Source: a bacterium (GTDB lineage Bacteria; Patescibacteriota; Minisyncoccia; Phycocordibacterales; Phycocordibacteraceae). From it: 64,000 nt of DNA. Below are positions 1-64,000 of this stretch, piece by piece. A program made the position numbers and the translations under genes. Below the pieces are notes generated by a model. It made no database searches. It saw only the letters and a program-made list of their open reading frames with translations, and had not been told where the DNA came from. Location of the stretch: contig JAJZTG010000002.1 of assembly GCA_021849125.1 (NCBI GenBank), forward strand, positions 12,573 through 76,572, read 5' to 3'. Within the stretch, counting starts at the first letter, position 1. Every line of letters starts with the position of its first letter.

Positions 1-104
1 ATGATCTTCGCATGCGGCGTGACGAAACGCTTCAAGTATGCGATGTCCTTGTAGTCGACAAACTTCTTAAGCTCGATCTCTTCTCGTTCTGATTGGTATG
101 CCAT
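1..104 (-). CDS. rpsR: 30S ribosomal protein S18, partial (truncated by window start)
   Basis: The ATG is at 102-104 on the - strand. The translation reads MAYQSEREEIELKKFVDYKDIAYLKRFVTPHAKI, which matches the S18 N-terminus. It sits immediately downstream of ssb, as in the conserved rpsF-ssb-rpsR operon. Confidence 0.75.
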   Translation of the reverse strand, partial: MAYQSEREEIELKKFVDYKDIAYLKRFVTPHAKI

Positions 105-115
105 GATCTAAATAA

Positions 116-553
116 TTAAAACGGTATGTCTTCCGGGTTGATCTCTTCGTCCGGGTACTGGATCGCTTCGGCTTCGGAAGGAGCCGGCTGTTCCTCAGAA
201 GAAGCGTTGCCTGCGCCACGACCGCCTTCTGCGCCGAACTGGAAGGTCTCGATGATGATCTCGGTGCGGTAGTTCTTCTTGCCGGTCTCCTTGTCATCCC
301 ACGAACGAGTCTGCAAACGGCCCTCCACGTAAATCGGGCGACCCTTCTTGCAATACTGCGCGATGACTTCTGCCGTGCGGCCGAACGCGACGAGGTTGTG
401 GAACTCCGTCATCTCCTGGCGCTGGCCATTCTTGTCCTTGTAGGAGCGGTTGGTGGCGAGACCGAAGTTTGCGACCTGCTGACCGGACGGGAGCGCCTTG
501 AGCTCCGGATCGCGGGTAAGGTTGCCGTAGAGGATGACTTTGTTGAGGTACAT
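116..553 (-). CDS. ssb: single-stranded DNA-binding protein
   Basis: The internal start reads MYLNKVILYGNLTRDPE and the protein has an OB fold, a Gly-rich tail and a C-terminal DIPF motif. The track ORF 116..901 is an upstream over-extension. Confidence 0.85.
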   Translation of the reverse strand: MYLNKVILYGNLTRDPELKALPSGQQVANFGLATNRSYKDKNGQRQEMTEFHNLVAFGRTAEVIAQYCKKGRPIYVEGRLQTRSWDDKETGKKNYRTEIIIETFQFGAEGGRGAGNASSEEQPAPSEAEAIQYPDEEINPEDIPF

Positions 554-560
554 GAGTCGA

Positions 561-1061
561 TTATACCGCGACGTTCTCAAGGGCTGCGTCGAGCTCATTC
601 CCGATCGCGTCCTCAGACTCCCCTGCCTCGGCAGCAGCCGTAGCAGCGGCCTTTGCGAGAAGCTCGTGGACCTCAAGAGAGTGGCGCGCAGCTTCCTTGG
701 TAGTCGTGAGGTCGATGAAACGGATGATCGCCTTGTTGGCATTTGCGGCAGCGATAATCTCTGCATGCGCTCCCGCATCCGTCTCGTAGACGACCCACGC
801 GAAGTATGCCGAGTTGAAGTCGCGGCGACCTGACACTTCCTGACGGGAGATCGTGTAGGCGAGCTGGATCTTCTCCGGCTCGACCTGAGCGACGATCTCA
901 CCCTTCTCGGCGATACCGTCGATAATCGCCTGGTACGTCTTCTTTACCTCCTCGGTCGGAAGTTCCGGGTCGAGGTGGAAACCGAGCTCATACACGCGCG
1001 GCTCCGAGGTACCGACCTCGGACTCCTCAACCATGAGGTCCATATCCTGCTTCTTAGCCAT
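561..1061 (-). CDS. rpsF: 30S ribosomal protein S6 with an Ala/Glu-rich C-terminal tail
   Basis: S6-like sequence (YELGFHLDPELP...IIRFIDLTT) that sits upstream of ssb. Confidence 0.75.
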   Translation of the reverse strand: MAKKQDMDLMVEESEVGTSEPRVYELGFHLDPELPTEEVKKTYQAIIDGIAEKGEIVAQVEPEKIQLAYTISRQEVSGRRDFNSAYFAWVVYETDAGAHAEIIAAANANKAIIRFIDLTTTKEAARHSLEVHELLAKAAATAAAEAGESEDAIGNELDAALENVAV

Positions 1062-1109
1062 AGTTCCCGCATACTACCACGGCCTTTTACCGCACACAAG
1101 CGGGGTCCT

Positions 1110-1916
1110 TCAGGGCTGTCCTAGGCCGAAAACACGCCTCGTATTCGCAAGAAGCACCTCCCGGACCGCCTCTCTGTCCTCCCCGCGCACCTCGGCGATC
1201 TGAGCGGCAACGTCTTTGACCGCGAGCGGATCATTGCGCTCCCCGCGACGGATGACCGGCGCGACGTACGGCGAATCGGTCTCCGCGAGAATATTCTCGA
1301 GCGACACGCTTTTCATGACCGCGTCATAGTCGCGGGCGAACGTGATGACCGCCGTAAAAGAGACGGTGAAGCCAAGCGCGATAAGCGCGTCGGCCTCGTC
1401 TTTGGTCCCCACGAAGAAATGTATGTCTCCTGCGTTCGGAAGCAGCGACGCTTTCTCTTCGGTAAGGAGCGCGATGAGGTCTTGATACGCATCCTGCGAA
1501 CCTTTGCTCGGACGGGAGTGGATGATGAGCGGCTTCTTGAACTCGGCAGCGAGCGCGAGGTGCTTCTTGAGAAGCTCTTTCTGATTCCTCTTCGTCACGT
1601 CGTCCACGGTCGACGGACGAAAGTAATCGAGCCCGCACTCCCCTATCGCGACCACCTTCGGGTGCGCCGCAAGCACGCGAAACGCTTCTCTATCGAACTC
1701 AACCTCAGGCTCATAGTTCGGGTGCAGCCCAACCGATGCGTAGAGGTGCTCATGCTGCTCGGCGAGCGCCAGAGCGCCCTTTGAAGACTCGAGATCGCAG
1801 CCAACCACGAGCGCGGCAACACCCTCTTCCTTCATCTTCGCGATGATGTCATCACGATCAGCGTCATATTGTCCGAACTGCAGGTGACAATGCGCATCGA
1901 TATAACGAGGGGTCAT
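1110..1916 (-). CDS. tatD: TatD-family metal-dependent hydrolase/DNase
   Basis: Carries the HCHL...GLHP...GECGLDY...ETDSPY motifs typical of TatD. It overlaps metG by 4 nt. Confidence 0.85.
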   Translation of the reverse strand: MTPRYIDAHCHLQFGQYDADRDDIIAKMKEEGVAALVVGCDLESSKGALALAEQHEHLYASVGLHPNYEPEVEFDREAFRVLAAHPKVVAIGECGLDYFRPSTVDDVTKRNQKELLKKHLALAAEFKKPLIIHSRPSKGSQDAYQDLIALLTEEKASLLPNAGDIHFFVGTKDEADALIALGFTVSFTAVITFARDYDAVMKSVSLENILAETDSPYVAPVIRRGERNDPLAVKDVAAQIAEVRGEDREAVREVLLANTRRVFGLGQP

Positions 1917-3337
1917 GGCAGACGCGGAAAGAGGTTATCGGGCTTCTTGTTTTCGCGGATAGCGGCGAGGATATTTTGGCTTGTCGAGGGCATGAAAGGC
2001 GCAAGCAGCGTCGCAATCTCATGGAGATCCCGGACGAGTGCGCGGAGCATCTCCTGCCCTTTCGCGAGATCCTCCTTCACGACCGCAAACGGCTTCTCGT
2101 TAGTAATGCGCTCGTCAGCTACCGCGATCTTTGCCCAGATGAGATCCATAACCTTATTGAATTCGAATGCTTCGAGCGCGGAAACGTATTCAGCGGGAGC
2201 AGCAACATCTTTCACCTCGACGGGTTCAGGCAGATTCGCCTCCGCAAGCTTCATGACGCGCGCGACGAGATTACCGAGACCATTGGTCAGGTGTGCGGTG
2301 TAGTGTTCACGGATCGCATCGAGCGTAAGGTCGGAGTCGTCCATCGGGCTCACATGGCGCAAAAGGATGTAGCGCACCGCATCTGTGCCGTACTCCCCGA
2401 CGAGATCAAGCGCGTTGATGACATTGCCGAGCGACTTGCTCATCTTCTGGCCACCTGAGGTGATGAAACCGTGATAGAAGACTTGGTCGGTATTCTTCAC
2501 GCCTGCAGACATGAGCATCGCTTGCCACATGAGCGACTGGAAGCGCACCTGATCCTTCCCTGCCATCTGGAGCGTCTGCCCTTCTGCCCAGTACTTCTTG
2601 AAATCACCGCCCTCGTCCGGCCAACCCAAGGTCGAGATGTAGTTGGTAAGCGCATCGAACCATACGTACATGACCTGCGATTCGTCACCTGGCACCGGGA
2701 TGCCCCACGAGAGCCGTGCGGCTTCACGTGAGATGCTGAAATCCTCGAGGCCGCCCTCTACGAAATTGATCGCCTCCTGGCGACGCCACTCCGGCATGAT
2801 GACACCCTCTCGGCTGAGATACTCGAGCAAACGGTCCTGGTAGGCAGAAAACTTGAAGAAATAGTTCTCTTCGGTCACCGTCTCAACCGGCTTTCCGGGA
2901 TGCTCAGGACACTCGCCGTTCACGAGATCCTTCTCGGTCTTGTATGACTCACAGCCGATGCAGTAGAGACCGGTATATGACTTCTTGTAGATATCGCCTG
3001 CGGCCTCGCAGCGACGCCACATCTCTTGAGCTGCCGCGACATGTTTCGCGTCAGTCGTACGGATGAATGCATGCTCGGAAAGACCGAGCGCTTTGGAGAG
3101 CTCGCTGAAGCGTTCCGCATAGTGATCAACGTATGCCTGTACCTCCTGCCCTGCTTTCTCAGCAGCCTGGAAGAGCTTCTGGCCGTGCTCGTCGGAACCG
3201 GTATTGAAAAAGACCTCTGCGCCCTGGACACGCCAAACGCGTGCAAGCACATCAGCTTGCAGGATCTCCATCGCGAACCCGACATGCGGATCCGCGTTCA
3301 CATACGGAAGCGTAGTGGTGATGTAACGTGCGCCCAT
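1913..3337 (-). CDS. metG: methionyl-tRNA synthetase (short form lacking the C-terminal tRNA-binding domain)
   Basis: N-terminal YITTTLPYVNADPHVGF and the KMSKS motif (KMSKSLGN). At 474 aa it is the short form. Confidence 0.9.
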   Translation of the reverse strand: MGARYITTTLPYVNADPHVGFAMEILQADVLARVWRVQGAEVFFNTGSDEHGQKLFQAAEKAGQEVQAYVDHYAERFSELSKALGLSEHAFIRTTDAKHVAAAQEMWRRCEAAGDIYKKSYTGLYCIGCESYKTEKDLVNGECPEHPGKPVETVTEENYFFKFSAYQDRLLEYLSREGVIMPEWRRQEAINFVEGGLEDFSISREAARLSWGIPVPGDESQVMYVWFDALTNYISTLGWPDEGGDFKKYWAEGQTLQMAGKDQVRFQSLMWQAMLMSAGVKNTDQVFYHGFITSGGQKMSKSLGNVINALDLVGEYGTDAVRYILLRHVSPMDDSDLTLDAIREHYTAHLTNGLGNLVARVMKLAEANLPEPVEVKDVAAPAEYVSALEAFEFNKVMDLIWAKIAVADERITNEKPFAVVKEDLAKGQEMLRALVRDLHEIATLLAPFMPSTSQNILAAIRENKKPDNLFPRLP

Positions 3338-3343
3338 ACTCCG

Positions 3344-4414
3344 CTACTTGTGCGCGGCAGCCATACGACGCTTACGCTTGTCGAAGTCATTGATGAGTTC
3401 GAGCAAGACAGCCGCAGCCGGCACCGAAAGAAGAACTCCGAGGAACCCGGCAATCGTGTAGCCAGCGATGAGCGAGAGGATAACGAGGAGCGGCGGAACA
3501 CCGATAACCTTCTTCACGATGAGCGGATAGATGAGGTTCGATTCGAACTGGTTCACCACGACGTAGAGACCGAGCACGATCGCAGCAAGCGCGACGCCTC
3601 CGCTTGAGAACGCGACGATGACCGCGACCGCTCCGGCAATGAGCGACCCGAAAACAGGGATGATCTCGGCAAAGGCCGTGAACACGGAAAGAAGCAGTGC
3701 ATACGGAACACCGATGATGAGAAGGCCGAGATACGTGAGGATCGCGACGATGACCGAAAGGAGGATCTGTCCCTGCATCCAGAGGCCGATCTTCTTCTGC
3801 GAACGCCGCCAGAGGTCGACAGAGTATTCCTCGTGCTTGACCGGCATCACGAGCCGGAGGAAGTCGTCGACGCCGGTCTCCTGGAGCGCGAAGTAGAACG
3901 AGAGCACGAAGACGAGGAGCAATGAGAGGATCCCTCCGAAGAACGTGACGATGATCTGTACGGCGCCAGCGGAGCCTGCGGTAAAGACCGATTGCAACGA
4001 GAGGAGCGTTTGGACGAATGACTGCAGATCGCGAGAGCTGCTCAAGAGGCTTGATGCGCTCTGGAAGCTCGGGAAAGAAGCCGATGCGTTCAAGGTCTCA
4101 AGATACCGAGGCAGTGACGAAAGAAAACCTGCCGCATCCGCGATGATCGGCGGGAAGAACAGGTACAGCATGAGAAAGATCGAACCGAACACAAGCACGT
4201 AGATGAGGATCACGGAGAAGAAGCGCGGTATGCGGTACCGGATGAAGAAGGTTACGCCTGGCTCGATAGCCGAGGCGATCACGATGGCCGTAATAACGAG
4301 AAGGACGAGGTCGCGGAGCGTCCAGAGGAGAAAAGCCCCGGCGATAAGGAGGATCGCGGAAACGATCGTGCCGGAGGTGATAGTGACCTGGACTTCCCGG
4401 TTCATAGTGGGCAT
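3344..4414 (-). CDS. AI-2E family transporter (PerM/YhhT-like membrane protein)
   Basis: Polytopic membrane protein with AI-2E-like conserved C-terminal helices. Confidence 0.65.
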   Translation of the reverse strand: MPTMNREVQVTITSGTIVSAILLIAGAFLLWTLRDLVLLVITAIVIASAIEPGVTFFIRYRIPRFFSVILIYVLVFGSIFLMLYLFFPPIIADAAGFLSSLPRYLETLNASASFPSFQSASSLLSSSRDLQSFVQTLLSLQSVFTAGSAGAVQIIVTFFGGILSLLLVFVLSFYFALQETGVDDFLRLVMPVKHEEYSVDLWRRSQKKIGLWMQGQILLSVIVAILTYLGLLIIGVPYALLLSVFTAFAEIIPVFGSLIAGAVAVIVAFSSGGVALAAIVLGLYVVVNQFESNLIYPLIVKKVIGVPPLLVILSLIAGYTIAGFLGVLLSVPAAAVLLELINDFDKRKRRMAAAHK

Positions 4415-4444
4415 GGTACCACGACCTGCGGCCTACGCCGAGAC

Positions 4445-5845
4445 CTATGCAACGGCGCTCTTGATGCGTTCAGCAACGTCTGCAACGGTGAGGCGCTCTT
4501 GTTCACCCGTATCGCGATGGCGGAGCGTGACCGTGTCGAGGAGTTCCGGGTTCTCGCCAAGCGTGTCGAAGTCGATCGTGATGCAGAACGGCGTACCGAT
4601 CTCGTCCTGGCGGCGGTAGCGCTTGCCGACGTTGCCGTTGTCGTCCCAAGCGATCGCCGGATGAACCTTCTTCAAAGCTTCACGGACTTCGCGCGCCTTT
4701 TCGACGAGCTCCGGCTTATTCTTCAAAAGCGGCGCGACCATCGCCTTCACCGGTGCGACCTTGGGTGAGAGCGCGAGATACGTGCGGGTCTCTCCTCCGA
4801 GATCGTCTTCGCGGTACGCGCTTGCGAGTACGGCGAGCACGGTACGATCGACACCCAAAGACGGCTCGATCACGTGCGGAACGAATTTCTCTTTCGTCTC
4901 TTCATCGAGGTACTCGAGCGAGACACCCGAACCCTTCTGGTGCGCCGAGAGGTCGAAGTCGGTGCGGTACGCGAGCCCCCAGAGCTCCTTGCGGCCAAAC
5001 GGGTAATCGAATTCGAAGTCGATCGTGCGCTTAGAGTAGTGTGCACGGTCACCGTCGGGGACTTCGAGCTCATGTACCATGCCGTTCGGAAGGCCGACTG
5101 CTTCCGCGAAAAGATGCATCATCTTGCGCCACTCCTCGAAGGCCTGCTGCCACTCGGAAGGCTTTACGAAATACTCGACTTCCATCTGCGAAAGCTCGCG
5201 CAAACGGAAGATGAAGTCGCGCGGCGCGATCTCGTTCCGGAAGGCCTTCCCTATCTGGGCGATACCGAACGGAAGCTTCGGGTGGATCGAGTCGATGACA
5301 TTCTTATAGTTCATGAAGATGCCGCCGGCTGTCTCAGGACGCAAGTACACCACTGCCGACTCGTCTTCCATCGCGCCTGCATGCGTCCTGAACATCATGT
5401 TGAACTGGCGTGGCTCCGCCCACTCATGTTCCCCACCAATTGGACAAGGGATCTTTTCTTTTTTAAGTAGTTCAAACTGCTTGCTGGAATCTGCTGGCAA
5501 CATAAGCGCTTTTCCAACATGCACCCTCGCAATCAAAATATCAGGCCGTTCTCTCACGTGGCATTTCTTACATTCGACAAGCGGATCGGAGAATCCAGCA
5601 ACGTGACCGGACGCTTCCCATACTTTCGGATTCATGAGGATCGTCGCATCGACGCCATACATGTCGTCACGATCGTCGCGGAACATGCGGAGCCAGAGGT
5701 TTTCGATATTTTCCTTGAGGAGGACGCCCATCGGGCCGTAGTCGAAGGTGCCGGCCAAGCCGCCATAGATCTCGGAGCCCGGGAAGACGAAGCCGCGACG
5801 CTTCGCGAGGGAGACGATCTTTTCCATGAGGTTCTGGTCGTTCAT
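4445..5845 (-). CDS. glyS: glycyl-tRNA synthetase, class II dimeric (alpha2) type
   Basis: MNDQNLMEKIVSLAKRRGFVFPGSEIYGG... is the typical alpha2 GlyRS N-terminus, with class II motifs. Confidence 0.85.
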   Translation of the reverse strand: MNDQNLMEKIVSLAKRRGFVFPGSEIYGGLAGTFDYGPMGVLLKENIENLWLRMFRDDRDDMYGVDATILMNPKVWEASGHVAGFSDPLVECKKCHVRERPDILIARVHVGKALMLPADSSKQFELLKKEKIPCPIGGEHEWAEPRQFNMMFRTHAGAMEDESAVVYLRPETAGGIFMNYKNVIDSIHPKLPFGIAQIGKAFRNEIAPRDFIFRLRELSQMEVEYFVKPSEWQQAFEEWRKMMHLFAEAVGLPNGMVHELEVPDGDRAHYSKRTIDFEFDYPFGRKELWGLAYRTDFDLSAHQKGSGVSLEYLDEETKEKFVPHVIEPSLGVDRTVLAVLASAYREDDLGGETRTYLALSPKVAPVKAMVAPLLKNKPELVEKAREVREALKKVHPAIAWDDNGNVGKRYRRQDEIGTPFCITIDFDTLGENPELLDTVTLRHRDTGEQERLTVADVAERIKSAVA

Positions 5846-5891
5846 ACGGTATAGAGTGCGCTACGCGCCGATTATATGCAAGATAACTGCC

Positions 5892-7763
5892 TTATTGCAC
5901 GATCCCGTCGGTAATCTTGTACCCGGGATCGGTCTTCGTCTCGGTCGTCACCGGATCGGTCGACGCGCTTACCTGCACCCCGGCAAAACGATCGTACCCT
6001 GAGAATGTCGAGGGGCCGGTAAGCGGCACGGCGCCTCCTTTCTGCGAAGAAGACGGGGTGATAGTCACCTGGAAGGTGCTTCGTGCGCTCGCACCCTGCG
6101 CCAAGTCGCCCGTCGTCCAGGTGAGCGTGTGGGACGTCTCGTCGTAAGAAAAAGAGCCGCTGCCGGATGTCTTGTCGACATACGTCACATAGTTTGGCAG
6201 TACGGCTTTCACCGTGCCCCCTGCGACCGCACTGCCCCGATTGGCCACGCTCCAGGCAATCGAGTAACCGGTGGTCATGCCGACCTTGGGCGGGATGGGA
6301 CCAATGCCTGACGTATGCGATGATGCTGCGCTCAGCGCGATCGCTGTCGCCACTTTTGCTGTTTTCGCGCTCGAAGCAGTGACCTGTTCCGGTACGTTCG
6401 ACTCCCCTACGCGCGTTCCGGTAGCAGTGACGGAAAAAGTCACGGTCGGCGAAGCGCCTCCCGCAGGAACGGTCGAGAACGTAAACGTACCGAGTCCTGA
6501 CTCGCCGGGTGAAAGGGTTGCGAGCGACGAATCGGTATCCTTACTGAAGACGATCGTATGGTTTACCGAGTTATAGAAGCCGTTCTGCGCCCTGATACTG
6601 CCATAGTCGATCGCTGAACCGCTGACCGCGATCGAGATCGCCGCATTCGTAACCGGCGTCGAAAGCGTATTCGTAAACGCAACAGTCACGCTTTGCGTGC
6701 TTCCTGGCGCAATGACTGCCTGATCTGATGTGTCGCCATTGATCGCAAGCTTTGTCGATATGAAAGGCGCGGCGATAGTCACGGTCGCATCCTGAGTCAT
6801 GTATTCGACCGCCAGAGTCGAGTCTTGAGACGATTTGGCGGTGCCGACCGTGAAATGGAAGACACGCTGTTCGTTGTTCTGACCGGTGAGAACGCCCGTG
6901 AGGGTTACCTGCTTGGTCGCGCCTGGAGCAAGCGTGCCGATAACGAAGGTTCCGTTCTGGAGCGGGACCGATGAGGAGGTCACCGAGAATCCGAACGGCG
7001 AGGACGGCGCGAGCACGACGTCATCGAGCGGCACCGCTGCATTCGAGCGAACCGTGAGCGTAAACGTGAGCGGGTCACCCGCTACAGTCTCCGTCAACGC
7101 GTCGACCGAAACCGAAAGCGGCGTCGAGGAGATAGCAATACCATACGAAGCCCTCTTCTCGAAGACGGCATTCGAACTCGCCGTACCGTAAGAGAAGATG
7201 ACGGGAAGCGTGACGGTCTGTCCCGCCCCGCCAAAGACAACGGCCTTGATGGAACGGGTTACGGTTGCACCGCTCGCGAGCGTGCCGAGCTGCTCGACAT
7301 ATCGGGGATAGGGCGTAAGCACATCACCGGGGCGGCGCGTCCCGTCGGGGAAATCGACTTCGATCGTCGCATTCTCAAGGGCGACCGGATTCCTGTTCGT
7401 GATGGTGAGCGAAAGCGGCACGGTATCACCGCCGGCTATCGTCGTCGGCCCCTGGATATCGATGGACACTTTATCGGTCGAGACCGAGTTGTTCCCGAAA
7501 TAGAAGAAGTAGCCTGCGGCGACAAGCGATGCGATGAAGAATATGATCGCCACGCTGAGGAATATCCCCGCGAGCCGTACGTGACGCTCACCTCGATGCA
7601 TCGTGATCGGCAACGGCTTCTCTTCCCAAGCGTGCGGGAGCGTCTGCTCTCCTGCGGCACCAAGCGGCGTACGACCATGCGTGGCAGCTCCTTTGGGGCT
7701 GTACAACGCCTCACGCGCGCGCTCAAGCGAACTGATCGAATCTTCGCCGGACCTGGATTGCAT
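5892..7763 (-). CDS. large membrane-anchored surface protein with repeated CARDB/DUF11-like beta-sandwich domains
   Basis: An N-terminal cytoplasmic segment, one TM helix (LAGIFLSVAIIFFIASLVAAGYFFYF) and a Thr/Ser/Val-rich repetitive ectodomain. The start is taken as the internal Met so that it does not overlap recO. Confidence 0.5.
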   Translation of the reverse strand: MQSRSGEDSISSLERAREALYSPKGAATHGRTPLGAAGEQTLPHAWEEKPLPITMHRGERHVRLAGIFLSVAIIFFIASLVAAGYFFYFGNNSVSTDKVSIDIQGPTTIAGGDTVPLSLTITNRNPVALENATIEVDFPDGTRRPGDVLTPYPRYVEQLGTLASGATVTRSIKAVVFGGAGQTVTLPVIFSYGTASSNAVFEKRASYGIAISSTPLSVSVDALTETVAGDPLTFTLTVRSNAAVPLDDVVLAPSSPFGFSVTSSSVPLQNGTFVIGTLAPGATKQVTLTGVLTGQNNEQRVFHFTVGTAKSSQDSTLAVEYMTQDATVTIAAPFISTKLAINGDTSDQAVIAPGSTQSVTVAFTNTLSTPVTNAAISIAVSGSAIDYGSIRAQNGFYNSVNHTIVFSKDTDSSLATLSPGESGLGTFTFSTVPAGGASPTVTFSVTATGTRVGESNVPEQVTASSAKTAKVATAIALSAASSHTSGIGPIPPKVGMTTGYSIAWSVANRGSAVAGGTVKAVLPNYVTYVDKTSGSGSFSYDETSHTLTWTTGDLAQGASARSTFQVTITPSSSQKGGAVPLTGPSTFSGYDRFAGVQVSASTDPVTTETKTDPGYKITDGIVQ

Positions 7764-7782
7764 GAAAACAGTATAACGCGTG

Positions 7783-8352
7783 TCAGAGCCCGGACGCAGT
7801 GATGTCGTGGTTGATGCGCGCGATGTACTGCGTACGTCTTGCACGCACTGCGCTCAGCGCTTCTGGCGCAAATGCCACTGCGCCTTCAGGCAGCTCGCCA
7901 TCATCGAGACCAAGCTCGGCAAGGATCTGCAGGACCGCGATGATTTCTGCCGCTTCGCGGTCCTCGGCAGACAGCGTGGTGAGCGTATCGAAAAATGATC
8001 TGAGCGTGTGAAATAGCGCGAGATCATGCGCTTCGCCAGCGACGAGACGCAAGAGAAGACCGGAAACGCGCGCCGCGGAGCGACGCGCGTCCGGATCCGT
8101 GAGCCGCCGAGCCCAATTCTCTTCGAGAACTGCACCAGTCAAGCGCCACCCCTCTTTCCCGCGTACGAGCATGAGATTGCTCTCGGCAAAAGTCACGAGC
8201 GCAGGAGCAAGCTTCGCTCCAGGTTTACGCAAACTCTGGGCGCGCACGCGCATGAGCCCGAGATCTTCGGTAAGAAGCGTCACGAGAGCGGTCGCTTCGC
8301 CTGAGGGCACTCGGGCGAGCACGATCGCGCGTGTCGTGTACTTATGCCGCAT
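7783..8352 (-). CDS. recO: DNA repair protein RecO
   Basis: MRHKYTTRAIVLARVPSGEATALVTLLTEDLGLMRV resembles the RecO N-terminal OB domain. ATG at 8350-8352. Confidence 0.65.
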   Translation of the reverse strand: MRHKYTTRAIVLARVPSGEATALVTLLTEDLGLMRVRAQSLRKPGAKLAPALVTFAESNLMLVRGKEGWRLTGAVLEENWARRLTDPDARRSAARVSGLLLRLVAGEAHDLALFHTLRSFFDTLTTLSAEDREAAEIIAVLQILAELGLDDGELPEGAVAFAPEALSAVRARRTQYIARINHDITASGL

Positions 8353-8438
8353 CCCAGTCAGAGAAACTGCGCGATGCGCATGTCCCGGCATTCGAACGAT
8401 ATCGTTTTTCGTTTTTCATAACATTCGAGAGGCACCCT

Positions 8439-11400
8439 CTAACGGGACTCGTCGCGGAGAATATCGAAACGCTCTTCCCCGGTCGAGAGCGTAGCGACAT
8501 ACTTCCCTTCCGGACGCACCACGACGCGCACGACATCGCTCGGAGCAAGGCCTTCTGCCTTGCGTGCCTGCGCAAGAGCGCTCGCGCGCTCGCGCTCGTC
8601 ACCTTCCTTGATAAGTTCCGGCGTGAGCATCGTATCGAGCGCGAGTTCACCTCCGACCTTGATCTCTTTCACGTTAAGCTCGTCCGCAAGAATCGCGGAA
8701 AGTTCGCTCGGGAGCGCCTCGCTTATCGTGAGCGACGCAAGCGGCTGGCGCACCTTGATATTCGCCTTCTGGCGGAGTTGGAGCGCAGTCGAGGCGAGGT
8801 CACGGACCCGACCCATCTGGGCGATAAGCGGCGCAGACGTATCCGGCATGAAGAAGAAGCGTCGTGGCGCACGCGGCCACTCGGTGAGATGCACGCTTTC
8901 CGGCTCATCCTCTTCACGCACGGCGCGGAAGACCTCTTCAGCGAGGAATGGCATCGACGGCGCCATCACCTTCGCGCTCTCGCGAAGCACGTAGCGCAGC
9001 GTCCTAAGTGCATCCTTCTTGTCACTCCCCTCTTCCTTGAAGCGGTCACGTGAGCGGCGCAGATACCAGACCGAGAGGTCATCGATAAAGGACGTAAGCG
9101 GGCGCACGGCGCGGTCGAGCTCGTAACGCTCGTACCCTTCGGTCGATTCACGGATAAGCTCATCAAGACGCGCGAAGATCCAGCGATCGAGGATGTGCTT
9201 GCTCGTGCGCGCCGCGGGCGTGCCGTCTGCATAGAGCTGGTAGAAAGAAAGCACGTTGCCGAAACGGCCGACATTCTTCTTCGCGACTTCGTCGACCCCG
9301 CCTTCGACGAAAGCGAGATTCTCTGCAGCAACGACCGGCGAGGAAAGGAGGTAGAAACGAAGCGCATCCGCACCGTACTTATCGACAATGAGCATCGGGT
9401 CGGGATAATTCTTCTTGCTCTTCGAGAGTTTCTTGCCGTCTTCGGGTGATACCACGATGCCGTTCACGATGACGTTCTCAAAGGCGTTCTTGTTGAAGAG
9501 CGCGCCGCCGAGCACGTGGAGGTAGTAGAACCACGCGCGCGTCTGATCGACTCCTTCCGCGATGAACTGCGCCGGGAAATTCTTTTCGAAACGACTCTTG
9601 TTCTCGACCGGATAGTGCATCTCTGCATACGGCATGCTCCCGGAATCGAACCACGTATCGAGCACGTCCGGAACGCGTATCATCGGTTCGCCCTTCTCGT
9701 TCACAAGCGCGACTTCGTCGATATACGGCAGATGGAGATCGAGCTCGTAGTCAGGGTTGTGCGGGAGCGGGATGAAGTCGAGTTCGCGCGCATGACCGGT
9801 CTGGAAATCCGAGATGCGGACGACGTCGGCCATCGCTTCTGCGTTGCCGCCCATGGCGATCGTCGTGAGCGACTCAAGGCCGATGCCGTGGGTCACGATG
9901 AGAACCTTCTTGCCGGAAAGCGTCTTCTCGAGTTCGTAGATGAAATTGCCGAAACGACGCTTCGCGTCCACATGGCTTTCACCTCCTGGGAACTTGTCGG
10001 CGAAGCTCGTCAGGTGCGTATCGCGATAGGTGATGAAATCCGCGTATGGCTTGCCAGAAAGCTCGCCCATGTCGAGCTCGCGCAAGCGCTCGTCGAAGAC
10101 GATGGCGGAACGTTCGATACCGAGCGCGTCGGCCATGAGCTCAGCGGTCTCCCGGGTGCGCACGAAAGGAGACGCGTAGATGGCTTCGATACCCCTTCCT
10201 TTCAACGTCTCGGCCGTTGCGGCAACTTCAGCTTTCCCTTTTTCCGTAAGGTGATTCCCGCCATTCACCTCAGCGCTCACGAAATTCTCGGCATTATTCT
10301 TCGCTTCGCCGTGTCGCATCATGAAGTAGGCATTCCCCGACTTCTTCGCATGGCGCTTGAGCTCCTCGACCGAGCCGATGACCGTAATGTTCCCTGTAGC
10401 GTCCTTCCAGAGCGGTATGACGCTCGCCCAGAAACGCTGACGCGAGATGGACCAGTCACGCGCGCCTTCGAGCCACTTGCCGAAGCGTCCTTCCTTGATG
10501 TGCGCGGGCGACCAGTTGATGCGCTTGGCATTCTCCAAGAGCTCTCCCTTGATCTTGGTGACCGCGACGAACCACGAGGTGGTCGCGTAGTTCAAAAGCG
10601 GCGTACCGCAACGCCAGCAGTGCGGGTAGCTGTGCATGAGATTCTCTTTCGCGAAGAAAGTCCCGTGTTCCTGAAGGTAACGGATGACCTCGATATCCGT
10701 CCCGAGACGGACCTTGTCATCCTCAGACTTCGGCTTCACTTCCCTGCCGGCAAAATCCGTCACCTCCGGGCGCATCGTGCCGTCGTAAGCAATGTGTTGC
10801 ACGAACGGCAGATTCTCTTTCTTGCCGAGCGCCATGTCGTCTTCGCCGAACGCCGGCGCGATATGCACGATGCCGGTGCCGGTGCCGGTCGTGACGAAAT
10901 CAGCGGCGTATACTTTCCACCCGTTCTCGTGATTCTTGAGAGCTGTGTTTTTCTGGTAGTACTCAAACGGTGCGGTGTACGAGAGGCCTACAAGGTCGGA
11001 GCCTTTGAATTCCTTTCCGGAATCTCCTTCGCGCTTCACTCGGATGTATTGTGCGCCATCCTGTTCTTCGACGACATATGTAACCTCCTTCCCCACCGCG
11101 AGTGCGACGTTGCCCGGCAAGGTCCACGGGGTCGTGGTCCAGGCGAGAAGGTACACGTCGCCGCTGAGGCCGAGCATCTGCGGGTTCGTCACCTTGAACT
11201 TCGCGGTAACCGCGATATCCTTCACATCCTCGTACCCTTCCGCGACTTCCTGCTGCGAAAGCGTCGTCTCGCAGCGCGGGCAGACATGCATCGAGCGGTA
11301 GTCTTCGTACACGAGACCCTTGTCGTACACCTGTTTGAAAACCCACCACACGCTCTCCATGAACGAGGCATCCATCGTGGTGTACGGATGCTCCATGTCG

Positions 11401-11819
11401 ACGAAGCGTCCGATACGCGGGATCACCTTCTTCCATTCGTCGGAGCAGGCGAAGACCTGCGCGCGACATGCCTCGTTGAATTTCTCGACGCCGTATTCCT
11501 TGATGTCCTTCTTGTGCGTGAAGCCGAGCTCTTTCTCGACGATGTTCTCGACCGGAAGTCCGTGCGTGTCCCAGCCCCAGACGCGCGGGACATGGTAGCC
11601 CCGCATCGTCTTGTAGCGTGGCACGGCGTCCTTCATCACGCTCGCGACGATGTGCCCGTAATGCGGCAAGCCGGTGGCAAAGGGCGGCCCGTCGTAGAAG
11701 ACGTACTCGCCCTTGGGCGACTTCTTCTCGAGCGACTTCTCGAAAATCTTGTTCTCCTGCCAGAAGGCAAGCACTTCTTCCTCGCGCTTGGCAGCTTCTG
11801 ATTTCCCTGCTTCGGCCAT
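8439..11819 (-). CDS. ileS: isoleucyl-tRNA synthetase (type 2) carrying an inserted histidine-phosphatase-like domain
   Basis: HIGH motif (PHYGHIVAS), CP1 editing motif (TGTGIVHIAPAFGEDD), WSISRQRFW and a KMSKS variant (KLSKSKKN). At 1126 aa it is ~190 aa longer than typical IleS. Confidence 0.9.
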   Translation of the reverse strand: MAEAGKSEAAKREEEVLAFWQENKIFEKSLEKKSPKGEYVFYDGPPFATGLPHYGHIVASVMKDAVPRYKTMRGYHVPRVWGWDTHGLPVENIVEKELGFTHKKDIKEYGVEKFNEACRAQVFACSDEWKKVIPRIGRFVDMEHPYTTMDASFMESVWWVFKQVYDKGLVYEDYRSMHVCPRCETTLSQQEVAEGYEDVKDIAVTAKFKVTNPQMLGLSGDVYLLAWTTTPWTLPGNVALAVGKEVTYVVEEQDGAQYIRVKREGDSGKEFKGSDLVGLSYTAPFEYYQKNTALKNHENGWKVYAADFVTTGTGTGIVHIAPAFGEDDMALGKKENLPFVQHIAYDGTMRPEVTDFAGREVKPKSEDDKVRLGTDIEVIRYLQEHGTFFAKENLMHSYPHCWRCGTPLLNYATTSWFVAVTKIKGELLENAKRINWSPAHIKEGRFGKWLEGARDWSISRQRFWASVIPLWKDATGNITVIGSVEELKRHAKKSGNAYFMMRHGEAKNNAENFVSAEVNGGNHLTEKGKAEVAATAETLKGRGIEAIYASPFVRTRETAELMADALGIERSAIVFDERLRELDMGELSGKPYADFITYRDTHLTSFADKFPGGESHVDAKRRFGNFIYELEKTLSGKKVLIVTHGIGLESLTTIAMGGNAEAMADVVRISDFQTGHARELDFIPLPHNPDYELDLHLPYIDEVALVNEKGEPMIRVPDVLDTWFDSGSMPYAEMHYPVENKSRFEKNFPAQFIAEGVDQTRAWFYYLHVLGGALFNKNAFENVIVNGIVVSPEDGKKLSKSKKNYPDPMLIVDKYGADALRFYLLSSPVVAAENLAFVEGGVDEVAKKNVGRFGNVLSFYQLYADGTPAARTSKHILDRWIFARLDELIRESTEGYERYELDRAVRPLTSFIDDLSVWYLRRSRDRFKEEGSDKKDALRTLRYVLRESAKVMAPSMPFLAEEVFRAVREEDEPESVHLTEWPRAPRRFFFMPDTSAPLIAQMGRVRDLASTALQLRQKANIKVRQPLASLTISEALPSELSAILADELNVKEIKVGGELALDTMLTPELIKEGDERERASALAQARKAEGLAPSDVVRVVVRPEGKYVATLSTGEERFDILRDESR
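9746..10330 (-). other. in-frame histidine phosphatase (PGAM/His_Phos_1-like) domain inserted within IleS (approx. aa 497-692)
   Basis: RHGEAKNN...SPFVRTRETAE...RLRELDMGELSGK...GGESHVDAKRR...VLIVTHGIGLESL. Both catalytic His and both Arg of the RHG...H phosphatase fold are present. It is flanked by the IleS segments SVEELKRH and DLHLPYIDEV. Confidence 0.6.
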
Positions 11820-11901
11820 AATGGCTTATCGTAACGCCTGATTGCTGAAAATGAAACAGCCGCTCCTCTCGGAGCGGCTTTCAATCTGTTAGGAATCAGA
11901 T

Positions 11902-12054
11902 TCAGTAGTGCATCGTTGGTGGAGCCCTGCGGCTGGTTTGCGGCGAATCGATCGTCGGGCCGGTCTTGCGAATCTTGGTCCGGCCAGGATTTTTGTTGTT
12001 ACCCTTGAAACCACTCCGGCCGCGGCCGCGATAGCTCTTCCCAGGATTTACCAT
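11902..12054 (-). CDS. small basic Gly/Arg-rich protein (50 aa), unknown function
   Basis: A strong RBS (GGAGG) sits 7 nt upstream of ATG (12052-12054). Translation: MVNPGKSYRGRGRSGFKGNNKNPGRTKIRKTGPTIDSPQTSRRAPPTMHY. A terminator hairpin lies downstream at 11858-11879. Confidence 0.4.
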   Translation of the reverse strand: MVNPGKSYRGRGRSGFKGNNKNPGRTKIRKTGPTIDSPQTSRRAPPTMHY

Positions 12055-12080
12055 TTGCTTGCCTCCTATCCATTTGCCTG

Positions 12081-12113
12081 AAGAAAAAACAGTACTGTGC
12101 CCCATTGCACAGT
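12081..12113 (-). terminator. terminator after argS (actgtgc cccatt gcacagt + T6 on - strand)
   Basis: 7-bp stem. The reverse complement is followed by TTTTTT. Confidence 0.5.
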
Positions 12114-12149
12114 GTTCGCTACTGTAGCACGGCAAATACGCCGCGCAAT

Positions 12150-13832
12150 CTAAAGACGCTCAGGCGTGTGGATACCGAGAAGCGTAAGGCCGTTCTGCAT
12201 CGTGTGCACGAATGCGCGCGCGATAAGGAGCTTGTGCGCCTCGTGTTCCCCGCCGATGATCCGCTCTTTCGCATAGAAAGCATTCCACTCGCCCGCGAGC
12301 TCCGTGAGGTACGTCACGAGCAGGTTCGGCGAAAGCTCGCGCTCCGCACGTGCGGCGACTTCCGGGAAATGCATGATGAGCCGTTCGATGAAATATGGCT
12401 CGGCAGGTGCATCTGCTTTGGGAGCATTCTCCCCCGCCTGCGCGAGCACCGACTTCGCGCGCACCAGAGCATACTGGAGATACGGACCCGAATCGCCTTC
12501 GAGCGAAAGCGACTTCTCCGGATCGAAGATGATGTCCGATCCCGGCGACTGACGTAACACCATGTACTTCACCGCACCCACCGCGACCTGCTCAGCCACA
12601 AGCGGATCGGGACTGCGTTTCATCGCGTGCTCGGTCACATCCTTCAGGAGCCCGGCGGCCGTGATGACGTTCCCTTCGCGCGAGCTCATCTTGCCGGAAG
12701 TGAGCCGGAGAAAACCGTGCGGCACGTGTTTCGTCTTCTTAGCGAGGTTCGGCGCGAGCTCTGCGAGCGCCGCAAGCACCACCTTGAAGTGTCCCGTTTG
12801 TTCATTCGACGTGACGATGATGCTCTCATCCGAGGGAAAACGTTCCTCCTTGAGAAACGCGAGGCCGATGTCTTTCGTCTCGTAGGTCGGCGTACCACGA
12901 CTCGTAACGAACACGAGCGTATGAAGCCCGACTTTCTCTCCCGGATAGATGACTGCCCCATCGCTTTCCTCAAAGATGCCCTTGGCAAGACCGTCCTTCA
13001 CCACGCGGAGTCCTGGCTCGACCGTATCGCTGTCGAAGAAGTCGTAGTCGAGATGCGTACCAAAGATAGCAAAGAGACGCTTGAACTCGAGCATAGAAAT
13101 CTCGCGGCCTTTTCCCCAAAGCGAGAGGAGTTCACGGTCACTTCCACTCATTTCCACCTCGTGACGTCGGGCGACGAGATCGTAAAGACGGACATTGAGC
13201 GCGTCGATTTCTTTCTTTGCCGAGTCATCAGTCTCGTATGCGGCAGAGGCGCGTGCATACGCCGCACCGATTTCCTGTGCATCGCTGATTTCAGCAACAC
13301 CCTCCTTCTTGAGCCCCCAGAGCGCTTTTGCGACATGCGGACCGACATCACCGCCAAACGAGCTTCCGAAGACCGTCGCGCCACGTGAGCGCTTGAGACG
13401 CGTGAGCGCTTCACCTATGACCGCGCTCATGAGATGCCCGATATGCATCTCCTTGAACGGATTCGGGTTCGCGTAGTCGATAATGGCTCGCTTCCCCACT
13501 TCTGTAGCATCAGTCCCCCACGTCGCACCTTGGGCATCCGCCTCGGCAAGCGCAAGCGATACGACGCCACGCGCGAGCGTGATGTTTACGAAACCGGGCC
13601 CTGCGACTTCGATACTCGTGACCTTGTCACCGAGCGTTTCTTTGAGCGAACGAGCGAGCTCGTCCGCGAGCTCGCGCGGATTTTGACCGAGCTGTTTTGC
13701 AGATACAAGGGCAGCATTGGTCGCGTAGTCGCCATGTGCAGCATCCACCGGACGCTCGATAGTGAACGCCACTCCCTCCGCTCCGAGCTTGTGAAGGGCG
13801 CTTGCGACCGCCTCTCGTATCGTGCTTTCCAT
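12150..13832 (-). CDS. argS: arginyl-tRNA synthetase
   Basis: N-terminal MESTIREAVASAL...GPGFVNI and a class I HIGH-like HIGH(L) region. The start is taken at the internal Met. Confidence 0.85.
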   Translation of the reverse strand: MESTIREAVASALHKLGAEGVAFTIERPVDAAHGDYATNAALVSAKQLGQNPRELADELARSLKETLGDKVTSIEVAGPGFVNITLARGVVSLALAEADAQGATWGTDATEVGKRAIIDYANPNPFKEMHIGHLMSAVIGEALTRLKRSRGATVFGSSFGGDVGPHVAKALWGLKKEGVAEISDAQEIGAAYARASAAYETDDSAKKEIDALNVRLYDLVARRHEVEMSGSDRELLSLWGKGREISMLEFKRLFAIFGTHLDYDFFDSDTVEPGLRVVKDGLAKGIFEESDGAVIYPGEKVGLHTLVFVTSRGTPTYETKDIGLAFLKEERFPSDESIIVTSNEQTGHFKVVLAALAELAPNLAKKTKHVPHGFLRLTSGKMSSREGNVITAAGLLKDVTEHAMKRSPDPLVAEQVAVGAVKYMVLRQSPGSDIIFDPEKSLSLEGDSGPYLQYALVRAKSVLAQAGENAPKADAPAEPYFIERLIMHFPEVAARAERELSPNLLVTYLTELAGEWNAFYAKERIIGGEHEAHKLLIARAFVHTMQNGLTLLGIHTPERL

Positions 13833-13979
13833 ATCGCGAGTGTAACAGACCCCTCGTATAAAAAAAGACGGCCTCCGCAAGGATGCCGTCGAAGCCAAAG
13901 AACCGAGATGGAAATCCTTGGCGGTGGGAGATCAAACTGATTTAACCATAACACGATACTAAACTAAGTGCAACTCACG

Positions 13980-15077
13980 TTACTTCCGAAGAATCGGGGT
14001 AAAGAAGTCGTACGGGTTGTAGTGCCCCACTTTGCTCAGATCAAGCACCTGGCGCGTACCGGAACATTCCCAACCGATGACTCCTTCATCCTCGACACGT
14101 GCGAAGTGTTTCGATAGACGCGGCGTATGCTGATCCGTATAGTTCGATGCTGCCGAATCATACGGAATATCGGGCTCCTCTTTCATGCACTCGAAACGGA
14201 TACGGGCGATGATCTGCCCGTGTCGCAAGAGCATATCTTCTTGAGGGATCACTTCGAGCGTTATCGGCCGGCCGCGTCCTTCCCCGTTCTTGCCATAGCC
14301 CCAACCCGGGTCGATATATCCAGCCGCATGCGACCGGAATTCACCAAGACGAGGATCTATCGCTCGCAATTCTGCCGAAAGATACGGCGGCACCATAATC
14401 GGATTCGTCTGCAAGATGTAGAATCTCCCCTTACGGACGCCTATCGTGGAACCACCAAGGTCGAGCGTCAACAGAAACGAATCCGCATGCCGACGTGTCT
14501 CTTGAAAAGACATCTTGCGACCAGCATTGTCGAAGATGAGGCCGTGCCTGCGGATTGCCTGTTCGGCATGCAGGTCATCGAGAAACGACTTGCCGTCAAA
14601 GAGACGCACCTGCGATAACGCAAGACCGGGATGTGCTGAGACTGGGAAATAATCAGGGCGCGCGAGCACCCACTGTTCCCCAGACCATGGCGTACCGGTA
14701 AGCGCATCGTACATGTCGACACCATCGGCAACCGATCGGCAGAAGAATGCGTCACGGCCAGTTGATGATTTCGGATTGGCATAGCCGTATACCATGCTCG
14801 GAAGTTCCCACTCCTTTCCTTCAACACGGATAAGGTACGGCACACCAACCTCGAACGGATTGTCGAAATTGTGTGGGGTAGCCCCGACAAGCGGGAGCAG
14901 ATTGCGCACTTTCTCGCCCGCAAGCGGGAGGAAAATTGTTTCAAGGCGGTATGCCTCATCCGCAAGCGGTAGGTCGATTGATGCAGGGTTAAGGTATGCA
15001 TCTGAAATACCTGTGATGTTCCCTTGGTCGCAAAGCTGTTTAAGCATCTGCCGTGGTAGTACACCAGTGGTGGACAT
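13980..15077 (-). CDS. dcd: dCTP deaminase-like protein, long (~365 aa) form
   Basis: Carries an IDPGWGYG motif like E. coli Dcd (RIDPGWSG). It is adjacent to tmk and thyA. Confidence 0.5.
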   Translation of the reverse strand: MSTTGVLPRQMLKQLCDQGNITGISDAYLNPASIDLPLADEAYRLETIFLPLAGEKVRNLLPLVGATPHNFDNPFEVGVPYLIRVEGKEWELPSMVYGYANPKSSTGRDAFFCRSVADGVDMYDALTGTPWSGEQWVLARPDYFPVSAHPGLALSQVRLFDGKSFLDDLHAEQAIRRHGLIFDNAGRKMSFQETRRHADSFLLTLDLGGSTIGVRKGRFYILQTNPIMVPPYLSAELRAIDPRLGEFRSHAAGYIDPGWGYGKNGEGRGRPITLEVIPQEDMLLRHGQIIARIRFECMKEEPDIPYDSAASNYTDQHTPRLSKHFARVEDEGVIGWECSGTRQVLDLSKVGHYNPYDFFTPILRK

Positions 15078-15159
15078 GATTCTGTCTCCTTGAGTTGAAT
15101 GGTTGATGACAATAGTACAAGCCTGGGGAGACTTTACGCGGAGAGGCGTTTAAGCGCAA

Positions 15160-15190
15160 GCAAAAGAAAATACCGGCCCTTAGGCCGGTA
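15160..15190 (-). terminator. terminator after tmk (accggcc ctta ggccggt, T-rich on - strand)
   Basis: 7-bp stem at 15172-15189, with an A-tract at 15162-15170 on the + strand. Confidence 0.5.
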
Positions 15191-15205
15191 GTAATCGCAC
15201 AAGAT

Positions 15206-15850
15206 TCACGTACGGATACCCACCGATGCGAGCGCCTCAAGGACGGCGGCGTGCACCTCTTCAACCGTCCGCGATGCATCGATGAATATCACCGGGTGGT
15301 CAATCGCGAATGCATTGAAACCTTGCCGAACGCGTTCGTAATACTCCAAATCACGTTCATCAAAGTGGTTTTGATCGCGAGCCGCATCGCGTAAAGCACG
15401 TTCACGCGCGTCCTCAGCCGACAAATCGAAAACGATGTAATAATCGGGACGATGACGGCCTTTTGCGTAGAAGACCTGGTTTCGCAACTCGATGAACAGA
15501 CCGAGCAGTTCATGCTTTTGCTCGCCATACAGCTGAAACGCGTAGGTCGATGAGTCACCGCGATCCGAGAACACATGCTTCCCTGTATTAAGCGTTGGGA
15601 CGACCAGCTTCTCTTGCGCTTCCTCCCGTGCAGCCCAGAAACCGAGAAAGTGAAAGAATGGGGTCGAGTTTTTTGCGTCCGGGTGGTCGCGAAGCGCTCC
15701 GCGCATAATCTCGGCAATCGGCGGCCCTCCGGGCTCTCGTGTGAAAACGACATCGTCACCAAACTTCTCTTGAAGCAGGGCGATCTGCGTTCCCTTCCCC
15801 GACCCGTCCATGCCGTCAAAGACGATGTATTGTGCTCGCTTTTCTTCCAT
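15206..15850 (-). CDS. tmk: thymidylate kinase
   Basis: P-loop sequence YIVFDGMDGSGKGTQ. AAGGAG RBS upstream of ATG at 15848-15850. Confidence 0.85.
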   Translation of the reverse strand: MEEKRAQYIVFDGMDGSGKGTQIALLQEKFGDDVVFTREPGGPPIAEIMRGALRDHPDAKNSTPFFHFLGFWAAREEAQEKLVVPTLNTGKHVFSDRGDSSTYAFQLYGEQKHELLGLFIELRNQVFYAKGRHRPDYYIVFDLSAEDARERALRDAARDQNHFDERDLEYYERVRQGFNAFAIDHPVIFIDASRTVEEVHAAVLEALASVGIRT

Positions 15851-15918
15851 TTCACTACTCCTTAAAGACCGGCACATGCCTGCGCGCACTCTACCTGTAC
15901 AGGCACGTATATGCAAAT

Positions 15919-15945
15919 AAAAACGGCGGCCGAAGCCGCCGTTTG
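15919..15945. terminator. bidirectional terminator aaaaacggcggc cgaa gccgccgttt (between thyA and tmk)
   Basis: 9-bp stem with A and T flanks. Confidence 0.6.
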
Positions 15946-15962
15946 ACCAAAAATGACTCGGG

Positions 15963-16880
15963 TTACAGCAGTTTTGCTTTGATGCGCCCCTGATTTTTGT
16001 AGTCGATGAGCTTCACGTCTGCCATGGTGAATTGGTCGATATCAGTGATACCGGGATTCAACCAAAGCTCCGGTGCAGAGAGAGTATCTCGTGTGAGCTG
16101 CGTACGTACAGCTCTCAAGTGAGCGCTGTAGATATGGCAATCATCCAAGGTAATGACAAGTTCGCCCGGGATCATGCCGACACACTGTGCAATCATATGC
16201 AGGAACAACGCATACGATGCGATATTGAACGGCACGCCGAGGAACATGTCGCATGACCGCTGATCCATCGCCAGATCAAGATACAGCTTCTTGTCACGAC
16301 GCCGTGAGTGACGGGCGAAAAGCTGAAACTTCATATGACACGGCGGTAAGCACATGTCATCCACCTTGAGAGGGTTCCACGCCGTGACGATATGGTACCG
16401 ACTGAACGGATCAGATTTCAACGCCGCAATGACTTTAGAAAGCTGATCCGTACCCTCGCCGTTGTAGTTACGCCACTGTGAGCCGTAGATAACGCCGCAA
16501 TCGCCGGCAAACTGCGTTTTGCCGGCCCGGGCAAACCGGTTCTGATCATTCGACCACATAGGGTTTTCAGCATCGGCCGGCAATCCCACAAGTTCGTTAA
16601 GTCGCGCGAGCGACAAACGATATGGAACGGGAGAATGTTTGCCCCCTTCGATAAACCAAAGCAGCTCGGCGAGCACTGATTTGAACGCAAGCTGTTTCGT
16701 TGTCATCGCAGGAAAACCGTCTTTCATACTGAAGCGGACCTGCTGTGCGAAAACAGCATGCGTATGCCCGTTTCGAGTTTTACGAACGTCTCCTTCCTTG
16801 TAGGTTTTGTTAAGTGCCTCGAGATATTGCGCTTCATTGGGATTGGCTATCCACCAATCCCCCAAAGATAAAGGCTTCAT
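15963..16880 (-). CDS. thyA: thymidylate synthase
   Basis: HIVTAWNP, the catalytic Cys in LPPCH, and DMFLGVPFNIASYA. AAGGAG RBS before ATG at 16878-16880. Confidence 0.9.
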   Translation of the reverse strand: MKPLSLGDWWIANPNEAQYLEALNKTYKEGDVRKTRNGHTHAVFAQQVRFSMKDGFPAMTTKQLAFKSVLAELLWFIEGGKHSPVPYRLSLARLNELVGLPADAENPMWSNDQNRFARAGKTQFAGDCGVIYGSQWRNYNGEGTDQLSKVIAALKSDPFSRYHIVTAWNPLKVDDMCLPPCHMKFQLFARHSRRRDKKLYLDLAMDQRSCDMFLGVPFNIASYALFLHMIAQCVGMIPGELVITLDDCHIYSAHLRAVRTQLTRDTLSAPELWLNPGITDIDQFTMADVKLIDYKNQGRIKAKLL

Positions 16881-16954
16881 TTCCAAACTCCTTCTGTAAG
16901 GTTGATGTACGGACCAAACTGCAATCCGCATGCACTGTACGTGGGCGGACAGTA

Positions 16955-16993
16955 AAAAGCAAATCGGCCGCATTAGCGGCCGATTTGCTTTTT
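16955..16993. terminator. bidirectional terminator aaaaagcaaatcggccgc atta gcggccgatttgcttttt (after rplK)
   Basis: ~15-bp stem with A and T flanks. Confidence 0.65.
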
Positions 16994-17002
16994 ATTTGGA
17001 AC

Positions 17003-17428
17003 CTACGCCTCGGAACCGATGCCCATCGACTTGGCGGTGCCTGCGACGAGTCGCTCGGCTGCCTCGATGGTATTCGCATTCAAGTCCGGCATCTTCTCCT
17101 CAGCGATCGAGCGGAGCTGCGCTTTGGTGAGCGTGCCCGGCTTACGATCCTTGTTCGGCTTAAGGGCACCCTTCTCGAGACCGAGCGCCTTCAAGATGAG
17201 ACGGGACATCGGGGAGACCTTGAGGACGAACGTGAACGAGCGGTCATCATAGACCGAAAGCTCGACCGGAATGATGACGCCCGGCTTGTCTTTCGTCGCG
17301 TCATTGAACTGCGTGACGAACTGGCCGATGTTCACGCCGGCTGGACCAAGCGCGGTACCAACCGGAGGCGCAGGGGTTGCCTTCCCTCCCGGGATCTGCA
17401 ATTTAATCTTTTTTACGACTGTTGCCAT
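17003..17428 (-). CDS. rplK: 50S ribosomal protein L11
   Basis: [34 protein letters not shown]. Confidence 0.9.
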
Positions 17429-17446
17429 AGTGTTAGAGACTCTACC

Positions 17447-18088
17447 TTAGAGTTTGCGTACCTGCAAGAAATCGAGCTCGACCGGCGTCTCGCGACCGAA
17501 CATGGAGACCATGACCTTGACCTTGCCACGCTCCTCGTCGATCTCGCCGACCTTGCCCTCGAGGTCCTTGAACGGACCGTCTGCGATCACGACCGCGTCG
17601 TCCTTCATGAGGTCGATACGGTGCTTCGGCGCCTCGGCGCTCATGCGCTTCATGAGGGAGTCTACTTCCGCCTGCTCCATCGGGACCGGGGTATTGCCCG
17701 AACCCACGAAACCGGTCACGCGCGGCGTGTTGCGCACCACGAACCACGAATCGTCGTCGACGATCATGCGGACGAGGATGTAGCCCGGATAGATCTTCTC
17801 TTCCTCGACGACGCGCTTCCCTGCCTTGACGCGGATCTTCTTCTCGGTCGGGACGACCACGTCGAAGATCTTGTCTTCCATGCCCAAGGACTCGATGCGC
17901 TGCTTCAGGTTGCGCTCGACGGCGTTCTCGTAGCCTGCGTAGGTGTGGATGGTGTACCAACGCGCGTCCTCTTTGCGCGGGGTGACCTCATCCCGGATCT
18001 CTTTCGGAACTGCCGGGGCGATATCAGCCATGCCGAGATCCTCGAAGATCTCCTCGTTGCTCTCGCCGCTGTGAATGGTGTCAGTCAT
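17447..18088 (-). CDS. nusG: transcription termination/antitermination factor NusG
   Basis: The NGN domain begins WYTIHTYAGYENAV and the protein ends with a KOW motif. It sits between secE and rplK. Confidence 0.9.
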   Translation of the reverse strand: MTDTIHSGESNEEIFEDLGMADIAPAVPKEIRDEVTPRKEDARWYTIHTYAGYENAVERNLKQRIESLGMEDKIFDVVVPTEKKIRVKAGKRVVEEEKIYPGYILVRMIVDDDSWFVVRNTPRVTGFVGSGNTPVPMEQAEVDSLMKRMSAEAPKHRIDLMKDDAVVIADGPFKDLEGKVGEIDEERGKVKVMVSMFGRETPVELDFLQVRKL

Positions 18089-18099
18089 AGGGAAAGCCG

Positions 18100-18282
18100 T
18101 TAGCCGACAATATAGCTCGCGATCGAGCCGAAGAGATAATCGAAGCCGCCCACGAGGACGATGATCGCTGCAGCGATGCCGATAACGACGAGCGTATGCG
18201 CGATAGCCTTACGCGAGGTCGGCCACACGATGTGGGAGAACTCTTCGCGAACGTGCTTCAAATACGTGAAAGGTGAAGTCAT
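18100..18282 (-). CDS. secE: preprotein translocase subunit SecE
   Basis: A 60-aa single-TM protein, MTSPFTYLKHVREEFSHIVWPTSRKA..., located upstream of nusG. Confidence 0.75.
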   Translation of the reverse strand: MTSPFTYLKHVREEFSHIVWPTSRKAIAHTLVVIGIAAAIIVLVGGFDYLFGSIASYIVG

Positions 18283-18371
18283 GAGGACGATGATTTCGGT
18301 AAATAAAAAAGCCCTGCGGGCCTTTGACATTTCGAAGTATAGTATAGCCCTCTCAAGGCGTCAACTGTCGG

Positions 18372-18409
18372 GAGGATAAAAGAGAACCGCACCTTTTGGA
18401 GGGGTGCGG
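18372..18409 (-). terminator. rho-independent terminator (ccgcacc...ggtgcgg plus T-tract on - strand)
   Basis: 7-bp GC stem at 18387-18409, with T-rich sequence after it on the - strand. It lies downstream of the 18453..18761 gene. Confidence 0.55.
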
Positions 18410-18452
18410 TAGTTTTGGCGATACGGCTATTCAGTTAGCCGCTGGCCGTTGA

Positions 18453-18761
18453 TCACTGCCAGGAGTTGCTGTCGGCGTTGTAAGTCTGGCCACGGAAAGT
18501 CACCGTGGCGCCCTGCTTGGACAGGCCGTATGCTGCAGCGTTGTTGAACTCGGCGGTTTCCATCACGGTGAGCGAATTGCCCGTCGCGATGCTGACGGTG
18601 CCGTTCTTCTCGTCGATGTTCACACCGGGCGACTCGACATCTTTGCCAGTGATCACGTCTTTGCCGTGACAGATGGCGAAGCCCATGGCCTCGGGACTGT
18701 TGCCGGTACTCGCAGCCAGTGCGGCCAGGATCAGGGGGGTGCCTTGCTTCAGCTTGTTCAT
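18453..18761 (-). CDS. small secreted/exported hypothetical protein (~102 aa)
   Basis: GAGGAG RBS 6 nt before ATG (18759-18761). Signal-peptide-like N-terminus MNKLKQGTPLILAALAASTG. The track ORF extends upstream into the promoter and so cannot be the real start. Confidence 0.45.
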   Translation of the reverse strand: MNKLKQGTPLILAALAASTGNSPEAMGFAICHGKDVITGKDVESPGVNIDEKNGTVSIATGNSLTVMETAEFNNAAAYGLSKQGATVTFRGQTYNADSNSWQ

Positions 18762-18848
18762 GTACGACTCCTCGATATTGGGAACAAAAAGTTCATCGCC
18801 CATCCTTTTCAGGCGGCGATGTGCCATGCGGAACTGCACGACCATCGC

Positions 18849-18877
18849 AATATAGCAGGGGTGGTTTTTAGTGTCAA
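18849..18877 (-). promoter_or_regulatory. near-consensus sigma70-type promoter TTGACA-17-TATATT
   Basis: On the - strand, TTGACA at 18877-18872 and TATATT at 18854-18849 with a 17-nt spacer. An ~80-nt leader precedes the start codon. Confidence 0.5.
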
Positions 18878-18883
18878 GAGGAT

Positions 18884-18924
18884 ACAAAAACACGCGGGCC
18901 GCAAAGCGGCCCGCGTGTTTTTGT
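18884..18924. terminator. bidirectional rho-independent terminator (perfect palindrome acaaaaacacgcgggccgcaaagcggcccgcgtgtttttgt)
   Basis: A-tract, GC stem and T-tract. It lies downstream of the SIMPL gene. Confidence 0.65.
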
Positions 18925-18929
18925 CTTTC

Positions 18930-19727
18930 CTATCGGATCTCGTACGTGATCGAGACTGACGCGTGGTACGTATTCTCACCGACCGGGAGATTCGGTGTCG
19001 GAGCTGATGCTTCCATCGCCCCTCCGAATCCCTTTGCGTACATCATCGGAACCGGGTACCCGCCTGACGATTCGCTGAAGTTCACGATCTTGCCCAGGTG
19101 CACACCGAGCTGCTGTGCGAGCACGCTTGCCTGCACCTTCGCTTTCGCGATCGCATCGGCACGAGCCGCATCATAGCCTGCCGTCGAATCATCAAGCGCG
19201 AAATCAGGACCGGACACGTTCTGTACGCCGAACTCTCCAAGGCCTGCGAGAAGTTCACCTGCCTTTGCGAGATCACGCACGGTCACCTGTACGGTTTCCG
19301 ATACCTGGTAGCCGGTAATCTTCGGGGTGCGTTCTGGGCACGAGGAGCCCACACACGGTGCCGGATATGCATACTGCGGATTGATATTGTACGAGAGCGT
19401 CTTTACATCCTTCTCGGCGATGCTTTGCTTCTTCACAAAATCAAGTACCCCGTTTGCCTGCCTGGTGGTCACTGCCTGTGCCTCGGCCACCGAGACGGCC
19501 GTATTCTGGACCGTAAACGTTATGCGTGCGACGTCCGGTGCCATGGTCGCTTGCCCATCGCCGTTTACGGTGATCGTATCGGTCGCTGGCGCGCCGGAAC
19601 GTCCGAAGTCGCGCGCGAGCGTGATCGTCTGAGCAAGAAGGAAAAGCGAAAGGATCGAGAACATGCCGATCAGGGAAAACCTGATGCCGTCAGTAGTGAA
19701 TATCTCGGTGAGCGATTTATTTTCCAT
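18930..19727 (-). CDS. SIMPL/DUF541 (YggE-like) domain protein, membrane-anchored
   Basis: An N-terminal TM helix followed by SIMPL-like segments (ITVNGDGQATMAPDVARITFTV ... VSITYEI). Confidence 0.65.
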   Translation of the reverse strand: MENKSLTEIFTTDGIRFSLIGMFSILSLFLLAQTITLARDFGRSGAPATDTITVNGDGQATMAPDVARITFTVQNTAVSVAEAQAVTTRQANGVLDFVKKQSIAEKDVKTLSYNINPQYAYPAPCVGSSCPERTPKITGYQVSETVQVTVRDLAKAGELLAGLGEFGVQNVSGPDFALDDSTAGYDAARADAIAKAKVQASVLAQQLGVHLGKIVNFSESSGGYPVPMMYAKGFGGAMEASAPTPNLPVGENTYHASVSITYEIR

Positions 19728-19754
19728 AGTGAAAGGTGTTATTGGTCGTTTCCA

Positions 19755-20402
19755 TTATAACGCCTGCAGCGTCGAAAGCATCTTCTCGAGTGCGGAATGG
19801 GCTGGCAGTTCCGATACCTTCAAGGTCGGGCTGGTCCAGTCAGAAACGGAGCCGTCAATCGCATCGAAACGCAAGACCGTCGAACCCTGTGCGAGGTAGT
19901 AGGCGGTATCTATGACTCCTTCAAAACGCTCAACCGATACGACCGTGAACCGCCGAGTGCCGAACTCGGAAGATGAGAAGGCCGTGATCGCGACAGGGTC
20001 TCCAGAAACGAGATTGGTAGCGGTTTGCTTGATGACATCGAGCGGCGTCGAGGAAGCCTCGACTGTAAATTGTCGGATGGTGATGCGTGCAGGGTTTGTC
20101 GATGCGTCGTCCCCTTCTTTCGCATACGTAACAGCGTCTACGTTTTCTTGAGATGCATCGGCGGTAAATCCTTGAGGGACCGCAAACGAGATGCCGAATT
20201 CCTTAAGCGAAACATTGGGCAACGGACATTCTGCAAACGTGCATGATGATCCGGTACGGCCGACGACGGTTCCGTCCGGGCATACTTTGGCATCAAGCGG
20301 ACAAGCTATTGGCTGCATCGGGTGCTCGACCGCGTTCCGATAGACGAAACCGCCGATGCCGATAAGGATGATGATCGTGATTCCCCAAAACAAGCTTTTC
20401 AT
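19755..20402 (-). CDS. hypothetical membrane-anchored protein with Cys-rich N-proximal region
   Basis: N-terminal TM helix (LFWGITIIILIGIGGFVY) followed by a CPLDAKVCPDGT...CTFAECP motif. Confidence 0.45.
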   Translation of the reverse strand: MKSLFWGITIIILIGIGGFVYRNAVEHPMQPIACPLDAKVCPDGTVVGRTGSSCTFAECPLPNVSLKEFGISFAVPQGFTADASQENVDAVTYAKEGDDASTNPARITIRQFTVEASSTPLDVIKQTATNLVSGDPVAITAFSSSEFGTRRFTVVSVERFEGVIDTAYYLAQGSTVLRFDAIDGSVSDWTSPTLKVSELPAHSALEKMLSTLQAL

Positions 20403-20494
20403 GAGCGCGCGAGATTAGTGAGTACTGGTCCTCTCACTATAACAGGAAGGGCTCGGCGCTTCGCGCCGGACCGTTCCTCGTCCGTCTCATTGTT

Positions 20495-20511
20495 CTTTGG
20501 GCGACTACAGG
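20495..20511. repeat. direct partial copy of tRNA-His 3' end (att-like)
   Basis: ctttgggcgactacagg matches 20687-20703 at 16 of 17 positions. Confidence 0.55.
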
Positions 20512-20622
20512 TGACGGTCACAAGTCGCTAACCGTTTTGCTCCAAGCATTCGCAAAACGCTAAGCGCTCTCGACCCCGCCTCGGCCACGCTCGCTTCGCT
20601 CGCGGCTTCGCAGCCTCCGGCT

Positions 20623-20639
20623 TTCGATTCCCTGTAGTC
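20623..20639. repeat. inverted partial copy of tRNA-His T-arm/acceptor 3' segment
   Basis: ttcgattccctgtagtc is the exact reverse complement of 20694-20710. Confidence 0.55.
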
Positions 20640-20690
20640 CGTACAAAAATATACTCGCAAAGCGCTATCGCTCTTTTCTCCTTATTTTTG

Positions 20691-20763
20691 GGCGACTACA
20701 GGGAATCGAACCCTGATTGCGGGTACCACAAACCCGAGTGTTAACCGTTACACCATAGTCGCC
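20691..20763 (-). tRNA. tRNA-His (anticodon GTG) with encoded G-1
   Basis: Cloverleaf folds with anticodon loop TTGTGGT. The extra 5' G pairs with the discriminator C. The T-loop is TTCGATT. Confidence 0.85.
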
Positions 20764-20851
20764 ATGCTGGCTTGCCTGTTTTTTATACCATATCGCCTGT
20801 TTTTTTCTAATTTCAGGTCGCCAGAGGCGTGCGTGGTACCATGAGGCGCAT

Positions 20852-21562
20852 ATGACGACCCATCTGCACCACGACGAATTCGAGACCCTTATCGAAACCC
20901 TGAATGATGATGCGGCTCTCTCAGCATACAAAGCGCCCTACGATAGTTACCGCCCGAGCCTACTGCCACGCATCCTTGGGGGCTTCTTGGTCTGGTGCGG
21001 CAATCTCGTCTATGGCAAACCTTCATACCTCAAGTTCCGTGCGGTCGAGGTGATCGCTCGTGTCCCCTACCATTCCTGGGCATCGGCCGTATTCACCTTG
21101 CTCACGATGTTTTATGCAGATGAAAATCGCGCGCTCAGGCTTTCTACGCTCTCCCGCTTCGCGCGATTCGCCTCGGACAACGAGACCATGCACGTCGTCG
21201 TGATCTCCGCACTCGCACGCAAGGAGCAACGCTCGGGCGTCATACGCCATACGCTTATCCCGATGCTCTTCGCATTCTTCTACTTCTGGCTCTCTTATCT
21301 CCTCTATCTCGTAAATCCGCGCTGGTCACTCGAGACCAACTACCTCTTCGAGCAGCACGCCTTCGATCAATACTCCCTCTTCCTCAAGGACAACGAGGAG
21401 ACGCTTAAGGCAAAACCGATCGAGAGCGACTTCCTCGCTTGGTACGGCCGGCACCCACGAAGTCAGTACGAATTCTTCCGAAGCGTCCGCAACGATGAGA
21501 TCGTGCACCGCAACCAGTCGATCCACGAGATCGAGGCGCATCGCAAGCACGGCGCGTGCTAA
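20852..21562 (+). CDS. alternative oxidase (AOX/PTOX)-like di-iron carboxylate protein
   Basis: The four AOX iron-ligand motifs are recognisable: AVEVIARVP, NETMHV (NERMHL-like), LFEQHA (LEEEA..H-like) and RNDEIVHRN (RADEAHHRD-like). Confidence 0.5.
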   Translation: MTTHLHHDEFETLIETLNDDAALSAYKAPYDSYRPSLLPRILGGFLVWCGNLVYGKPSYLKFRAVEVIARVPYHSWASAVFTLLTMFYADENRALRLSTLSRFARFASDNETMHVVVISALARKEQRSGVIRHTLIPMLFAFFYFWLSYLLYLVNPRWSLETNYLFEQHAFDQYSLFLKDNEETLKAKPIESDFLAWYGRHPRSQYEFFRSVRNDEIVHRNQSIHEIEAHRKHGAC

Positions 21563-22092
21563 TAGCGCGGATTCTCTTCCGTAACGCCAGCCTTATGGTT
21601 GGCGAGGCGCGCGAGCGCGAAGAAAAGCGATGAAAGCCGGTTCATGTACGCCTTTACCTCTGGCGACACCTCGTGCGTCCCCGCTTCGGCAACCGCGATG
21701 AGCCGACGCTCAGCGCGACGTGCGAGCGTACGCGATACGTCGAGAAGCGCGGAAAGCTCGGTCCCGCCCGCGATCGAGAATCCCTTGAGAGGCGGAATCT
21801 CTTTCTCGATACCGTTGGTGAGCTCCTCGAGGCGCTTCACGGAAGTCTCGGTAATCTTCTTGTCAGCGCCAGCGACCTCTGCTTGGATGATGAAAAGCGT
21901 TTCTTGCACCTCGCGGAGGAGATCGACGAAGTACGTATCCTCCCCCGCGCGCACCTTCGTAAAGCCCAGAAAGGCATTAAGCTCATCAAGCGCGCCGAGC
22001 GCTTCGGGCAATTCCGACGACTTCGAGATGCGCTGTTGGTCGCAGCCGAATGCGGTCGTCGTTCCCCCGTCTCCTTTCCCCGTGTAGAGCAT
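21559..22092 (-). CDS. PduO-type ATP:cob(I)alamin adenosyltransferase
   Basis: MLYTGKGDGGTTTAFGCDQQRISKSSELPEALGALDELNAFLGF. The start is the internal Met at 22090-22092. Confidence 0.8.
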   Translation of the reverse strand: MLYTGKGDGGTTTAFGCDQQRISKSSELPEALGALDELNAFLGFTKVRAGEDTYFVDLLREVQETLFIIQAEVAGADKKITETSVKRLEELTNGIEKEIPPLKGFSIAGGTELSALLDVSRTLARRAERRLIAVAEAGTHEVSPEVKAYMNRLSSLFFALARLANHKAGVTEENPRY

Positions 22093-22125
22093 ATACGGCC
22101 AGTATACCGCGCGATTTCGGGAGGG

Positions 22126-22154
22126 CTTGACAGGTTTATTAGTTAGTGCTATTC
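22126..22154 (+). promoter_or_regulatory. sigma70-like promoter TTGACA-17-TATTCT
   Basis: TTGACA at 22126-22131 and TATTCT at 22149-22154, upstream of the 37-aa ORF. Confidence 0.45.
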
Positions 22155-22186
22155 TAGCCTTAGACCTTACCTTAAGGAGTACCAAT

Positions 22187-22300
22187 ATGTTGCCGGTTGA
22201 ACACCCGTGGGACAGGCCGTCCCCGTTCTTCAATATCAAATGGGGATGGATCATTATCGGCGTTATGGGCTTCATGACATTTGCTGTCATCCTCCTCTAA
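22187..22300 (+). CDS. 37-aa single-TM membrane peptide (not in ORF track)
   Basis: AAGGAG RBS 7 nt before ATG. Translation: MLPVEHPWDRPSPFFNIKWGWIIIGVMGFMTFAVILL. It is followed by a terminator. Confidence 0.45.
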   Translation: MLPVEHPWDRPSPFFNIKWGWIIIGVMGFMTFAVILL

Positions 22301-22312
22301 ACACCCCAACCC

Positions 22313-22345
22313 AGGTCCGAGCACTGCTCGGACCTTACCATTTTG
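22313..22345 (+). terminator. rho-independent terminator (aggtccgag/ctcggacct)
   Basis: 9-bp stem with a 5-nt loop, followed by a T-rich tract. Confidence 0.5.
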
Positions 22346-22394
22346 TGCGCCAGCCTCCGCCTTTCAAGTCCTCTCCTGCGACAAAAACAATAGT

Positions 22395-22432
22395 CGCCGG
22401 ATGCTACCGCATCCGGCTCCTTTGTTTTTTGT
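22395..22432. terminator. bidirectional terminator (gccggatgc tacc gcatccggc + T-tract)
   Basis: 9-bp stem followed by tcctttgttttttgt. It lies downstream of tRNA-Leu on the - strand. Confidence 0.6.
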
Positions 22433-22516
22433 GCGCAGGAGAGGACTTGAACCTCCATTCCCTTAACGGGAGCTACCACCTCAAGGTAGTGCGTCTACCA
22501 ATTTCGCCACCTGCGC
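22432..22516 (-). tRNA. tRNA-Leu (anticodon GAG)
   Basis: Long variable arm. Anticodon loop is CTACC-TTGAGGT-GGTAG. Acceptor stem pairs GCGCAGG with CCTGCGC. Confidence 0.85.
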
Positions 22517-22539
22517 AGGTGGGCACACTATAGCACAGC

Positions 22540-23079
22540 TTACGCAGCCTGTACCTCCTCGACGGATGCCGCCTCTTCCGCGGTCTCCGGAGCGGCTGCT
22601 TCGATCGGTGCCTCGGCAGCGGCGGCTTCTGCTGCTGCCGCTGCAAGCTCCTCTTCTGTCGGAGCAATCGTCTCATCGCTCTTCATGTGAAGCATGCGCG
22701 CGTTACGGAGCTGGCGGCGGACAGCCTTAGCCGCCTTCTCACGGATGAAGTAGAGCTTCGCGCGGCGGACCTTCGAGCGCTTCACGATCTCGATCGAGTC
22801 GATCATGGGCGTGTAGAGCGGGAAAGTTTTCTCCACGCCGATACCCGAAAGGGTGGTGCGTACGGTGAACGTTGCTCCCGCTTCCGCGCCGTGCTTGGTC
22901 GAGATGACAAGCCCTTCAAAGGCCTGCTTGCGGGTGTTCTTGAGGGTCTTTTCCTTCTTGTCAGCTCCTTTGCCCTTCTTGAGCTCGACGATGTTTTGGA
23001 TGACGCGAACGGTGTCGCCCGCGCGAATACCGAGCTTCGCGCGCCCTTCAGCGTTTACTGGCGTTATAACCTGCTGCAT
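22540..23079 (-). CDS. rplS: 50S ribosomal protein L19 with Ala/Glu-rich C-terminal extension
   Basis: MQQVITPVNAEG...GDTVRV...GIGVEKTFPLYTPMIDSIEIV. Confidence 0.85.
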   Translation of the reverse strand: MQQVITPVNAEGRAKLGIRAGDTVRVIQNIVELKKGKGADKKEKTLKNTRKQAFEGLVISTKHGAEAGATFTVRTTLSGIGVEKTFPLYTPMIDSIEIVKRSKVRRAKLYFIREKAAKAVRRQLRNARMLHMKSDETIAPTEEELAAAAAEAAAAEAPIEAAAPETAEEAASVEEVQAA

Positions 23080-23122
23080 ACGTTTGCGCACTGTATCACG
23101 CCGGGCGATTAAGAGCAAATAC

Positions 23123-23866
23123 TCACCCTTTCCCGTGGAAATGGCTCTGTGCTGCCACGAAATCCGGCGGCGGCGGCGCTTCGAAGGTCTGTCGCTTGCC
23201 CGAAGGGAGCGTGATCGAGAGCGAGAAAGCGTGGAGCGCCTGACGCGAGAAGCCAAGCAAGCATGGTCGCTCCTTCGCGTAGAGCTTATCGCAGATGACC
23301 GGGTGGTTCAGATGCTTGAAATGCACGCGGATCTGGTGTGTGCGGCCGGTCTTCGGGCGCGCTTCCATGTAGGCGACCTTCTGGTCCGTCTCCGGATCGG
23401 AGCTGCGCGCGAGCACCTGCCACTCGGTCACTGCCGCGCGATGTTTCTTCTCTTCCCCTGCACGCGCGACACCCCAACGTGGCGGTATCGCGCGGATGCG
23501 TACGATCTCCGCTTCGATTACCCCCTTGTCACGTGCCGGGTGCCCGTACACGAACGCCCGATACGTCTTTTCCGTCGTACGATCTTGGAACTGTTCTTTG
23601 AGAAACGCGTGCGCCTGGGGCGTCTTCGCAAGGATCATCACCCCCGAGGTATCCCGATCGAGCCGATGCACGATGCCCGGACGCGGCACCGCTTCCCCTT
23701 GCGGGCTGGTCCATGACTCGCCCACTTCTGCGAGCGCCGGATAGTGCGCAAGCACCCACTCGGCTACCGAGGTTTCTTCCGTACGCCCATCGCTATGCAC
23801 GATGAGCCCGGCGGGCTTATTGATGACGAGGACATCTTCGTCTTCGTAGAGGATAGTCGGCTCCAT
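23123..23866 (-). CDS. RluA-family pseudouridine synthase
   Basis: The catalytic motif HRLDRDTSGVMILAK plus the KTYRAFV segment. Confidence 0.8.
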   Translation of the reverse strand: MEPTILYEDEDVLVINKPAGLIVHSDGRTEETSVAEWVLAHYPALAEVGESWTSPQGEAVPRPGIVHRLDRDTSGVMILAKTPQAHAFLKEQFQDRTTEKTYRAFVYGHPARDKGVIEAEIVRIRAIPPRWGVARAGEEKKHRAAVTEWQVLARSSDPETDQKVAYMEARPKTGRTHQIRVHFKHLNHPVICDKLYAKERPCLLGFSRQALHAFSLSITLPSGKRQTFEAPPPPDFVAAQSHFHGKG

Positions 23867-23887
23867 TATGAAAAGCCTAGCACCTAC

Positions 23888-24574
23888 CTATTTGCCGTGT
23901 CGACGTTCGCGGGCCGCAAATTCTGCCAAGACCGCATCGAACTCCTCCTCGGAAAAATCTGGCCAGAGGGTGTCGAGGAAAAAGAGCTCGCTATAGGTCG
24001 ACTGCCACGGAAGAAAATTCGAGAGACGCTTCTCTCCGCCAGTGCGGATGATGAGATCCGGATCGGGCATGGGGTGCGACCAGAGCTGCGTCGCGAACGT
24101 ATCGTTCGTCACCTCCGACACACCCTTAGCAAGCAGCTTGTTTGCCGCAGCGACGATCTCTTCGCGCCCTCCGTAGGAAACGAGAAGATGAAGTGTGGGT
24201 CCTGCATGATCCTTGGTCGAAGCTTCCCTTTCCCGCATGAGGTTCTGCAGATCTTCGGGGAAACGTGAGGTGTCTCCGACAAAACGGATGCGCGCATCCT
24301 CTTCGGAAAGTTTCTGCATCTCGTTCTTGAGCACGTTGCGGAACAGATTGAGCAGGTACCCGACCTCTTCTTCTGCTCGATTCCAGTTTTCTGTCGAAAA
24401 GGCGTAGGCGACGACGTGCGGGATCCTCGCTCTGCGCGCCCACCCCAAGACCTCACGCAGCTTCTTGTATCCTTCGGCGTGTCCTTCGTATACGGGAAGA
24501 TTGCGCGCGCGTGCCCAACGCCGGTTGCCATCCATGACAAGGCCGAGGCACGGTAGTCCTTGCGAGTCATCCAT
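23888..24574 (-). CDS. uppS: undecaprenyl diphosphate synthase (isoprenyl transferase)
   Basis: GLVMDGNRRWA...AFSTENWNR...RTGGEKRLSNFLPWQ. Confidence 0.9.
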   Translation of the reverse strand: MDDSQGLPCLGLVMDGNRRWARARNLPVYEGHAEGYKKLREVLGWARRARIPHVVAYAFSTENWNRAEEEVGYLLNLFRNVLKNEMQKLSEEDARIRFVGDTSRFPEDLQNLMREREASTKDHAGPTLHLLVSYGGREEIVAAANKLLAKGVSEVTNDTFATQLWSHPMPDPDLIIRTGGEKRLSNFLPWQSTYSELFFLDTLWPDFSEEEFDAVLAEFAARERRHGK

Positions 24575-24611
24575 ATCTATTCAATAACTGCTGCCATCCT
24601 GTTTGCGTTAC

Positions 24612-24687
24612 TGGTGCGTCCTGAGGGACTCGAACCCCCGACCTTCGCAGTGTAAATGCGTTGCTCTACCAACTGAGCTAAGGACGC
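24612..24687 (-). tRNA. tRNA-Val (anticodon TAC), CCA encoded
   Basis: GCGTCCTTAGCTCAGTTGGTAGAGCA...TTTACAC...GGTTCGAGTCC. Confidence 0.85.
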
Positions 24688-24710
24688 GTACTATCTAGCA
24701 TACCTCCTTG

Positions 24711-24793
24711 TGGGCATGAGAGGATTTGAACCTCCACTCCCTTGCGGGAACTACGACCTGAACGTAGCGCGTCTACCATTTCGCCACATGCCC
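24711..24793 (-). tRNA. tRNA-Leu (anticodon CAG)
   Basis: Long variable arm. Anticodon loop is GCTACGTTCAGGTCGTAG. Confidence 0.85.
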
Positions 24794-24834
24794 GCTGTGT
24801 GGCCATCATACACGAACCTCCCTATTTTGCCTTG

Positions 24835-24906
24835 TGCCCCCAGCAGGAATCGAACCTACATCAACGGCTTAGAAGTCCGCTGCTCTATCCATTGAGCTAT
24901 GGGGGC
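24835..24906 (-). tRNA. tRNA-Arg (anticodon TCT)
   Basis: Acceptor stem GCCCCCA/TGGGGGC, anticodon loop CTTCTAA, T-loop TTCGATT. Confidence 0.75.
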
Positions 24907-24932
24907 CCTTGTAGGATAGCGTATTCGTGGGC

Positions 24933-25235
24933 TTATTGCGACGGGTCGTTGAACTTGTAGGTTCCTGAGACGTACTTTGCTTCTTCTGCCGCCCGCGCCT
25001 CGAAGACGGTACGCACGGAATCGAGCGATGCTTGCGTGAAAGATGGAGGGGTGCTGCTTGCGGCAGCACCGAGCGTGCCGCCGCTCGCAACCGTGTCAAA
25101 AACCCACGCGTTCCAGGTGACGATACCGATGATCGCGATGGTCGCGAGCGTCAGAAGCGCAATCCAATCCCGTGTAGGGTCGGTGAGCGCAAAAGCGCGC
25201 AGCTGATTCAAAAATGAAGTGATGGGATTTTTCAT
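24933..25235 (-). CDS. hypothetical single-TM protein, last gene of pilM-N-O operon (PilP-like position)
   Basis: Its start is 4 nt inside pilO, so the two are translationally coupled. One TM helix. Confidence 0.4.
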   Translation of the reverse strand: MKNPITSFLNQLRAFALTDPTRDWIALLTLATIAIIGIVTWNAWVFDTVASGGTLGAAASSTPPSFTQASLDSVRTVFEARAAEEAKYVSGTYKFNDPSQ

Positions 25236-25759
25236 GGTTTTTTCGTTGCGGTTGTGGCGAGCGAATCGACGACGAGGTTTACATCGGCATGCCAGGCATC
25301 TTTAGCGTCCTGTCCGATGGTGAGCGAAACTATCGAGATCGAGTAGGGGGCGTACTCTATAGCGCCTACGGTCCGCATGACCGCATCGAACGCACCCTTG
25401 AGCGTAAGCGTAAGCTGGAGCGTCGGATGCGCTTGGGTGCCGCCGGCTGATACGGAACGGACGCTCACTTCAGTATCCTGAGCTGCTCCCTGTGCTTCGA
25501 TCACCTTGATGAACGAAACGACATCGCCCTCCGACACGAAGTACCCTTGCACTTTCTTCTCGTCGTTTGCGACCTGCGCGAGCGATGCACGGGCGGCGGC
25601 AATACGACTCACGGTCTCGACAGTCGTCGTAATCTGGTCCTGCAGGTCAGCGACTTCGCGACTCTTATCCGCCACGGCAACATACCAAAACCCGTAGGCG
25701 ACCCCGAGAAGGAGGGTGAGCGAGAGAACGATAGCAAGATGGCTTAAGGGAGATTTCAT
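25232..25759 (-). CDS. pilO: type IV pilus assembly protein PilO-like
   Basis: N-terminal TM helix, a coiled coil and a C-terminal ferredoxin-like region. It sits downstream of pilN. Confidence 0.55.
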   Translation of the reverse strand: MKSPLSHLAIVLSLTLLLGVAYGFWYVAVADKSREVADLQDQITTTVETVSRIAAARASLAQVANDEKKVQGYFVSEGDVVSFIKVIEAQGAAQDTEVSVRSVSAGGTQAHPTLQLTLTLKGAFDAVMRTVGAIEYAPYSISIVSLTIGQDAKDAWHADVNLVVDSLATTATKKP

Positions 25760-26310
25760 GGTGCAAGGGTTATCGTGATCGAGAACGCGATATTCGTGTC
25801 TTTCGCGTATGCGGATACCGGCAGGTCGGCAGCGCTTACGAACGGTGCGCCTTGGAGCGTAAGCTGATACCCCCTGAGCGCATCTCGTGTCGCTGCCGTA
25901 CCTGATACGAGAAGTTTCCCTTGGTTTTGTCCTGACGCTGGCGTGTACACGAAGCTCGAGAGCGTTATGCCCGGACGCGGCAGCGCGAGCGTAGATCGCA
26001 TGATAGCGCTCACTGAAGGTTTCTTCGCGAGGGCGATGAGCGTTGTCGCGTTCCCCGAGAGCGTCGTAAGGCGCGCAGAAAGCGCGCGTTCATCAGCAGA
26101 AAAATATGAGGTCTTTACGCTAGCGAGATGTGCCTGCTTCGCTCTCTCGCTCCCTAGAAGGAACACGTAGGTCGGAAATAGGAGTGCGCCTGCTGTCACA
26201 AGGCTGAGGTTCATGAGCATAGCCGCGACGACTCCGAGCCGGAGACGATACTCGCGTTTCAGAAGATCTCGACGTGCAGCCGGAAGCAGGTTGGTGAGCT
26301 CGTTATTCAT
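25756..26310 (-). CDS. pilN: type IV pilus assembly protein PilN-like
   Basis: MNNELTNLLPAARRDLLKREYRLRLGVVAAML (a short cytoplasmic tail that binds PilM, then a TM helix). The start is the internal Met at 26308-26310. Confidence 0.55.
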   Translation of the reverse strand: MNNELTNLLPAARRDLLKREYRLRLGVVAAMLMNLSLVTAGALLFPTYVFLLGSERAKQAHLASVKTSYFSADERALSARLTTLSGNATTLIALAKKPSVSAIMRSTLALPRPGITLSSFVYTPASGQNQGKLLVSGTAATRDALRGYQLTLQGAPFVSAADLPVSAYAKDTNIAFSITITLAP

Positions 26311-27400
26311 AGGTAGCCATGCTGTCACGGAGCGCGAGACCGATCGCGGTCGCATACGCAAGCGATTCCGTGTAGTCGAGCGCTGGCACCCAGGTGTCTT
26401 TGGATGCCAAGTTCGCAAACACGTCCGCCGAGACGACCGGTATCTGGAGCGCGCCTTCGAGATACTCGGGGAGACCCCGGATCGAGGCGTTCCCTCCCGC
26501 AAGAAGCGCATGCGTTACGGGCTCATGTTCGCCGCCTGGTGTCGCTCGTTCTTGCCAGTAGTTCAAGTGCCGCAAGATCTCATCGCGGATGGCAGATACG
26601 GTAGAGAGCATCGCGGCAAGATACTCTTCGTTACCCGGCATCGGCACGATACCGCGTTCAGCCTTGACCTTGCGGGCCTCGTTCTCGGTTACGCCGAAAT
26701 ACTTCTGCACCGCGAGCGTGAGCGCGTGCCCGCCGATATCGATCGTCGTCGCGAAGCGCGGTATGCGACGCGTCACGATGGAAAGCTTCGTCGTGGTCTT
26801 CCCCACATCAATGAGAAGCGCTGTGGACTCGTCTCCTGGCGGAAGGAGCGCGCGCGAGGCGGCGAATGTCTCGCTTTCAAGAGCGCGAACGCTGATGTTC
26901 GCTTCGTCAAACACCGAGAGCGTGTCCTCGGTGATGCGTCGAGCGAAGCCGATGCCGGCGACTCGCGGTGCGCCGTCCTTGGTAGTACCTGTGGGGACGA
27001 AATCGAACACCGTCTCTGCTGGCGGGAGCGGTATGAACTCGTCGAGGTGCTGCTCGAGCTCGACCCGCTGCTCGGTTTTCGTCTTACCGACGACCGCCGT
27101 TTCAAACAGATACGATTTTGATTCGGGGAGTGCGACGTTCGCTGCTGATACGCCGACCGCCTCAGAAGCGCGGACAAGCGCCTCGACGACTGCAGCACGA
27201 TCCATGATCTCGCCGTCAGTAAAGGCCCCTGGAGGAAGACGGACCTCGATGTACTCGGCAAGAGTGAGCCCATGCATACCTTCTGCAAGACGCACTGCTT
27301 TCACGCCGCTGGTGGAGAGGTCGATACCGGCAAAAGGCAGCGCAAGATACCGAGGCGGCGCGAGAAGCGTACGCAGTCGTTCGTCAAACAGATGCGACAT
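26303..27400 (-). CDS. pilM: type IV pilus assembly protein PilM (actin-like ATPase fold)
   Basis: GIDLSTSGVKAVRL...LIDVGKTTTKLSIV...IDIGGHALT. Confidence 0.75.
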   Translation of the reverse strand: MSHLFDERLRTLLAPPRYLALPFAGIDLSTSGVKAVRLAEGMHGLTLAEYIEVRLPPGAFTDGEIMDRAAVVEALVRASEAVGVSAANVALPESKSYLFETAVVGKTKTEQRVELEQHLDEFIPLPPAETVFDFVPTGTTKDGAPRVAGIGFARRITEDTLSVFDEANISVRALESETFAASRALLPPGDESTALLIDVGKTTTKLSIVTRRIPRFATTIDIGGHALTLAVQKYFGVTENEARKVKAERGIVPMPGNEEYLAAMLSTVSAIRDEILRHLNYWQERATPGGEHEPVTHALLAGGNASIRGLPEYLEGALQIPVVSADVFANLASKDTWVPALDYTESLAYATAIGLALRDSMATYE

Positions 27401-27438
27401 ACCTATTCAGTATACCGCGTAGATCGTGTTTCTTTCGC

Positions 27439-27777
27439 TTAATGCGCACTTGTTCCAGACGGCACTTCCCTATCTGGGGTTAGGAATGCGAATGTCTCGT
27501 CTGAGCCGACCGCAAAAAGCATGCCGTTACTCTCTATACCCTTGATGACACGCGGTTCGAGATTCGTGACATAGGCGAGCTGCCGCCCGACGAGCGCTTC
27601 CGGTTCGGTATATGCAGCGATACCCGAAACGATCGTACGAGGACCGCCTTCTTCACCGAAATCAACCGTACATTTGATAAGCTTGTCGGTTTCCGGTACG
27701 CGCTCGGCAGCACGGACGGTACCGATGCTCACTTCGATCTTGCTGAATTCATCAATCGATATTTTCGGCTTATTCAT
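27439..27777 (-). CDS. tRNA-binding domain protein (CsaA/Trbp111-like, resembles the MetRS C-terminal domain)
   Basis: MNKPKISIDEFSKIEVSIGTVRAAERVPETDKLIKCTVDFGEEGGPRTIVSGIAAYTEPEALVGRQLAYVTNLEPRVIKGIESNGMLFAVG. Confidence 0.7.
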   Translation of the reverse strand: MNKPKISIDEFSKIEVSIGTVRAAERVPETDKLIKCTVDFGEEGGPRTIVSGIAAYTEPEALVGRQLAYVTNLEPRVIKGIESNGMLFAVGSDETFAFLTPDREVPSGTSAH

Positions 27778-28183
27778 GACGGGTGCGGGTAAGATAGCTG
27801 GTAAGGATGATCGCGGCTGCGGAAGCGTCGACCGGCTTGCGTGAACGAGGGCTGCGCGACTTGCCTTCTTTGGCAGGGCTTCGCCTCGCTTCCGCGCTCG
27901 TGAAGACTTCAGATTCGAAGTATACCGGAACACCCGTGCGTTCGGTAAGGAGCATTCCGAATGCGCGCGCATCTTCGGCAATCGGGTTTTCTTTGCCGGA
28001 AAGATCGCGTGACTCGCCTACGACGACCGCATGCACATTCTCTTTTGCGATAAGTGCTGCCACGTCGTCGATAAGTCGTGGCGTATTTGAAACGATCGCG
28101 TGCGGGAACCCCATCATGCCCGCTTCATCTGAAAGAGCGAGGCCGATCTTAGAGCTGCCGTAATCAATGCCTAGATAACGCAT
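27770..28183 (-). CDS. ruvX: Holliday junction resolvase-like protein YqgF/RuvX
   Basis: MRYLGIDYGSSKIGLALSD...VHAVVVGESRD. Confidence 0.8.
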   Translation of the reverse strand: MRYLGIDYGSSKIGLALSDEAGMMGFPHAIVSNTPRLIDDVAALIAKENVHAVVVGESRDLSGKENPIAEDARAFGMLLTERTGVPVYFESEVFTSAEARRSPAKEGKSRSPRSRKPVDASAAAIILTSYLTRTRHE

Positions 28184-28194
28184 GTGTATAGTCT

Positions 28195-28485
28195 ATGGTA
28201 CAGTATCCCGGTATGCATTACCTGTCTTCTTTCGCTCCGGTCACGTATCCGTCTGCAGGATTCGGCCTGTTCTTCCTTTTCCTCGCGGTTGCAACCGTCT
28301 GGACCCTTATCCTCAAAGGATTCGCTCTCTGGCACGCGGCACGCGGTAGCCAGAAATGGTGGTTTGTCGCCATCCTCCTCATCAATACGCTCGGTATCCT
28401 TGAGATCGTCTATCTTGTCTGGTTCCGTCCGGAAGCTTCATCAAAAAAGGAGGTTCCGGCGGAACATGTGTCCGAAGAAGCGTAG
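28195..28485 (+). CDS. small membrane protein (2 TM), hypothetical
   Basis: Hydrophobic segments LFFLFLAVATVWTLIL and WWFVAILLINTLGILEIVYLVWF. Confidence 0.4.
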   Translation: MVQYPGMHYLSSFAPVTYPSAGFGLFFLFLAVATVWTLILKGFALWHAARGSQKWWFVAILLINTLGILEIVYLVWFRPEASSKKEVPAEHVSEEA

Positions 28486-28495
28486 GGATTCTTTT

Positions 28496-28580
28496 GGAGG
28501 AGTCGCATAGTGGTCTAGTGCAGCGGTCTTGAAAACCGCCGTGTCGCAAGGCACCGTGGGTTCGAATCCCACCTCCTCCG
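28496..28580 (+). tRNA. tRNA-Ser (anticodon TGA)
   Basis: Acceptor stem GGAGGAG/CTCCTCC, anticodon loop CTTGAAA, long variable arm, T-loop TTCGAAT. Confidence 0.85.
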
Positions 28581-28623
28581 CATATCGAAACGTTCGTGCA
28601 TCTACGAGTGATATACTAAAAAC

Positions 28624-29097
28624 ATGCAGCGTACGCCGCTTCTTGAATGGGAGGGACGTGAATACGAACATCAGCCGAAAAGCGCTGATTGGTACTGGGC
28701 GCTTGGCATCGTCGGTGTCGCAAGCGCTGTCGCCGCGATACTGTTCGGTAATTTCCTTTTCGCCATCCTCATCCTCATCGCCGTAATCACGATCGCACTC
28801 CACGCCGCGAAAGAACCTCCGCTTCACCGCTTCCAGCTCTTGGAGACCGGCCTCATCATCGGTGAAGATTTCCACCCGTTCGAAGAGATGAACTCATTTG
28901 CGGTACTCGAGGATATCGATGGAAAACTTCCTCCGGTACTTTCGATAAAAACGGAAAAGTGGTATGCCCCGCACCTGGTTATCCCGCTTGATGGCGTTGA
29001 TGCTGAACTCATATACTCCTACTTCTTGCACCATGTAGATGAGGACGATCACAAGCCGACCTTCACCGACCTAGTGGCGGCTTGGCTCGGACTCTGA
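28624..29097 (+). CDS. hypothetical membrane protein (2 TM)
   Basis: Two hydrophobic helices (YWALGIVGVASAVAAILFGNFLFAILILIAVITIAL) followed by a soluble C-terminal domain. Confidence 0.4.
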   Translation: MQRTPLLEWEGREYEHQPKSADWYWALGIVGVASAVAAILFGNFLFAILILIAVITIALHAAKEPPLHRFQLLETGLIIGEDFHPFEEMNSFAVLEDIDGKLPPVLSIKTEKWYAPHLVIPLDGVDAELIYSYFLHHVDEDDHKPTFTDLVAAWLGL

Positions 29098-29139
29098 TAT
29101 ATAGTTAAGTACTGCTCTCGATCATGAGAGCTTGAAATT

Positions 29140-29214
29140 GCCCTCGTCGTTCAACGGATAGGACACCAGCTTGCGGAGCTGGCAATCAAGGTTCGATTCC
29201 TTGCGAGGGCACCA
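29140..29214 (+). tRNA. tRNA-Arg, anticodon read as GCG (unusual), CCA encoded
   Basis: Acceptor stem GCCCTCG/CGAGGGC. Anticodon stem CCAGC/GCTGG with loop TTGCGGA, which has G at position 37. Confidence 0.65.
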
Positions 29215-29217
29215 AAT

Positions 29218-29242
29218 GAAAAACCGCCGTACGGCGGTTTTT
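29218..29242. terminator. bidirectional terminator aaaaaccgccgtacggcggttttt
   Basis: Perfect palindrome flanked by A and T tracts. Confidence 0.65.
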
Positions 29243-29316
29243 CATTTGGTGGCTCGAGAGTACGTTTAGAAGGAGTATCTGCAGGCTTTAGAAAGAATGT
29301 AGTATCGTACGCATAC

Positions 29317-29388
29317 GCCCTCGTGGTTGAATGGATACAATACCTCCCTCCGAAGGAGGTGGTACAGGTTCGATTCCTGTCGAGGGCA
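29317..29388 (+). tRNA. tRNA-Arg (anticodon CCG)
   Basis: Same acceptor stem as the preceding tRNA-Arg. Anticodon stem CCTCC/GGAGG with loop CTCCGAA. Confidence 0.8.
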
Positions 29389-29394
29389 CTTCAA

Positions 29395-29428
29395 AAGAAA
29401 CACGCCGCTTCCGCGGCGTGTTTCTTTT
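29395..29428. terminator. bidirectional terminator aaagaaacacgccgc ttcc gcggcgtgtttcttt
   Basis: An 11-bp stem with flanking A and T tracts, located between tRNA-Arg and rpsT. Confidence 0.65.
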
Positions 29429-29430
29429 CG

Positions 29431-29697
29431 TTATGCCTTTGCCTTCTTGATAAGGCTCGCGAGGTGCGATTTCTTGCGATCTGCGGTATTGCCCTTCAGG
29501 ACACCGCGCTTCTTCGCCTTGTCGATCGCCTTGTAGGCTGCCGGGAGGAGCTTCTCTGCCCCTGCCACATCCTTCGCAGCAAGCGTTTTGGTGAGCGACT
29601 TGGTCGCGTCCTTGAGGGCGTTCTTGCGGCGCAGATTGAAGACGCGCTTCTTCTCCGAAGAGCGGATTGCTTTCTTTGCTGAGCTGGTTATTGCCAT
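29431..29697 (-). CDS. rpsT: 30S ribosomal protein S20
   Basis: MAITSSAKKAIRSSEKKRVFNLRRKNALK... Confidence 0.85.
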   Translation of the reverse strand: MAITSSAKKAIRSSEKKRVFNLRRKNALKDATKSLTKTLAAKDVAGAEKLLPAAYKAIDKAKKRGVLKGNTADRKKSHLASLIKKAKA

Positions 29698-29756
29698 AGG
29701 TACTGCCTACACTACTGTATGCGCCCGATGTACGCAAGAGTGGTAGGATACTAGTC

Positions 29757-30302
29757 ATGATCAGGCAGATCCGCGGAAACGTACTTTCGACAGGCCCTCT
29801 AAGCGCCATTATCGAGGTTGCAGGCTTCGGTATGGAAGTACGTATGAGCTCCCTTGAAACGCTTACGATCGGCAAAGAAGCCGCTCTTTTCACCTATCTT
29901 GCCGTGAAGCAGGACGGGATGGAGCTCTACGGCTTCCCGACAGCCGAGGATCGCGACTTCTTCGAGCTCATCCTCTCCGTCTCTGGCGTCGGTCCGAAGA
30001 CTGCGCAGAATGTGCTTCGCCGTGCCCCGCGCGAAGCGCTCGAAGGCGCTATCGGCCGAAAAGATCTCCCCTACCTCACCAAGGTCGTAGGGCTCGGAAA
30101 GAAGAGCGCTGAAAAGATGCTCGTTGAGCTTGCCGATAAAGTGGGGTCGTACGCGCATGACGCAGCCGACACGGAAGTGTTCGACACGCTTGTCGCGCTC
30201 GGTTATACAGAACGCGAAGCGCGCAAGGCTATCCAAGGACTACCTGAAGGTATTGCCGGTAAAGAAGCTCGTCTCAAGGCTGCGCTCTCAGCAAATCGCT
30301 AG
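29757..30302 (+). CDS. ruvA: Holliday junction DNA helicase RuvA
   Basis: MIRQIRG...IEVAGFGMEV...GFPTAEDRDFFELILSVSGVGPKTA (HhH motifs). Confidence 0.85.
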   Translation: MIRQIRGNVLSTGPLSAIIEVAGFGMEVRMSSLETLTIGKEAALFTYLAVKQDGMELYGFPTAEDRDFFELILSVSGVGPKTAQNVLRRAPREALEGAIGRKDLPYLTKVVGLGKKSAEKMLVELADKVGSYAHDAADTEVFDTLVALGYTEREARKAIQGLPEGIAGKEARLKAALSANR

Positions 30303-30304
30303 CC

Positions 30305-31582
30305 ATGTACGAACTCATCAACAAGGTCGTCCGCGTATTGAAAAAGGTCGTTCCTGAGCCGGTAGTAAGCTTCTTCCGTCCGCTCTACCATCGCGCCCTC
30401 GCGCTAGTCATGGCACTCTCGTACGGCTTCCCGGCAAAGAAGCTTGTCGTCATCGGCGTGACCGGCACCAAGGGAAAATCGACTGTCACCGAGATGCTCT
30501 TTTCGATCTTGCGCGCCGCTGGCTACAAGACCGCGCTCATCTCGACCATCCGTTTCGCTATCGAAGACGAATCTGAACCGAACCGCTATAAGATGACCCT
30601 CCAGGGTCGCGGTTTTGCGCAGGCTTTCATGAAGAAAGCGCTTGAGAAGGGCTGCACCCATCTCGTCATCGAGGTTACTTCCGAAAGCGTGCTGCAGTAC
30701 CGGCATTGGTTCCTTGACCTCAACGGACTCGTGGTTACGAATATTCAGCGCGAGCACATCGAGAGTCACGGCTCGTTCGAAAACTATGTCGCCGCGAAGC
30801 GGCGCATCGTCGATACGCTCGCGAAATCTACCAAACCTTTCCGCGTGCTGGTCGCAAACGAAGACGTGCCTGAGAGCCGCGCCTTTCTCTCGGCTCGCGT
30901 CCCTAAAGCGATCGGTTTCAGCGCTCACGAGCTTTCGCACGTCACAAGCGATGAGCGAAGCGTCTCGTTCGACTACGCAGATACGCGCTTCACCCTGCCG
31001 CTTGCAGGGACCTTTAATGCAATGAACGCGCTTGGCGCGATAAAGCTCGCCCACGCATTCGGCGTACCGCTTACAACCGCCGCCGAAGCACTCGCGCGCC
31101 TTTCTCCCGTACGTGGCCGCGTCGAACACATCGATGCAGGTCAGGACTTCCTCGCGATCGTCGATTACGCGCACACGCCGGACTCGCTCCAGGCACTTTA
31201 TGATGCGTTCAAGGATCGCCGGAAGATCTGCGTCCTTGGCAATACCGGTGGCGGGCGTGATACCTGGAAACGTCCGGAGATGGGGCGTATCGCTGACGAA
31301 GCATGTGAGACGGTCATCCTCACGAACGAAGATCCGTACGACGAAGACCCGCGTATGATCATCGACGCGATGGCGAAAGGTATGCATCGTACGCCAGAGA
31401 TCATGATGGACCGACGCGAAGCGATACGAGCCGCGCTACGCGCAGCTCGTCCAGGCGATGCTGTCCTCATTTCAGGCAAAGGAACCGACCCCTACATCAT
31501 GGGGCCAAAAGGTTCGAAGACTCCTTGGAGCGATGCTGAGGTCGCCCGGGAAGAACTCGGACTCCTTCTAGCAGAAAAGTGA
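30305..31582 (+). CDS. Mur ligase family protein (MurE/MurT-like central and C-terminal domains, no N-terminal domain)
   Basis: P-loop IGVTGTKGKSTVTEML and a C-terminal DYAHTPDSLQAL motif typical of Mur ligases. Confidence 0.55.
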   Translation: MYELINKVVRVLKKVVPEPVVSFFRPLYHRALALVMALSYGFPAKKLVVIGVTGTKGKSTVTEMLFSILRAAGYKTALISTIRFAIEDESEPNRYKMTLQGRGFAQAFMKKALEKGCTHLVIEVTSESVLQYRHWFLDLNGLVVTNIQREHIESHGSFENYVAAKRRIVDTLAKSTKPFRVLVANEDVPESRAFLSARVPKAIGFSAHELSHVTSDERSVSFDYADTRFTLPLAGTFNAMNALGAIKLAHAFGVPLTTAAEALARLSPVRGRVEHIDAGQDFLAIVDYAHTPDSLQALYDAFKDRRKICVLGNTGGGRDTWKRPEMGRIADEACETVILTNEDPYDEDPRMIIDAMAKGMHRTPEIMMDRREAIRAALRAARPGDAVLISGKGTDPYIMGPKGSKTPWSDAEVAREELGLLLAEK

Positions 31583-31595
31583 TACTATTGCAGAC

Positions 31596-32549
31596 ATGCA
31601 GCATGATGCATGGTTTTTCATAGGCGTCTTCGCCTTCATCTTCCTCATCTGGATCATTACCGGTGGTCCGGTTCACCCGCTCGCCTTCACCGGACCGAAG
31701 CTTGCCGCCCCTCAGGAACTTGGAGGCGGAACCTACCTCTCCCTTCCGCGCGCACCTTTCGGTGTCGGCGGTGCGAACGTCTCGCTTCCGGGCTCTTCAA
31801 GCGGCGGAGGTGCCGTAAGCGGTTCGCAAGCAAGCGTCCCCTCCCTTTATGGCGGAACCGCATTCGGCGAGGTATCGCCGTATCGCGGTGTCATCTCGAT
31901 GAACCATTATATTTCGAATGCCGGCACCTCGAACGTACAGAATGAATACATCGAACTGAGCGTCTCCTCAGGCGCATCCGTGCCTGTCGACCTCACCGGG
32001 TGGATGCTCGTGAGCGGTTTGAGCGGCAGCTCTGCCGCTATACCTCGCGGTACTGAGGTGCCCATTTCTGGAACCGTAAATGCGATCCAAGACATCGTGC
32101 TCAAGCCGGGAGATCGTGCATGGGTGATTTCCGGACGCTCCCCTATCGGAGCCTCATTCCGCGAAAATAAGTGCATCGGGTATTTCAGCAATTTTCAATC
32201 GTTCACCCCCTCGCTTCCGCAAAATTGCCCGGTCCCGATCGATGAACTTTCATCCTCTGTCGGTCCTACGTATATCCGCGACTCGGCTTGTGTCGATTAC
32301 GTCCAACCGCTCTCACGCTGCAAGGCGGTGCTTACTCCTCCGACGAACATCTCGGGCGCTTGCCAGAGCTTCGTGGTGAAATACCTCAATTACAACGGCT
32401 GCCTCGACGCTCATAAGGGCGATGCTGACTTTGCCGGTACGGCTTGGCATATCTATCTCGGAAGGACGACTCCTTTGTGGCAACAGCGACATGAGATCGT
32501 GAAGCTTCTTGATCCGAGTGGGAAGACCGTCGACGCCTTCAGCTACTAG
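31596..32549 (+). CDS. membrane-anchored protein with lamin-tail (LTD)-like domain
   Basis: N-terminal TM helix. NEYIELSVSSGASVPVDLTGWML resembles an LTD. The C-terminal region is Cys-rich. Confidence 0.45.
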   Translation: MQHDAWFFIGVFAFIFLIWIITGGPVHPLAFTGPKLAAPQELGGGTYLSLPRAPFGVGGANVSLPGSSSGGGAVSGSQASVPSLYGGTAFGEVSPYRGVISMNHYISNAGTSNVQNEYIELSVSSGASVPVDLTGWMLVSGLSGSSAAIPRGTEVPISGTVNAIQDIVLKPGDRAWVISGRSPIGASFRENKCIGYFSNFQSFTPSLPQNCPVPIDELSSSVGPTYIRDSACVDYVQPLSRCKAVLTPPTNISGACQSFVVKYLNYNGCLDAHKGDADFAGTAWHIYLGRTTPLWQQRHEIVKLLDPSGKTVDAFSY

Positions 32550-32584
32550 AAAAAAGACCGCGAACGCGGTAGTTTGTAAAGGAC

Positions 32585-32657
32585 GCGCCTATAGCTCAGT
32601 CGGTAGAGCAGCTCCCTTTTAAGGAGACGGTCGCAGGTTCGAGCCCTGCTAGGCGCA
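32585..32657 (+). tRNA. tRNA-Lys (anticodon TTT)
   Basis: GCGCCTATAGCTCAGTCGGTAGAGCA with anticodon loop CTTTTAA and T-loop TTCGAGC. Confidence 0.85.
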
Positions 32658-32662
32658 CCGAT

Positions 32663-33046
32663 ATGACTCGTGACGAGTTCAGCACGCTCACCGAAGAATG
32701 CTACGACCGGCTACCTGAATGGGTACGCACGAAGATCCAGAATGTCGCGATCCTCATAGAGGACGAGCCTTCCGAGGATATCCGCCGGGAGGAAAACCTC
32801 GGCCCGGATGAGACCCTGCTCGGTCTCTATCAGGGTACGCCGCTTACCGCACGAGGCTACGACGACAGCATGATACTTCCCGACACCATCACGCTCTACC
32901 GATTCCCTATCGAGGCCGCTGCCCAGGAAGATGGGAAAGACGCACGCGATGTCATCGCTGAGACCATCTGGCACGAATTCGCGCACCATTTCGGCATGGA
33001 CGAGGACATGGTCCGCGCACGCGAAGCTGAGCGTGATGCGCACTAA
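32663..33046 (+). CDS. zinicin-like metallopeptidase family protein (HExxH)
   Basis: WHEFAHHFG motif near the C-terminus. Confidence 0.5.
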   Translation: MTRDEFSTLTEECYDRLPEWVRTKIQNVAILIEDEPSEDIRREENLGPDETLLGLYQGTPLTARGYDDSMILPDTITLYRFPIEAAAQEDGKDARDVIAETIWHEFAHHFGMDEDMVRAREAERDAH

Positions 33047-33387
33047 TCTCCCGATTGCAGTTCCTTATTGTGTTTTGCCTTTATCTTCTCGATCTTCTTT
33101 CCAAGCGCTTCCATCACGTCAATATCCATCGTTTCTGCAAGCAGAAACGTCGTGATAACGACATCAGCAAACTCGTCAGCAAGGTCTTCTTCGGTGTGCC
33201 CGTTTGTTTTCCCGGATCGTTGATCGCCGAGCGTCATCAATACTTCATCCGCCAATTCTCCGAATTCCTCTGCGATTTTTGCCAAGCGCGTTAGTATGAC
33301 CTCCCTCTCCGTGAAGTCCTTATGTTTTGCCGTACGCAGAAAGACTTCTTGTTCTTTGATGAAATGCTCAAAATCTTTGAATTGCAT
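33043..33387 (-). CDS. MazG-like nucleotide pyrophosphohydrolase
   Basis: EEFGELADEV...EEDLADEFADVVITTFLLAE (EExxE/D motifs). ATG at 33385-33387. Confidence 0.6.
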   Translation of the reverse strand: MQFKDFEHFIKEQEVFLRTAKHKDFTEREVILTRLAKIAEEFGELADEVLMTLGDQRSGKTNGHTEEDLADEFADVVITTFLLAETMDIDVMEALGKKIEKIKAKHNKELQSGD

Positions 33388-33394
33388 GCCGTGA

Positions 33395-34084
33395 TTATAC
33401 AGCGAGTGCGAAGCGCTCGAGAGCGAGCGAGAGATCGAGGCCGCCACGGCGGGATTCTTGGAGAAGCGCGATGAGGTCGAGGGATAGCTTGCGGGCTTCC
33501 TCCGGAGACCAGGCGCGCGCGCCCTTTTCCATGATGTCACGTGCTTTCCAGTGGAGGAGGCCATGGATCATCTCCGGCGCGTCGCCCGCGGCAAGCGCGC
33601 GTTCGATCTCAAGCCAGAGTTTCTCGCCTGAGCGAGCAGCAAGCGCGTTCACGAGCGCACTGTTGAAGCCGCGCGTCGCAGGCGCGCGAGAAAGGTTCTT
33701 GTCGTAGCTGTACTCGATCTTTGCCTTTGCGGCGAGCTTCTTCGCTTTTGCAGAGGCAAGCTTCGGTGCGAGGATTACGATCGCATTGTCTGAAGCGGCA
33801 AGCGCATCGAGATGTGCATCGAGCACGTTCGTCCCTTGCTCTTCTCCTTCCTCTTCATCCTCTGCCGCCTTCATCGCTTGGTATGGATCATCGATGAGCA
33901 CAAGCATGCGCTTCACGAAAAGCCCCCCTGAGAACGCGATCTCGTCGAGCGTCGCATCCGAGAGCTCTTCGCGCGAAAGGCGCACATACGCGAGGTTCTG
34001 TTCTTTCGCGCGTGCTTTCGCGATCCACTCAAACGCTTTCGCGCGAACTTTCTCTGTGTCGGTACCGTGAAAAAGGTAAATCAT
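33395..34084 (-). CDS. holA: DNA polymerase III delta subunit-like (HolA, short)
   Basis: MIYLFHGTDTEKVRAKAFEWI. The start codon overlaps the polA stop (ATGA). Confidence 0.55.
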   Translation of the reverse strand: MIYLFHGTDTEKVRAKAFEWIAKARAKEQNLAYVRLSREELSDATLDEIAFSGGLFVKRMLVLIDDPYQAMKAAEDEEEGEEQGTNVLDAHLDALAASDNAIVILAPKLASAKAKKLAAKAKIEYSYDKNLSRAPATRGFNSALVNALAARSGEKLWLEIERALAAGDAPEMIHGLLHWKARDIMEKGARAWSPEEARKLSLDLIALLQESRRGGLDLSLALERFALAV

Positions 34085-36450
34085 ACGGCTTCCATACTTC
34101 CCCAATCCGGCCCCGCTTTCACCGAGACGATGATCGGCACCTCGTGCGCTTCCTGGGGAGAGAGCACCGATTCCATGAGGTCTTGGATCTTCTCTGAAAG
34201 TTCTTCGAGCTTCTCCGTGCGCACTTCGTACACGAGTTCGTCGTGCACCTGGAGGATGAGATGCGCATCGTCTTCAGCTTTTTCCTTGCGGAGCATCTCG
34301 TCGATGCGCACCATCGCGAGCTTGATGATGTCTGCCTGTGTACCCTGAATGGGCGCGTTGATCGCCATGCGCTCTGCTTGCGCGCGTACGTACGGAAGCG
34401 AGGACTTCATCTCCGGAAACTGCCGACGGCGACCGAACAGGGTCTCGGTGTACCCGTGCGAACGTGCGAAACCCTTCGTCTCTTCGAGGTATTCAGAAAG
34501 CTTCTTGAACTGCCCGAAGTATTCATCATAAAACGCGTGCGTCTCGGCGGTCGTCGTTCCGAGCTGTTGTCGGAGCGCATTGATACCCATGCCGTAGAGG
34601 ATACCGAAGTTGATGACCTTCGCGCGACGACGCATCTCGGCATCCACGTCTTCAGGTGCCACATGAAAAACTTGAGCCGCGACCTCGCGATGCACGTCGC
34701 GGCCGCTCCCAAAGATCGCGCAGAGCTTAGGGTCGCCGGAAAGTATCGCGGCGATACGGAGCTCGATCTGCGAGTAGTCGAGCGCGAGGAGCGTGTAGCC
34801 ATCCCCCGCAACGAACGCGTGACGGATCGCGCGGCCGCGCTCCGAGCTGATCGGGATGTTCTGCAGGTTAGGATTCTGGCTTGCCATACGGCCGGTCGTG
34901 GTTCCTGTCTGCAGGAAATCAGCGTGCAATCTGTTTTCTTTGTCGAGCATCGGCGGGAGATTCTCGATATAGGTCGAGAGAAGCTTCTTCAGCTCACGGT
35001 ACGTGAGGATGTCGTCGACGATCGGGTGCTCGCCGCGGATCTTCTCGAGTTCGCTCTCCCGCGTCGAGCGTGCGCCGCCAGCCGTACGCTTCTGCCGCTC
35101 AGGAATGAGCTTGAGTTCGTCAAAGAGCACCTCCGCGAGCTGCTTGGGCGAACTTACGTTGAACTCGCGTCCCGCGCTCTGGTAGATCGCCTTCTCGATC
35201 TTCTCGAGCTGTGCGCGGTAATCCTTCGCGAGCTTGCTGAGCGTCTTGGTATCGATGCGTACGCCGCGAGCTTCCATCTTCCTGATGACCGGGATGAGTG
35301 GTTTTTCGATGTCCTCATACACCTCGTGCACCCGACCGAGCTCCTTCACTTGTTTGGTGAGTTCGGCATGCGCATCATCAAACGTGCGCGCTTTCGAGAA
35401 GGCCAAGATGTCATCGAGCGATGGGTTCGTGAACTCAGAAGAGACGAGCCAGAGCATCGACTGTGCTTCCGCGAAGCGCGTATCGTCGATCTCCTCTTCT
35501 TCAGGGAGTTCGACCTCCAGTTCCTGGGGCGCACCGAGAAGCGTCTTTACCCGCTCTTTGAGCGTACGGAAACCGAGCTCGTCGCAGAGCGCGAGAAGCT
35601 TCGCCGTCTCGACGCTCTCATGCCACTCTTGGGCCGGTAACGTAAAAGCGATCGGCGCATCCAGGCGAATGGTCGCGAGCGCTTTTGAGAAGCGCGCCAC
35701 CTCTTCGTGCTCTCGGAGCAGTCCGACGATGCGCGGCTTGATACCTTTTTTCGTAAGCGCGTCATCTCCCTTCTTTTCAAGAAGATCGTAGATGTCTTCC
35801 AGGGTGCCGAAGGTGGTAATGAGTTCGGTCGCGGTCTTCTCCCCGATACCGGGCACGCCCTTGATGTTGTCGGATGGGTCGCCGCGCAAACCCTTCCAGT
35901 CGGGAATGAGCGATGGGAGGAAGCCGAAGCGTGCGACGACCGCATTCTCGTCATAGAGGATCGTATCCTGGATACCCTTCTTGAGCGTGTAGACACGGAC
36001 ACGCTCATCGTCGACGAGCTGGAGGGTATCCATATCGCCGGATGCGATGATGACATCGACGTCATCTTCGCGGAGTTCGTGTGCGATCGTACCGAGAAGA
36101 TCATCGGCCTCATACCCCTCGCGCTCGTAGAGCGGGATCGAAAACGCCTTGAAGACTTTCCGCGACTCTTGGAGCTGCACGGCGAGCGCATCGTCTATCT
36201 TCTCGCGCGAGCCTTTGTACTCCTCGAAAGCTTCATGACGGATGGTCGGCTTCGGAAGGTCATAACACGCCGCAATGTAGTCGGGCTTCAGGTCCTGGAT
36301 GATCTTCAAGAGCATCGCGACGAGGCCGTACAAGGCGCCGGTCGGTGCACCGGACGGGCTCGTGAACTCAGGTAGCGCGTGATATGCGCGATGGATGATC
36401 GCGTGCGAATCGAGGAGCACGATGCGCTTCTTGAGAGACTTCTTAGCCAT
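34081..36450 (-). CDS. polA: DNA polymerase I (5'-3' exonuclease + polymerase domains)
   Basis: The N-terminal 5' nuclease starts VLLDSHAIIHRAYHA and the polymerase domain carries motifs A, B and C (DYSQIELR, KVINFGILYGM, QVHDELV). Confidence 0.9.
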   Translation of the reverse strand: MAKKSLKKRIVLLDSHAIIHRAYHALPEFTSPSGAPTGALYGLVAMLLKIIQDLKPDYIAACYDLPKPTIRHEAFEEYKGSREKIDDALAVQLQESRKVFKAFSIPLYEREGYEADDLLGTIAHELREDDVDVIIASGDMDTLQLVDDERVRVYTLKKGIQDTILYDENAVVARFGFLPSLIPDWKGLRGDPSDNIKGVPGIGEKTATELITTFGTLEDIYDLLEKKGDDALTKKGIKPRIVGLLREHEEVARFSKALATIRLDAPIAFTLPAQEWHESVETAKLLALCDELGFRTLKERVKTLLGAPQELEVELPEEEEIDDTRFAEAQSMLWLVSSEFTNPSLDDILAFSKARTFDDAHAELTKQVKELGRVHEVYEDIEKPLIPVIRKMEARGVRIDTKTLSKLAKDYRAQLEKIEKAIYQSAGREFNVSSPKQLAEVLFDELKLIPERQKRTAGGARSTRESELEKIRGEHPIVDDILTYRELKKLLSTYIENLPPMLDKENRLHADFLQTGTTTGRMASQNPNLQNIPISSERGRAIRHAFVAGDGYTLLALDYSQIELRIAAILSGDPKLCAIFGSGRDVHREVAAQVFHVAPEDVDAEMRRRAKVINFGILYGMGINALRQQLGTTTAETHAFYDEYFGQFKKLSEYLEETKGFARSHGYTETLFGRRRQFPEMKSSLPYVRAQAERMAINAPIQGTQADIIKLAMVRIDEMLRKEKAEDDAHLILQVHDELVYEVRTEKLEELSEKIQDLMESVLSPQEAHEVPIIVSVKAGPDWGSMEAV

Positions 36451-36880
36451 ATATCATGTGTCGCGAACCGTCATCTCTGACCGAGAGTGCAATCCTCACC
36501 GCGGGAGGCGGGAGCGTATCGGCAACCTTCTCCGGCCACTCAAGCAAGATAAGTGTCTGCAGATCACGCATGATCTCATCGAACCCCAGTGGTGCAAGCT
36601 CTTTCCCAGACTCAAGCCGGTAGGCGTCGATGTGGACCAGCCGTTTGAATGCCTGCCCTTCGGGGAGGCGGTAGATCTTTTCGAGCACGAAGGTCGGGCT
36701 CGTGACGGTGTCTTGCACGCCAAGCGCACTCGCAACCGCCTTCGTAAATGCGGTCTTCCCCGCTCCGAGTTCGCCTGAGAGCGTGACGAGGGTCGCCTTT
36801 CCCGTATCCGGTACGAGAGTACTCGTGAACCTGGTCGCTTCAGCTTCCAGGTCGGTAAGAGTGGTCAGGACTTTATCCAT
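36443..36880 (-). CDS. tsaE: tRNA threonylcarbamoyladenosine biosynthesis ATPase TsaE (YjeE)
   Basis: P-loop LSGELGAGKTAFTKAV...SPTFVL. GAGGG RBS. The start is the internal Met. Confidence 0.75.
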   Translation of the reverse strand: MDKVLTTLTDLEAEATRFTSTLVPDTGKATLVTLSGELGAGKTAFTKAVASALGVQDTVTSPTFVLEKIYRLPEGQAFKRLVHIDAYRLESGKELAPLGFDEIMRDLQTLILLEWPEKVADTLPPPAVRIALSVRDDGSRHMIYG

Positions 36881-36963
36881 TCCCTCTATTTTACCCCTGA
36901 ACATTGAAAAACACCCAGCGCAAGAAGCTCTGGGTGTTGGTGCTGATGTTGGTGCTGGTGCCA

Positions 36964-37224
36964 CTAGCGACGACAAGTATGGCAATGGTTTGGCTCACGA
37001 CCGGGTGACGTATAGGTCCAGACGAACCCTATCGAACGGTTCGGATAGAAGTAATACGGCACCACTTGAGGCGGAGGGTAGAGCAGATGACAGTCATATC
37101 CGTCTGCTGCACACACCTTGGGACCTCCTGCGGTCTCGACGACCCGTGTCGCCGGATAGTAGATCGGAGCATGTCCACAGCCAGCCAAAAACGCAAGGAA
37201 CAGGAGCGCGATGAGGGGTCTCAT
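36964..37224 (-). CDS. small lipoprotein
   Basis: GGGAGG RBS. Signal peptide MRPLIALLFLAFLAGC ending in a lipobox (LAGC). Confidence 0.5.
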   Translation of the reverse strand: MRPLIALLFLAFLAGCGHAPIYYPATRVVETAGGPKVCAADGYDCHLLYPPPQVVPYYFYPNRSIGFVWTYTSPGREPNHCHTCRR

Positions 37225-37330
37225 GTCTACCTCCCTAAGAAAAGTTGGACTACGTAAAGGATAGCACAATTAATAGCAATTTGTCAATACCCCTGCTTTT
37301 TGAGGCGAGGGTGGGCTATGATACCTAGAC

Positions 37331-39004
37331 ATGGATCTTCCATTTGACACGAAAGGGACCGACGTACACCTCGAAGAGATCCGCGAGCGCGAGGAAGAAG
37401 ACCTCGCTCGCATCTTGTCCGACAAATACGGCTTCCCGTACGCCGACCTCTCGTTGACCCAGGTCGATGCCGATGCGCTTCGCCTCATCCCGGAAGACAA
37501 AGCCACCGAGGCTGAGGCGGCAGCTTTCGCAAAGGTCGGCAAAACGCTCTCGCTCGCGGTACGCAACCCGAACAATCCCGCGCTTTCATCCCTCGTCGAG
37601 GATCTCACCGGACGAGGCTTTGAGGTGCAGCAACACTTCGTCTCCCAAAAAAGCCTCGAGCATGCCCTTGAACGCTACCGGGAGATCTCCCATACGACCG
37701 AATCAAAAGCGGGTAACGTTTCCGTGCTCGACGAGACGCTCGCCGACCTCGAGAAGGCCGGCATGACCCGAAGCGTTCTCTCGAAGCGCCTTGATGATGC
37801 GGCCATGGATCACTCGCTTACGCGCGTGTCGCACATCTTCGAGATACTCCTTGCCGGAGCTTTTGCCCTACGTGCATCCGACATCCACCTCGAGCCGCAA
37901 GAAGACAAAGCGGTACTGCGCCTGCGTATCGATGGTCTTCTGACCGAAATCTACTCTTTCGACCCCGCTACCTACCATCAGCTGAACGGCCGTATCAAGC
38001 TTCTCTCGGGCGCGAAGCTCAATATCACGAACCGCGCGCAGGATGGACGTTTCAGTATCACCCGCTCGACCAGCGAGATCGAGATGCGCGTTTCCTTCAT
38101 CCCTGGGAATTACGGCGAATCCATCGTGATGCGTATCCTCGACCCGGCAGCGACCAAGGTTTCGTACCGCGAGCTCGGCATCCATCCGAAACTCCTTGCG
38201 CGCCTGGAGACCGAGATCCAACGCCCCAACGGCATGCTCCTCACCACCGGTCCGACCGGTTCCGGTAAGACCACCACGCTCTACTCGTTCCTCCGCGAGA
38301 TCCAGAAACCAGAAATCAAGATCATCACGATCGAGGACCCGATCGAATACCACCTCGCAGGCATCGTGCAGACGCAGGTCGAGGGCGAGAAATACACGTT
38401 CGCCGAAGGGCTCCGCTCTATCGTGCGCCAGGACCCGGACATCATCATGGTCGGCGAGATCCGCGACGGCGAGACAGCCGAGATCGCCATCCAGGCAGCA
38501 CTCACCGGACACTTCGTCTTCTCTACCCTGCACACCAATGATGCTGCGGGTACCTTCCCGCGCCTCGCGGATCTCGGCGCTGACCCGAAGTCTTTCGGCT
38601 CCGCGATTACCGTCTCGATGGCGCAGCGCCTCCTCCGCCGCCTTCACCCGGAGCAGAAGAGAGAACGTCCGCTCACGCCAGAAGAGCGAGCTATGATCGA
38701 TCGCGTATTCGACACGCTTGCCGACAAATCGCTCATTCCGGAGAAGATCGAGACCGTCTGGGAGCCCGCCCCCGCGACGCCGGATGATACCGGCTACAGA
38801 GGTCGCATCGGCCTCTATGAAGCGATCTTCATGGATGACGCGCTCGCCGAATTCCTGCGCGATAACCCGCCTGATCATGAGATTGCCAAAGAAGCTGCGC
38901 GCCAAGGCTACCTCACGATGGCCCAGGACGGCATCTTGAAAGCTCTCCAAGGCGTCACGTCGCTTGATGAGGTCCTGAAGACGGTCAACCTTCCGCGAGG
39001 ATAG
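37331..39004 (+). CDS. pilB: type IV pilus assembly ATPase PilB/GspE family
   Basis: Walker A GPTGSGKTTT, an Asp box and His box, and a GspE N-terminal domain. Confidence 0.85.
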   Translation: MDLPFDTKGTDVHLEEIREREEEDLARILSDKYGFPYADLSLTQVDADALRLIPEDKATEAEAAAFAKVGKTLSLAVRNPNNPALSSLVEDLTGRGFEVQQHFVSQKSLEHALERYREISHTTESKAGNVSVLDETLADLEKAGMTRSVLSKRLDDAAMDHSLTRVSHIFEILLAGAFALRASDIHLEPQEDKAVLRLRIDGLLTEIYSFDPATYHQLNGRIKLLSGAKLNITNRAQDGRFSITRSTSEIEMRVSFIPGNYGESIVMRILDPAATKVSYRELGIHPKLLARLETEIQRPNGMLLTTGPTGSGKTTTLYSFLREIQKPEIKIITIEDPIEYHLAGIVQTQVEGEKYTFAEGLRSIVRQDPDIIMVGEIRDGETAEIAIQAALTGHFVFSTLHTNDAAGTFPRLADLGADPKSFGSAITVSMAQRLLRRLHPEQKRERPLTPEERAMIDRVFDTLADKSLIPEKIETVWEPAPATPDDTGYRGRIGLYEAIFMDDALAEFLRDNPPDHEIAKEAARQGYLTMAQDGILKALQGVTSLDEVLKTVNLPRG

Positions 39005-39035
39005 AAAAACACCCGCGCAAAGCGCGGGTGTTTTT
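39005..39035. terminator. bidirectional terminator aaaaacacccgcgcaaagcgcgggtgttttt
   Basis: Perfect stem with A and T tracts, directly after the pilB stop. Confidence 0.65.
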
Positions 39036-39241
39036 CTGAACGGAATCCCGTCCATAATCCTCAAGGCAAAACCCACAAAATCGTGGGGTGAACGAGACAC
39101 CTGAGGAGATTTCCAGCAGAACCGCTAAAAGCGGTAACCAGAAAGTCCTTGGGGAAACGCCCGAAGCCGTCAAGCCTTGCCTAGAGGAGTATGAACAGGA
39201 TCAAGAAAACTATGCTAGAATGCTAGCACTGGAGTATTTTT

Positions 39242-40222
39242 ATGTCAAGTCCCTCACACGACCAGCTCCCTTCCCCGCTCTCGCTCGATGCGGCGCTCCG
39301 CCCGACTCATTGGGACGAATATATAGGCCAGAAACAGATCAAAGCGAACGTGCGCGTGGCTATCGACGCCGCGAAAAAGCGCGGCGACATGCCGGAACAC
39401 ATCCTTTTCTACGGTCCGCCCGGCGTGGGCAAGACGACCCTAGCGCACTTGGTTGCGGTCACGCTCGAATCGCCCCTTAAGAGCACCTCAGGTGTCGCGA
39501 TCGAACGTGCCGGTGATCTTGCTGCGATCCTTACGAACCTCGAACCGCACACGGTCCTCTTCATCGACGAGATCCATCGCCTTTCGCACAAGATCGAGGA
39601 GCTTCTCTACCCCGCGCTTGAGTCAGGACATCTCGATATCGTGCTGGGGAAAGGTCCTTCGGCCCGCACGGTCGAGCTCGCGCTCCCGCCTTTCACGCTT
39701 GTCGGCGCGACGACGCGCATCGCCGAACTCTCAGCGCCGCTTCGCTCACGTTTCGGCGGCGGTACCTACCAGCTCGATTTTTACAACGATGAGGATGTGC
39801 GCGACATCCTGCGACATTCGTCTCGGCGACTCGAACTCGACGCGCCCATCGATGTCATCGAGAGCATCGCAGCACGCAGCCGTGCGACTCCGCGTATCGC
39901 GAACGCGCTCCTGAAGCGTGTACGTGATTTTGCAGAAGTGAAAGAACGCCCGCTCTCTGCAGAACTCTGCGATGAAGCATACGACCTCTTCGGTATCGAT
40001 ACGCTCGGCCTCACCAAGGACGACCGGCGGTACCTCACCACGCTTAAGGAAGGCTTTAAGGGCGGCCCTGCGGGCGTCCGTGCGCTGGCTTCGAGCCTTC
40101 ATGAAGATCCTGACACTATCGAGAGCGTCTACGAGCCCTACCTCCTCCGACTCGGCCTCATCGAACGCTCTCTCCGTGGCCGCATCCTTACCGAAAAAGG
40201 CCGTGCGTACTTGGACAATTGA
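39242..40222 (+). CDS. ruvB: Holliday junction DNA helicase RuvB
   Basis: LFYGPPGVGKTTLAHLVA...LFIDEIHRL. Confidence 0.9.
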   Translation: MSSPSHDQLPSPLSLDAALRPTHWDEYIGQKQIKANVRVAIDAAKKRGDMPEHILFYGPPGVGKTTLAHLVAVTLESPLKSTSGVAIERAGDLAAILTNLEPHTVLFIDEIHRLSHKIEELLYPALESGHLDIVLGKGPSARTVELALPPFTLVGATTRIAELSAPLRSRFGGGTYQLDFYNDEDVRDILRHSSRRLELDAPIDVIESIAARSRATPRIANALLKRVRDFAEVKERPLSAELCDEAYDLFGIDTLGLTKDDRRYLTTLKEGFKGGPAGVRALASSLHEDPDTIESVYEPYLLRLGLIERSLRGRILTEKGRAYLDN

Positions 40223-40254
40223 ATATCGTATTCCCTTTTTGATATAGTTCCCCT

Positions 40255-40818
40255 ATGTCAGGACACAGTAAATGGGCAACGACGAAACGCCGCAAGGAAG
40301 CGGTCGATGCGGTGCGTGGCAAGGTGTTCGCGCGCTACGCTCGCCTCATCATGCTCGAATCGAAGAAAGCAAGCGGGGATACCTCGGCACCGAACTTGGC
40401 AGCCGTCATCGCCCGTGCGAAAGCGGATAACGTACCGAAGGACAACATTGATCGCGCCGTCGCGAAGGGTGCCTCGAAAGAAGGCGCTTCGCTTGAAGAG
40501 ATTACGTATGAAGCGTACGGCCCCGCGGGCGTCGCGATCATCGCGACCGCGCTTACCGACAACAAGAACCGTACGACGCCTGAAATAAAGCATCTTCTCT
40601 CGAAACTAGGTTTCGAAGTGTCTGCTCCGGGAGCAGCCAGTTGGGCCTTCGCCAAGACTGGCATGCGCTACATCCCGAATGAACCTCTGGTCGATATCTC
40701 CGGTGACGATGAAGAGAAGCTCGTCGCGATCCTCGAAGCGCTCGATGATCATGAAGATGTGCAGGCTATCTTCACGAACGCACGCGGATACGAGAACACG
40801 GACGAGGATGAGTCATAG
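40255..40818 (+). CDS. yebC: YebC/PmpR family probable transcriptional regulator (short)
   Basis: MSGHSKWATTKRRKEAVDAVRGKVFAR. Confidence 0.8.
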   Translation: MSGHSKWATTKRRKEAVDAVRGKVFARYARLIMLESKKASGDTSAPNLAAVIARAKADNVPKDNIDRAVAKGASKEGASLEEITYEAYGPAGVAIIATALTDNKNRTTPEIKHLLSKLGFEVSAPGAASWAFAKTGMRYIPNEPLVDISGDDEEKLVAILEALDDHEDVQAIFTNARGYENTDEDES

Positions 40819-40902
40819 GGAGATGGAGAAGCTGGAAATGGCGACGAGACTCGGCCAAGCGGCCCGGAACACTGCCAGTTCCAGCTTCTCCCTCAAACCA
40901 TC

Positions 40903-41376
40903 ATGCGTGTCTTAGGCATCGACCCCGGATATGATCGGCTCGGTATCGCCGTGGTCGAAGGCGACCCTTCGCGCCCGGTTCTCGTTTGGAGCGATTGCAT
41001 CCTCCCCCATCCCGGTTCTCCGGAGAAACGGCTCGCTGAGGTAGCGCAAGCCGTTTCTTCCGCCATCAGCACCTATCACCCCGATGCTCTTGGCATTGAG
41101 ACGCTCTTTTTCAGTAAGAATGCCAAAACGGCTCTTGGGGTCGCTGAGGCACGCGGGGCGATCCTGGCATCCGCAGGATTAGCGTCTCTTCCTGTCATCG
41201 AGTGCTCCCCACAGCAGGTAAAACTCTCCGTGACCGGTTATGGGAACGCTGATAAGGCGGCGGTAGCAAACATGATCCCGCGTCTTCTCACTCTCCCTGA
41301 GAAGAAACGTCTGGATGACGAACTCGACGCGATCGCGGTCGGGATTGCCACCCTTGCCACCGGTTTACCGAAATAA
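40903..41376 (+). CDS. ruvC: crossover junction endodeoxyribonuclease RuvC
   Basis: MRVLGIDPGYDRLGIAVVE... Confidence 0.85.
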   Translation: MRVLGIDPGYDRLGIAVVEGDPSRPVLVWSDCILPHPGSPEKRLAEVAQAVSSAISTYHPDALGIETLFFSKNAKTALGVAEARGAILASAGLASLPVIECSPQQVKLSVTGYGNADKAAVANMIPRLLTLPEKKRLDDELDAIAVGIATLATGLPK

Positions 41377-41477
41377 TCCACACCTCAGATGAAACCTGCT
41401 TGCATTGAGCGTAGATTTTGCTCAAATATATCGGTCCCCGGCGAGGGGCCTGTAACAAGCAATTCGTATCTATACTT

Positions 41478-41663
41478 ATGACGGACGATTTCAATCCGGA
41501 ACTTGAAGAGGAGATGGGCGATGGCGTAGAAGAACCTACCGATGACGACCTCATGATGGGCGACGACGGCGATGGTGACGACTACGCTCATGATGGCGAC
41601 GACGGCGAGGAGGATCCTTTTTCTATGGGGTTCCATGAAGATGAGCCTGAGTCGGACTTCTAA
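41478..41663 (+). CDS. hyper-acidic small protein (61 aa, ~45% Asp/Glu)
   Basis: MTDDFNPELEEEMGDGVEEPTDDDLMMGDDGDGDDYAHDGDDGEEDPFSMGFHEDEPESDF. The start is chosen at the internal Met. Confidence 0.35.
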   Translation: MTDDFNPELEEEMGDGVEEPTDDDLMMGDDGDGDDYAHDGDDGEEDPFSMGFHEDEPESDF

Positions 41664-41726
41664 TCCATATACGGACCGACTAGCACGCGCGGCTGCATAT
41701 GCAGCCGCGCGTGCTAGCATATCCCC

Positions 41727-43889
41727 ATGAGAGCGCATCCACGCCACTCCTGGCGGCACACGATCGTCGCTTCCGCGCTTGTCCTCGTCGGAATCGGTTT
41801 CATCGCCTCCGGAAGCATCCTGATCGCGGTCATGGCCGCTCCGGTCCCCGATATCGCTTCGTTTGCGAACCGTCAGGTGGACCAATCGACGAAGATCTAT
41901 GATCGGACCGGCCAGGTTCTTCTCTATGATTACAATCGCGACGCGCGACGCGAGGTAATCCCGCTTTCTGAGATATCCCCTAATGCGATCCAGGCGACGA
42001 TTGCTACCGAGGACTCGAGTTTCTACGAGCATGGAGGGATCCGCTTCACGTCTATCCTCCGCGCGATGATCGTCGACGCGCTCGGTGGCGCGCTTGCCCA
42101 AGGCGGATCTACCATCACGCAACAGGTGGTAAAAAATACGCTCCTTACGAACGAGAAAAGTATTGTACGGAAAATCCACGAATGGGTGCTCGCGATAAAG
42201 CTTGAGCAGGTATACACGAAGGACCAGATAATCGAGACGTACCTGAATAACGTCCCCTATGGGGGCACCCTCTACGGCATCGAAGCAGCATCGGAAGCGT
42301 TTTTCGGCATACCGGCGAAAGACCTCTCTGTGAGCGAATCTGCATATCTCGCAGCAATGATCCAAGCGCCTACTTATTATTCCCCCAACGGAACGCATCG
42401 CGCCGATCTCGATGCGCGTAAAGATTTCGTGCTTGACCGGATGCGCACGCTCGGTTTCTTGAAAGATGATGAGTACGCTCGTGCGAAACAGGAGACGGTC
42501 TCTTTTGCCCCCGCAGGCCACAATTCGATCATCGCGCCCCATTTCGTCTTCTATATCCTCAATCAGATAGAATCGACCTATGGCGCACGAGCGCTCACCT
42601 CAGGACTCAAGGTTACGACCACGCTCGATGCTGATCTCCAGGTGAAGGCTGAGTCGATCGTAAACCAGTACGCGCTCGAGAACGTGAAGAATTTCAACGC
42701 TTCGAACGCTGCGTTGGTCGCTATCGATCCGGGAACCGGACAGATCCTCTCGATGGTCGGTTCACGTGATTTCTTCGACTCTTCTATCGATGGGCAATAT
42801 AACGCGGCTCTCGCTCTGCGCCAGCCAGGATCTACTATGAAACCGTTCGCGTACGCGCTCGCGCTCCTGAAGGGCTATACGCGGGATACGATAGTCTTCG
42901 ACGTCCCGACACAATTCTCCACCTCTTGTCGGCCTTCCGAGACGACGAACTCCACCTCTCCATGCTACGCGCCGGATAATTATGATGGGAAATTCCGTGG
43001 CCCTATGACTTTCGAAACCGCGCTTGCTCAATCCATCAACATTCCGGCTATCAAGGTTGTCTATCTAGCCGGTGTCGCAAACGTCATCAATCTTGCAAAA
43101 TCATTCGGACTTACCTCGCTTGGCAGCGCGGCGCAATACGGCCTTACCCTTGTGCTTGGTGGTGGAGAAGTCCGCCTTCTTGACCTTACTGGTGCTTACG
43201 CGACATTCGCTAATGACGGGATACGGAACTCTGTGACCGGCATCCTTTCTGTCGAAGATACCCGAGGGAGTGTCTTGGAACAGTATGTACCTCAACGGAT
43301 GCAGGTAGTACCTTCGAGCGTTGCTCGAGACATTTCTGGGATGCTCTCTGATGCTCAAGCACGTCTCCCTGAATACCCGCTTGATTCGCCGCTTTCTTTC
43401 CAAGGATACGATGTTGCCGTAAAAACTGGTACCACAAACGATACTCGGGATGCGTGGGTGATCGGATACACTCCTTCTGTTGCGGTAGGAGTGTGGGTTG
43501 GAAACAACAATAACACGCCTATGGTGAAATCAGTTGCAGGATTTATTGCGGCGCCGATGTGGCATGAAGCCATGGCGTACGCTCTTTCAAAGTACCCGAA
43601 GACATATTTTGGTGAGTCGGACGGTATCCCTTCTTCCGTACCGCCTATGCTTCGCGGTAATTGGTATATTCCTGATGCTCAAGGAAACATCGTTCCTCAC
43701 TCTCTTCTATACTGGACGGATAAAAATAATCCTCGTGGCGCTCCTCTTTCGAATCCTGCACAAGATCCTCAATTCTACTATTGGGAATACGGTATTTCCG
43801 CTTGGTATGCATCACATCCGAACCTGTTCACTTCAGGTATCCAGCTTCCTGTGCCGCTCTCTGCAGAAACACCGCTTGTACAGCCGTAA
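41727..43889 (+). CDS. class A penicillin-binding protein (PBP1A; transglycosylase + transpeptidase)
   Basis: N-terminal TM helix. Glycosyltransferase motifs EDSSFYEHGGI and GGSTITQQ. Transpeptidase motifs STMKP and KTGTT. Confidence 0.85.
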   Translation: MRAHPRHSWRHTIVASALVLVGIGFIASGSILIAVMAAPVPDIASFANRQVDQSTKIYDRTGQVLLYDYNRDARREVIPLSEISPNAIQATIATEDSSFYEHGGIRFTSILRAMIVDALGGALAQGGSTITQQVVKNTLLTNEKSIVRKIHEWVLAIKLEQVYTKDQIIETYLNNVPYGGTLYGIEAASEAFFGIPAKDLSVSESAYLAAMIQAPTYYSPNGTHRADLDARKDFVLDRMRTLGFLKDDEYARAKQETVSFAPAGHNSIIAPHFVFYILNQIESTYGARALTSGLKVTTTLDADLQVKAESIVNQYALENVKNFNASNAALVAIDPGTGQILSMVGSRDFFDSSIDGQYNAALALRQPGSTMKPFAYALALLKGYTRDTIVFDVPTQFSTSCRPSETTNSTSPCYAPDNYDGKFRGPMTFETALAQSINIPAIKVVYLAGVANVINLAKSFGLTSLGSAAQYGLTLVLGGGEVRLLDLTGAYATFANDGIRNSVTGILSVEDTRGSVLEQYVPQRMQVVPSSVARDISGMLSDAQARLPEYPLDSPLSFQGYDVAVKTGTTNDTRDAWVIGYTPSVAVGVWVGNNNNTPMVKSVAGFIAAPMWHEAMAYALSKYPKTYFGESDGIPSSVPPMLRGNWYIPDAQGNIVPHSLLYWTDKNNPRGAPLSNPAQDPQFYYWEYGISAWYASHPNLFTSGIQLPVPLSAETPLVQP

Positions 43890-43894
43890 CCAGA

Positions 43895-44995
43895 CTATTG
43901 GTTCATCGGGGAAACGAGATAGAGGAATGAGGTATCTCCCACGCCACGGACGATAAGCGGCCGTCCTATGCCTGCTGCGGTAAGCGAGAGGCTTTCTGCA
44001 TTCGTAAGAGAAAGAGCGGCCGAAAGATACCGGTGATTGAATGATAGTTCGAGCATATTGCCTGAAATACGCGCTGGGAGCGTCTCATTGCTTTCTCCCA
44101 CATCCGTATTACGCGCGAAAAAGGAGATATGATTCTGTTTTGAATCAAAGCTCACACGGATCTTCTGGAAAGTATCTGAGAATATCATCGTCCGTTTGAG
44201 CGCTGCTTCGAAATCCTTTTTAAGAACGATGGCTTCTACTATCGATTCTTTCGGTATTATCTGGCGATAGTCCGGATAAACGGCATTCGTGAGCCGTGAG
44301 ACGAGCATCAATGAATCGCTCATGAAAGCACATTGATGTTCATCGAAGGAGAGGGTGATGTCTGCGGTCGGGAGCGCTTGCGCTATATCGAGCGCATTTT
44401 TTGCTGGAATAAGGAATTTACCTTGCACGCCTTTATTCGAAAGCGGGATTTTCTTTTCAGCGAGTCGGAATGAGTCGGTAGCGACAGCGGTAAGTACCCC
44501 GCCTTCTATGGTAATGAAGATGCTTGCGAGTTCTGGACGGATGGTCGAAACGGACGCACATGAAGCGATGGTAGAGAAGAGGTTTGTCAGGAGTGTTCCA
44601 GGGATAGGGATGGTGTTTTGAGGATTTTCAGGGAATGGTATTGAGGGGAAATCCTCATATGGGACCGTCTTTACGGAACTCTTGCTCGTACCGCTTGTGA
44701 TATAGAGAAGGTCACCAGCGTGTTCGAGAGAAATGCTCCCTTCTTGGGTAAGCGAGCTTGCTATCTGCTGTAAGACGGTCGCTGGGATCGCCACTACCCC
44801 ATGAGTAATAACCTTTCCTTGGATGGTGAGGTCGATACCGGTTTCGAGATTAGTCGCACGCAGTTTTATACCATCATCATTCGCGACGATAAGGATCGCT
44901 GAGAGCGCAGGAAGCGTTGCGCTTCTCCGTTCCGCGAAGCGTGCAACGATATGCACTGCTTCATAGAATTCTTTTTTCTCAATTGAAATATTCAT
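43895..44995 (-). CDS. dnaN: DNA polymerase III beta sliding clamp
   Basis: MNISIEKKEFYEAVHIVARFAERRSATLPALSAILI. Confidence 0.85.
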   Translation of the reverse strand: MNISIEKKEFYEAVHIVARFAERRSATLPALSAILIVANDDGIKLRATNLETGIDLTIQGKVITHGVVAIPATVLQQIASSLTQEGSISLEHAGDLLYITSGTSKSSVKTVPYEDFPSIPFPENPQNTIPIPGTLLTNLFSTIASCASVSTIRPELASIFITIEGGVLTAVATDSFRLAEKKIPLSNKGVQGKFLIPAKNALDIAQALPTADITLSFDEHQCAFMSDSLMLVSRLTNAVYPDYRQIIPKESIVEAIVLKKDFEAALKRTMIFSDTFQKIRVSFDSKQNHISFFARNTDVGESNETLPARISGNMLELSFNHRYLSAALSLTNAESLSLTAAGIGRPLIVRGVGDTSFLYLVSPMNQ

Positions 44996-45001
44996 ACCCA
45001 T

Positions 45002-45107
45002 CCTTATTAGCCATGTTGATAATGGGGATACCCTATATATCCAGTATATAGGCCATCAAAATACGCTACACGCTTCAATGAACCTGTGGATATGATACGG
45101 GAAAACA
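45002..45107. other. putative oriC element between dnaN and dnaA (DnaA boxes + AT-rich DUE)
   Basis: TTATCAACA (reverse complement of 45015-45023), ATATCCACA (reverse complement of 45085-45093), and an AT-rich atatatccagtatata stretch. A further CTATCCACA lies at 45155-45163. Confidence 0.5.
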
Positions 45108-46457
45108 TCATACAAGCAGTGAGCGGATATCTTGGATCTCTTTTGATAACTCACTATCCACAACAACTTCACGCTTTATCTTCTCGCATGAGTGGATAAC
45201 CGTCGTATGATCACGACCGCCAAGCTTCGTACCGATAGTCGGATAAGAGATATTGAAATCCTCACGAAGGAGATACATGATGATCTGCCTCGGTCGCACG
45301 ACTTCCCTACGGCGCGTCTTCTCATAAATGCTTTCCTCATCGATCCCATAGAATTCAGCGACTTTCCCGACCACATTCTTAACGGAAATGGTCTTTTGCG
45401 GACGGGTGAATGAACGGAGTGATTGGCGTACTTCAGCGATATCCGGCGCCATACCGCGTACCTGTGCATGACAGACGAGGCTATTCACCATACCTTCAAG
45501 TTCCCGGATCGATCCAGGGAGGGTTGTCGCCACATATTCGATAACTTCATCAGAAAGGATGACGCCATGAAGCGCTGCTTTTCTTCGTACGATAGCCATA
45601 CGGGATTCAGGGTCAGGTTCGCCGATGTCGATCGCCATACCGCTTGCAAGCCTGCTCTTTAAACGATCGGCGATATCCGGAATGGATGAAGGCGGGCGGT
45701 CAGAAGAGAACAATATCTGCTTGTTCGTATCATGCAGGGCATTAAAGAGATGGAAAAGCTCCTCTTGCGTCTTTTCTTTCTTGGAGAGGAACTGGATGTC
45801 ATCCATGATAAGGAGATCATACTGCCGGTATTTATCCTTGAAGCGATTCGCGGTGCCAGCTTGAACGGAATCAGTGTAGTCGATAACGAATTTCTCAGAA
45901 GTGAGATAAAACGCCTTACGCCCAGGGAACTGTTTCTTGAACTGGTTACCGATCGCTTGGATGAGGTGGGTCTTCCCTCTCCCGGTATCTCCGTAGATAA
46001 AAAGCGGATTATAGGTGATGCCTGGTCTGGAAAGGACCGCTTGAGCAGCGCTGTAAGCGAGCGTATTGAAAGATCCGATCACGAACGTGTCGAACGTATA
46101 GCGCGGATTCAAATTATCGCTCTTATTTATATAGAATTCTTCGATCGGAAGCTCGATAGCGCCTCGCGTATTCTTTATCTCTTTTGGCGGCTTACGATGC
46201 TCGTCCTTCGCGATAGTGTATTCGATATTCCTGAATTCGTAGGAAACTTCACGGACGATCTTGAGGAGGAGCGTGTGAAATTTCTTTACGTACCAATCCT
46301 TGAAGAATTGGCTTGGTACGCCGATATACACGATGCCATCCTCTATCTTGACGATGAAGCTGTTCTTGAACCACGTATTGAAATTTGCGGGGGATATCGA
46401 CAGTTCGACCTGAGTCAATACATGTTCCCAGAGTTCCTTAGGATTCTGTGCATCCAT
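45108..46457 (-). CDS. dnaA: chromosomal replication initiator DnaA
   Basis: P-loop GDTGRGKTHL, an AAA+ domain and a C-terminal DNA-binding domain (HTTV). The start is the internal Met MDAQNPKELWE. Confidence 0.9.
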   Translation of the reverse strand: MDAQNPKELWEHVLTQVELSISPANFNTWFKNSFIVKIEDGIVYIGVPSQFFKDWYVKKFHTLLLKIVREVSYEFRNIEYTIAKDEHRKPPKEIKNTRGAIELPIEEFYINKSDNLNPRYTFDTFVIGSFNTLAYSAAQAVLSRPGITYNPLFIYGDTGRGKTHLIQAIGNQFKKQFPGRKAFYLTSEKFVIDYTDSVQAGTANRFKDKYRQYDLLIMDDIQFLSKKEKTQEELFHLFNALHDTNKQILFSSDRPPSSIPDIADRLKSRLASGMAIDIGEPDPESRMAIVRRKAALHGVILSDEVIEYVATTLPGSIRELEGMVNSLVCHAQVRGMAPDIAEVRQSLRSFTRPQKTISVKNVVGKVAEFYGIDEESIYEKTRRREVVRPRQIIMYLLREDFNISYPTIGTKLGGRDHTTVIHSCEKIKREVVVDSELSKEIQDIRSLLV

Positions 46458-46556
46458 ACGTACAGAGGAGTATACGATTATTCCAACATATGCGCACCAC
46501 TGGCGTTTCGGGGGGAACCTGTTAATATCATGTGTACAAGGTAATCCCACCCGATT

Positions 46557-46697
46557 ATGTCTACGAAACGAACGTACCAGCCGAAGAAGCGCAAGCGCGC
46601 AACGACCCATGGTTTCCTCGCTCGGACCAGCACGACCTCAGGTCGTAAGATCGTCCAGAAGCGCCGCCGTGTCGGTCGGGCAAAGCTCGCCGCCTAA
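46557..46697 (+). CDS. rpmH: 50S ribosomal protein L34 (not in ORF track)
   Basis: Translation: [46 protein letters not shown]. Confidence 0.85.
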
Positions 46698-46703
46698 TCC
46701 TCC

Positions 46704-47024
46704 GTGTTCCCGCGCCGAGAACGACTTTCCCGTGCGCAGTTCCCAACCGCCCTTAAAGGCGGCAAAAGGCTCACCTCTGAACATTTTTCGGTCATTTTCC
46801 CTGCAGATACGCGGGGATATGCCGTCGTTATACCAAAAAAGGTCCTACGTCTCGCTTCTGCACGGCACAACCTGAAGCGCCGCATCATCGCAGCGCTCCA
46901 GGAACTTCCTCTTCCCACCGCCCTTATCATTTTTCCGAAAGCTGGAGCCTATGGTGTACACTACAGAGACATGAAAGCCGAGCTTTCCGGCCTTCTCGCG
47001 CAGACGAAACATAACCGACCCTAG
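46704..47024 (+). CDS. rnpA: ribonuclease P protein component
   Basis: It follows rpmH. Basic protein with RRERLSRAQF...VIPKKV. Confidence 0.8.
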   Translation: MFPRRERLSRAQFPTALKGGKRLTSEHFSVIFPADTRGYAVVIPKKVLRLASARHNLKRRIIAALQELPLPTALIIFPKAGAYGVHYRDMKAELSGLLAQTKHNRP

Positions 47025-47026
47025 CC

Positions 47027-47764
47027 GTGATAACAGCCTTTTTTCATACGTTTTTCTATAATCCGATCTATAACGCGCTGGTCACGTTTGTCGCCGTCGT
47101 GCCCGGTTCCGATGTCGGTATCGCGATCATTCTTCTCACGATAGGGATTCGTATCATCCTCCTCCCTTTCTCCTTATCAGCAGCCAGGACACAACGTGCT
47201 ATGAAAGATCTCCAGCCGAAGCTTAAGGAACTAAAGGAGAAGCATAAAGGCAACAGAGAGCAAGAAGCGATTGAGACACTCGCTCTCTACAAAGAGGCGA
47301 ACGTAAGGCCATTTGCGAGCATTTTGATAACCTTCATCCAGATACCTATCCTGCTCGCGCTGTACTGGGTTTTCATACAAGAATCGTTTCCAGCGATCGA
47401 TATGGCGAAGCTCTATGCGCTTACGCCAATACCCGACACGTTCTCGCTCGCATTTCTCGGTCTTATCCCCGTGGCTGAGAAGAGCTTGCTTCTGGCGCTA
47501 CTGGCTGGGGCCACGCAATTTATCTTGGCGGACATGATGATAAAGGGCACGATGAAGCCCACAGAAGATGCTAAAGCACACGATTTTCAGAAGATTATGG
47601 GTCTTCAGCTCAAATACGTATTCCCGTTCCTGATAGGCGCTATTTCATATAGCACCTCAGCGGCGATCGCGCTCTACTTCATCGCGACAAACCTTGCCGG
47701 CTCAGCGCAAGAATGGCACATGCGCCGCATACTCGAGAAAGAAGCGCTTCCTCAGAGCGCGTAG
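47027..47764 (+). CDS. yidC: membrane protein insertase YidC (short Oxa1-like form)
   Basis: Five TM helices and a conserved LLPFS...PILLALYW segment. It sits downstream of rnpA. Confidence 0.8.
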   Translation: MITAFFHTFFYNPIYNALVTFVAVVPGSDVGIAIILLTIGIRIILLPFSLSAARTQRAMKDLQPKLKELKEKHKGNREQEAIETLALYKEANVRPFASILITFIQIPILLALYWVFIQESFPAIDMAKLYALTPIPDTFSLAFLGLIPVAEKSLLLALLAGATQFILADMMIKGTMKPTEDAKAHDFQKIMGLQLKYVFPFLIGAISYSTSAAIALYFIATNLAGSAQEWHMRRILEKEALPQSA

Positions 47765-48951
47765 CTCCAAAGAGAGCCATCATTTTTGTTCGTGAAGACG
47801 AATACGGTGCGAGAAGGGTTGATTGCCGGGGATTCGATATCGAAACTATCTGCAGTTTCTGTCGAAGGATCAAGGACGAGTTGGGCATAGCGGCCCGCGG
47901 TTTCGATGCGCCAGATGCGGTCAGAAAAATGCGCAGCGCCTTGATACCAGTCATCCGGATATTGGAACGCCGCGCTCGGATTTACCGGTACGCCGCAGTA
48001 TACGGATGAGTCATCTGCAGTCCAGACGCACTTATCTGCGATGGTCGCAATCGGGAGCTGCAGAGCAATGTTTGTAGACGTGTCGACGAGCTCCATCTGG
48101 AGTGCGTTGTTCTGGGTGTAACTCACGAGTACGTATTTCCCTGAATGACTTGCAAGCGCCACAAGGCCGAAATGCGGTCCGGCAACCCGAGAGAAAACAC
48201 CCTGACCGTCAACGATAAAAGCGCTCCCGAGTATAGATCCTGAAGGACGGGAAAAGGCTAGGTACTTCCCCCTCCCCGCGTACGAGACGCGAACGGAACT
48301 GAGAGGTGTTGAAAATAGCGACGTCGAATGAGAGCCGTCTATGCGCACACGGGAGACGGTAGACCCGTTTACGCCAGATGAAAGCTCCAAGACCTCGTTC
48401 GTAGAGACGGCGATATCGGTGAGGTTCTGCGGAAGGAAGAAACCCGTGGAGCTCGTCGCAGAAAGAGCATAAGTGTTTACGGTAGAGAGGTCGTCTCCCG
48501 ATAGATACCGCACGAAAGCGACGGAACCATCCGGGAGCCAAGTGGCATTTTGGATGCTCGGGATGGTTTTGCTACTCACGCGCGTAAGCGTCTTACCCCT
48601 GAAGAGGTATGAAAAGACATTACCGCTCGCACGTTCGATGAACTCGATAGAAGTTTCAGGAGACGATGTCGCCCCTCCGGATGTCGTGTCGACCGCAATC
48701 ACCCCAGGCACCACCGGCCCGGCACTGATTTTCGTGAGACGCGTCCCTACTGCAACAGGAGCTTCAAGAGACCCTTGGTCTGGCGTGGTGGCAAAACCCC
48801 CAGTCCCGCCTTGTCCGGCGACAGGAAGGTTCACGCTTCCTGAGGGTGCAACCGACACCGCAGGACCTGACTTCGTGAGGAAGAAATAGATGATACCGCC
48901 GAGTATGAGAGCGGCGATCGCGATTCCAGAGATGATGAGAGAGCGTCGCAT
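47752..48951 (-). CDS. membrane-anchored hypothetical protein with predicted beta-propeller-like ectodomain; last gene of T4SS-like operon
   Basis: N-terminal TM helix. Repetitive beta-strand-rich sequence. Confidence 0.4.
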   Translation of the reverse strand: MRRSLIISGIAIAALILGGIIYFFLTKSGPAVSVAPSGSVNLPVAGQGGTGGFATTPDQGSLEAPVAVGTRLTKISAGPVVPGVIAVDTTSGGATSSPETSIEFIERASGNVFSYLFRGKTLTRVSSKTIPSIQNATWLPDGSVAFVRYLSGDDLSTVNTYALSATSSTGFFLPQNLTDIAVSTNEVLELSSGVNGSTVSRVRIDGSHSTSLFSTPLSSVRVSYAGRGKYLAFSRPSGSILGSAFIVDGQGVFSRVAGPHFGLVALASHSGKYVLVSYTQNNALQMELVDTSTNIALQLPIATIADKCVWTADDSSVYCGVPVNPSAAFQYPDDWYQGAAHFSDRIWRIETAGRYAQLVLDPSTETADSFDIESPAINPSRTVFVFTNKNDGSLWSYAL

Positions 48952-48954
48952 AGG

Positions 48955-49926
48955 CTATTGGACAACTTTGAATCCAGGATTACTGCTACAACCACCCGCC
49001 CCAGTGTTACTGGTGGTACAAGAAAGCGAGATGTTCCAGCAAGATGCGGAGGCTCCTGTCGTCAGTATTTGCAATACTTTCGAGCCGCATGGGGTCTTTA
49101 CGCTACTCATGCACGTAACTCCCTTATCAGACGTGCAGGCAGAGGCAAAATTGACCGTGTCACGTCCGTTATTTGGGTTAGTTTCAGTCGATGCGATGGG
49201 TTGGTAGTAAGAGTAACCAACAATGGCGTTAACCCATCCAGAAACGCCAGATGAAGAGCTTATATCGGCAAAAGCATACGGTCCGGTAGCAGGACCACGT
49301 TCTGTGCTGCATGTCGCTTTGTGCTCGGTCGTAAAGAAAGGCACGTTACCGGAGCCGGTCGTACATTTTGCCGCGAAGTCCTCAGCAGCTTTTTGAGTCG
49401 GGCAAACCGCCGTTTTAAGCAAGGTGCCAGTAACCGTGCAACCCGCAGCTTTGGCAGCGGTGGTTGCAGGATCAGTATTGGACCCGGAACCTGAAGGAGA
49501 TGTCCCAGAAGAAGGAGGCGGAGGGGCATTCAGATCGATAGGCGGAAGATCGAGGGAGAGGTTCAGGATGCTCGGATTGATGAGCGAGAAGACCAAGACC
49601 GGGGAAAGGACAAGGATAAGTCCGAATATCGCCTGCGTGATGCGCTCGCGCCCCTCGGATACTTTCGAGGCACTGCCTTGTGACGAGGAGATCTGGAGAC
49701 CTCCCCAGATGATCTCGATGATGGCAAGCATAGCGGCAAGCCCGATGAGGTACTTATACAGATTGTTAAAGAAGGAAGTCAGTGTCGCTGAGTTTACGAC
49801 GCTTGTCGCATCTCCGCTGGTTAATCCTGGGATCGGAGCAAGCGCTGTGAATCCGTTTGCGAAAGCAGTCGGAGCAAAAGCGACGAAGGAGAGCAAGGCG
49901 ATAAAGAAGATCTTTTTCATGTTCAT
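48955..49926 (-). CDS. VirB2/TrbC pilin-like protein fused to Cys-rich C-terminal domain
   Basis: A signal peptide and two hydrophobic helices (YLIGLAAMLAIIEIIWG and AIFGLILVLSPVLVFSLI), a Pro-rich linker and a C-terminal region with about 14 Cys. Confidence 0.45.
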   Translation of the reverse strand: MNMKKIFFIALLSFVAFAPTAFANGFTALAPIPGLTSGDATSVVNSATLTSFFNNLYKYLIGLAAMLAIIEIIWGGLQISSSQGSASKVSEGRERITQAIFGLILVLSPVLVFSLINPSILNLSLDLPPIDLNAPPPPSSGTSPSGSGSNTDPATTAAKAAGCTVTGTLLKTAVCPTQKAAEDFAAKCTTGSGNVPFFTTEHKATCSTERGPATGPYAFADISSSSGVSGWVNAIVGYSYYQPIASTETNPNNGRDTVNFASACTSDKGVTCMSSVKTPCGSKVLQILTTGASASCWNISLSCTTSNTGAGGCSSNPGFKVVQ

Positions 49927-50927
49927 AAGCCGAAGAAGTTAGTGCTCGGCTTGCTGCCGAAGGACAAAGAGAGCACAGATGTAGCCCCCTCAGAACCGCT
50001 CGCTGAAGCAGTGAGGGATAAAGAAGCAGTCCCTTCCCCGTCCCCTGAAGGCCGCAGGGTGATGAGACTTCCTGTCTGTGCCGGTGATCCGTTCAAGAAC
50101 CAGCGAAGAATAGGGGCCGAGGTTCCTTTAGGAAAAGAGAAAGGTGCTGCATAGAGCGTTGATTCTGAACCGCGTATCGCGTATGACCCTGAGAGAGCGC
50201 GATCGAAACGTACGCCAAGCAGAGGGTCGCTTTCATAGATACGCACCTTCGGAGATGCGGCGTATAGAGACATCGACGCGCCGCCGACCAAGGTCCCGTC
50301 GGCGGTTTTTACCGAAACAGAAACGGTGCGCTCGCGGTATTGCAGCGGCGTGGCAACGACGATGGTCGTTTTCCCGAGTCCAGACGCGCTTGCCAATCGG
50401 GCTCCATCCACGCTCCACGCATACGAGAGGCCAGAGGGATCGATCGCGCGACCGCGCGAGTCTTTGAAAGCAGCGATGGCGACGACACGGATGCTGCCTC
50501 CCATGGGAGGCAGTGCCTTGCCAGCATACAAGGGCGGAGTGGTGGCGATGGGCTCCGCGATGAGAGAGACATCCTCAGGTTGAAGAGTTAGGGATTTCGA
50601 ATACACGGATCCGTTATTCAAAACGATCACGGTTACTTCGACAGGAACACCCGGACCCTTGAGGGTGATGGGTACGGGCCGCACATTTCCTTCGTATACC
50701 TGGGTTCCGTTTACACGAACCCGCAAGGTTGCGCTTGAGAGGTTCGAGGCAGTGGGAAGCGCAGAAATGACCGCCTGACCGTAAGGAAGCGGGTAATCCG
50801 GGGAGACCGTGACAGAGAACAGGTCTCCTCCCGTCGAACCGATTGATGATAGGTCGAACGATTGAGCAAAGGAGTGCGCAGGAAGTGCTAGTACGAGGAA
50901 AGCAGCGATTAAGAGAGATGCACGCAT
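49923..50927 (-). CDS. secreted hypothetical protein (T4SS-like operon)
   Basis: Signal peptide MRASLLIAAFLVLALPAHSFA. Beta-rich. Confidence 0.4.
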   Translation of the reverse strand: MRASLLIAAFLVLALPAHSFAQSFDLSSIGSTGGDLFSVTVSPDYPLPYGQAVISALPTASNLSSATLRVRVNGTQVYEGNVRPVPITLKGPGVPVEVTVIVLNNGSVYSKSLTLQPEDVSLIAEPIATTPPLYAGKALPPMGGSIRVVAIAAFKDSRGRAIDPSGLSYAWSVDGARLASASGLGKTTIVVATPLQYRERTVSVSVKTADGTLVGGASMSLYAASPKVRIYESDPLLGVRFDRALSGSYAIRGSESTLYAAPFSFPKGTSAPILRWFLNGSPAQTGSLITLRPSGDGEGTASLSLTASASGSEGATSVLSLSFGSKPSTNFFGL

Positions 50928-51006
50928 ACGTACAGTATATAGTGTGCCCAAAGGATTTATGTCTCCTTGTGGGCAGCTCTGGGGAATGTCCACAAGGAGG
51001 CGTAAA

Positions 51007-51609
51007 TCACGCTGCTTCTCTCAGAGCCTCGTATTCTTCAGCATTTGCTGCTTGTTGGGCCTGAAAAGCGCGCAATTGCGCGTTTTGTGACTCGCGTAGC
51101 GTTCGTTGTTTCGAGGATACACGTTTTTCATAGGCGCGTTTCGTCGCCTTGTCCTTCTTTATCTGCGCGCTATAGAGTTTTGCCATGGTTCCCGTTAACG
51201 CAGGAAGCGTGCCAACGAGCGGCACTTCGCTCACAAAGAGGCCCCCCATGAGCCAGAGCACATTCGTGGAATTTTCTTTGATAAGGCGTCGGTTCGTAAA
51301 GATGATCAAAAGACAGATGGTCATCCAGCCGATAAGACCTGCCGCCATCGCTAGCACCACTCCGAAGAGCTCGAACGCGCCTGAACCATAAAAACCAGCG
51401 AGCCCGCCGACCACGACGGCACCCACTTTGCCGACGATGCCGCCTCCCAAGGCAGCCTCGGTTGCCAAACCGAGCAGCACGGGCCCGAAAAACCAGAATT
51501 GTTCGAACATGAAACGAATCGCATCGAACACGAGAGCGAGCGCAAGCATCGGGAGCGCCTTCCCCCAGGTCATCGTCTTGGGAGGAGAATCATGCAGGGT
51601 TCGCAGCAT
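51007..51609 (-). CDS. Gly-rich polytopic membrane protein with C-terminal coiled coil (T4SS-like operon; possible VirB6-like)
   Basis: About four TM helices and a KKDKATKRAYEKRV...coiled-coil tail. Confidence 0.4.
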   Translation of the reverse strand: MLRTLHDSPPKTMTWGKALPMLALALVFDAIRFMFEQFWFFGPVLLGLATEAALGGGIVGKVGAVVVGGLAGFYGSGAFELFGVVLAMAAGLIGWMTICLLIIFTNRRLIKENSTNVLWLMGGLFVSEVPLVGTLPALTGTMAKLYSAQIKKDKATKRAYEKRVSSKQRTLRESQNAQLRAFQAQQAANAEEYEALREAA

Positions 51610-53410
51610 GGCGTATCTTCTCCTGCTTTATGGCGAGGAGCTGCGAAGGGTCTGAGGTGATGATCTGATCCTCGGTGTAAGAAGCGACGACTTTGATCGC
51701 GACATGTTTAAGACCTGCGAAGAAGAGTCCCTCCCCTACTCCGGCCTCAAGCAGAAGGTACTTCTCCTCGTCGGTGAGATTGAAGGTCTCTTGGAGGACG
51801 TCGATCGTCGTCGGGGACTGCTTAAGGAGAAGCTGGAGGGATGAGTTGGTGAGGATCGGGCGGCCATACGGGCTCTTCAAGAAGTCCTCGACGTCCTGAG
51901 TGATGGTGCAGACGCCCAGGTAGTACTTACGGCCACGCTTGGCGAGGCTGTAGAGGAATGAGGCAGTGTCGTCGCTCTTCATCATCCACCATGCCTCATC
52001 GATGATAAGGAGGCGTTTCTTGAGATCATGACGCACTGCATTCCAGATGTAGTGCGTGATGATGTACATCGCGACCGGCTTCAGCTCGTCTTCCATGTCG
52101 CGTACGGAGAAGACGGCGAACTGCTGCTTGAGGTCGATGTTGGTCGGCTGGTTCATGAAGCCTGCCCAGGTGCCGCGCGTATATTTGGAAAGCCGTTCGA
52201 TGAGCGATTCGCTTCCCTCCATGCCCGAGAGCACTTGCTCGAAGTCGGAAAGCAGAGGCGGTTCGGCACCGGTGAAATCAGCCTCGCCAGTAATGTCTTT
52301 CAAGGCATAGGTCTCACTGATGGCACGGTCGATGATCGCGTCCTCTTCCGGAGACAGGCCGCCGAGCATGATACGGAAAAGGCCGACAAGCGAGATGATG
52401 TTCGACCGCAGGATGTCTTTCGGATCCTCGTCTTCCTTCACGGGCGGCAGGTCGAAGGGATTGATATGGTCCTGCGACGAAAGCGAAATGCTGAATGAGC
52501 GTCCGCCGGTTGCGGCAGCGAGCTTCTCGTACTCGCGTTCCGGGTCGATCACGATGACGTCCGTGCCGAACATCAAGGAGCGCAGGATCTCGAGCTTCGT
52601 CGCGTAGCTCTTGCCAGAACCGGATTTCGCGAAGACGACCGAGTTGTAGTTCTCGAGCGAGAAGCGATCGAAGAGGATGAGCGAGGAATTGTGGCGGTTG
52701 ATGCCGTAGAGGATGCCGCGATCAGAGGTAAGGTCGAAGGAGACAAACGGGAAGATCGAAGAAAGAGGAGAGGAATTAAGCTTGGAGTTCACCAAGAGCT
52801 CGTCCGTGCCGAGCGGCAGGCACGAACGGAACCCTTGTTCCTGCTGGAAGAGCGCCGGCTTCGTGTAGACGAGCTTCGCGTCGAGAATGCCGCGGATCTC
52901 CCCTTCCGTCTTGTCGATCTCCTCGCGCGTATCGCCGTACAGGGCGAGATAGAGACCTACGTCGAAAAGCTTCTCTTGGGCTTGCTGCAGGTTGTCACGC
53001 AGGCTTTCAAGATCTTGATAGGCGGTATCAAGCATCGGATCACGCACCAGGCCGCGCGATTCACGTTCAGAAATCTGACTTTGCACCTCGGCGACTTTCT
53101 TCTGGAAGCTCCGGAGCGCGGTTTCCGTCTCGATCGGGTGGATGAAGATGGAAACGTCGAGAACCTTATCGAGATCGATGATCGGCGAGAACCAGCTGTC
53201 CGATAGGAAACGCGGATACGAGATGGTATAGAACGTGCGTACGAACTTCTCGCCGAGTTCAAGCTCGCGCGAGCCGATCTTAAGCGCTGTCGGCGCGATC
53301 GTATCGACGAGATCGAGCGTACTCTGCTTGTAGATATCGCGCGGCAAGACCGGCACGATCTCCGGCGCCTCTTCTTTCTGTTTACGATTGAGAAAATCAA
53401 GTAGTGCCAT
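51590..53410 (-). CDS. virB4: VirB4/TrbE/CagE-family T4SS ATPase, C-terminal part (central + ATPase domains)
   Basis: Walker A VFAKSGSGKSYATK and Walker B LLIIDEAWW. Typical VirB4 segments RGLVRDPMLDTAYQDLE and YLGVCTITQD. Confidence 0.8.
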   Translation of the reverse strand: MALLDFLNRKQKEEAPEIVPVLPRDIYKQSTLDLVDTIAPTALKIGSRELELGEKFVRTFYTISYPRFLSDSWFSPIIDLDKVLDVSIFIHPIETETALRSFQKKVAEVQSQISERESRGLVRDPMLDTAYQDLESLRDNLQQAQEKLFDVGLYLALYGDTREEIDKTEGEIRGILDAKLVYTKPALFQQEQGFRSCLPLGTDELLVNSKLNSSPLSSIFPFVSFDLTSDRGILYGINRHNSSLILFDRFSLENYNSVVFAKSGSGKSYATKLEILRSLMFGTDVIVIDPEREYEKLAAATGGRSFSISLSSQDHINPFDLPPVKEDEDPKDILRSNIISLVGLFRIMLGGLSPEEDAIIDRAISETYALKDITGEADFTGAEPPLLSDFEQVLSGMEGSESLIERLSKYTRGTWAGFMNQPTNIDLKQQFAVFSVRDMEDELKPVAMYIITHYIWNAVRHDLKKRLLIIDEAWWMMKSDDTASFLYSLAKRGRKYYLGVCTITQDVEDFLKSPYGRPILTNSSLQLLLKQSPTTIDVLQETFNLTDEEKYLLLEAGVGEGLFFAGLKHVAIKVVASYTEDQIITSDPSQLLAIKQEKIRHAANPA

Positions 53411-53413
53411 AGG

Positions 53414-54043
53414 TTAGGTATCGAGACGGATCGGATTTTCAAGCTCGCCCGGATTGAAGGAACGATACAGAAGCTCGATAACCTCTTCGGTGCCGAGCGG
53501 TACCGCGCGCACGCCGGTTCCCGAGAGCGCCGCGCTTACGAGCGACATGCGTTGTTCGAGCTGCGCGCGGTCCTCTTCGAAGCTGGTCGCGCTTGTCGCT
53601 GCGCTCGCCTCTTTTTTCTGCAAGAAGCCGACCGCGCTCGCCGCCGTGAGTTTCGGCGCATACGGCACGACGATATAGAACGACTTGGTCATGATGTTGG
53701 TCTGATCGGCGAATGAGCGGACGAACTCGATATACTCGCGGAGCTGGATGCGCATGAGCTCGGTCTTCTGTTCAGCCATGCGTTCTCCCATATACGAAAG
53801 ATAGGGACGCAGGTCCATCCGGCGCGAATTGACGATGATCTGGATCGAGAAGTCGAGCGTATTGAGGAAATTCTGAAAACCGAGGATGATCGCGTTCTGT
53901 TCGTCCGCTGACTTCAGGCCGAAGTTGACGGCAGAACAGATAAGGACGCCGCGGTATCCGCCGTCTTTGAGGATGACGATACCGTTCCGGATCTCTTTGA
54001 CCGGGACGAATTGCTGCGTTTTCCCTGCTTGTGCGGTATCCAT
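53414..54043 (-). CDS. VirB4 N-terminal domain encoded as a separate ORF (same frame, separated from the ATPase part by one TAA)
   Basis: NGIVILKDGGYRGVLICSAVNFGLKSADEQNAIILGFQNFLNTLDFSIQIIV resembles the VirB4 N-terminal region. The stop at 53414-53416 is followed by one codon and then the ATG at 53408-53410. Confidence 0.5.
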   Translation of the reverse strand: MDTAQAGKTQQFVPVKEIRNGIVILKDGGYRGVLICSAVNFGLKSADEQNAIILGFQNFLNTLDFSIQIIVNSRRMDLRPYLSYMGERMAEQKTELMRIQLREYIEFVRSFADQTNIMTKSFYIVVPYAPKLTAASAVGFLQKKEASAATSATSFEEDRAQLEQRMSLVSAALSGTGVRAVPLGTEEVIELLYRSFNPGELENPIRLDT

Positions 54044-54048
54044 AGGTG

Positions 54049-54474
54049 TTAGGTCGATCGCGAAACGGGCTCCGAAGGCTTCACGTCAAGCGACCAGGCG
54101 AGCTCGGAAAGTTTTCCGCGCGTGAGCCGTGGCGTGCCGCGTGAGACAGGGGCTACGGGCGCTTCAGCCTTAGCGACAGTCCCCTCCGTAGGCTGTTCCC
54201 CATATTTCCAAAGCAGAAGCTTACGTTTCGTATAGTAATTGAACCCTGCTTCGAGGATCTCGATGAACGGCTTGCCGTTTACTTTATAGAACGCGAGCGC
54301 TGCGCCGAACGCCGCTATCGGTGCAGAAAACAGGAGCGCGAAGAAAAACGGCAGATACGAGAAGAAGATGACACAGAGGCCAGCGGTCCCTGCTATATAG
54401 ATGAACTGCCTTAAGGTAAATGGCCCGATGATCTTATCTTCGACCTCGATGAATTGGGGTACCTGATATTCCAT
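54049..54474 (-). CDS. VirB3/PrgI-like small 2-TM protein
   Basis: 141 aa with two adjacent TM helices, immediately upstream of virB4. Confidence 0.45.
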   Translation of the reverse strand: MEYQVPQFIEVEDKIIGPFTLRQFIYIAGTAGLCVIFFSYLPFFFALLFSAPIAAFGAALAFYKVNGKPFIEILEAGFNYYTKRKLLLWKYGEQPTEGTVAKAEAPVAPVSRGTPRLTRGKLSELAWSLDVKPSEPVSRST

Positions 54475-55839
54475 CTACTGTAGTATACCAGTGAAAGGCT
54501 GCTCTTGGGGCGCTACTGTGCAAGCATCGCACGCGATCACGGCACCTTTCGGAGCCGAACCGCGCGCATACGTGACTGGCGGTACATTTTTTACACGCCA
54601 TGCTTCACGAGCTGCATCCGTGATACGCCACGATTCGATCACTTCCCCGCTCGAAGCGAAGAGCGTGTGATCACCGCGCAAAGCATCGAGGAAAACGCGT
54701 TCATACGCGTCAGGAAGCATCTCGAAATGCTCTGCGTATGAGAATGAAAGCGGGACACGCTCGATGATGTGGTCATATCCCGGCCGCTTCGCGAAAAAAC
54801 ACAGCTCGACACCCTCGTCGGGCTGGAGACGTAAGGTCAGCCTGTTCGCTTTCTGGGTATCTGCGTGACGATAGGTCACGATGATTTCAGTCTTCTTTTC
54901 AGCAAGCGCCTTCCCGGTCGTGAGCGTGATGGGCACATCTTTCCATCGCGGGTCTGAGGAGCGGAGCCGTACTGATGCAAAGGTCTCGACGTTCGAGTCG
55001 GGGTTCCCGACCTCGTCTTTGTACCCTTCATATTGGCCGAGGATGACCCCGTCCGGGTCGACAGCGAGCGTCTTCAGGAGCGCATGCCGTGCTTCGGGGA
55101 TAGCGTGCAGGTCATCTTCCTTCGGAAGCTTCATGAGCGTGAGCGCTGCGAGTTGCAAGAGGTGGCTCTGGATCAGGTCACGTAACGCACCGGTCTGTTC
55201 ATAGAAAGCCGCGCGGTCTTCGATACCGATCGACTCGCTCGCGACGATATCGATACGTTCGATATTCTCGCCGTTCCAGGTGTGTTCGAAAAGCGGATTA
55301 TCGCTTCTGAACACGACGATGTTCTGGACGGTCTCTTTCGCGAGATAGTGGTCGATGCGGTACACCTGTTCGGGTGAGAACGAGCTCTCGACATGAGCGA
55401 CGAGTTCCTCGGCGCTTGCGGAGTCGACCCCGAACGGCTTCTCCAGCAAGAGCTTGGTCGTACGAGCTTTCGACAAGCCGGAGGACCCGAGATGTTCGAT
55501 GATTGGCCAGGCGGTTTTCGGCGGTACGGCGAGATACCAGAGGCGTTGAGCTCCTCCCCCGAGTGCCGCATCAACCTCTTCGAGATGTGCACCGAGCCGC
55601 ATATAGTCGGATGTTTCTTCGAGCGACATAGGGAAAAGTTCAGTGCGCATTTCAAGATACTCGGCATGCTCTGCCTTCTCGAAAAGATCGTGCAGGACGA
55701 CATCGTTCTTGCGGGTGATGCCGATGATTTCGAATTTTTCCGGTAGTACGCCAGCTGCGGCCATTTCGGCTATGGCAGGCAGCAGTTTCCGTCGCGAAAG
55801 ATCGCCAGTGATACCGACAATGATGAGGATGGTCGGCAT
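54475..55839 (-). CDS. zwf: glucose-6-phosphate 1-dehydrogenase
   Basis: GITGDLSRRKLLPA, EKPFG and RIDHYLAKE motifs. Confidence 0.85.
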   Translation of the reverse strand: MPTILIIVGITGDLSRRKLLPAIAEMAAAGVLPEKFEIIGITRKNDVVLHDLFEKAEHAEYLEMRTELFPMSLEETSDYMRLGAHLEEVDAALGGGAQRLWYLAVPPKTAWPIIEHLGSSGLSKARTTKLLLEKPFGVDSASAEELVAHVESSFSPEQVYRIDHYLAKETVQNIVVFRSDNPLFEHTWNGENIERIDIVASESIGIEDRAAFYEQTGALRDLIQSHLLQLAALTLMKLPKEDDLHAIPEARHALLKTLAVDPDGVILGQYEGYKDEVGNPDSNVETFASVRLRSSDPRWKDVPITLTTGKALAEKKTEIIVTYRHADTQKANRLTLRLQPDEGVELCFFAKRPGYDHIIERVPLSFSYAEHFEMLPDAYERVFLDALRGDHTLFASSGEVIESWRITDAAREAWRVKNVPPVTYARGSAPKGAVIACDACTVAPQEQPFTGILQ

Positions 55840-55845
55840 AATGGA

Positions 55846-56478
55846 TCAGGCGGGAGTGCCGGTCAAAAGACTAAAGAGCCAAACGACCAGCTTGAAGAAA
55901 GGTCCCGCAAGAAGAAGCGAAAAGAAGAACAGGAAGAAGATAAGGGCTAGCAGCCCGGTGCTACGGATGCGCTGTTCGAATGCACCCAACCGCGCAGCGA
56001 AAGACCAAGGGAGTGCTGCCCGAAGCGCCGTGTAGCCATCAAGAGGCGGGAACGGTATCAGGTTGAAGAGCCCAAGGAAGAGGTTTACGAACGTGATGGT
56101 CGCGGCGACCGAGAGCGCTTGGGGCGAGAAAAAAGCAGCACCGAAGTGCACGATGAGACCGAATACGACCGCAAGGAAGAGATTGCTGGCTGATCCGGCA
56201 AGCGCGACGAAGGCTTCGCCCCAACGGCGGTTCTTAAGATTGTAGGGGTTATACGGAACCGGCTTTGCCCAGCCGAAGAGGACCGATGAGCCGGAAAAGA
56301 TGAGAAGCGCCGGTATGAGGATAGAACCCATGAGGTCGATATGCGGGAGCGGGTTCAAGGTGAGGCGTCCTGAGAGCCGTGCGGTCGGATCGCCAAGGGC
56401 GTCAGCGGCATAGCCGTGGGACACCTCGTGCACTACGACGGAGAGGATGAGGACAATAAGGGATAGGGTTATGGCCAT
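55846..56478 (-). CDS. site-2 protease (peptidase M50) family membrane metalloprotease
   Basis: HEVSHG (HExxH) and the NLIPFPPLDG motif. Confidence 0.7.
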   Translation of the reverse strand: MAITLSLIVLILSVVVHEVSHGYAADALGDPTARLSGRLTLNPLPHIDLMGSILIPALLIFSGSSVLFGWAKPVPYNPYNLKNRRWGEAFVALAGSASNLFLAVVFGLIVHFGAAFFSPQALSVAATITFVNLFLGLFNLIPFPPLDGYTALRAALPWSFAARLGAFEQRIRSTGLLALIFFLFFFSLLLAGPFFKLVVWLFSLLTGTPA

Positions 56479-56517
56479 AGTTGCTCGTTTTATGTTCTAT
56501 GCTACCATGCGAGAACT

Positions 56518-56760
56518 ATGGCACGAACGTGTGAAATCACTGGCAAGAGCACGCAGGTAGGCGGTCGCTACAGCAACCGCGTCCGCGCGACTCAGTTCAA
56601 CCCGACGGGCAAGGTGCGCCGCAAGGCGAACCTGCAGAAGCGCCGTATCTTCGTACCGGAGCTCGGCAAGACCATCATCGCGCTCGTCTCGATGAAGGGC
56701 CTGAAGACGATCAAGAAGCACGGCGCGTTCGCCGCGCTCAAGAAAGCGGGCTCTATTTAA
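56518..56760 (+). CDS. rpmB: 50S ribosomal protein L28
   Basis: MARTCEITGKSTQVGGRYSNRVRATQFNPTGKVRRKANLQKRRIFVPELGK. Confidence 0.85.
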   Translation: MARTCEITGKSTQVGGRYSNRVRATQFNPTGKVRRKANLQKRRIFVPELGKTIIALVSMKGLKTIKKHGAFAALKKAGSI

Positions 56761-56765
56761 TCCAG

Positions 56766-56810
56766 AAAAAGACAAGGGCCGGCATCTTTAGTGCCGGCCC
56801 TTGTCTTTTT
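56766..56810. terminator. bidirectional terminator with 14-bp stem (gacaagggccggca / tgccggcccttgtc)
   Basis: Perfect hairpin flanked by A5 and T5, directly after rpmB. Confidence 0.65.
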
Positions 56811-56854
56811 CTATCGCTATGGTAATACTGCGTACTAGTCTATAGATAGTTCCA

Positions 56855-57343
56855 TTGTCCGCAAAGGAGGCGGAGGGTATGGAAGAGAAAAGTAAGAAAA
56901 AAGGATGTAACGCTGCGGCTATCGTTCTAGCTTTCTGTCCAGATGGATCATTGATTTTAGTGCTTGATCCGACAAAACAGGATCTGCATGAAGGGCGGCA
57001 ACTGCGTTGGAAGTTTTCAGGAGGGCATGTCGAAGAGTGGGATTATCCTCCTGGCAATCGTACTGATCATGCGCGGGCAGCATATAGCGCTGGTGTCCGC
57101 GAGCTCTTGGAGGAAACGGGAGCCAAGGTGGTGCTTATGAAAGCATTCAGGCGTTTCGTTTCGCAGGATGGCCACGTAAAGACGTTTTTTGTCGCATGTG
57201 TAGACGACTCAAACCTCAAAGCACGTGGTAATGACGGCGAATACGTAAAGAAATTCGATCCATCCCGCGCTTTACGGACGCGTCGTTTCCTCAAGGAACA
57301 TAAAAATATTCTCAGAGAAGCTATCGAGTACATTCGTTCGTAG
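56855..57343 (+). CDS. NUDIX hydrolase
   Basis: NUDIX box GGHVEEWDYPPGNRTDHARAAYSAGVRELLEETG. Its GC content is lower than its neighbours. Confidence 0.7.
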   Translation: MSAKEAEGMEEKSKKKGCNAAAIVLAFCPDGSLILVLDPTKQDLHEGRQLRWKFSGGHVEEWDYPPGNRTDHARAAYSAGVRELLEETGAKVVLMKAFRRFVSQDGHVKTFFVACVDDSNLKARGNDGEYVKKFDPSRALRTRRFLKEHKNILREAIEYIRS

Positions 57344-57378
57344 GCCTGACCAACGTGTCAGGCCTACTCTGTTTTATC
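57341..57378. terminator. bidirectional terminator (taggcctgac...gtcaggccta + T-tract)
   Basis: 10-bp stem. Downstream of the NUDIX gene and the ComEC MBL fragment. Confidence 0.55.
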
Positions 57379-57852
57379 AGGAAGAGTAAAGTGTCCTGGA
57401 TTCGTCGACGATGAAATAGCGAAGGTGCTGATGGTAAGGCGATCCGGACCGGACACTATCATGCTTGCTCCCTTGAGCGTGATCCGTGTGCCATATGGGA
57501 ATGCATCGGTACCAGCGTGGAGCGTCTCTCCTATCTTGTAACGATCATGAACATTCGGCGCGCCCCCCGCCTGTGCCGGCGCATCGCTCGTAAGTATGAG
57601 CGTGTCGATGTGATGTTGCCAAGGCGGAAGCGTCCGACCAAGGCTCCGCAGGATGCTCGCATCAGGGCCGGTGTCGATGAGGATGGTCTTGCCTTCAGAA
57701 GTACGGATTAGGGCCGCAGTCCCCTTCCCTGCCGCAAAGACATCGATACGCAGTCGCGTTGAAGTCATGATCGAACCGTAGAGAACGACATTTGCCGCAA
57801 TCAGAACGACCATCGCAAGCAGATACACGTACGTCGGCAGAGTCCGGAGCAT
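57364..57852 (-). CDS. ComEC C-terminal metallo-beta-lactamase-like domain fragment with degenerate metal-binding motif
   Basis: A TM helix followed by TILIDTGPD...HHIDTLILTSDAPAQAGG. This aligns to the ComEC MBL region ILIDGG...DYLIITHPDSDHIGG, but with HxHxDH replaced by SDAPAQ. It is truncated at ~160 aa. Confidence 0.5.
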   Translation of the reverse strand: MLRTLPTYVYLLAMVVLIAANVVLYGSIMTSTRLRIDVFAAGKGTAALIRTSEGKTILIDTGPDASILRSLGRTLPPWQHHIDTLILTSDAPAQAGGAPNVHDRYKIGETLHAGTDAFPYGTRITLKGASMIVSGPDRLTISTFAISSSTNPGHFTLPDKTE

Positions 57853-57870
57853 ATGCTACATTTTATATCT

Positions 57871-58476
57871 ATGACGTACTCACCAAAGACATTTAATCTC
57901 CCTACCCTTTCGGGTATCTCGGAGAAACAGGTCAGCGTGCATCTCGGCCTCTATGAAGGCTATGTGAAGCACACGAACCTCATCATGGAGAAGATCAAAG
58001 CGCTCAAGGATGCAGACGCCGAAGGGAATGCCTATCTTATCGCCGAGTTGCGCCGCCGTTTCGGTTTCGAGTTCGATGGCATGCGCATGCACGAGCACTA
58101 CTTCGAACAGCTTGAACACGGCGCGAAGGAATTGAACACAGAAAGCAAGCTAGCCATGGCCGCGGCCGAAAAATACGGTGAACAAGGTCTCGTGGCGCAT
58201 GTAAAAGAAGTGGCTAGTAGTCGCGGCATCGGTTGGGGCGTGGTATACGTTGACCCGATGATCGGGTCGCTCCACACCGTGTTCGTAAACGATCACGAGC
58301 TCGGTCAGCTTGCGGGTCTTCCGATCATCCTCGCGCTCGATCTCTGGGAGCATGCATTCATGGTCGACTATGTGCCGGCCACCAAGAAGGATTATGTCGA
58401 TGCGTTCTTTGCCAACCTCAACTGGGAGGTCGTCGAGAAGCGTTTCGAAGACGCGATGAAGATGAGCGCGACATAA
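57871..58476 (+). CDS. sodA: Fe/Mn superoxide dismutase
   Basis: HLGLYEGYVKHTN, DLWEHAF and YVDAFF motifs. Confidence 0.85.
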   Translation: MTYSPKTFNLPTLSGISEKQVSVHLGLYEGYVKHTNLIMEKIKALKDADAEGNAYLIAELRRRFGFEFDGMRMHEHYFEQLEHGAKELNTESKLAMAAAEKYGEQGLVAHVKEVASSRGIGWGVVYVDPMIGSLHTVFVNDHELGQLAGLPIILALDLWEHAFMVDYVPATKKDYVDAFFANLNWEVVEKRFEDAMKMSAT

Positions 58477-59927
58477 AGCAGCACGACGAGCCATATCGGG
58501 AATAGAGGTATGAGGAAAGCCGCGGCCGGAAGCGCCGCGGCTTTTTCTGCCACCTCTATGATGAATGTGTTTAAGAGATACGCTGGGAACGCGAGTATCG
58601 TGACGAAAAGAGGAGCGATAGACGAGAGAATCAGGCCAGCGAATCCCGCGATAGCGGAGAAGGCCATCGTGAGCGGCACGATCGGCGTGACGATAAGGTT
58701 CGCTGGTACCGCGACGAGCGAAAGGTTGCCGGTCTCGTAAAGAAGAAGCGGCAATACGCTTACCTGCGCAGCGAGCGTAGTCGCAAGCACGCCCCTCAGG
58801 AAGATGCTTTTGATGCGTATAAGCCTCGTTTCGATGAGCGGTGCGAGCCATATGAGACCGGCGGTCGCGGCGACCGAAAGGTCGAAACCAGGATCGAATG
58901 CGAGATAGAGCGGATTGAAAAGAAGCATCAGGAAGACGACGATGAGGAGTGCACGCGAGGCAGCATAGGTACGCCCGGTCGCTCGCGCATAGAGCGCGAT
59001 GAAAGCCATGAGCATTGCGCGGATGGCGGTCGCAGAAGCGCCTGCGATCCCGACAAAGATAAGTACCGCAAGCGCTCCCGCAGCCGTGCTCCATCTGCGA
59101 GAAAGCTTCGTCCGCGAGAACATGAGCAGGACCCACTCCGCGATGACCATGACGTTGTAACCGGAGAGGACGATGATCTGGATGAGACCGCTTCGTGCAA
59201 ATGCGTCCTGGAGCTCGTTACCGAGCCCGGCCTTCCCGCCGATCAGGATACCGCCCGCAAGCGAGCTGTATGGTTCGGGGAGAGCCGATTCGAGTCCGCC
59301 GAGAAACGCATGCTTCGCGCGCGCGAGCATCGCGGGAACCGAATACCAGGGTGCTGGTGCGACCGTATGGATGGAGCCAAAGCTCAAGGTGAAACGCACG
59401 CCGACGCGTTCGAGGTAGCGGTCATAGCGGAAGGGTCGACCGTTGTCCCCCATGAAAGGTTTTGGCACTTCGAGCGTGCCGGTCACATGCACGCGGTCGC
59501 CGACAGAAACGCGCGACGAGCGCGGAGCGACGACCAGCAAGATGGTCGATGTCTTTCCTTCCGAGACGCGCACTTCGACGCGCTGCTTAGCATCGCGCAG
59601 GTCTGGGTCAGCGACCACGATCCCGTCATACGCGACACGTTCCGAGAGGTGTGCCGCAAATGACGTAGGAAGCGGCGTGTCAGCAAGCGACATGCGCAGC
59701 ATGCCGAGTGCTGCGAAAAGGAAGAACACTGCGCCAAGCCCCGTTAGAAAGTTCGAAGACGTACGTTCTAACGGGGTGGGCGAATACGCAGACAAGATCC
59801 TCGGGACAAAAAATAGAAGCGCAGCGAGGAGAAGCGCAAAACAGATCGGTGCCCATCCGAAAGAAAAGATTGAACGCAGGAGGACGCCACCCGCAAACCC
59901 GCTAGTTATCGCGAGCAGGATACCCAT
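58392..59927 (-). CDS. comEC: DNA internalization competence protein ComEC/Rec2 (DUF4131 + competence domains)
   Basis: Polytopic membrane protein. OB-like DUF4131 segment RVEVRVSEGKTSTILLV. Competence-domain helices. Its C-terminus overlaps sodA convergently by 85 nt. Confidence 0.7.
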   Translation of the reverse strand: MGILLAITSGFAGGVLLRSIFSFGWAPICFALLLAALLFFVPRILSAYSPTPLERTSSNFLTGLGAVFFLFAALGMLRMSLADTPLPTSFAAHLSERVAYDGIVVADPDLRDAKQRVEVRVSEGKTSTILLVVAPRSSRVSVGDRVHVTGTLEVPKPFMGDNGRPFRYDRYLERVGVRFTLSFGSIHTVAPAPWYSVPAMLARAKHAFLGGLESALPEPYSSLAGGILIGGKAGLGNELQDAFARSGLIQIIVLSGYNVMVIAEWVLLMFSRTKLSRRWSTAAGALAVLIFVGIAGASATAIRAMLMAFIALYARATGRTYAASRALLIVVFLMLLFNPLYLAFDPGFDLSVAATAGLIWLAPLIETRLIRIKSIFLRGVLATTLAAQVSVLPLLLYETGNLSLVAVPANLIVTPIVPLTMAFSAIAGFAGLILSSIAPLFVTILAFPAYLLNTFIIEVAEKAAALPAAAFLIPLFPIWLVVLLYVALIFIASSKRFSTTSQLRLAKNAST

Positions 59928-59954
59928 GCTCGTATCGTAACAAGGCGAAAGCGG

Positions 59955-60374
59955 TTATTCGCCGCGGTCCATCGCTTGGTTTGCGAGGGCGTCAGCATCG
60001 GAGTTTTGCGCGCGCGGTACATGTGCGAAGGAGATAAGACCGAACGGTGCCGCGAGTTCTTTTACTCGCGCAGCTTGTGTCTGCATGTCCGGGTGCTTGA
60101 TCTTGTAGATACCGTTCATCTGCTTCACCACAAGCTCGCTGTCCATCTTTACCATGACGGCCGTATCGGCAAGCTTGCCTTGAGCTAGCTCGTGCACTTT
60201 CTGAAGCCCGAGAATGACCGCTTCGTATTCAGCATAATTGTTCGTACGAACTCCAAGATACTCGGATACTGCAGCGACGATATTGCCGAGTTCATCACGG
60301 ACGACTGCACCGGAACCTGCGGGGCCAGGATTACCGCGCGCGCCGCCGTCGGCATGGATGGTGTACGTAGTCAT
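59955..60374 (-). CDS. rnhA: ribonuclease HI
   Basis: MTTYTIHADGGARGNPGPAGSGAVV...NNYAEYEA...QNSDADALAN (DEDD catalytic residues). Confidence 0.85.
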   Translation of the reverse strand: MTTYTIHADGGARGNPGPAGSGAVVRDELGNIVAAVSEYLGVRTNNYAEYEAVILGLQKVHELAQGKLADTAVMVKMDSELVVKQMNGIYKIKHPDMQTQAARVKELAAPFGLISFAHVPRAQNSDADALANQAMDRGE

Positions 60375-60394
60375 AGGGGCAGTATACCGTGCAC

Positions 60395-60498
60395 AGCAGT
60401 AAAAGCATTTTTGGGAGCGCTTTGCTCAAACCCTTCGCGCCTTACGGCACTCAAGGATGTCGCGGTGCTAACCTACTCCCAAAAATGCTTTTGCTGCT
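60395..60498. repeat. 23-bp near-perfect inverted repeat (22/23) separated by 58 nt, between recJ and rnhA
   Basis: agcagtaaaagcatttttgggag (60395-60417) pairs with ctcccaaaaatgcttttgctgct (60476-60498). Confidence 0.55.
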
Positions 60499-60505
60499 TC
60501 ACTTG

Positions 60506-62218
60506 TTACGCCATGCGGATGTCGAGCAAGCGGAAACGGATCGGGTTCCCGCGTGAAAAGGTGTCACGCTCGAGATGCACGAGCGCGTGCACGAGCGCAC
60601 CGGCGGCAAGAGCGTCAGCTGTCCGCGCGAGGGCGCCTTTCGCGAAGAAGGTGACCGCCTCGATCGCGCGCGCGTCCCCTAAGGAAAGTTTCAAGTGCTC
60701 CTCCCCTTTTCCGAAACGTGAAATAGCGCGCACGGGAACTTCACGGAGCAGAAACACGGGCTTCGGATTCTCGATACCGAACGGAGCGAGGTGTTGCACC
60801 TTCGCGTAGAACGCATCCGTCACATCGGTCATCGCGATATCCGCGTCAGCATGAGCACTCAAGTCTTCGTCGAGCGTTTGATCGAGCTTAGCGAGCGCCT
60901 CGACGAGGCGTTCTTCAAGGAAGAAGACAGCGTCGTTCTTCACGGTGAAACCGCCTGCAGCAGCGTGTCCGCCAAAATCCTCGAAAGTGTCTTCAGTCGC
61001 GCGCATGAGTTCGAGCGCGTGCGTCTTGCCGCCGCTTCGCATCGAACCCTTGAGACGCATGTTTCCCTCTCTCCCCCACAAGAAGACAGGACGTTCGAAT
61101 TCGTCGGCGATGTTTCCCGCAACGAGACCGAGCAGTGCCGGACGCCACTCGGGGTCGCCGAGCGCGATGACGCTCGGCATGCTTTCACGTTCTTTGAGAC
61201 GTGCATGCACTGCACGAGTGATCGCACCGGCTTCCGCTTTTCGTTTCCGGTTAGCGCTCTCGAGCTTCTTCGCGAGAGTGTCGGCGAGACTCTCGTCATC
61301 GGTTGCAAGGAGGTCGAACGCATCGCGCGCATCACCCATACGGCTCGCCGCATTTATGCGCGGTGCGATCATGAAACCGATGTCGTCCTCGGTAAGTGAG
61401 CGCTGATCGGTGCGCATAATCCGCAATAGTTTTTGAAGGCCGATGCGCGGCGATTTCCGCAAGACGAGGAGTCCGTAGGTAGCAAGCACGCGGTTCTCGC
61501 CGATAAGCGGTACCATATCCGCGACGGTCGCGGTCGCGACCATATCGAGGAGCCACTTCTCCCATCCGAGCGGGATACGTTCTCGAAGTGAAGGTTCGGT
61601 GGCAAGAGTAGCGACAACAAGTTTCCATGCGACGCCTGCGCCACAGAGCTCATGAAACGGATACGGTTCATCGGCGCGTGCGTGCGGGTTCACCACGGCG
61701 AACGCATCCGGCAGTGAAGCGCCTGGCAGGTGATGGTCGGTGACGATGACATCGATACCGAGCTCTTTCGCGTGAGCTACCGGTTCAAGATCGGTAATGC
61801 CTGAGTCAACCGTAACGATGAGCGTGACGCCACGTTTCGCGAGAGCCCCGATACCATCCTTGTTCATGCCATACCCTTCAAGGTGTCGATGCGGGATGTA
61901 GTTCTCGAAATTCGCCTCTGCTTTTTTCAAGAAATCGTGAAGGAGCACGCCGCCGGGGATGCCATCAGAATCGTAGTCACTCCACACCGCGATCTTCTCT
62001 TTTGTGAGGATCGCGTCAGCGAGACGTCGTGCCGCCCTCGGCATATCGGTCATCAAAAGAGGATCGTGTACGTGTTCGTCATACGAAGGGCTCAAGAACG
62101 CTTTCGCCGAATCCTTCGAAGTGATGCCGCGCCGAGCGAGGAGTGCCGCCGTAAGGTCGTCGTACGCCGCGAGCTCTTCGCGAAGTTTCTCATCAAGCGG
62201 TTCATGGAGCGGGAACAT
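60506..62218 (-). CDS. recJ: single-stranded-DNA-specific exonuclease RecJ
   Basis: DHH motifs (DYDSDGI, VTVDSGI, VIVTDHH) and a DHHA1 domain. Confidence 0.85.
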   Translation of the reverse strand: MFPLHEPLDEKLREELAAYDDLTAALLARRGITSKDSAKAFLSPSYDEHVHDPLLMTDMPRAARRLADAILTKEKIAVWSDYDSDGIPGGVLLHDFLKKAEANFENYIPHRHLEGYGMNKDGIGALAKRGVTLIVTVDSGITDLEPVAHAKELGIDVIVTDHHLPGASLPDAFAVVNPHARADEPYPFHELCGAGVAWKLVVATLATEPSLRERIPLGWEKWLLDMVATATVADMVPLIGENRVLATYGLLVLRKSPRIGLQKLLRIMRTDQRSLTEDDIGFMIAPRINAASRMGDARDAFDLLATDDESLADTLAKKLESANRKRKAEAGAITRAVHARLKERESMPSVIALGDPEWRPALLGLVAGNIADEFERPVFLWGREGNMRLKGSMRSGGKTHALELMRATEDTFEDFGGHAAAGGFTVKNDAVFFLEERLVEALAKLDQTLDEDLSAHADADIAMTDVTDAFYAKVQHLAPFGIENPKPVFLLREVPVRAISRFGKGEEHLKLSLGDARAIEAVTFFAKGALARTADALAAGALVHALVHLERDTFSRGNPIRFRLLDIRMA

Positions 62219-62366
62219 GTCGCCTGATTGTATCAGGAAGCGCGTAGGGTATCATGCAGATATGAATAACCACACGGACCCCGATCGGAAGTTCACCTTT
62301 ACCGCATAGTTTTTGTGCGGCAACGTGCGAACTCGCCTGCGGCTCCCTTCTGCTATCATTGAATCC

Positions 62367-62795
62367 ATGACAGAAACTTCCCACGGGGCAGGCTGCGTTT
62401 TCTGCAAAATCGTCGCAGGCGACATCCCGGCGCACAAAGTGTATGAGGATGACGAGACCATCGCGTTTCTTGACGCATATCCGGTGTCCTCCGGACACAC
62501 GCTCGTCGTTCCCAAGAAACCGGTGGAGAATATCTTCGATACCGATGAAACGACGCTCGATGCGGTGATGCGTACGGTGCGGAAGGTGGCTCCTGCGGTA
62601 CGTGATGCGGTCGGCGCGCGCGGTGTGCACATCAATTCGAACCATGGTGCGACAGCCGGTCAGATTGTCCCGCATCTCCACTTCCATATCGTCCCGCGTC
62701 ACGAGCGCAGCGAGTTCTCCTTCTGGCCGCAACATGAAATCGACACTTCTGATGCGGAGGCGATCGCCGAGAAAGTCCGTATGCACCTGAAATAA
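62367..62795 (+). CDS. HIT (histidine triad) family protein
   Basis: CVFCKI...HLHFHIVPR histidine triad. The start is the internal Met. Confidence 0.75.
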   Translation: MTETSHGAGCVFCKIVAGDIPAHKVYEDDETIAFLDAYPVSSGHTLVVPKKPVENIFDTDETTLDAVMRTVRKVAPAVRDAVGARGVHINSNHGATAGQIVPHLHFHIVPRHERSEFSFWPQHEIDTSDAEAIAEKVRMHLK

Positions 62796-62799
62796 GAAA

Positions 62800-62820
62800 G
62801 CCGGCGCATAAAGCGCCGGC
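62800..62820. terminator. GC hairpin gccggcgc ataaa gcgccggc (terminator for the - strand membrane gene, and for HIT)
   Basis: 8-bp GC stem. T-rich flank on the - strand. Confidence 0.5.
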
Positions 62821-62832
62821 CGAGAACCTCAA

Positions 62833-63288
62833 TCACGTATCCGATGTGCTTGATGTCGGCTCGAAGGAAGAGCTGCCCAGAACAGCTAGCGAGGCTAAAA
62901 GCTCAGGGATGAGGCCGATGATGAGTAGCAGTTTCCACCAACTCGTCCAGACGCCGCTACTGTTTCCACAGAATGGTGCAGTACATGCGCCGAAAACGAA
63001 AGCGAACAGGATCATCGCCACGCCAGCCCAGAAGAATGTGCTTGGCAATGCGATAAGCATCTGTTCGTTCTCGAAAAACGTCTGATAGGCATCCGCGGAG
63101 AAGATCCAGACGAGGACCATGCCAAAGATGAAAGCAAAGAAGGTGACGATGATGAGGGGAATGTACCACTCATGTTGCACCATAGGACCGCCTACCGCGT
63201 AGCCGTGCCAGATACTGCCTACCCACATCGCGCACCACGAAAGCGCGACAGCCGTGAGAAGTGAGAATAACCAATACATAGCAACCAT
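62833..63288 (-). CDS. hypothetical polytopic membrane protein (~151 aa)
   Basis: GGAGG RBS before ATG at 63286-63288. Four hydrophobic helices. The track ORF is over-extended upstream. Confidence 0.45.
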   Translation of the reverse strand: MVAMYWLFSLLTAVALSWCAMWVGSIWHGYAVGGPMVQHEWYIPLIIVTFFAFIFGMVLVWIFSADAYQTFFENEQMLIALPSTFFWAGVAMILFAFVFGACTAPFCGNSSGVWTSWWKLLLIIGLIPELLASLAVLGSSSFEPTSSTSDT

Positions 63289-63346
63289 GACTGACCTCCA
63301 GTGAACACGGACGCTCAGGATGAGCGTCCTTCTTCCGAAAAATACT

Positions 63347-64000
63347 CTACGATGAGAGATGCGTGTTGTCGAGCGCGTCGATGCCGGGCAGCGAGCCGTC
63401 GGCAAGGAAATCGAGCATCGCTCCCCCGCCGGTAGAGACGAACGAGAATTTCGGCAGGAGGCCGAGGCTTTCGATCGAAGCGACGGTATCGCCACCGCCC
63501 ACGACCGAACGAGCGCCGGATTTCGCGACAGCGCGTGCAAAGGCGTCGGTGCCAGACACGAAACCGTTTTCATAATTGCCGAGCGGGCCATTCCAGAGGA
63601 TCGTCTTCGCGTCCTTGGCGAGTGACGTGAGAAGCGCTTCCGTTGCGGGCCCATGGTCAAGGATGGATTCATCCGGACGGACGCCTTCGACCGACACTAC
63701 GCGCGCTTTCGTCTGTTGCTCGGGCGTACCGATCACGCTTGCCGGCACCACGACGACATCAAGTGGCAATACCAGTTTCTCATCTGCAAGGAGCGCCTGT
63801 ATGCCGCTCGTATCGCCAGCTGAAACAAGCGACTTCCCCACCTCATGCCCTTTCGCTTTCAGAAAATCGTTCGCAAGCGCGCCGCCGACGAAGAGTTTGT
63901 CATAGGTCGAAAGCAGCAAGGAAAGCAAACCTTCTTTCGTGCTGAATTTCGCACCGCCGATGACCGCGAGGGAAGGGTGCTTCGGCTTGAGGGCTAGACG
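63347..64000 (-). CDS. pgk: phosphoglycerate kinase, partial (N-terminus beyond window end)
   Basis: AVIGGAKFSTKEGLLSLLSTYDKLFVGGALANDFL...GPLGNYENGFVSGT...GGGDT. The same frame stays open to position 64000. Confidence 0.85.
   Translation of the reverse strand, partial: RLALKPKHPSLAVIGGAKFSTKEGLLSLLLSTYDKLFVGGALANDFLKAKGHEVGKSLVSAGDTSGIQALLADEKLVLPLDVVVVPASVIGTPEQQTKARVVSVEGVRPDESILDHGPATEALLTSLAKDAKTILWNGPLGNYENGFVSGTDAFARAVAKSGARSVVGGGDTVASIESLGLLPKFSFVSTGGGAMLDFLADGSLPGIDALDNTHLSS

What the first reader, a model, noticed from the sequence alone, without database searches (positions are those of the whole stretch)
9746..10330. Histidine-phosphatase (PGAM-fold) domain inserted in-frame into the catalytic core of isoleucyl-tRNA synthetase
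The IleS ORF (8439..11819, 1126 aa) is continuous and carries all the synthetase landmarks (HIGH, CP1 editing TGTGIVHIAPAFGEDD, WSISRQRFW, KLSKS). Between the conserved linker ...GSVEELKRH and DLHLPYIDEV, where canonical IleS has only about 10-15 residues, there are ~190 aa with the full signature of the histidine phosphatase superfamily: RHGE at the start, SPFVRTRETAE, RLRELDMGELSGK, GGESHVDAKRR and VLIVTHGIG. Both catalytic His and both phosphate-binding Arg are present, so the domain looks catalytically competent rather than a decayed remnant. I am not aware of an aaRS with an embedded phosphatase domain in this loop. It could hydrolyse a nucleotide (Ap4A, (p)ppGpp or 2',3'-cyclic/3'-phospho-tRNA ends), or couple aminoacylation to a signalling or repair activity. 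The loop sits on the surface near the KMSKS region, so the insertion should be sterically tolerated.
Basis: partly seen in the sequence, partly recalled or inferred. Interest (0 to 1): 0.8.

Follow-up and report, generated by a model that had tools for sequence, protein, structure and literature searches.

The report
Phosphatase domain nested inside isoleucyl-tRNA synthetase
In this small-genome (Patescibacteria) bacterium, the enzyme that loads isoleucine onto tRNA has a complete, apparently active phosphatase built into one of its surface subdomains; the arrangement is real, shared by many related genomes and apparently undescribed, and in sister lineages the same phosphatase is a separate gene directly upstream of ileS.

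Summary
ORF 8439-11819 (-) is a type-2 isoleucyl-tRNA synthetase (IleRS) with about 200 extra residues (aa 490-693). These form a complete branch-1 histidine phosphatase (Pfam His_Phos_1, E=2.4e-31; AlphaFold pLDDT 94; PGAM fold). The insert lies in the CP3 subdomain, exactly between T. thermophilus IleRS residues 482 and 488.

It is not an assembly artefact. 45 GTDB species and more than 180 distinct metagenomic sequences carry it, with the catalytic Arg/His/Arg/Glu/His set essentially invariant.

New findings:
- The gene is the syntenic housekeeping ileS (argS-ileS-recO). Its nearest orthologs lack the insert.
- The closest free-standing relatives (about 190 aa) are encoded in a tight argS-phosphatase-ileS operon, with gaps of -10 to +17 bp.
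- His_Phos_1 domains also occur at two other IleRS sites, in tandem copies, and at two sites in valyl-tRNA synthetase (ValRS).

Best reading: an active accessory phosphomonoesterase that partners IleRS, here fused by nesting near the synthetic site. The substrate is unknown; a terminal phosphate on a nucleotide or tRNA end is my favoured guess, but it is untested.

No paper describing this was found. I rate it a new variant of a known kind, interest about 0.65.

The parts
8439..11819 (-). ileS: type-2 isoleucyl-tRNA synthetase, 1126 aa, with the nested phosphatase
   Evidence: ORF. TIGR00392 ileS scores 834.9 bits against a cutoff of 621.4; best solved-structure matches are T. thermophilus IleRS, P. 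megaterium IleRS2 and eukaryotic IleRS; an identical protein, P0021, is in NCBI/ENA.
11652..11663 (-). HIGH signature (HYGH, aa 53-56)
   Evidence: Invariant in 46 homologs.
11115..11141 (-). Thr-rich editing peptide WTTTPWTLP (aa 227-235) in CP1
   Evidence: Invariant.
10836..10883 (-). CP1 editing-site motif TGTGIVHIAPAFGEDD (aa 313-328)
10425..10463 (-). CP2-3 linker ARDWSISRQRFWA (aa 453-465). It is homologous to the yeast IleRS segment that lines the tRNA CCA / reveromycin pocket.
   Evidence: Domain definition from PMC7955072.
10353..10424 (-). N-terminal part of the CP3 subdomain (aa 466-489); the Zn-knuckle cysteines are lost here
9741..10352 (-). Segment absent from insert-less orthologs (aa 490-693): linker, histidine phosphatase domain, and return linker PLPHNPDYEL
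   Evidence: alignment with P0071, P0064, P0118, P0092. (gap against 1ILE residues 482/488).
9828..10325 (-). His_Phos_1 (PF00300) match, aa 499-664
   Evidence: E=2.4e-31; model pLDDT 94.3, pTM 0.91. Foldseek matches to PspA, PhoE and GpgP, TM 0.73-0.79.
10308..10316 (-). RHG motif: R502 and the nucleophile H503
   Evidence: R and H each present in 182 of 183 distinct IleRS-embedded domains.
10158..10160 (-). R554, second phosphate-binding arginine
   Evidence: 183/183.
10077..10079 (-). E581, general acid; it aligns with the Glu of PhoE's conserved LRE motif
   Evidence: alignment; 177 Glu plus 6 Asp of 183.
9984..10070 (-). Cap (substrate-specificity) region, aa 584-612; variable, and deleted in 11 of 43 species
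   Evidence: Helix 592-602 in the model.
9888..9890 (-). H644, second catalytic histidine
   Evidence: 183/183.
9669..9740 (-). C-terminal part of CP3 (aa 694-717, DLHLPYIDEV...MIRVP)
9639..9659 (-). DTWFDSG strand of the second Rossmann half (aa 721-727). The Asp and Trp contact the CCA-mimicking inhibitor in yeast IleRS.
   Evidence: (PMC7955072). Invariant.
9417..9431 (-). KMSKS signature (KLSKS, aa 797-801)
8739..9188 (-). Anticodon-binding domain (Anticodon_1, aa 878-1027)
   Evidence: E=9.4e-30.
12150..13898 (-). argS (arginyl-tRNA synthetase), upstream neighbour in the conserved argS-(phosphatase)-ileS-recO cluster. The start codon is uncertain: the public record aa.
7783..8391 (-). recO, downstream neighbour in the conserved cluster

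Best explanation
SHOWN. The gene is the organism's syntenic housekeeping type-2 IleRS. All synthetic, editing and anticodon-binding landmarks are intact. Its CP3 subdomain hosts a complete, independently folding branch-1 histidine phosphatase. The phosphatase keeps the full catalytic set: R502, the nucleophile H503, N509, R554, the acid E581, and H644.

The same phosphatase family exists in three states in sister lineages. It is a free-standing gene of about 190 aa wedged between argS and ileS with overlapping or near-touching stop and start codons. It is nested in CP3, as here. Or it is absent. Other His_Phos_1 lineages have been captured independently at two further IleRS sites, as tandem copies, and at two sites in ValRS.

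INFERRED. The domain works as a phosphomonoesterase. H503 attacks the phosphate to form a phospho-histidine intermediate, E581 protonates the leaving group, and water releases phosphate. It is an accessory partner of IleRS, not part of the aminoacylation chemistry. Nesting replaces operon coupling with a physical tether next to the mouth of the synthetic site.

The substrate is not identified. My favoured candidate (about 25%) is a terminal phosphomonoester on a nucleotide or on the tRNA 3' end that would otherwise block charging. A small metabolite is about equally likely.
For: Identity of the parts: IleRS; phosphatase fold.

Catalytic residues are invariant in 43 species and in 183 distinct embedded domains, even though the insert diverges about twice as fast as the core.

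Orthology and synteny: the gene order argS-ileS-recO-surface protein is the same with and without the insert.

Operon partner: in 22 metagenomic loci the standalone relative lies directly upstream of an insert-less ileS. The gap is -10 to +17 bp in 19 of them, and argS is usually just upstream.

Same family: standalone and embedded sequences interleave in a neighbour-joining (NJ) tree, and the three states cluster by IleRS clade.

Recurrent capture: IleRS sites B and C (P0189, P0263), tandem copies (P0191, P0193, P0227, P0254), ValRS (P0146, P0244, P0291, P0340; 37 of 119 close ValRS). Almost every multi-domain host among the 150 best representatives is IleRS or ValRS; the only other multi-domain hit, P0280, carries two phosphatase domains and no host.

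Position: CP3 follows the CP2-3 linker that lines the CCA pocket, and sites A and B flank the WFDSG strand of that pocket.

Cap-less forms keep the catalytic core, which suggests that substrate recognition does not depend on the cap.
Against: The nearest orthologs (68-77% identical in the core) have neither the insert nor a nearby standalone copy, so the activity is dispensable or can be replaced.

The embedded domain is mildly acidic (net charge about -3.5), the same as free relatives. There is no sign of an RNA-binding surface.

Tandem arrays of 2-4 intact copies fit a set of small-molecule phosphatases better than a single tRNA-directed activity.

The same hosts also carry GNAT, P-loop kinase-like and even IS200-like domains. 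Synthetases are known to be permissive insertion hosts (PMC13114784), so structural tolerance alone could explain the recurrence.

No standalone copy sits next to valS in the one insert-less ValRS locus examined.

The relative orientation of phosphatase and synthetic site could not be modelled.

The trees are simple NJ trees without support values.
Confidence: 0.55

Rival explanations
1. Passenger fusion. The domain is an ordinary small-molecule phosphatase (sugar-phosphate, nucleotide or phospho-amino-acid salvage). It has no mechanistic link to aminoacylation. It ended up next to ileS, and then inside it, because operon neighbours fuse easily and the CP3 loop tolerates insertions. The benefit would be only co-expression with an essential gene in a streamlined genome.
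For: Closest solved relatives are small-molecule phosphatases: PhoE, PspA, GpgP and the riboflavin-pathway HFP. The cap region is present and variable, as in metabolite phosphatases. Arrays of 2-4 intact copies exist. The same hosts accept unrelated domains such as GNAT, a P-loop kinase-like domain and IS200 Y1, and synthetases are known insertion hosts. The domain is acidic. It has been lost in the nearest relatives.
Against: Capture is repeated, from different His_Phos_1 lineages, at four or more sites, and only in IleRS and ValRS among the hosts seen. Operon coupling to ileS is tight and long conserved across two large IleRS clades. A quarter of species have deleted the cap yet keep the catalytic core, which is odd for an enzyme tuned to one metabolite.
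Confidence: 0.3
2. Catalytically silent module. The domain has become a structural spacer, an oligomerisation surface or a ligand sensor. It binds a phosphorylated metabolite and tunes IleRS allosterically without turning the metabolite over.
For: Its position in CP3, next to the CCA-pocket linker, could transmit conformational change. The insert evolves twice as fast as the core.
Against: The nucleophile His, both Arg, the second His and the acid Glu are kept in about 180 of 183 sequences. A binder would not need E581 or H644. The fold is predicted with very high confidence and an intact pocket.
Confidence: 0.07
3. It is the cell's cofactor-dependent phosphoglycerate mutase (a glycolytic enzyme) fused to IleRS.
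For: It belongs to the same superfamily. The NCBIfam archaeal dPGM model is among the better matches (76.8 bits).
Against: The score is far below that model's cutoff of 225, and every other dPGM model is also far below cutoff. At about 190 aa the domain lacks the longer dPGM C-terminal region. Its best structural neighbours are phosphatases, not mutases. In the ValRS lineage, two cofactor-independent PGM genes sit beside the fused valS.
Confidence: 0.03
4. Artefact or selfish element: an assembly chimera, or an intein-like element that is removed from the mature protein.
For: None found. The window comes from a metagenome-assembled genome.
Against: The same in-frame architecture appears in 39 full-length ORFs from 45 independent species genomes with GC content of 0.26-0.63 and in dozens of metagenomic contigs. 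There is no composition break. Pfam finds no Hint/intein domain. The residue after the insert is P, E, D or N, not the Cys/Ser/Thr that splicing requires.
Confidence: 0.01

Closest known systems
Type-2 (eukaryote-like) IleRS, e.g. Thermus thermophilus IleRS (PDB 1ILE/1JZQ) and Priestia megaterium IleRS2 (8C8U)
   Same: Full-length homology: E=1.7e-200 and 5.2e-196. It has HIGH and KMSKS signatures, the CP1 editing domain, CP2, CP3, the anticodon domain and a type-2 C-terminal region.
   Different: About 200 residues are inserted between 1ILE residues 482 and 488 in CP3. The window protein has also lost the CP3 zinc-knuckle cysteines.
PhoE/YhfR broad-specificity phosphatase of Geobacillus stearothermophilus (PDB 1H2E/1EBB) and PspA phosphoserine phosphatase of Hydrogenobacter (4IJ5)
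   Same: Best sequence matches (E=2.5e-11) and best fold matches (TM 0.73-0.79). Similar size (PhoE and PspA are about 200-210 aa against about 190 aa here), the same catalytic residues and the same cap architecture.
   Different: Only 21-28% identical. Those enzymes are free-standing; this one is nested in a synthetase or encoded in the argS-ileS operon. Its substrate is unknown.
Bifunctional RNase H / acid phosphatase (Rv2228c type; NCBIfam NF005567)
   Same: Top NCBIfam match for the insert (80.7 bits). It is another case of a His_Phos_1 domain joined to an enzyme that handles nucleic acid.
   Different: The score is far below the family cutoff of 326. That fusion is end-to-end, not nested, and the partner is RNase H rather than a synthetase.
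IleRS with an N-acetyltransferase domain (NCBIfam NF040702, ileS_w_GNAT)
   Same: A curated example of an IleRS that carries an extra enzyme domain. A GNAT-bearing relative, P0252, also carries the phosphatase.
   Different: The window protein has no GNAT domain (329.6 bits against a cutoff of 1999), and the added activity is different.
SixA phosphohistidine phosphatase, a minimal member of the superfamily
   Same: The cap-deleted variants found in 11 of 43 species resemble its stripped-down, open-site architecture.
   Different: The window domain keeps its cap and scores 45.7 bits against the SixA cutoff of 74.5. No protein substrate is known.
CP1 editing domain of class Ia synthetases, the classic functional domain nested in the Rossmann fold
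   Same: An autonomous hydrolytic domain inserted into the connective polypeptide of the same enzyme, acting in cis beside the synthetic site.
   Different: CP1 is universal and hydrolyses mischarged aminoacyl esters. This insert is lineage-specific and dispensable, and it has phosphomonoesterase chemistry.

Membership tests
Isoleucyl-tRNA synthetase (class Ia) | Matches the curated equivalog model above its cutoff | tested here: met
   TIGR00392 scores 834.9 bits against a cutoff of 621.4. ValRS, LeuRS and MetRS models fall below their cutoffs.
Isoleucyl-tRNA synthetase (class Ia) | HIGH and KMSKS signatures, and the WFDSG strand of the Rossmann fold | tested here: met
   HYGH 53-56, KLSKS 797-801, DTWFDSG 721-727. 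Conserved in 46 homologs.
Isoleucyl-tRNA synthetase (class Ia) | CP1 editing domain with the Thr-rich peptide and the H-x-A-P-x-x-G-x-x-D motif | tested here: met
   WTTTPWTLP 227-235 and TGTGIVHIAPAFGEDD 313-328. Matches isolated editing-domain structures 1WK8 and 1UE0.
Isoleucyl-tRNA synthetase (class Ia) | It is the housekeeping copy: a single ileS at the orthologous locus | tested here: inconclusive
   The argS-ileS-recO synteny is the same as in insert-less orthologs, and the 64-kb window has only one ileS. The whole genome could not be scanned.
Isoleucyl-tRNA synthetase (class Ia) | Charges tRNA-Ile with isoleucine | not testable with these tools
   Requires biochemistry.
Type-2 IleRS (IleRS2 / eukaryote-like) | Closer to T. 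thermophilus, IleRS2 and eukaryotic enzymes than to IleRS1, with a type-2 C-terminal region (DUF5915) instead of the zinc-binding domain | tested here: met
   E about 1e-200 to 1ILE and 8C8U, against 2.5e-87 to S. aureus IleRS1 1FFY. DUF5915 is weak in the window protein (22 bits, below the cutoff of 27) but is recorded for many close homologs.
Histidine phosphatase superfamily, branch 1 (PF00300) | Pfam model matched above the gathering score | tested here: met
   109.4 bits against 21.7, E=2.4e-31, aa 499-664.
Histidine phosphatase superfamily, branch 1 (PF00300) | Catalytic core: RHG nucleophile His, two Arg, a second His, and an acidic proton donor | tested here: met
   R502, H503, R554, H644, E581 and N509 are present and aligned with PhoE. 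They are invariant across homologs.
Histidine phosphatase superfamily, branch 1 (PF00300) | PGAM-type alpha/beta fold | tested here: met
   Model pLDDT 94.3, pTM 0.91. 288 PDB matches with E<=0.001; the 50 best shown are all from this superfamily, TM up to 0.79.
Histidine phosphatase superfamily, branch 1 (PF00300) | Hydrolyses a phosphomonoester through a phospho-histidine intermediate | not testable with these tools
   Requires an enzyme assay.
Cofactor-dependent phosphoglycerate mutase (dPGM) | Reaches a curated dPGM model cutoff | tested here: not met
   Best is dPGM_arch, 76.8 bits against 225. GpmB scores 71.5 against 261. pgm_1 scores 34.6 against 81.7.
Alpha-ribazole phosphatase CobC | Reaches the TIGR03162 cutoff | tested here: not met
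   78.4 bits against 162.9.
Phosphoserine phosphatase PspA | Reaches the NF045917 cutoff | tested here: not met
   53.8 bits against 350, although PspA is the best fold match.
SixA phosphohistidine phosphatase | Reaches the TIGR00249 cutoff; cap-less architecture of about 160 aa | tested here: not met
   45.7 bits against 74.5, and only the first 80 residues align. The window domain has a cap.
Intein / protein-splicing element | Hint domain, and Cys/Ser/Thr at the downstream splice junction | tested here: not met
   No Hint-family Pfam hit. The junction residues are not nucleophiles.

The most novel reading that the evidence does not exclude
The phosphatases nested in, or operon-coupled to, IleRS and ValRS are built-in tRNA-end healing modules. 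They would remove a 3'/2'-terminal phosphate or pyrophosphate from the CCA end, left by ribonucleases or added by tRNA-targeting toxins, right at the enzyme that needs a free terminal ribose. This would be a new editing-like quality-control activity of class Ia synthetases and a new substrate class for the histidine phosphatase superfamily. The P-loop kinase-like domain seen beside the phosphatase in P0269 would then be the matching 5'-kinase.
Probability: 0.15. Interest if true: 0.85.

Novelty: new variant of a known kind. Interest (0 to 1): 0.65.

Why it matters
Aminoacyl-tRNA synthetases are among the best-studied enzymes. Apart from the universal editing domain, catalytic domains nested in the Rossmann-fold insertions are rare. 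I found no description of this one, including in a 2026 survey of 96,219 IleRS sequences.

Here a second, apparently active enzyme is repeatedly built into IleRS and ValRS in one large bacterial radiation. The unfused form is a tightly coupled operon partner of ileS. Together these make an evolutionary series: operon neighbour, then nested domain, then loss. The series offers a clean system for studying how nested domain architectures arise.

It also points to an unknown phosphate-removing step linked to charging of branched-chain-amino-acid tRNAs in organisms with minimal genomes.

There is a practical consequence for annotation. NCBI labels several of these proteins only as "class I tRNA ligase family protein" or "hypothetical protein". 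Essential IleRS and ValRS genes may therefore be under-called in Patescibacteria genomes.

Tried and rejected
- Full-length AlphaFold model, to see where the phosphatase active site points.
- Net charge of the embedded domain as a proxy for RNA binding. It does not differ from free relatives.
- Search for a decayed phosphatase gene in the argS-ileS gap of the window and of insert-less orthologs. None found.
- Search for another His_Phos_1 gene in the 64-kb window. None found.
- Attempt to type the co-inserted P-loop domain (P0269) and GNAT domain (P0252), in the hope of finding a polynucleotide kinase or a tRNA acetyltransferase. Only generic weak matches came back: APS, shikimate and Pnkp1 kinases at E about 0.02-0.08, and ElaA-like GNAT. 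Inconclusive.
- Looked for a standalone phosphatase next to valS in an insert-less ValRS locus. Absent.
- The first metagenome scan, with a 23-sequence alignment, failed for lack of conserved stretches. A 6-sequence alignment worked.
- The AFDB fold library was unavailable.
- Seven literature searches found no description.
- dN/dS was not attempted, because the closest available pairs are too divergent (65% amino-acid identity or less in the insert).
Full report
**1. Checking the observation**

The window holds a continuous 1126-codon ORF on the minus strand, 8439-11819.

Pfam splits the class I synthetase domain around a His_Phos_1 match at aa 499-664 (E=2.4e-31, 109 bits against a gathering score of 21.7). 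It also finds the anticodon-binding domain. The NCBIfam IleRS equivalog model is passed (834.9 bits against 621.4).

Compared with solved structures, T. thermophilus IleRS aligns up to its residue 482 and resumes at residue 488. The roughly 200 intervening residues of the window protein have no counterpart there. Aligned with its nearest insert-less orthologs, the extra segment is aa 490-693, window 9741-10352.

GC content is flat across the region.

**2. It is real and conserved**

A scan of one genome per GTDB species found 45 loci. Those whose record titles carry a lineage name are labelled Patescibacteria/CPR: Paceibacterota, Kaiser-, Adler-, Nomura-, Zambryski- and Taylorbacteria and others. 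Of these, 39 give an uninterrupted reading frame of at least 1000 codons through the insert, in genomes with GC content from 0.26 to 0.63. Five are cut by contig ends and one is interrupted.

An identical protein (P0021) is in NCBI/ENA. The window matches GCA_027321305.1, contig DAHVJR010000004.1.

An exhaustive HMMER search of 1.8 billion cluster representatives with the insert alone gave 34 hits at E<=1e-30 and 887 at E<=1e-10. An assembly chimera is excluded.

**3. The insert is an intact histidine phosphatase**

The closest solved sequences are PhoE/YhfR (E=2.5e-11) and the PspA phosphoserine phosphatase.

With an alignment, AlphaFold models the insert alone at pLDDT 94.3 and pTM 0.91. In the otherwise poor full-length model the insert is still at pLDDT 91-95, which fits an autonomous fold.

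Foldseek returns only members of the PGAM/histidine phosphatase superfamily among the 50 best matches shown: PspA, the riboflavin-pathway HFP, GpgP, PhoE, TIGAR, the FBPase-2 domain and dPGMs. TM scores are 0.73-0.79 and identity is 21-28%.

The catalytic residues are R502, H503, N509, R554, E581 and H644, assigned by alignment with PhoE. They are invariant in 43 species. In 183 distinct IleRS-embedded domains the counts are R502 182, H503 182, R554 183, H644 183, and E581 177 Glu plus 6 Asp. This holds although the insert diverges about twice as fast as the synthetase core.

No curated subfamily cutoff is reached for dPGM, CobC, PspA, SixA or RNase H/acid phosphatase. The domain is therefore a generic member of the superfamily with unknown specificity.

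In 11 of 43 species the cap region (aa ~584-612, including the helix at 592-602) is deleted, while the catalytic core is kept.

**4. Where it sits in the synthetase**

Published domain boundaries for yeast and Candida IleRS place the ARDWxxSRxRxWG segment as the CP2-3 linker. This linker lines the pocket for the tRNA CCA end and its mimic reveromycin A. CP3 is the element between that linker and the WFDSG strand (PMC7955072, PMC7191050).

The insert therefore lies inside CP3, after its first helix. It is in a connective-polypeptide subdomain at the rim of the synthetic site, not in the core itself.

The synthetic and editing motifs are all conserved in insert-bearing homologs.

**5. Genomic context and the key new result**

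The window gene sits in the order argS-ileS-recO-DUF11 surface protein. Insert-less IleRS that are 68-77% identical in the core occupy exactly the same locus. This is therefore the orthologous housekeeping gene.

Among the 120 closest homologs, 49 carry the insert and 71 carry a 7-residue loop instead. These map with at least 3 changes on an NJ core tree. The insert-less loci show no phosphatase remnant or nearby copy.

I then asked where the closest free-standing relatives are encoded. These are about 190 aa and 35-48% identical, and they share the N-x-Y-F-x-x-RHG start. A metagenome scan returned 80 loci.

In some of them the match is again nested in a 1100-1250-aa IleRS. In the others it is a separate 187-228-aa gene. 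That gene lies on the same strand between an ArgRS gene and an insert-less IleRS gene of 923-993 aa.

I scored 22 such argS-phosphatase-ileS loci. In 19 of the 22 loci where the distance could be measured, the phosphatase-ileS gap is -10 to +17 bp, and the argS-phosphatase gap is similarly tight in most.

On an IleRS core tree the three states (embedded, adjacent, none) cluster by clade, with at least 8 changes among 96 sequences. On a phosphatase tree the adjacent and embedded forms interleave and separate from outgroup phosphatases.

The nested domain and the operon partner are thus one family associated with ileS.

**6. Other architectures**

- Some IleRS carry His_Phos_1 domains at other sites: after the WFESGSMPYA segment (site B), and between the KMSKS/stem-contact region and the anticodon domain (site C). 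Examples are P0189 and P0263.
- Others have two copies in CP3: P0191, P0193, P0227, P0254.
- P0269 adds a P-loop kinase-like domain.
- P0252 adds a GNAT domain and an IS200-like domain inside CP1.
- ValRS also carries the domain. P0146 has four intact-looking copies. 37 of the 119 closest homologs of P0244 have one, under Magasanikbacteria and Moranbacteria labels. The ValRS domain sits either in the CP3 hairpin or after the WFSSG strand.
- These domains branch apart from the main IleRS clade, which implies independent captures.
- Insert-bearing and insert-less valS share synteny.
- Among the 150 best representatives, the hosts identified were IleRS or ValRS; one fragment could not be typed, and the only other multi-domain hit (P0280) carries two phosphatase domains and no host.

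**7. Interpretation**

Shown: an intact phosphatase, a housekeeping IleRS, nesting in CP3, an operon-partner relationship, recurrent capture by IleRS and ValRS, and dispensability in the nearest relatives.

Inferred: the domain is an active phosphomonoesterase that uses a phospho-His503 intermediate with E581 as the acid. It serves as an accessory partner of the synthetase, and nesting tethers it beside the synthetic-site entrance.

The substrate is unknown.

Points favouring a nucleotide or tRNA-end substrate:
- Host specificity for IleRS and ValRS.
- Insertion sites that flank the CCA-pocket strand.
- Cap-less variants that keep the catalytic core.

Points favouring an unrelated small-molecule phosphatase that is merely co-expressed:
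- The acidic surface of the domain.
- Multi-copy arrays.
- Generic similarity to metabolite phosphatases.
- The evident permissiveness of these hosts to other domains.
- Loss in close relatives.

My estimates: about 0.55 for a functionally coupled accessory phosphatase, of which about 0.15-0.25 is specifically a tRNA 3'-end activity; about 0.3 for a passenger fusion; and small probabilities for a silent module, a dPGM or an artefact.

**8. Novelty**

Automated pipelines already record the domain. JGI even names one ValRS "valyl-tRNA synthetase/broad specificity phosphatase PhoE". NCBI falls back on "class I tRNA ligase family protein".

Seven full-text searches found no description. Two recent large surveys, of IleRS domain architecture and of domain insertions, do not mention it either.

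It is a new variant of known kinds, a known synthetase with a known phosphatase fold. It has an unusual nested architecture and an informative evolutionary series. Its biochemical role is open but directly testable.

Noticed in passing
window 20852-21562 (+): A 236-aa ORF matches Pfam AOX (alternative oxidase; 34.3 bits against a gathering score of 22.7). It sits next to a cobalamin adenosyltransferase gene (21559-22290, -). An oxidase-like di-iron protein is unexpected in a Patescibacteria-type genome.
   Followed up: no
window 10353-10424 and 9669-9740 (IleRS aa 466-489 and 694-717): The insert-bearing window IleRS has lost all four CP3 zinc-knuckle cysteines that its insert-less orthologs keep (WKCESCK...VPCACGGE against WKDATGN...LVNEKGE). 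Other insert-bearing lineages (L006, L007) keep them.
   Followed up: partly
P0252 (metagenomic IleRS, 1066 aa): An IS200-like Y1 transposase domain (Pfam Y1_Tnp, E=7e-12) lies inside the CP1 editing domain of an IleRS. The same protein also has the CP3 phosphatase and a GNAT domain after the WFESG strand.
   Followed up: partly
P0269 (metagenomic IleRS, 1395 aa): A P-loop kinase-like domain (AAA_18/AAA_33) is inserted after the WFDSG-equivalent segment (...SMPYAS), in addition to the CP3 phosphatase. Its type could not be resolved: there are only weak matches to APS, shikimate and Pnkp1 kinases.
   Followed up: partly
P0146, P0244, P0291, P0340; loci L132, L133: Valyl-tRNA synthetases labelled Magasanikbacteria/Moranbacteria carry the same kind of phosphatase at two sites. 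One fragment has four tandem copies. The valS locus is flanked by two cofactor-independent phosphoglycerate mutase genes plus tyrS and argS.
   Followed up: partly
L047 7528-7996 (insert-less ortholog locus): Two small ORFs (82 and 78 aa) fill the argS-ileS gap where other lineages have the phosphatase gene. They are not phosphatase remnants, and by their sequences they might be a toxin-antitoxin pair.
   Followed up: no
window 1-8400 and 12150-13900: Synthetase genes are clustered: MetRS-like (1913-3337), a class II synthetase (4445-5845), IleRS and ArgRS lie within 14 kb. All except IleRS are of ordinary or minimal length.
   Followed up: no
window 20690-32659: There are nine tRNA genes (His, Leu x2, Val, Arg x3, Ser, Lys) and no tRNA-Ile near ileS. 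No other Rfam family reaches its threshold in the window.
   Followed up: yes

Follow-up and report, generated by a model that had tools for sequence, protein, structure and literature searches.

Seven closely packed ORFs (g1 to g7) at 47752-54474 on the minus strand of the window, i.e., the whole 64-kb stretch of DNA analyzed here, which comes from a Kaiserbacteria-like genome of the Paceibacteria (Patescibacteria), raise the question of what kind of machine is encoded so close to the chromosomal replication origin and what the cell might use it for. They form a type IV secretion gene cluster that derives from conjugation systems, lies on the chromosome, and occurs beside the replication origin in nearly all ultra-small Patescibacteria (CPR); the cluster is real and well conserved. 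The preliminary description had likened it to the minimal VirB4-centered systems of small-genome episymbionts, and the cluster is indeed the published "Patescibacteria T4SS" (Wang 2023, PMC10633639; Quinonero-Coronel 2025, PMC12102498). This system was detected in 2,417 of 3,035 Patescibacteria genomes and comprises TrsD, PrgI, and PF18895 pilins near dnaA/rnpA/rpmH without a relaxase (PMC12102498); it is essential for the epibiotic growth of S. epibionticum (PMC10633639), though its role has been called "completely unknown" even for Saccharibacteria (PMC11665869). Given these 2023-2025 papers, the finding itself is already known, and the gene-dosage idea for the origin-near position is likewise in the literature. 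New are some details: the folds assigned to g5 and g7, the hypervariability of the pilin extension with its mostly even number of cysteines, and, compared with the published system, the ssrA-tag-like C-terminus of g4.

All seven ORFs were checked and found at their coordinates (Table 1) and, as described previously, begin straight after zwf, with 0 nt between the zwf stop and the g1 start. Gaps of 5 nt separate g1 from g2 and of 3 nt g2 from g3 (...ACC TAA CCT ATG..., with an in-frame TAA) as well as g6 from g7, while g3/g4 and g5/g6 overlap by 20 nt and 4 nt, respectively; g7 and yidC are convergent, with 3' ends that overlap by 13 nt. The GC content of the operon (0.54-0.56) is like that of its flanks, and no integrase, repeats, or compositional anomaly were found there. 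A distance of about 300 bp to yidC/rnpA/rpmH/oriC had been proposed, of which the first part stands because yidC, rnpA, and rpmH directly adjoin the operon, but ca. 2.6 kb lie between g7 and the DnaA-box cluster that is the likely oriC. The cumulative GC skew has its minimum at ca. 44-48 kb of the window.

Table 1. Features of the operon and its origin-proximal neighborhood (window coordinates)
Feature	Coordinates	Strand	Description	Models or remarks
putative oriC	45014-45199		4 clustered near-consensus DnaA boxes	in/beside dnaA-dnaN spacer
dnaA	45108-46610	minus		between DnaA-box cluster and operon
rpmH	~46557-46697	plus		between DnaA-box cluster and operon
rnpA	46704-47024	plus		between DnaA-box cluster and operon
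yidC	47027-47764	plus		between DnaA-box cluster and operon
g7	47752-48951	minus	membrane-anchored extracytoplasmic 7-bladed beta-propeller
g6	48955-49926	minus	VirB2-like T4SS pilin	PF18895
g5	49923-50993	minus	secreted/surface protein, signal peptide and 3 tandem Ig/FnIII-like beta-sandwich domains	true start probably ATG at 50927
g4	51007-51609	minus	small polytopic membrane protein, Gly-rich insert, coiled-coil cytoplasmic tail	ssrA-tag-like C-terminus ...AANAEEYEALREAA
g3	51590-53410	minus	VirB4 ATPase body, Gram-positive/MPF-FATA type, 606 aa	NF045971, Pfam, PDB
g2	53414-54043	minus	TrsD-like, free-standing VirB4 N-terminal domain, 209 aa	NF045971, NF045975, NF041427
g1	54049-54474	minus	PrgI/VirB3-like, 2-TM hairpin, 141 aa	Pfam PF12666 PrgI

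The motor genes g1 to g3 were analyzed alongside a comparison set of 80 related species genomes of Patescibacteria with loci ranked by VirB4 similarity. Profile searches upheld both the VirB3/PrgI-like nature of the first gene product and the reading of the next two as VirB4 in two pieces. The g1 protein matches PF12666 PrgI (E=8.4e-11, 42.7 bits, cut-off 27). Of the 80 related loci, 76 encode its counterpart directly upstream of TrsD/VirB4, at 40-72% identity, and the remaining four end at a contig edge. Positions 1-164 of the 752-position CD1110 VirB4 profile NF045971 are covered by g2 and positions 181-733 by g3 (4.6e-113, 379 bits, cut-off 325), so that together they tile one full-length VirB4. 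Additional matches link g2 to positions 102-233 of NF045975 and to TrsD/TraD NF041427 (E=2e-5), and g3 to P-loop_TraG (Pfam, 6e-25), the TraC and VirB4_CagE models (1e-55 and 1e-34), the VirB4 C-terminal domain of PDB 4AG5 (E=2.4e-42), and TrwK (2.7e-6). The g3 protein carries its Walker A motif at residue 261 and shares 74-94% identity with proteins of Patescibacteria MAGs. At all 80 loci g2 is a separate ORF, and the stop codons, stop-to-start gaps, and frames differ among them; a 23S_rRNA_IVP gene is inserted at the TrsD/VirB4 junction of three (L042, L069, and L071). The split in all 80 loci, the variable junctions, and the inserted genes together rule out a pseudogene or read-through. The split is genuine and corresponds to the two-gene TrsD+VirB4 arrangement of pGO1-type Gram-positive systems, not to a lesion.

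The features previously attributed to g4 (a polytopic membrane topology, a Gly-rich composition, and a coiled-coil tail) were all recovered by the tools used here, and a small polytopic membrane ORF was called right behind VirB4 in 49 related loci. Searches with g4 and 28 orthologues against Pfam, NCBIfam, and PDB gave zero matches, VirB6 models did not match g4, and g5 and g7 also had no match among Pfam or NCBIfam models. The g4 family comprises 263 cluster representatives at 50% identity and is hallmarked by a conserved, ssrA-tag-like C-terminus (AAND..Y ... EEIPE..R.AA-COOH). Of 50 orthologous proteins, 24 end in "-AA", as do 80 of the 150 representatives considered, compared to ca. 0.5% of other ORFs.

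Of the extracytoplasmic parts, the suspected secreted beta-rich protein is g5 with its beta-sandwich domains, and the suspected VirB2-like pilin is g6, which exceeds the cut-off of PF18895 T4SS_pilin over residues 47-108 (E=5.6e-8, 33.2 bits, cut-off 26.6). It combines a signal peptide, two hydrophobic helices, an INPxILNL motif, and a Pro/Ser/Thr linker with the Cys-rich extension noted before, a C-terminal domain with 10 cysteines. Pilin orthologues share a conserved core followed by a hypervariable extension of 13-294 aa with an even number of cysteines in every orthologue except one, and with an extension of 200 aa the polymerization of g6 may be unlike that of VirB2. The TM beta-propeller expected for g7 was also found, with a TM helix at residues 2-27, a disordered linker at 27-69, and a 7-bladed propeller at 70-399; for both g5 and g7 the assignment has structural support.

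Comparative genomics further revealed that the order PrgI-TrsD-VirB4-g4-g5-pilin-g7 next to yidC-dnaA-dnaN recurs among the 80 species-level Patescibacteria genomes, with these core genes beside the operon in all loci long enough to show them. Median identities are 80% for VirB4, 70% for DnaA, 53% for DnaN, and 42% for YidC, and all 52 loci compared show a higher identity for VirB4 than for DnaA, a comparison tilted somewhat toward VirB4 by the ranking on VirB4 similarity. Judged by their median identities of 33% (g5), 36% (g7), and 39% (pilin), the extracytoplasmic parts are fast-evolving.

A Pfam scan of the ORFs of the 64-kb window agrees with the reported lack of VirD4, relaxase, VirB11, and VirB8/9/10 in the operon: no relaxase, VirD4/T4CP, VirB11, VirB1, VirB8/9/10, or VirB8 fold was found among them, and a Walker A motif is present in only five (TsaE, PilB, RuvB, DnaA, and VirB4). 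A T4CP or relaxase may still be encoded outside these 64 kb. Because no VirB6, VirB8, or VirB1 homologue is recognizable, any channel architecture proposed from sequence would be a guess.

Like the Patescibacteria-clade T4SS (PMC12102498; S. epibionticum SEML1_0006-0019, PMC10633639), the cluster has an MPF-FATA VirB4 with adjacent TrsD, PrgI/VirB3, and a PF18895 VirB2-like pilin in a monoderm architecture without VirB7/9/10, and it is chromosomal, next to dnaA, dnaN, rnpA, and rpmH with no relaxase or T4CP nearby. It differs in having just one pilin gene, whose product bears a long Cys-rich extension, where Saccharimonadia commonly have arrays of 2-11 short pilins, in the lack of recognizable VirB6, VirB1, or peptidase genes beside virB4, and in three conserved Paceibacteria-type accessory genes (g4, g5, and g7) to which no named profile or family corresponds in the survey of PMC12102498. 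The order of a VirB3-like protein, a separate TrsD-like domain, and a VirB4 body is shared with the monoderm-type Trs (TrsC-TrsD-TrsE) and Tra (TraC-TraD-TraE) systems of pGO1/pSK41 and pIP501, but these plasmids of Gram-positive cocci are mobile, lack a VirB2-like pilin, and encode a relaxase, T4CP, VirB1-type hydrolase, VirB8-fold proteins, and VirB6-like TraL. The Prg/Pcf system of pCF10 (PrgH-PrgI-PrgJ-PrgK-PrgL, PcfC) shares the PrgI family protein and a CD1110/PrgJ-like VirB4, though as one polypeptide, and counterparts of its PrgH (VirB6), PrgK (VirB1), PrgL (VirB8), PcfC (T4CP), and PrgB adhesin were not detected here.

Two readings that deny a functional T4SS fare poorly. Weak secondary Pfam matches of g3 to DUF87/HerA (E=5e-7) and AAA_10 could hint at the ATPase of another, FtsK/HerA-type system among unrelated neighbors, but the VirB4 equivalog, TraC, VirB4_CagE, and 4AG5 scores together with PrgI and a T4SS pilin above Pfam thresholds in the same operon refute such an identity and leave it a negligible chance. 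The reading that an integrated conjugative element ended up near the origin by chance and is now decaying would fit the conjugative MPF-FATA type of VirB4, TrsD, and PrgI, the absence of several canonical components, and the lesion-like appearance of the TAA between g2 and g3. It is nevertheless extremely improbable and effectively refuted by the conserved synteny, the conservation of VirB4 beyond DnaA (in VirB4-ranked loci), and intact ORFs with a split that is always kept; the flank-like GC content and lack of integrase and repeats also speak against it.

Two further readings concern what the machine transports. Without relaxase or T4CP in the window, the export of processed DNA is unlikely, and the same absence would suit an importer that, like H. 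pylori ComB or archaeal Ced, brings in host DNA or nucleotides for a cell unable to make nucleotides. ComB and Ced are indeed VirB4-centered, relaxase-free precedents for inward transport; ComEC (58392-59927), RecJ (60506-62218), and the type IV pilus genes PilM (26303-27400) and PilB (37331-39004) lie within the same origin-proximal 64 kb, the T4SS is co-localized with comF, recG, and radA in class ABY1 (PMC12102498), and the possibility was brought up in PMC11665869. As systems they differ from the cluster in that ComB is diderm and has VirB7/9/10, while no CedA-like protein was found here. We still consider DNA import unlikely: g3 remains far below the thresholds of CedB (32 bits, cut-off 700) and CedD (24 bits, cut-off 600), and the operon has no recognizable DNA-binding component. 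Moreover, as PMC10633639 is cited in PMC12857230, deletion of comEC in S. epibionticum abolished competence but not viability while the T4SS is essential, so that, on this account, the essential role would not be exerted through ComEC. The other possibility, which we entertain only tentatively, is that effector proteins are translocated into the host bacterium with no coupling protein involved, in the manner of Bordetella Ptl and Brucella VirB. Protein-secreting T4SSs without T4CP are known (PMC12102498, PMC12857230), an ultra-conserved motor with quickly evolving surface parts is expected of a weapon or tool at the host interface, and PMC10633639 and PMC11665869 prefer this option as a speculation, but neither a secretion signal nor a chaperone was found, and there is no candidate effector in or beside the operon, whose neighbors are all housekeeping genes.

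Rather than any of these specific readings, we favor a machine that very probably derives from a monoderm (MPF-FATA) conjugation apparatus, has lost relaxase and coupling protein, and has become fixed near the origin as a core operon that is inherited vertically. In Gram-negative T4SSs, VirB4 is the dislocase and assembly ATPase of the pilin. From the parts and established T4SS biology, we infer that a TrsD+VirB4 ATPase complex would be anchored at the cytoplasmic membrane by PrgI/VirB3, with g4 and its ssrA-like cytoplasmic tail forming the membrane platform that VirB6 provides elsewhere. The pilin g6, once processed at its signal peptide, would be pulled from the membrane by VirB4 and polymerized to a filament or conduit that displays its variable, disulfide-rich C-terminal domain on the outer face, and g5 (Ig domains) and g7 (tethered propeller) may stand in for VirB8 and adhesins as the part that spans the wall or contacts the host. 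For these bacteria, such an apparatus would serve host-cell contact and exchange rather than conjugative DNA export.

Directly after the stop codon of zwf begins a run of seven minus-strand genes, here called g1 to g7, that overlap or lie no more than 5 nt apart except at the g4-g5 junction, and the last shares 13 nt at its 3' end with the 3' end of yidC, which runs convergently. All seven lie where the preliminary description had placed them, and its reading of them as T4SS-like components is borne out by curated models that name four of the seven (PrgI, TrsD-like, VirB4 and pilin). We consider the identity of these parts and their membership in the T4SS clade of Patescibacteria very likely. 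A scan of 46.4-57 kb detected promoter-like sites at the level of shuffled sequence (6 found, 4.9 expected) and somewhat more terminator-like sites than expected (16 against 9.4), none of which marks a clear operon boundary.

Positions of the operon genes and of other features discussed in the text (window positions unless a related locus is named)
Feature	Position	Strand	Description
g1	54049-54474	-	PrgI/VirB3 family; Pfam PF12666 (PrgI) 42.7 bits vs cut-off 27
g2	53414-54043	-	NF045971 (CD1110-type VirB4 profile) positions 1-164; TrsD/TraD family match
g3	51590-53410	-	VirB4 ATPase, Gram-positive CD1110 family; NF045971 379 bits vs cut-off 325, positions 181-733 of 752
g4	51007-51609	-	Small polytopic membrane protein directly after VirB4
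g5	49923-50993	-	Secreted protein with Ig-like domains
g6	48955-49926	-	T4SS pilin; PF18895 (T4SS_pilin) 33.2 bits vs cut-off 26.6
g7		-	Membrane-anchored beta-propeller
zwf	54475-56478		
dnaA, longest ORF	45108-46610		Start at 46610
rpmH	~46557-46697		Opposite strand to dnaA
DnaA-box cluster	45014-45199		Four near-consensus boxes, in and beside the dnaA-dnaN spacer
PBP1	41727-43889		Sole Transgly match in the window
Type IV pilus genes	24933-27400	-	PilM and three small downstream ORFs
PilM	26303-27400	-	
PilB-type ATPase	37331-39004	+	MshEN domain; type IV pilus gene
ComEC	58392-59927	-	
RecJ	60506-62218	-	
Aminoacyl-tRNA synthetase, class I	8439-11819	-	1126 aa; tRNA-synt_1 and Anticodon_1
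Alternative-oxidase match	20852-21562	+	Weak; AOX, PF01786, E=2e-8
23S_rRNA_IVP insertion	~4312-4757 in related locus L042		Between trsD and virB4
23S_rRNA_IVP insertion	~9512-10001 in related locus L069		Between trsD and virB4
23S_rRNA_IVP insertion	~2972-3420 in related locus L071		Between trsD and virB4

The VirB4 assignment, which the preliminary description had left to an HMM search, indeed exceeds the profile cut-off, and the ATPase domain of g3 also gives matches to the solved structure 4AG5 of the VirB4 C-terminal domain (E=2.4e-42) and to TrwK of R388 (E=2.7e-6), with a Walker A motif at residue 261 and a Walker B-like LLIIDEAWW in its sequence. The position of g1 beside virB4 is conserved among related loci, and a sequence search with g2 against the PDB gave no matches. 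At the g2/g3 junction (...ACC TAA CCT ATG...), both ORFs share the same frame and are separated by one TAA and one codon. Across 80 related loci fetched from genomes with relatives of g3, TrsD and VirB4 are two ORFs without exception, the loci differ in stop codon (TAA, TAG or TGA), in spacer (mostly 1-16 nt) and in relative frame, and in three relatives a complete 23S_rRNA_IVP gene (four-helix-bundle, bAvd-like; Pfam E ~1e-38) sits exactly between trsD and virB4. These varying junctions and inserted genes rule out read-through, recoding or a pseudogene at the TAA, and the split of VirB4 is thus an ancient and genuine two-gene arrangement. The same organisation of TrsD and VirB4 is known from pGO1-type Gram-positive systems. 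For Patescibacteria, this organisation is reported to be the T4SS component of highest abundance (PMC12102498).

A system of this kind is known from earlier work. Wang et al. 2023 found a T4SS of S. epibionticum (SEML1_0006-0019) with Gram-positive-like subunits and pilins that lacks a coupling protein and a relaxase and is essential for epibiotic growth (PMC10633639). Quinonero-Coronel et al. 2025 detected VirB4 in 2,417 of 3,035 Patescibacteria genomes as a monophyletic group nested in MPF-FATA, with TrsD, PrgI/VirB3 and PF18895/VirB2-like pilins near virB4 and almost no relaxases, and placed the T4SS of Paceibacteria near dnaA, dnaN, rnpA and rpmH, for which a gene-dosage rationale was proposed (PMC12102498). 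The locus studied here shares the MPF-FATA-type VirB4, the separate TrsD, the PrgI/VirB3 protein, the PF18895 pilin, the lack of a relaxase or coupling protein in the window and the position next to dnaA, dnaN, rnpA and rpmH. The preliminary description was therefore right in every element of its finding and interpretation, yet these had previously been published.

Pfam scans of most larger ORFs of the 64-kb window detected nothing but housekeeping genes outside the operon (aminoacyl-tRNA synthetases, Pol I, RuvABC, PBP1, ThyA, Dcd and MurE-like proteins) and no relaxase, VirD4/TcpA coupling protein or VirB11, nor any VirB1. Within the window, a Walker A motif occurs only in TsaE, PilB, RuvB, DnaA and VirB4, leaving no candidate for a coupling protein. 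Unlike the canonical MPF-FATA systems of pCF10, pIP501 and pGO1, the window thus shows no relaxase and no VirD4/TcpA among the scanned ORFs, and the operon has no detectable counterpart of their VirB8-fold (NTF2-like) PrgL/TraM, g5 and g7 adopting other folds, and no VirB1-type peptidoglycan hydrolase; transglycosylase, CHAP and M23 domains were all absent from it in Pfam searches. Of the VirB7-10 components that mark the Helicobacter pylori ComB DNA importer, VirB9 and VirB10 gave no matches, and g3 scores far below the cut-offs for CedB (32 bits vs 700) and CedD (24 vs 600) of the archaeal Ced importer.

Two other window ORFs deserve mention in their own right. The class I aminoacyl-tRNA synthetase carries an unusual insertion, a His_Phos_1 (histidine-phosphatase) domain at residues 499-664, which directly follows the first stretch matching the catalytic profile (residues 16-494); the anticodon-binding domain lies further downstream. 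The alternative-oxidase match is odd because this lineage is generally described as lacking a respiratory chain.

A scan of a genome collection with g3 returned 556 relatives, and the best 80 of these are all from uncultured MAGs with 74-94% identity; every named taxon in their titles belongs to Patescibacteria/CPR (Paceibacterota, Kaiserbacteria, Parcubacteria and similar), and about 12 are called only "bacterium". The gene order proved to recur across the related loci as PrgI, TrsD, VirB4, a small polytopic protein, a signal-peptide protein of ~330 aa, the pilin and a single-TM protein of ~400 aa, followed by yidC on the opposite strand and then by dnaA and dnaN in every related locus that reaches far enough. 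Upstream, among loci L001-L056, a single relative (L006) shares with this genome a zwf placed between an M50-like peptidase gene and PrgI, whereas other close relatives carry the peptidase gene directly upstream of PrgI; zwf as upstream neighbour is particular to this lineage. Among the 52 loci with all markers, which are ranked by VirB4 similarity and therefore somewhat favour this protein in the comparison, the median identity to the window proteins is 80% for VirB4, 59% for TrsD and 51% for PrgI, compared to 70%, 53% and 42% for the neighbouring core genes DnaA, DnaN and YidC and to 39%, 36% and 33% for the pilin, g7 and g5. With the same ranking, VirB4 is more conserved than DnaA in all 52 loci, and the identity of surface components falls to 25-40%. 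The cytoplasmic motor is thus conserved like a core housekeeping protein, whereas the extracytoplasmic parts evolve fast.

The core genes yidC, rnpA, rpmH, dnaA and dnaN directly follow g7, and the same neighbourhood is found in related loci. The preliminary description had correctly seen yidC, rnpA and rpmH adjoining g7 but placed the replication origin too close, at ~300 bp. Based on a cluster of four DnaA boxes within 186 bp and a turn of the cumulative GC skew at ~44-48 kb, the predicted origin lies ~2.6 kb away from where the operon ends and ~9 kb away from where it starts; over the whole window, DnaA boxes are not enriched (8 vs 6.4 expected), and only this cluster is informative. The longest dnaA ORF overlaps the opposite-strand rpmH, and the true dnaA start is probably an internal Met at ~46454 that leaves a divergent dnaA/rpmH promoter region of ~100 nt.

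Among the extracytoplasmic parts, the secreted and beta-rich nature suspected for g5 and the beta-propeller suspected for g7 both agree with predicted folds. In g5, a signal peptide precedes three tandem Ig/FnIII-like sandwiches (AlphaFold2, pLDDT 70.5) whose structural neighbours are generic Ig, FnIII and PKD domains only; with neither VirB8 nor VirB9 among them, we reject g5 as a relative of either. The fold of g7 is a 7-bladed propeller, and neither protein has a VirB8-like match. As a separate observation, g5 has a near-invariant C-terminus (...NFFGL-COOH), with residues F323, G324, G333 and L334 invariant across the 61 sequences of its alignment (A1), and this end may serve in anchoring or interaction. 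The g6 pilin has a core kept in orthologues, composed of a signal peptide, two hydrophobic helices and an INPxILNL motif, that is followed by a Pro/Ser/Thr linker and a C-terminal domain (together residues ~113-323). In orthologues, this extension spans 13-294 aa, is hypervariable and cannot be aligned; its cysteines are even in number with a single exception among the orthologues, and the g6 of the window has ten. Such even cysteine numbers combined with variable length and sequence suggest that the pilin is fused to an extracellular, disulfide-bonded and fast-diversifying domain for display or adhesion.

Considered as a VirB6-type channel protein (PrgH/TraL of pCF10, pIP501 and pGO1), the g4 protein is polytopic and adjoins VirB4, but no match in Pfam, NCBIfam or PDB supports a VirB6 identity; 28 orthologues likewise had no Pfam match, and their profile matched no PDB chain. 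The family comprises at least 263 clusters at 50% identity and shares a conserved core in which one TM helix carries a near-invariant Asp and basic residues border a proline-rich hydrophobic segment (SEVPxxGxxPALT) on both sides; a variable coiled-coil tail comes after the core. Its C-terminal ~40 residues contain a conserved motif resembling ssrA/tmRNA tags, AAND..[YF] ... EEIPE..[RK].AA-COOH, with which the g4 of the window ends in ...QQAANAEEYEALREAA and orthologues, for example, in ...AANDEEYAQAANDEKYDAEEIPERVPRAA and ...AANDEDYSDEEIPAETREAA. For comparison, the tmRNA tag is AANDENYALAA in E. coli and AANDNFAEEFAVAA in Caulobacter. A C-terminal AA occurs in 24 of 50 positional g4 orthologues, whose loci contain 31 ORFs with this end among 1,320 in total, most of the 31 being g4 genes, against ~0.5% of other ORFs. 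It also occurs in 80 of 150 representatives of clusters, none of them more than 50% identical to another. Similarly, of the 11 occurrences of AAND..[YF] in 471,604 residues, ten lie in g4 at 14-49 residues from the end. ARAGORN detected no tmRNA gene in the window or the 80 loci, and a literature search for CPR tag peptides gave nothing useful.

This tail may be a built-in degron or docking peptide, which we regard as a testable lead and not as a conclusion. It would be bolder, and in our view improbable, to read g4 as defining a family known so far only from Patescibacteria, with a genome-encoded ssrA-tag mimic whose tail acts as a degron for ClpXP, FtsH or Lon or docks onto VirB4/TrsD, and g4, g5 and g7 together as an envelope module, specific to Paceibacteria, in place of VirB6, VirB8 and adhesins. 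If g4 indeed carries such a degron or docking peptide, assembly of a secretion machine would be coupled to regulated proteolysis, for example in a switch between free-living and host-attached states.

In the mechanism that we consider most likely, PrgI would anchor the complex of TrsD and VirB4, g4 would supply the membrane platform, and the processed pilin would be dislocated and polymerised by VirB4, with its variable domain decorating the filament. A wall-spanning or host-contact part would be built of g5 and g7, and the output would be host contact and exchange, not conjugation. Pilus assembly, like the direction and nature of any cargo, is something that we infer, and we see about an even chance that a pilus or contact is the core activity. 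A remnant of an ICE and a machine other than a T4SS are both refuted by the synteny, conservation and HMM results. The arrangement with core genes is fixed across related genomes and the GC content of the operon equals that of its flanks, unlike the mobile-element carriage of pCF10, pIP501 and pGO1.

Two further readings of the T4SS overlap with a role in pilus formation or contact. Export of effectors seems rather unlikely to us and import even less probable. A 2025 review and a 2024 perspective state the function of this T4SS as unknown and treat effector delivery, a pilus conduit and uptake of DNA or nutrients as speculation, and rule out that the essential role is uptake through ComEC (PMC12857230, PMC11665869). 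The window itself encodes ComEC and RecJ in the same origin-proximal 64 kb as the T4SS, as well as type IV pilus genes.

The locus adds nothing to the basic discovery of the Patescibacteria T4SS, and one new detail, met in passing, is the g4 tail motif. The locus does provide a clean Paceibacteria reference with a fold or family for every gene, quantifies how a motor conserved like a housekeeping gene is combined with diversifying surface parts, and offers two testable handles, namely the g4 tail with its likeness to ssrA tags and the disulfide-rich, hypervariable domain that the pilin carries. Found in ~80% of CPR genomes and the first T4SS shown to be essential for its own carrier, the Patescibacteria T4SS is a prime candidate for how ultra-small episymbionts obtain what they need from their hosts.

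What the first reader, a model, noticed from the sequence alone, without database searches (positions are those of the whole stretch)
53408..53416. VirB4 is interrupted by a single in-frame TAA: N-terminal domain (209 aa) and ATPase part (606 aa) are in the same frame, separated by stop plus one codon
The ORF 53414..54043 ends in TAA (53414-53416). After one codon (CCT) the ATG of the 606-aa VirB4 ATPase ORF follows in the same reading frame (53408-53410). The combined length (209+1+606 aa) matches full-length Gram-positive-type VirB4 (ConE/TcpF, ~800-830 aa), and the 209-aa part looks like the VirB4 N-terminal region. The options are a very recent nonsense mutation (pseudogenisation of the system), a genuine two-polypeptide VirB4, programmed stop-codon read-through, or a sequencing error. 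Each has different implications for whether the T4SS-like system is functional.
Basis: seen in the sequence. Interest (0 to 1): 0.55.

Follow-up and report, generated by a model that had tools for sequence, protein, structure and literature searches.

The report
Conserved two-gene VirB4 (TrsD plus ATPase)

Summary
On the minus strand the sequence reads ...GAT ACC TAA CCT ATG GCA..., so a 209-aa ORF (53414..54043) and a 606-aa ORF (51590..53410) share one frame.

The interpretation as an interruption does not hold.
- **Split is conserved.** All 120 best of 7,856 homologues of the 209-aa protein are free-standing proteins of 209-221 aa. In 79 of 79 related species that carry both genes, the split lies at the same place.
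- **Frame is not conserved.** Spacers run from -14 to 885 nt. All three stop codons and all three relative frames occur. Only 20 of 75 unique junctions are in frame (p=0.27 against 1/3).
- **Insertions are tolerated.** Close relatives carry a ~141-nt MITE-like insert or a two-gene cassette between the halves.
- **Both genes are under purifying selection.** dN/dS is about 0.14 and 0.06.
- **Independent assemblies agree.** They all show the same TAA.
- **Same order in Firmicutes.** Their plasmids also have PrgI, then a TrsD-like gene, then a short VirB4.
- **Already published.** Quinonero-Coronel et al. 2025 (PMC12102498) describe TrsD, a remote homologue of the VirB4 N-terminal portion, as the most abundant Patescibacterial T4SS component, usually next to virB4. 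It is essential in Southlakia epibionticum.

The arrangement is ordinary and already known.

The parts
54049..54474 (-). PrgI-family (VirB3-like) small membrane protein, 141 aa. It lies immediately upstream of the TrsD-like gene (5-nt spacer), and its ATG directly abuts the zwf stop codon.
   Evidence: Pfam PF12666 PrgI, E 8e-11. Junction sequences. The order PrgI, TrsD-like, VirB4 is the same in relatives and in Firmicutes plasmids.
53414..54043 (-). TrsD-like gene: a free-standing homologue of the VirB4 N-terminal domain, 209 aa, ending ...ENPIRLDT-TAA.
   Evidence: NCBIfam: CD1110 VirB4 positions 1-164 (E 7e-8), VirB4_plasma (E 1e-9), TrsD/TraD NF041427 (E 2e-5). Precomputed PF26593 TraC-like. 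41% identity to residues 4-213 of the fused 797-aa VirB4 P0215. AF2 model pLDDT 88.8. Its 14 best PDB matches are all TrwK/VirB4 chains of R388. dN/dS about 0.14.
53408..53416 (-). Gene junction TAA-CCT-ATG: the stop of the TrsD-like gene, a 3-nt spacer, and the start of virB4. No Shine-Dalgarno motif is present. Translational coupling is probable (inferred).
   Evidence: Identical in independent NCBI and ENA assemblies, and the TAA is retained in a 96%-identical Logan relative. Spacer and frame vary among 79 species.
51590..53410 (-). VirB4 ATPase proper (middle region plus RecA-like ATPase domain), 606 aa, starting MALLDFLNRK. Walker A AKSGSGKS lies at 52607..52630 and Walker B LLIIDEAW at 51989..52012.
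   Evidence: NF045971 CD1110-family VirB4, 379 bits against a cutoff of 325. Pfam P-loop_TraG, AAA_10, DUF87. 56% identity to residues 232-795 of fused P0215. Motif coordinates. ATG start in 79 of 79 relatives, with M(A/S)LLDFLNRK or a close variant in the forms listed. dN/dS about 0.06.
47752..51609 (-). Downstream genes of the same cluster: orf200 (51007..51609, overlapping virB4 by 20 nt), orf356 (49923..50993), orf323 with a T4SS pilin domain (48955..49926), and orf399 (47752..48951).
   Evidence: ORF list. Pfam T4SS_pilin PF18895, E 6e-8, for orf323. The other three have no family hits.
43895..46610 (-). dnaA (45108..46610) and dnaN (43895..45001), next to the T4SS cluster. This is chromosomal, origin-proximal context.
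   Evidence: Pfam Bac_DnaA and DNA_pol3_beta. Matches the origin-proximal T4SS location reported in PMC12102498.

Best explanation
The window carries the standard Patescibacterial (MPF-FATA-related) type IV secretion core in the order prgI/virB3-like, trsD-like, virB4. What is a single ~800-aa VirB4 in many systems is made here as two polypeptides. The first is a 209-aa TrsD-like protein equivalent to the first ~170-210 residues of VirB4. The second is a 606-aa protein holding the rest of VirB4, including the Walker A/B ATPase domain. The gene boundary sits in what is a short variable linker in fused homologues. It is old and is fixed at the same position in all relatives examined. That TAA and ATG share a frame in this genome is one of three equally likely outcomes of a short, freely drifting spacer. 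It has no functional meaning. The following steps are inferred, not shown. The downstream gene is probably translated by termination-reinitiation coupling, because the spacer is 3 nt, there is no Shine-Dalgarno motif, and the neighbouring genes of the operon are packed the same way. The two products probably re-associate non-covalently, with the TrsD-like piece linking the ATPase hexamer to the PrgI/VirB3-like membrane protein, as the covalently attached N-terminal domain does in R388 TrwK. The system is intact, not pseudogenised.
For: (1): 7,856 homologues of the 209-aa protein, and the best 120 are all 209-221 aa.
(2): of the 150 best 50%-identity cluster representatives, only one (P0215, 797 aa) is fused. 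The 300-440-aa ones are the N domain plus a low-complexity tail.
(3): in 79 of 79 GTDB species loci that hold both genes, the split is at the same place. The N protein ends ENPIRLDx and the C protein starts M(A/S)LLDFLNRK. Spacers are -14, 1 (22 loci), 2 (17 loci), 3-8, 14-50 and 552-885 nt. Stops are TAA 44, TGA 26, TAG 9. Frames are 20/30/25 of 75 unique junctions (p=0.37).
(4): close relatives tolerate a ~141-nt inverted-repeat insert or a DUF5680 plus 23S-rRNA-IVP gene pair between the two genes.
(5): synonymous sites are near saturation (pS ~0.7), while pN is 0.13 for N and 0.06 for C. dN/dS is about 0.14 and 0.06.
(6): the same TAA appears in independent NCBI and ENA assemblies.
(7): Firmicutes plasmids (Pontibacillus, C. 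perfringens pJFP838A) have a PrgI-position gene, an N homologue, and a 621-641-aa VirB4 as separate genes.
(8): sequence and fold tie the 209-aa protein to the VirB4 N-terminal region.
(9): PMC12102498 reports TrsD as a remote homologue of the VirB4 N-terminal portion. It found 2,272 homologues in Patescibacteria, 1,664 of them next to virB4, and the one in Ca. Southlakia epibionticum ML1 is listed as essential.
(10): spacers are 0-6 nt from zwf to virB4, and 0 of 79 virB4 starts are preceded by a GGAG/GAGG/AGGA motif.
Against: No expression, protein or interaction data exist for this organism. Physical re-association of the two products and the coupling mechanism are inferences. The match to the NCBIfam TrsD/TraD model is far below its curated cutoff (24 against 200 bits), so 'TrsD' is a homologue label, not strict family membership. 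Foldseek did not report which TrwK residues were matched, and TM-scores are moderate (0.50-0.56). One fused orthologue exists in a Patescibacterial-type context (L086), so whether the event was a fission or a fusion is not resolved.
Confidence: 0.95

Rival explanations
1. Programmed stop-codon read-through of TAA gives a minor full-length (~816 aa) VirB4 alongside the two separate products in this lineage.
For: The two ORFs are in frame, with one sense codon and no further stop between them. A small sub-group of relatives shares the same TAA-CCT-ATG or TAA-ACC-ATG junction (L031, L056, L062, L077). One natural fused orthologue shows that a fused protein is viable.
Against: The frame is not conserved: 55 of 75 unique junctions are out of frame, and 9 of the 20 in-frame ones have further in-frame stops. 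From general knowledge, TAA is the least leaky bacterial stop codon. A 96%-identical relative has a ~141-nt insert at the junction. No recoding signal was seen; the upstream nucleotides are constrained only as the codons for ENPIRLD.
Confidence: 0.02
2. A recent nonsense mutation split a formerly fused VirB4, so the T4SS-like system is being pseudogenised.
For: A single in-frame stop lies between two halves that together match a full-length VirB4.
Against: The split sits at the same position in 79 of 79 species whose synonymous sites are saturated. It is also seen in thousands of homologues and in Firmicutes plasmids. Both halves are under strong purifying selection. The downstream gene has its own conserved ATG and N-terminus.
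Confidence: 0.005
3. A sequencing or assembly error created the TAA.
For: None beyond the a priori possibility in a metagenome-assembled genome.
Against: The junction is identical in contigs of different length from different assemblies: NCBI GCA_027321305.1 (89 kb) and ENA ERZ27237442 (26 kb). The TAA is retained in a 96%-identical relative from an unrelated run, SRR14663241. All relatives have a stop at this position.
Confidence: 0.005

Closest known systems
TrsD + VirB4 of the Patescibacterial T4SS (Quinonero-Coronel et al. 2025, PMC12102498; essential in Ca. Southlakia epibionticum ML1 according to Wang et al. 2023 as cited there)
   Same: A small protein remotely homologous to the VirB4 N-terminal portion is encoded next to virB4. 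PrgI/VirB3-like and VirB2-like pilin genes lie nearby. The location is chromosomal and close to dnaA. All of this is seen in the window and in 79 relatives.
   Different: Nothing substantive.
TrsD-TrsE of staphylococcal pGO1/pSK41, and the TrsD/TraD family (NCBIfam NF041427) of the MPF-FATA class
   Same: A ~200-aa protein related to the VirB4 N-terminus is encoded separately from the VirB4 ATPase. The window protein hits the NF041427 profile at positions 20-144 of 201 (E 2e-5). According to PMC12102498, TrsD is typical of the pGO1 subclass.
   Different: The score is far below the family's curated cutoff (24 against 200 bits). The window system is chromosomal, lacks a nearby relaxase or coupling protein among the genes scanned, and carries a pilin-domain gene. 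The adjacency of trsD and trsE in pGO1 rests on my own knowledge and was not checked here.
PrgI, hypothetical protein, CD1110-family VirB4 triplets on Firmicutes plasmids (e.g. Pontibacillus NZ_CP062975.1, C. perfringens pJFP838A NZ_CP013615.1)
   Same: An N homologue (26-28% identity, E 2e-18 and 4e-12) is a separate gene directly upstream of a short (621-641 aa) VirB4. A small gene precedes it, annotated PrgI family in C. perfringens and hypothetical in Pontibacillus.
   Different: The N-domain genes are longer (274 and 312 aa). The junctions differ: an 11-nt overlap in one and a 130-nt gap in the other. The setting is a large plasmid.
Single-chain VirB4 (R388 TrwK; CD1110/ConE/TcpF-type Gram-positive VirB4; fused Patescibacterial orthologue P0215)
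   Same: The domain content is the same when the two window proteins are added together. The predicted fold of the 209-aa protein matches TrwK chains in the R388 cryo-EM structures.
   Different: Those proteins are one polypeptide. Here the boundary falls in what is a short variable linker in P0215 (between residues ~213 and ~232).

Membership tests
VirB4 ATPase, CD1110 family (NCBIfam NF045971) | Whole-protein score above the curated cutoff | tested here: met
   The 606-aa protein scores 379 bits against a cutoff of 325, covering profile positions 181-733 of 752.
VirB4 ATPase, CD1110 family (NCBIfam NF045971) | Walker A and Walker B NTPase motifs | tested here: met
   AKSGSGKS at residues 261-268 and LLIIDEAW at residues 467-474. 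Pfam P-loop_TraG, E 6e-25.
VirB4 ATPase, CD1110 family (NCBIfam NF045971) | N-terminal ~170 residues are part of the same polypeptide | tested here: not met
   Profile positions 1-164 are matched by the separate 209-aa protein (E 7e-8). The ATPase gene starts at about profile position 181.
TrsD/TraD family (NCBIfam NF041427) / TrsD of MPF-FATA | Score above the curated cutoff of NF041427 | tested here: not met
   24.4 bits against a cutoff of 200, E 2e-5, profile positions 20-144 of 201. It is a remote homologue only. I therefore call it TrsD-like, following the usage of PMC12102498, whose CONJscan TrsD profile I could not run.
TrsD/TraD family (NCBIfam NF041427) / TrsD of MPF-FATA | Small (~200 aa) protein homologous to the N-terminal portion of VirB4 | tested here: met
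   41% identity to residues 4-213 of fused P0215; the top 14 PDB fold matches are all TrwK/VirB4.
TrsD/TraD family (NCBIfam NF041427) / TrsD of MPF-FATA | Encoded next to virB4 within a T4SS gene cluster | tested here: met
   A 3-nt spacer to virB4, PrgI directly upstream, and a pilin-domain gene downstream.
Pfam PF26593 (TraC-like) | Pfam hit on the protein | tested here: inconclusive
   A precomputed hit is recorded for the identical protein P0001 and for all 120 listed homologues. The local Pfam-A copy returned no PF26593 hit, so I could not reproduce the score.
Programmed stop-codon read-through / recoding site | In-frame relation of the two ORFs conserved among orthologues | tested here: not met
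   20 in frame, 30 at +1 and 25 at +2 among 75 unique junctions. Further in-frame stops occur in 9 of the 20 in-frame cases.
Programmed stop-codon read-through / recoding site | A read-through product is detectable | not testable with these tools
   Needs proteomics or ribosome profiling.
Pseudogene (recent nonsense mutation) | Stop absent in close relatives, with relaxed selection on the fragments | tested here: not met
   A stop is present in 79 of 79 species. dN/dS is 0.14 for N and 0.06 for C.

The most novel reading that the evidence does not exclude
In the sub-lineage with the in-frame TAA-CCT-ATG junction (the window, L056, L062, L077), rare read-through of TAA yields a small amount of covalently fused VirB4. 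This fused form would seed or bias assembly of the otherwise two-piece ATPase, and so would be a lineage-specific use of an accidental frame relation.
Probability: 0.02. Interest if true: 0.4.

Novelty: already known. Interest (0 to 1): 0.08.

Why it matters
For annotation, the locus should be called an intact T4SS with trsD-like and virB4 genes. It should not be called a VirB4 pseudogene or a recoding candidate. Automated pipelines and readers that see 'N-terminal fragment, stop, ATPase in the same frame' would over-call pseudogenisation in about a quarter to a third of Paceibacteria-type genomes. For biology, the finding adds little beyond PMC12102498. The new observations are that the split point is fixed, that both termini are conserved, and that the spacer tolerates mobile inserts. 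These support the view that TrsD-like proteins are independent and probably essential subunits.

Tried and rejected
- **Profile search of solved structures.** A 57-sequence alignment of N homologues searched against PDB sequences gave no meaningful hit. Only the fold comparison worked.
- **Local Pfam-A.** It gave no family for the 209-aa protein, even at E<=1, although precomputed tables list PF26593.
- **MITE-like element in the window.** I searched the window for the terminal repeat of the element seen in L083 and found none.
- **Paired fusion model.** I considered predicting a fused or paired N+C model to test docking.
- **Search with the fused orthologue.** I considered spending a second large protein search on P0215 to settle fission versus fusion. 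I judged it not decisive for the question asked. A contig look-up showed only that P0215 sits in a PrgI/dnaA-proximal Patescibacterial-type context.
- **Literature.** A search for 'split VirB4' gave nothing specific. The relevant paper came from searching 'VirB4' with 'Patescibacteria'.

Full report
**Observation.** The minus strand reads ...CGT CTC GAT ACC TAA CCT ATG GCA CTA CTT.... ORF 53414..54043(-) is 209 aa and ORF 51590..53410(-) is 606 aa. They share a frame and are separated by TAA plus one CCT codon.

**What the two ORFs are.** The 606-aa protein is a CD1110-family VirB4-like ATPase. It scores 379 bits on NCBIfam NF045971 against a cutoff of 325, but covers only profile positions 181-733 of 752. 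It has Walker A AKSGSGKS and Walker B LLIIDEAW motifs and Pfam P-loop_TraG, AAA_10 and DUF87 domains.
- The 209-aa protein matches positions 1-164 of the same VirB4 profile (E 7e-8).
- It also matches the Mbov_0397-type VirB4 profile (E 1e-9) and the TrsD/TraD family profile NF041427 (E 2e-5, far below cutoff).
- A naturally fused 797-aa orthologue (P0215) aligns with the 209-aa protein over its residues 4-213 (41% identity). It aligns with the 606-aa protein over residues 232-795 (56% identity). The gene boundary therefore corresponds to a short variable linker.
- An AlphaFold2 model of the 209-aa protein is confident (mean pLDDT 88.8, pTM 0.79). Its 14 best Foldseek matches in the PDB are all TrwK/VirB4 chains of the R388 T4SS (probability 1.00, TM 0.35-0.56). 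There is then a sharp drop to unrelated proteins.
- The gene immediately upstream (54049..54474) is a PrgI-family, VirB3-like protein.

**Is the split conserved?** Yes.
- A search of 5.8 billion proteins found 7,856 homologues of the 209-aa protein. The best 120 (75-100% identity) are all 209-221 aa. They come from Paceibacteria, Kaiserbacteria, Minisyncoccia and similar MAGs.
- An exhaustive HMMER search of 1.84 billion 50%-identity representatives found 2,563 clusters. Of the best 150, only P0215 is fused. The 300-440-aa ones are the same domain followed by a low-complexity tail, not an ATPase.
- A scan of one genome per GTDB species returned 80 loci, of which 79 contain both genes. In all 79 the N gene ends at the same place (ENPIRLDx in nearly all). 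The ATPase gene starts with ATG in all 79, encoding M(A/S)LLDFLNRK or a close variant in the forms listed.

**Is the shared frame meaningful?** No.
- The spacer between stop and start is 1 nt in 22 loci and 2 nt in 17. It is 3 nt in 5 loci, 4-8 nt in 15, and 14-50 nt in 14. It is -14 nt (an overlap) in one locus and 552-885 nt in five.
- Stops are TAA 44, TGA 26 and TAG 9.
- Among 75 unique junctions the relative frame is 0, +1 and +2 in 20, 30 and 25 cases. This does not differ from equal thirds (chi-square p=0.37; binomial p=0.27 for in-frame against 1/3).
- Nine of the 20 in-frame cases have further in-frame stops in the spacer.
- The five long spacers carry a DUF5680 gene. In the two read in full (L014, L071) a 23S-rRNA-intervening-sequence/bAvd-like four-helix-bundle gene follows it.
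- A relative whose N protein is 96% identical to the window's has a ~141-nt inverted-repeat element inserted exactly after TAACCTATG. Its virB4 start follows the insert.

Selection for a read-through product is therefore excluded as a general feature.

**Error or recent mutation?** Neither.
- The junction is identical in contigs of different lengths from NCBI (GCA_027321305.1) and ENA (ERZ27237442) assemblies. The TAA is also present in the Logan relative.
- Across the 70 (N) and 67 (C) complete genes, synonymous sites are near saturation (median pS 0.73 and 0.71). Non-synonymous differences are few (pN 0.13 and 0.06). In the less saturated pairs dN/dS is about 0.14 for N and 0.06 for C. Both genes have been kept as separate, functional ORFs over long evolutionary time.

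**How it most likely works.**
- Shown: two conserved genes, tightly packed, with no GGAG/GAGG/AGGA motif upstream of virB4 in any of 79 loci. The neighbouring junctions from zwf through virB4 have 0-6-nt spacers, and orf200 overlaps virB4 by 20 nt (M50-zwf 6 nt, zwf-prgI 0 nt, prgI-trsD 5 nt, trsD-virB4 3 nt). All three stop codons serve as stops in the operon, so the code is standard.
- Inferred: virB4 is translated mainly by termination-reinitiation coupling. This coupling is dispensable, since relatives with long spacers or inserts exist.
- Inferred: the TrsD-like protein binds the ATPase non-covalently and connects it to the PrgI/VirB3-like membrane protein, like the covalent N-terminal domain of TrwK in R388.

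**Comparison with what is known.** Quinonero-Coronel et al. 2025 (PMC12102498) describe this arrangement.
- It was the most abundant T4SS component found in Patescibacteria: 2,272 homologues, of which 1,664 are associated with virB4.
- It is otherwise restricted to the pGO1-type subclass of MPF-FATA.
- The copy in Ca. Southlakia epibionticum ML1 is listed as essential.
- The paper also reports PrgI/VirB3, VirB2-like pilins and proximity to dnaA. All of these are seen in the window: a pilin-domain gene at 48955..49926, dnaA at 45108..46610 and dnaN at 43895..45001.

I additionally found the same arrangement on plasmids of cultured Firmicutes: an N homologue as a separate gene directly upstream of a short VirB4. 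This occurs in Pontibacillus (11-nt overlap) and in C. perfringens pJFP838A (130-nt gap), where the preceding gene is annotated PrgI family. Hits occur in 383 plasmid records, mostly Bacillus. The split therefore predates, or was inherited with, the Patescibacterial system.

**Verdict.** The arrangement is the ordinary, conserved and published TrsD-like plus VirB4 gene pair. The in-frame relation is coincidental, and the T4SS core is intact. Novelty: already known. Interest: low.

Noticed in passing
L083:1690-1830 (Logan SRR14663241; N protein 96% identical to the window's): A ~141-nt element sits exactly at the trsD/virB4 junction. It has terminal inverted repeats (CCCGGCATGACTACATGGCAT ... 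ATGCCATGTTGTCATAACCGGG) and is flanked by a TATG duplication. It looks like a MITE. It is absent from the window.
   Followed up: partly
L014:3478-4362, L071:4628-5506, also L046, L050, L072: In five species an insert of 552-885 nt lies between trsD and virB4. In L014 and L071 it is a two-gene cassette: a DUF5680 protein of ~152-155 aa and a 23S-rRNA-intervening-sequence/bAvd-like four-helix-bundle protein of ~124-141 aa. The shorter inserts (L072 552 nt, L046 719 nt) were not read in full. The insert begins with a conserved TAGG(C/A)TTTAGGCNNTAGGCNCTAGC repeat right at the trsD stop codon.
   Followed up: partly
L003, L004, L011, L028-L030, L042, L044, L068, L069 (spacer after the trsD TGA stop): About a dozen species share a 31-39-nt AT-rich spacer with repeated TTTAAA/ATATTTAAATAT motifs between trsD (always TGA there) and virB4. 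It could be an internal promoter or a regulatory site. Its function is unknown.
   Followed up: no
window 43895-56478 (minus strand): The T4SS cluster is embedded in a tight chromosomal gene string with 0-6-nt spacers over its first five genes: M50 peptidase, zwf (glucose-6-phosphate dehydrogenase), prgI, trsD-like, virB4, orf200, orf356, pilin-domain orf323 and orf399. dnaA and dnaN follow. The zwf stop TAG directly abuts the prgI ATG, which suggests co-transcription of a metabolic gene with the T4SS genes. comEC (58392..59927) and recJ (60506..62218) lie just upstream.
   Followed up: partly
P0143, P0147, P0180, P0183, P0191, P0200, P0203, P0205: In other lineages the TrsD-like domain carries a 100-230-residue low-complexity tail rich in P, Q, T, A and N, in place of ending at ~210 aa. 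The role of this disordered tail is unknown.
   Followed up: no
L086 (NCBI GCA_964615945.1, CAZTUR010000004.1): This is the only fused VirB4 (797 aa) among the 150 best representatives. It sits after PrgI and close to rnpA, yidC and dnaA, which is a Patescibacterial-type context. It is either a secondary fusion or a retained ancestral state. It is seen on a single contig.
   Followed up: partly
L030 (DAHXMN010000149.1), and L005, L007, L013 and others: A contig carrying this bacterial trsD-virB4 pair is filed under a 'Candidatus Woesearchaeota archaeon' MAG. Its junction is identical to those of L028 and L029 from bacterial bins, so this is likely binning contamination. Many Paceibacteria-like contigs are labelled 'uncultured Candidatus Saccharibacteria'. 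The bin WY3.bin61 contributes three different loci (L011, L029, L035), which suggests either a mixed bin or several copies.
   Followed up: no
L053:4643-4657: In one Kaiserbacteria MAG the trsD ORF runs 14 nt past the virB4 ATG. It is the only overlapping junction among the 79.
   Followed up: no
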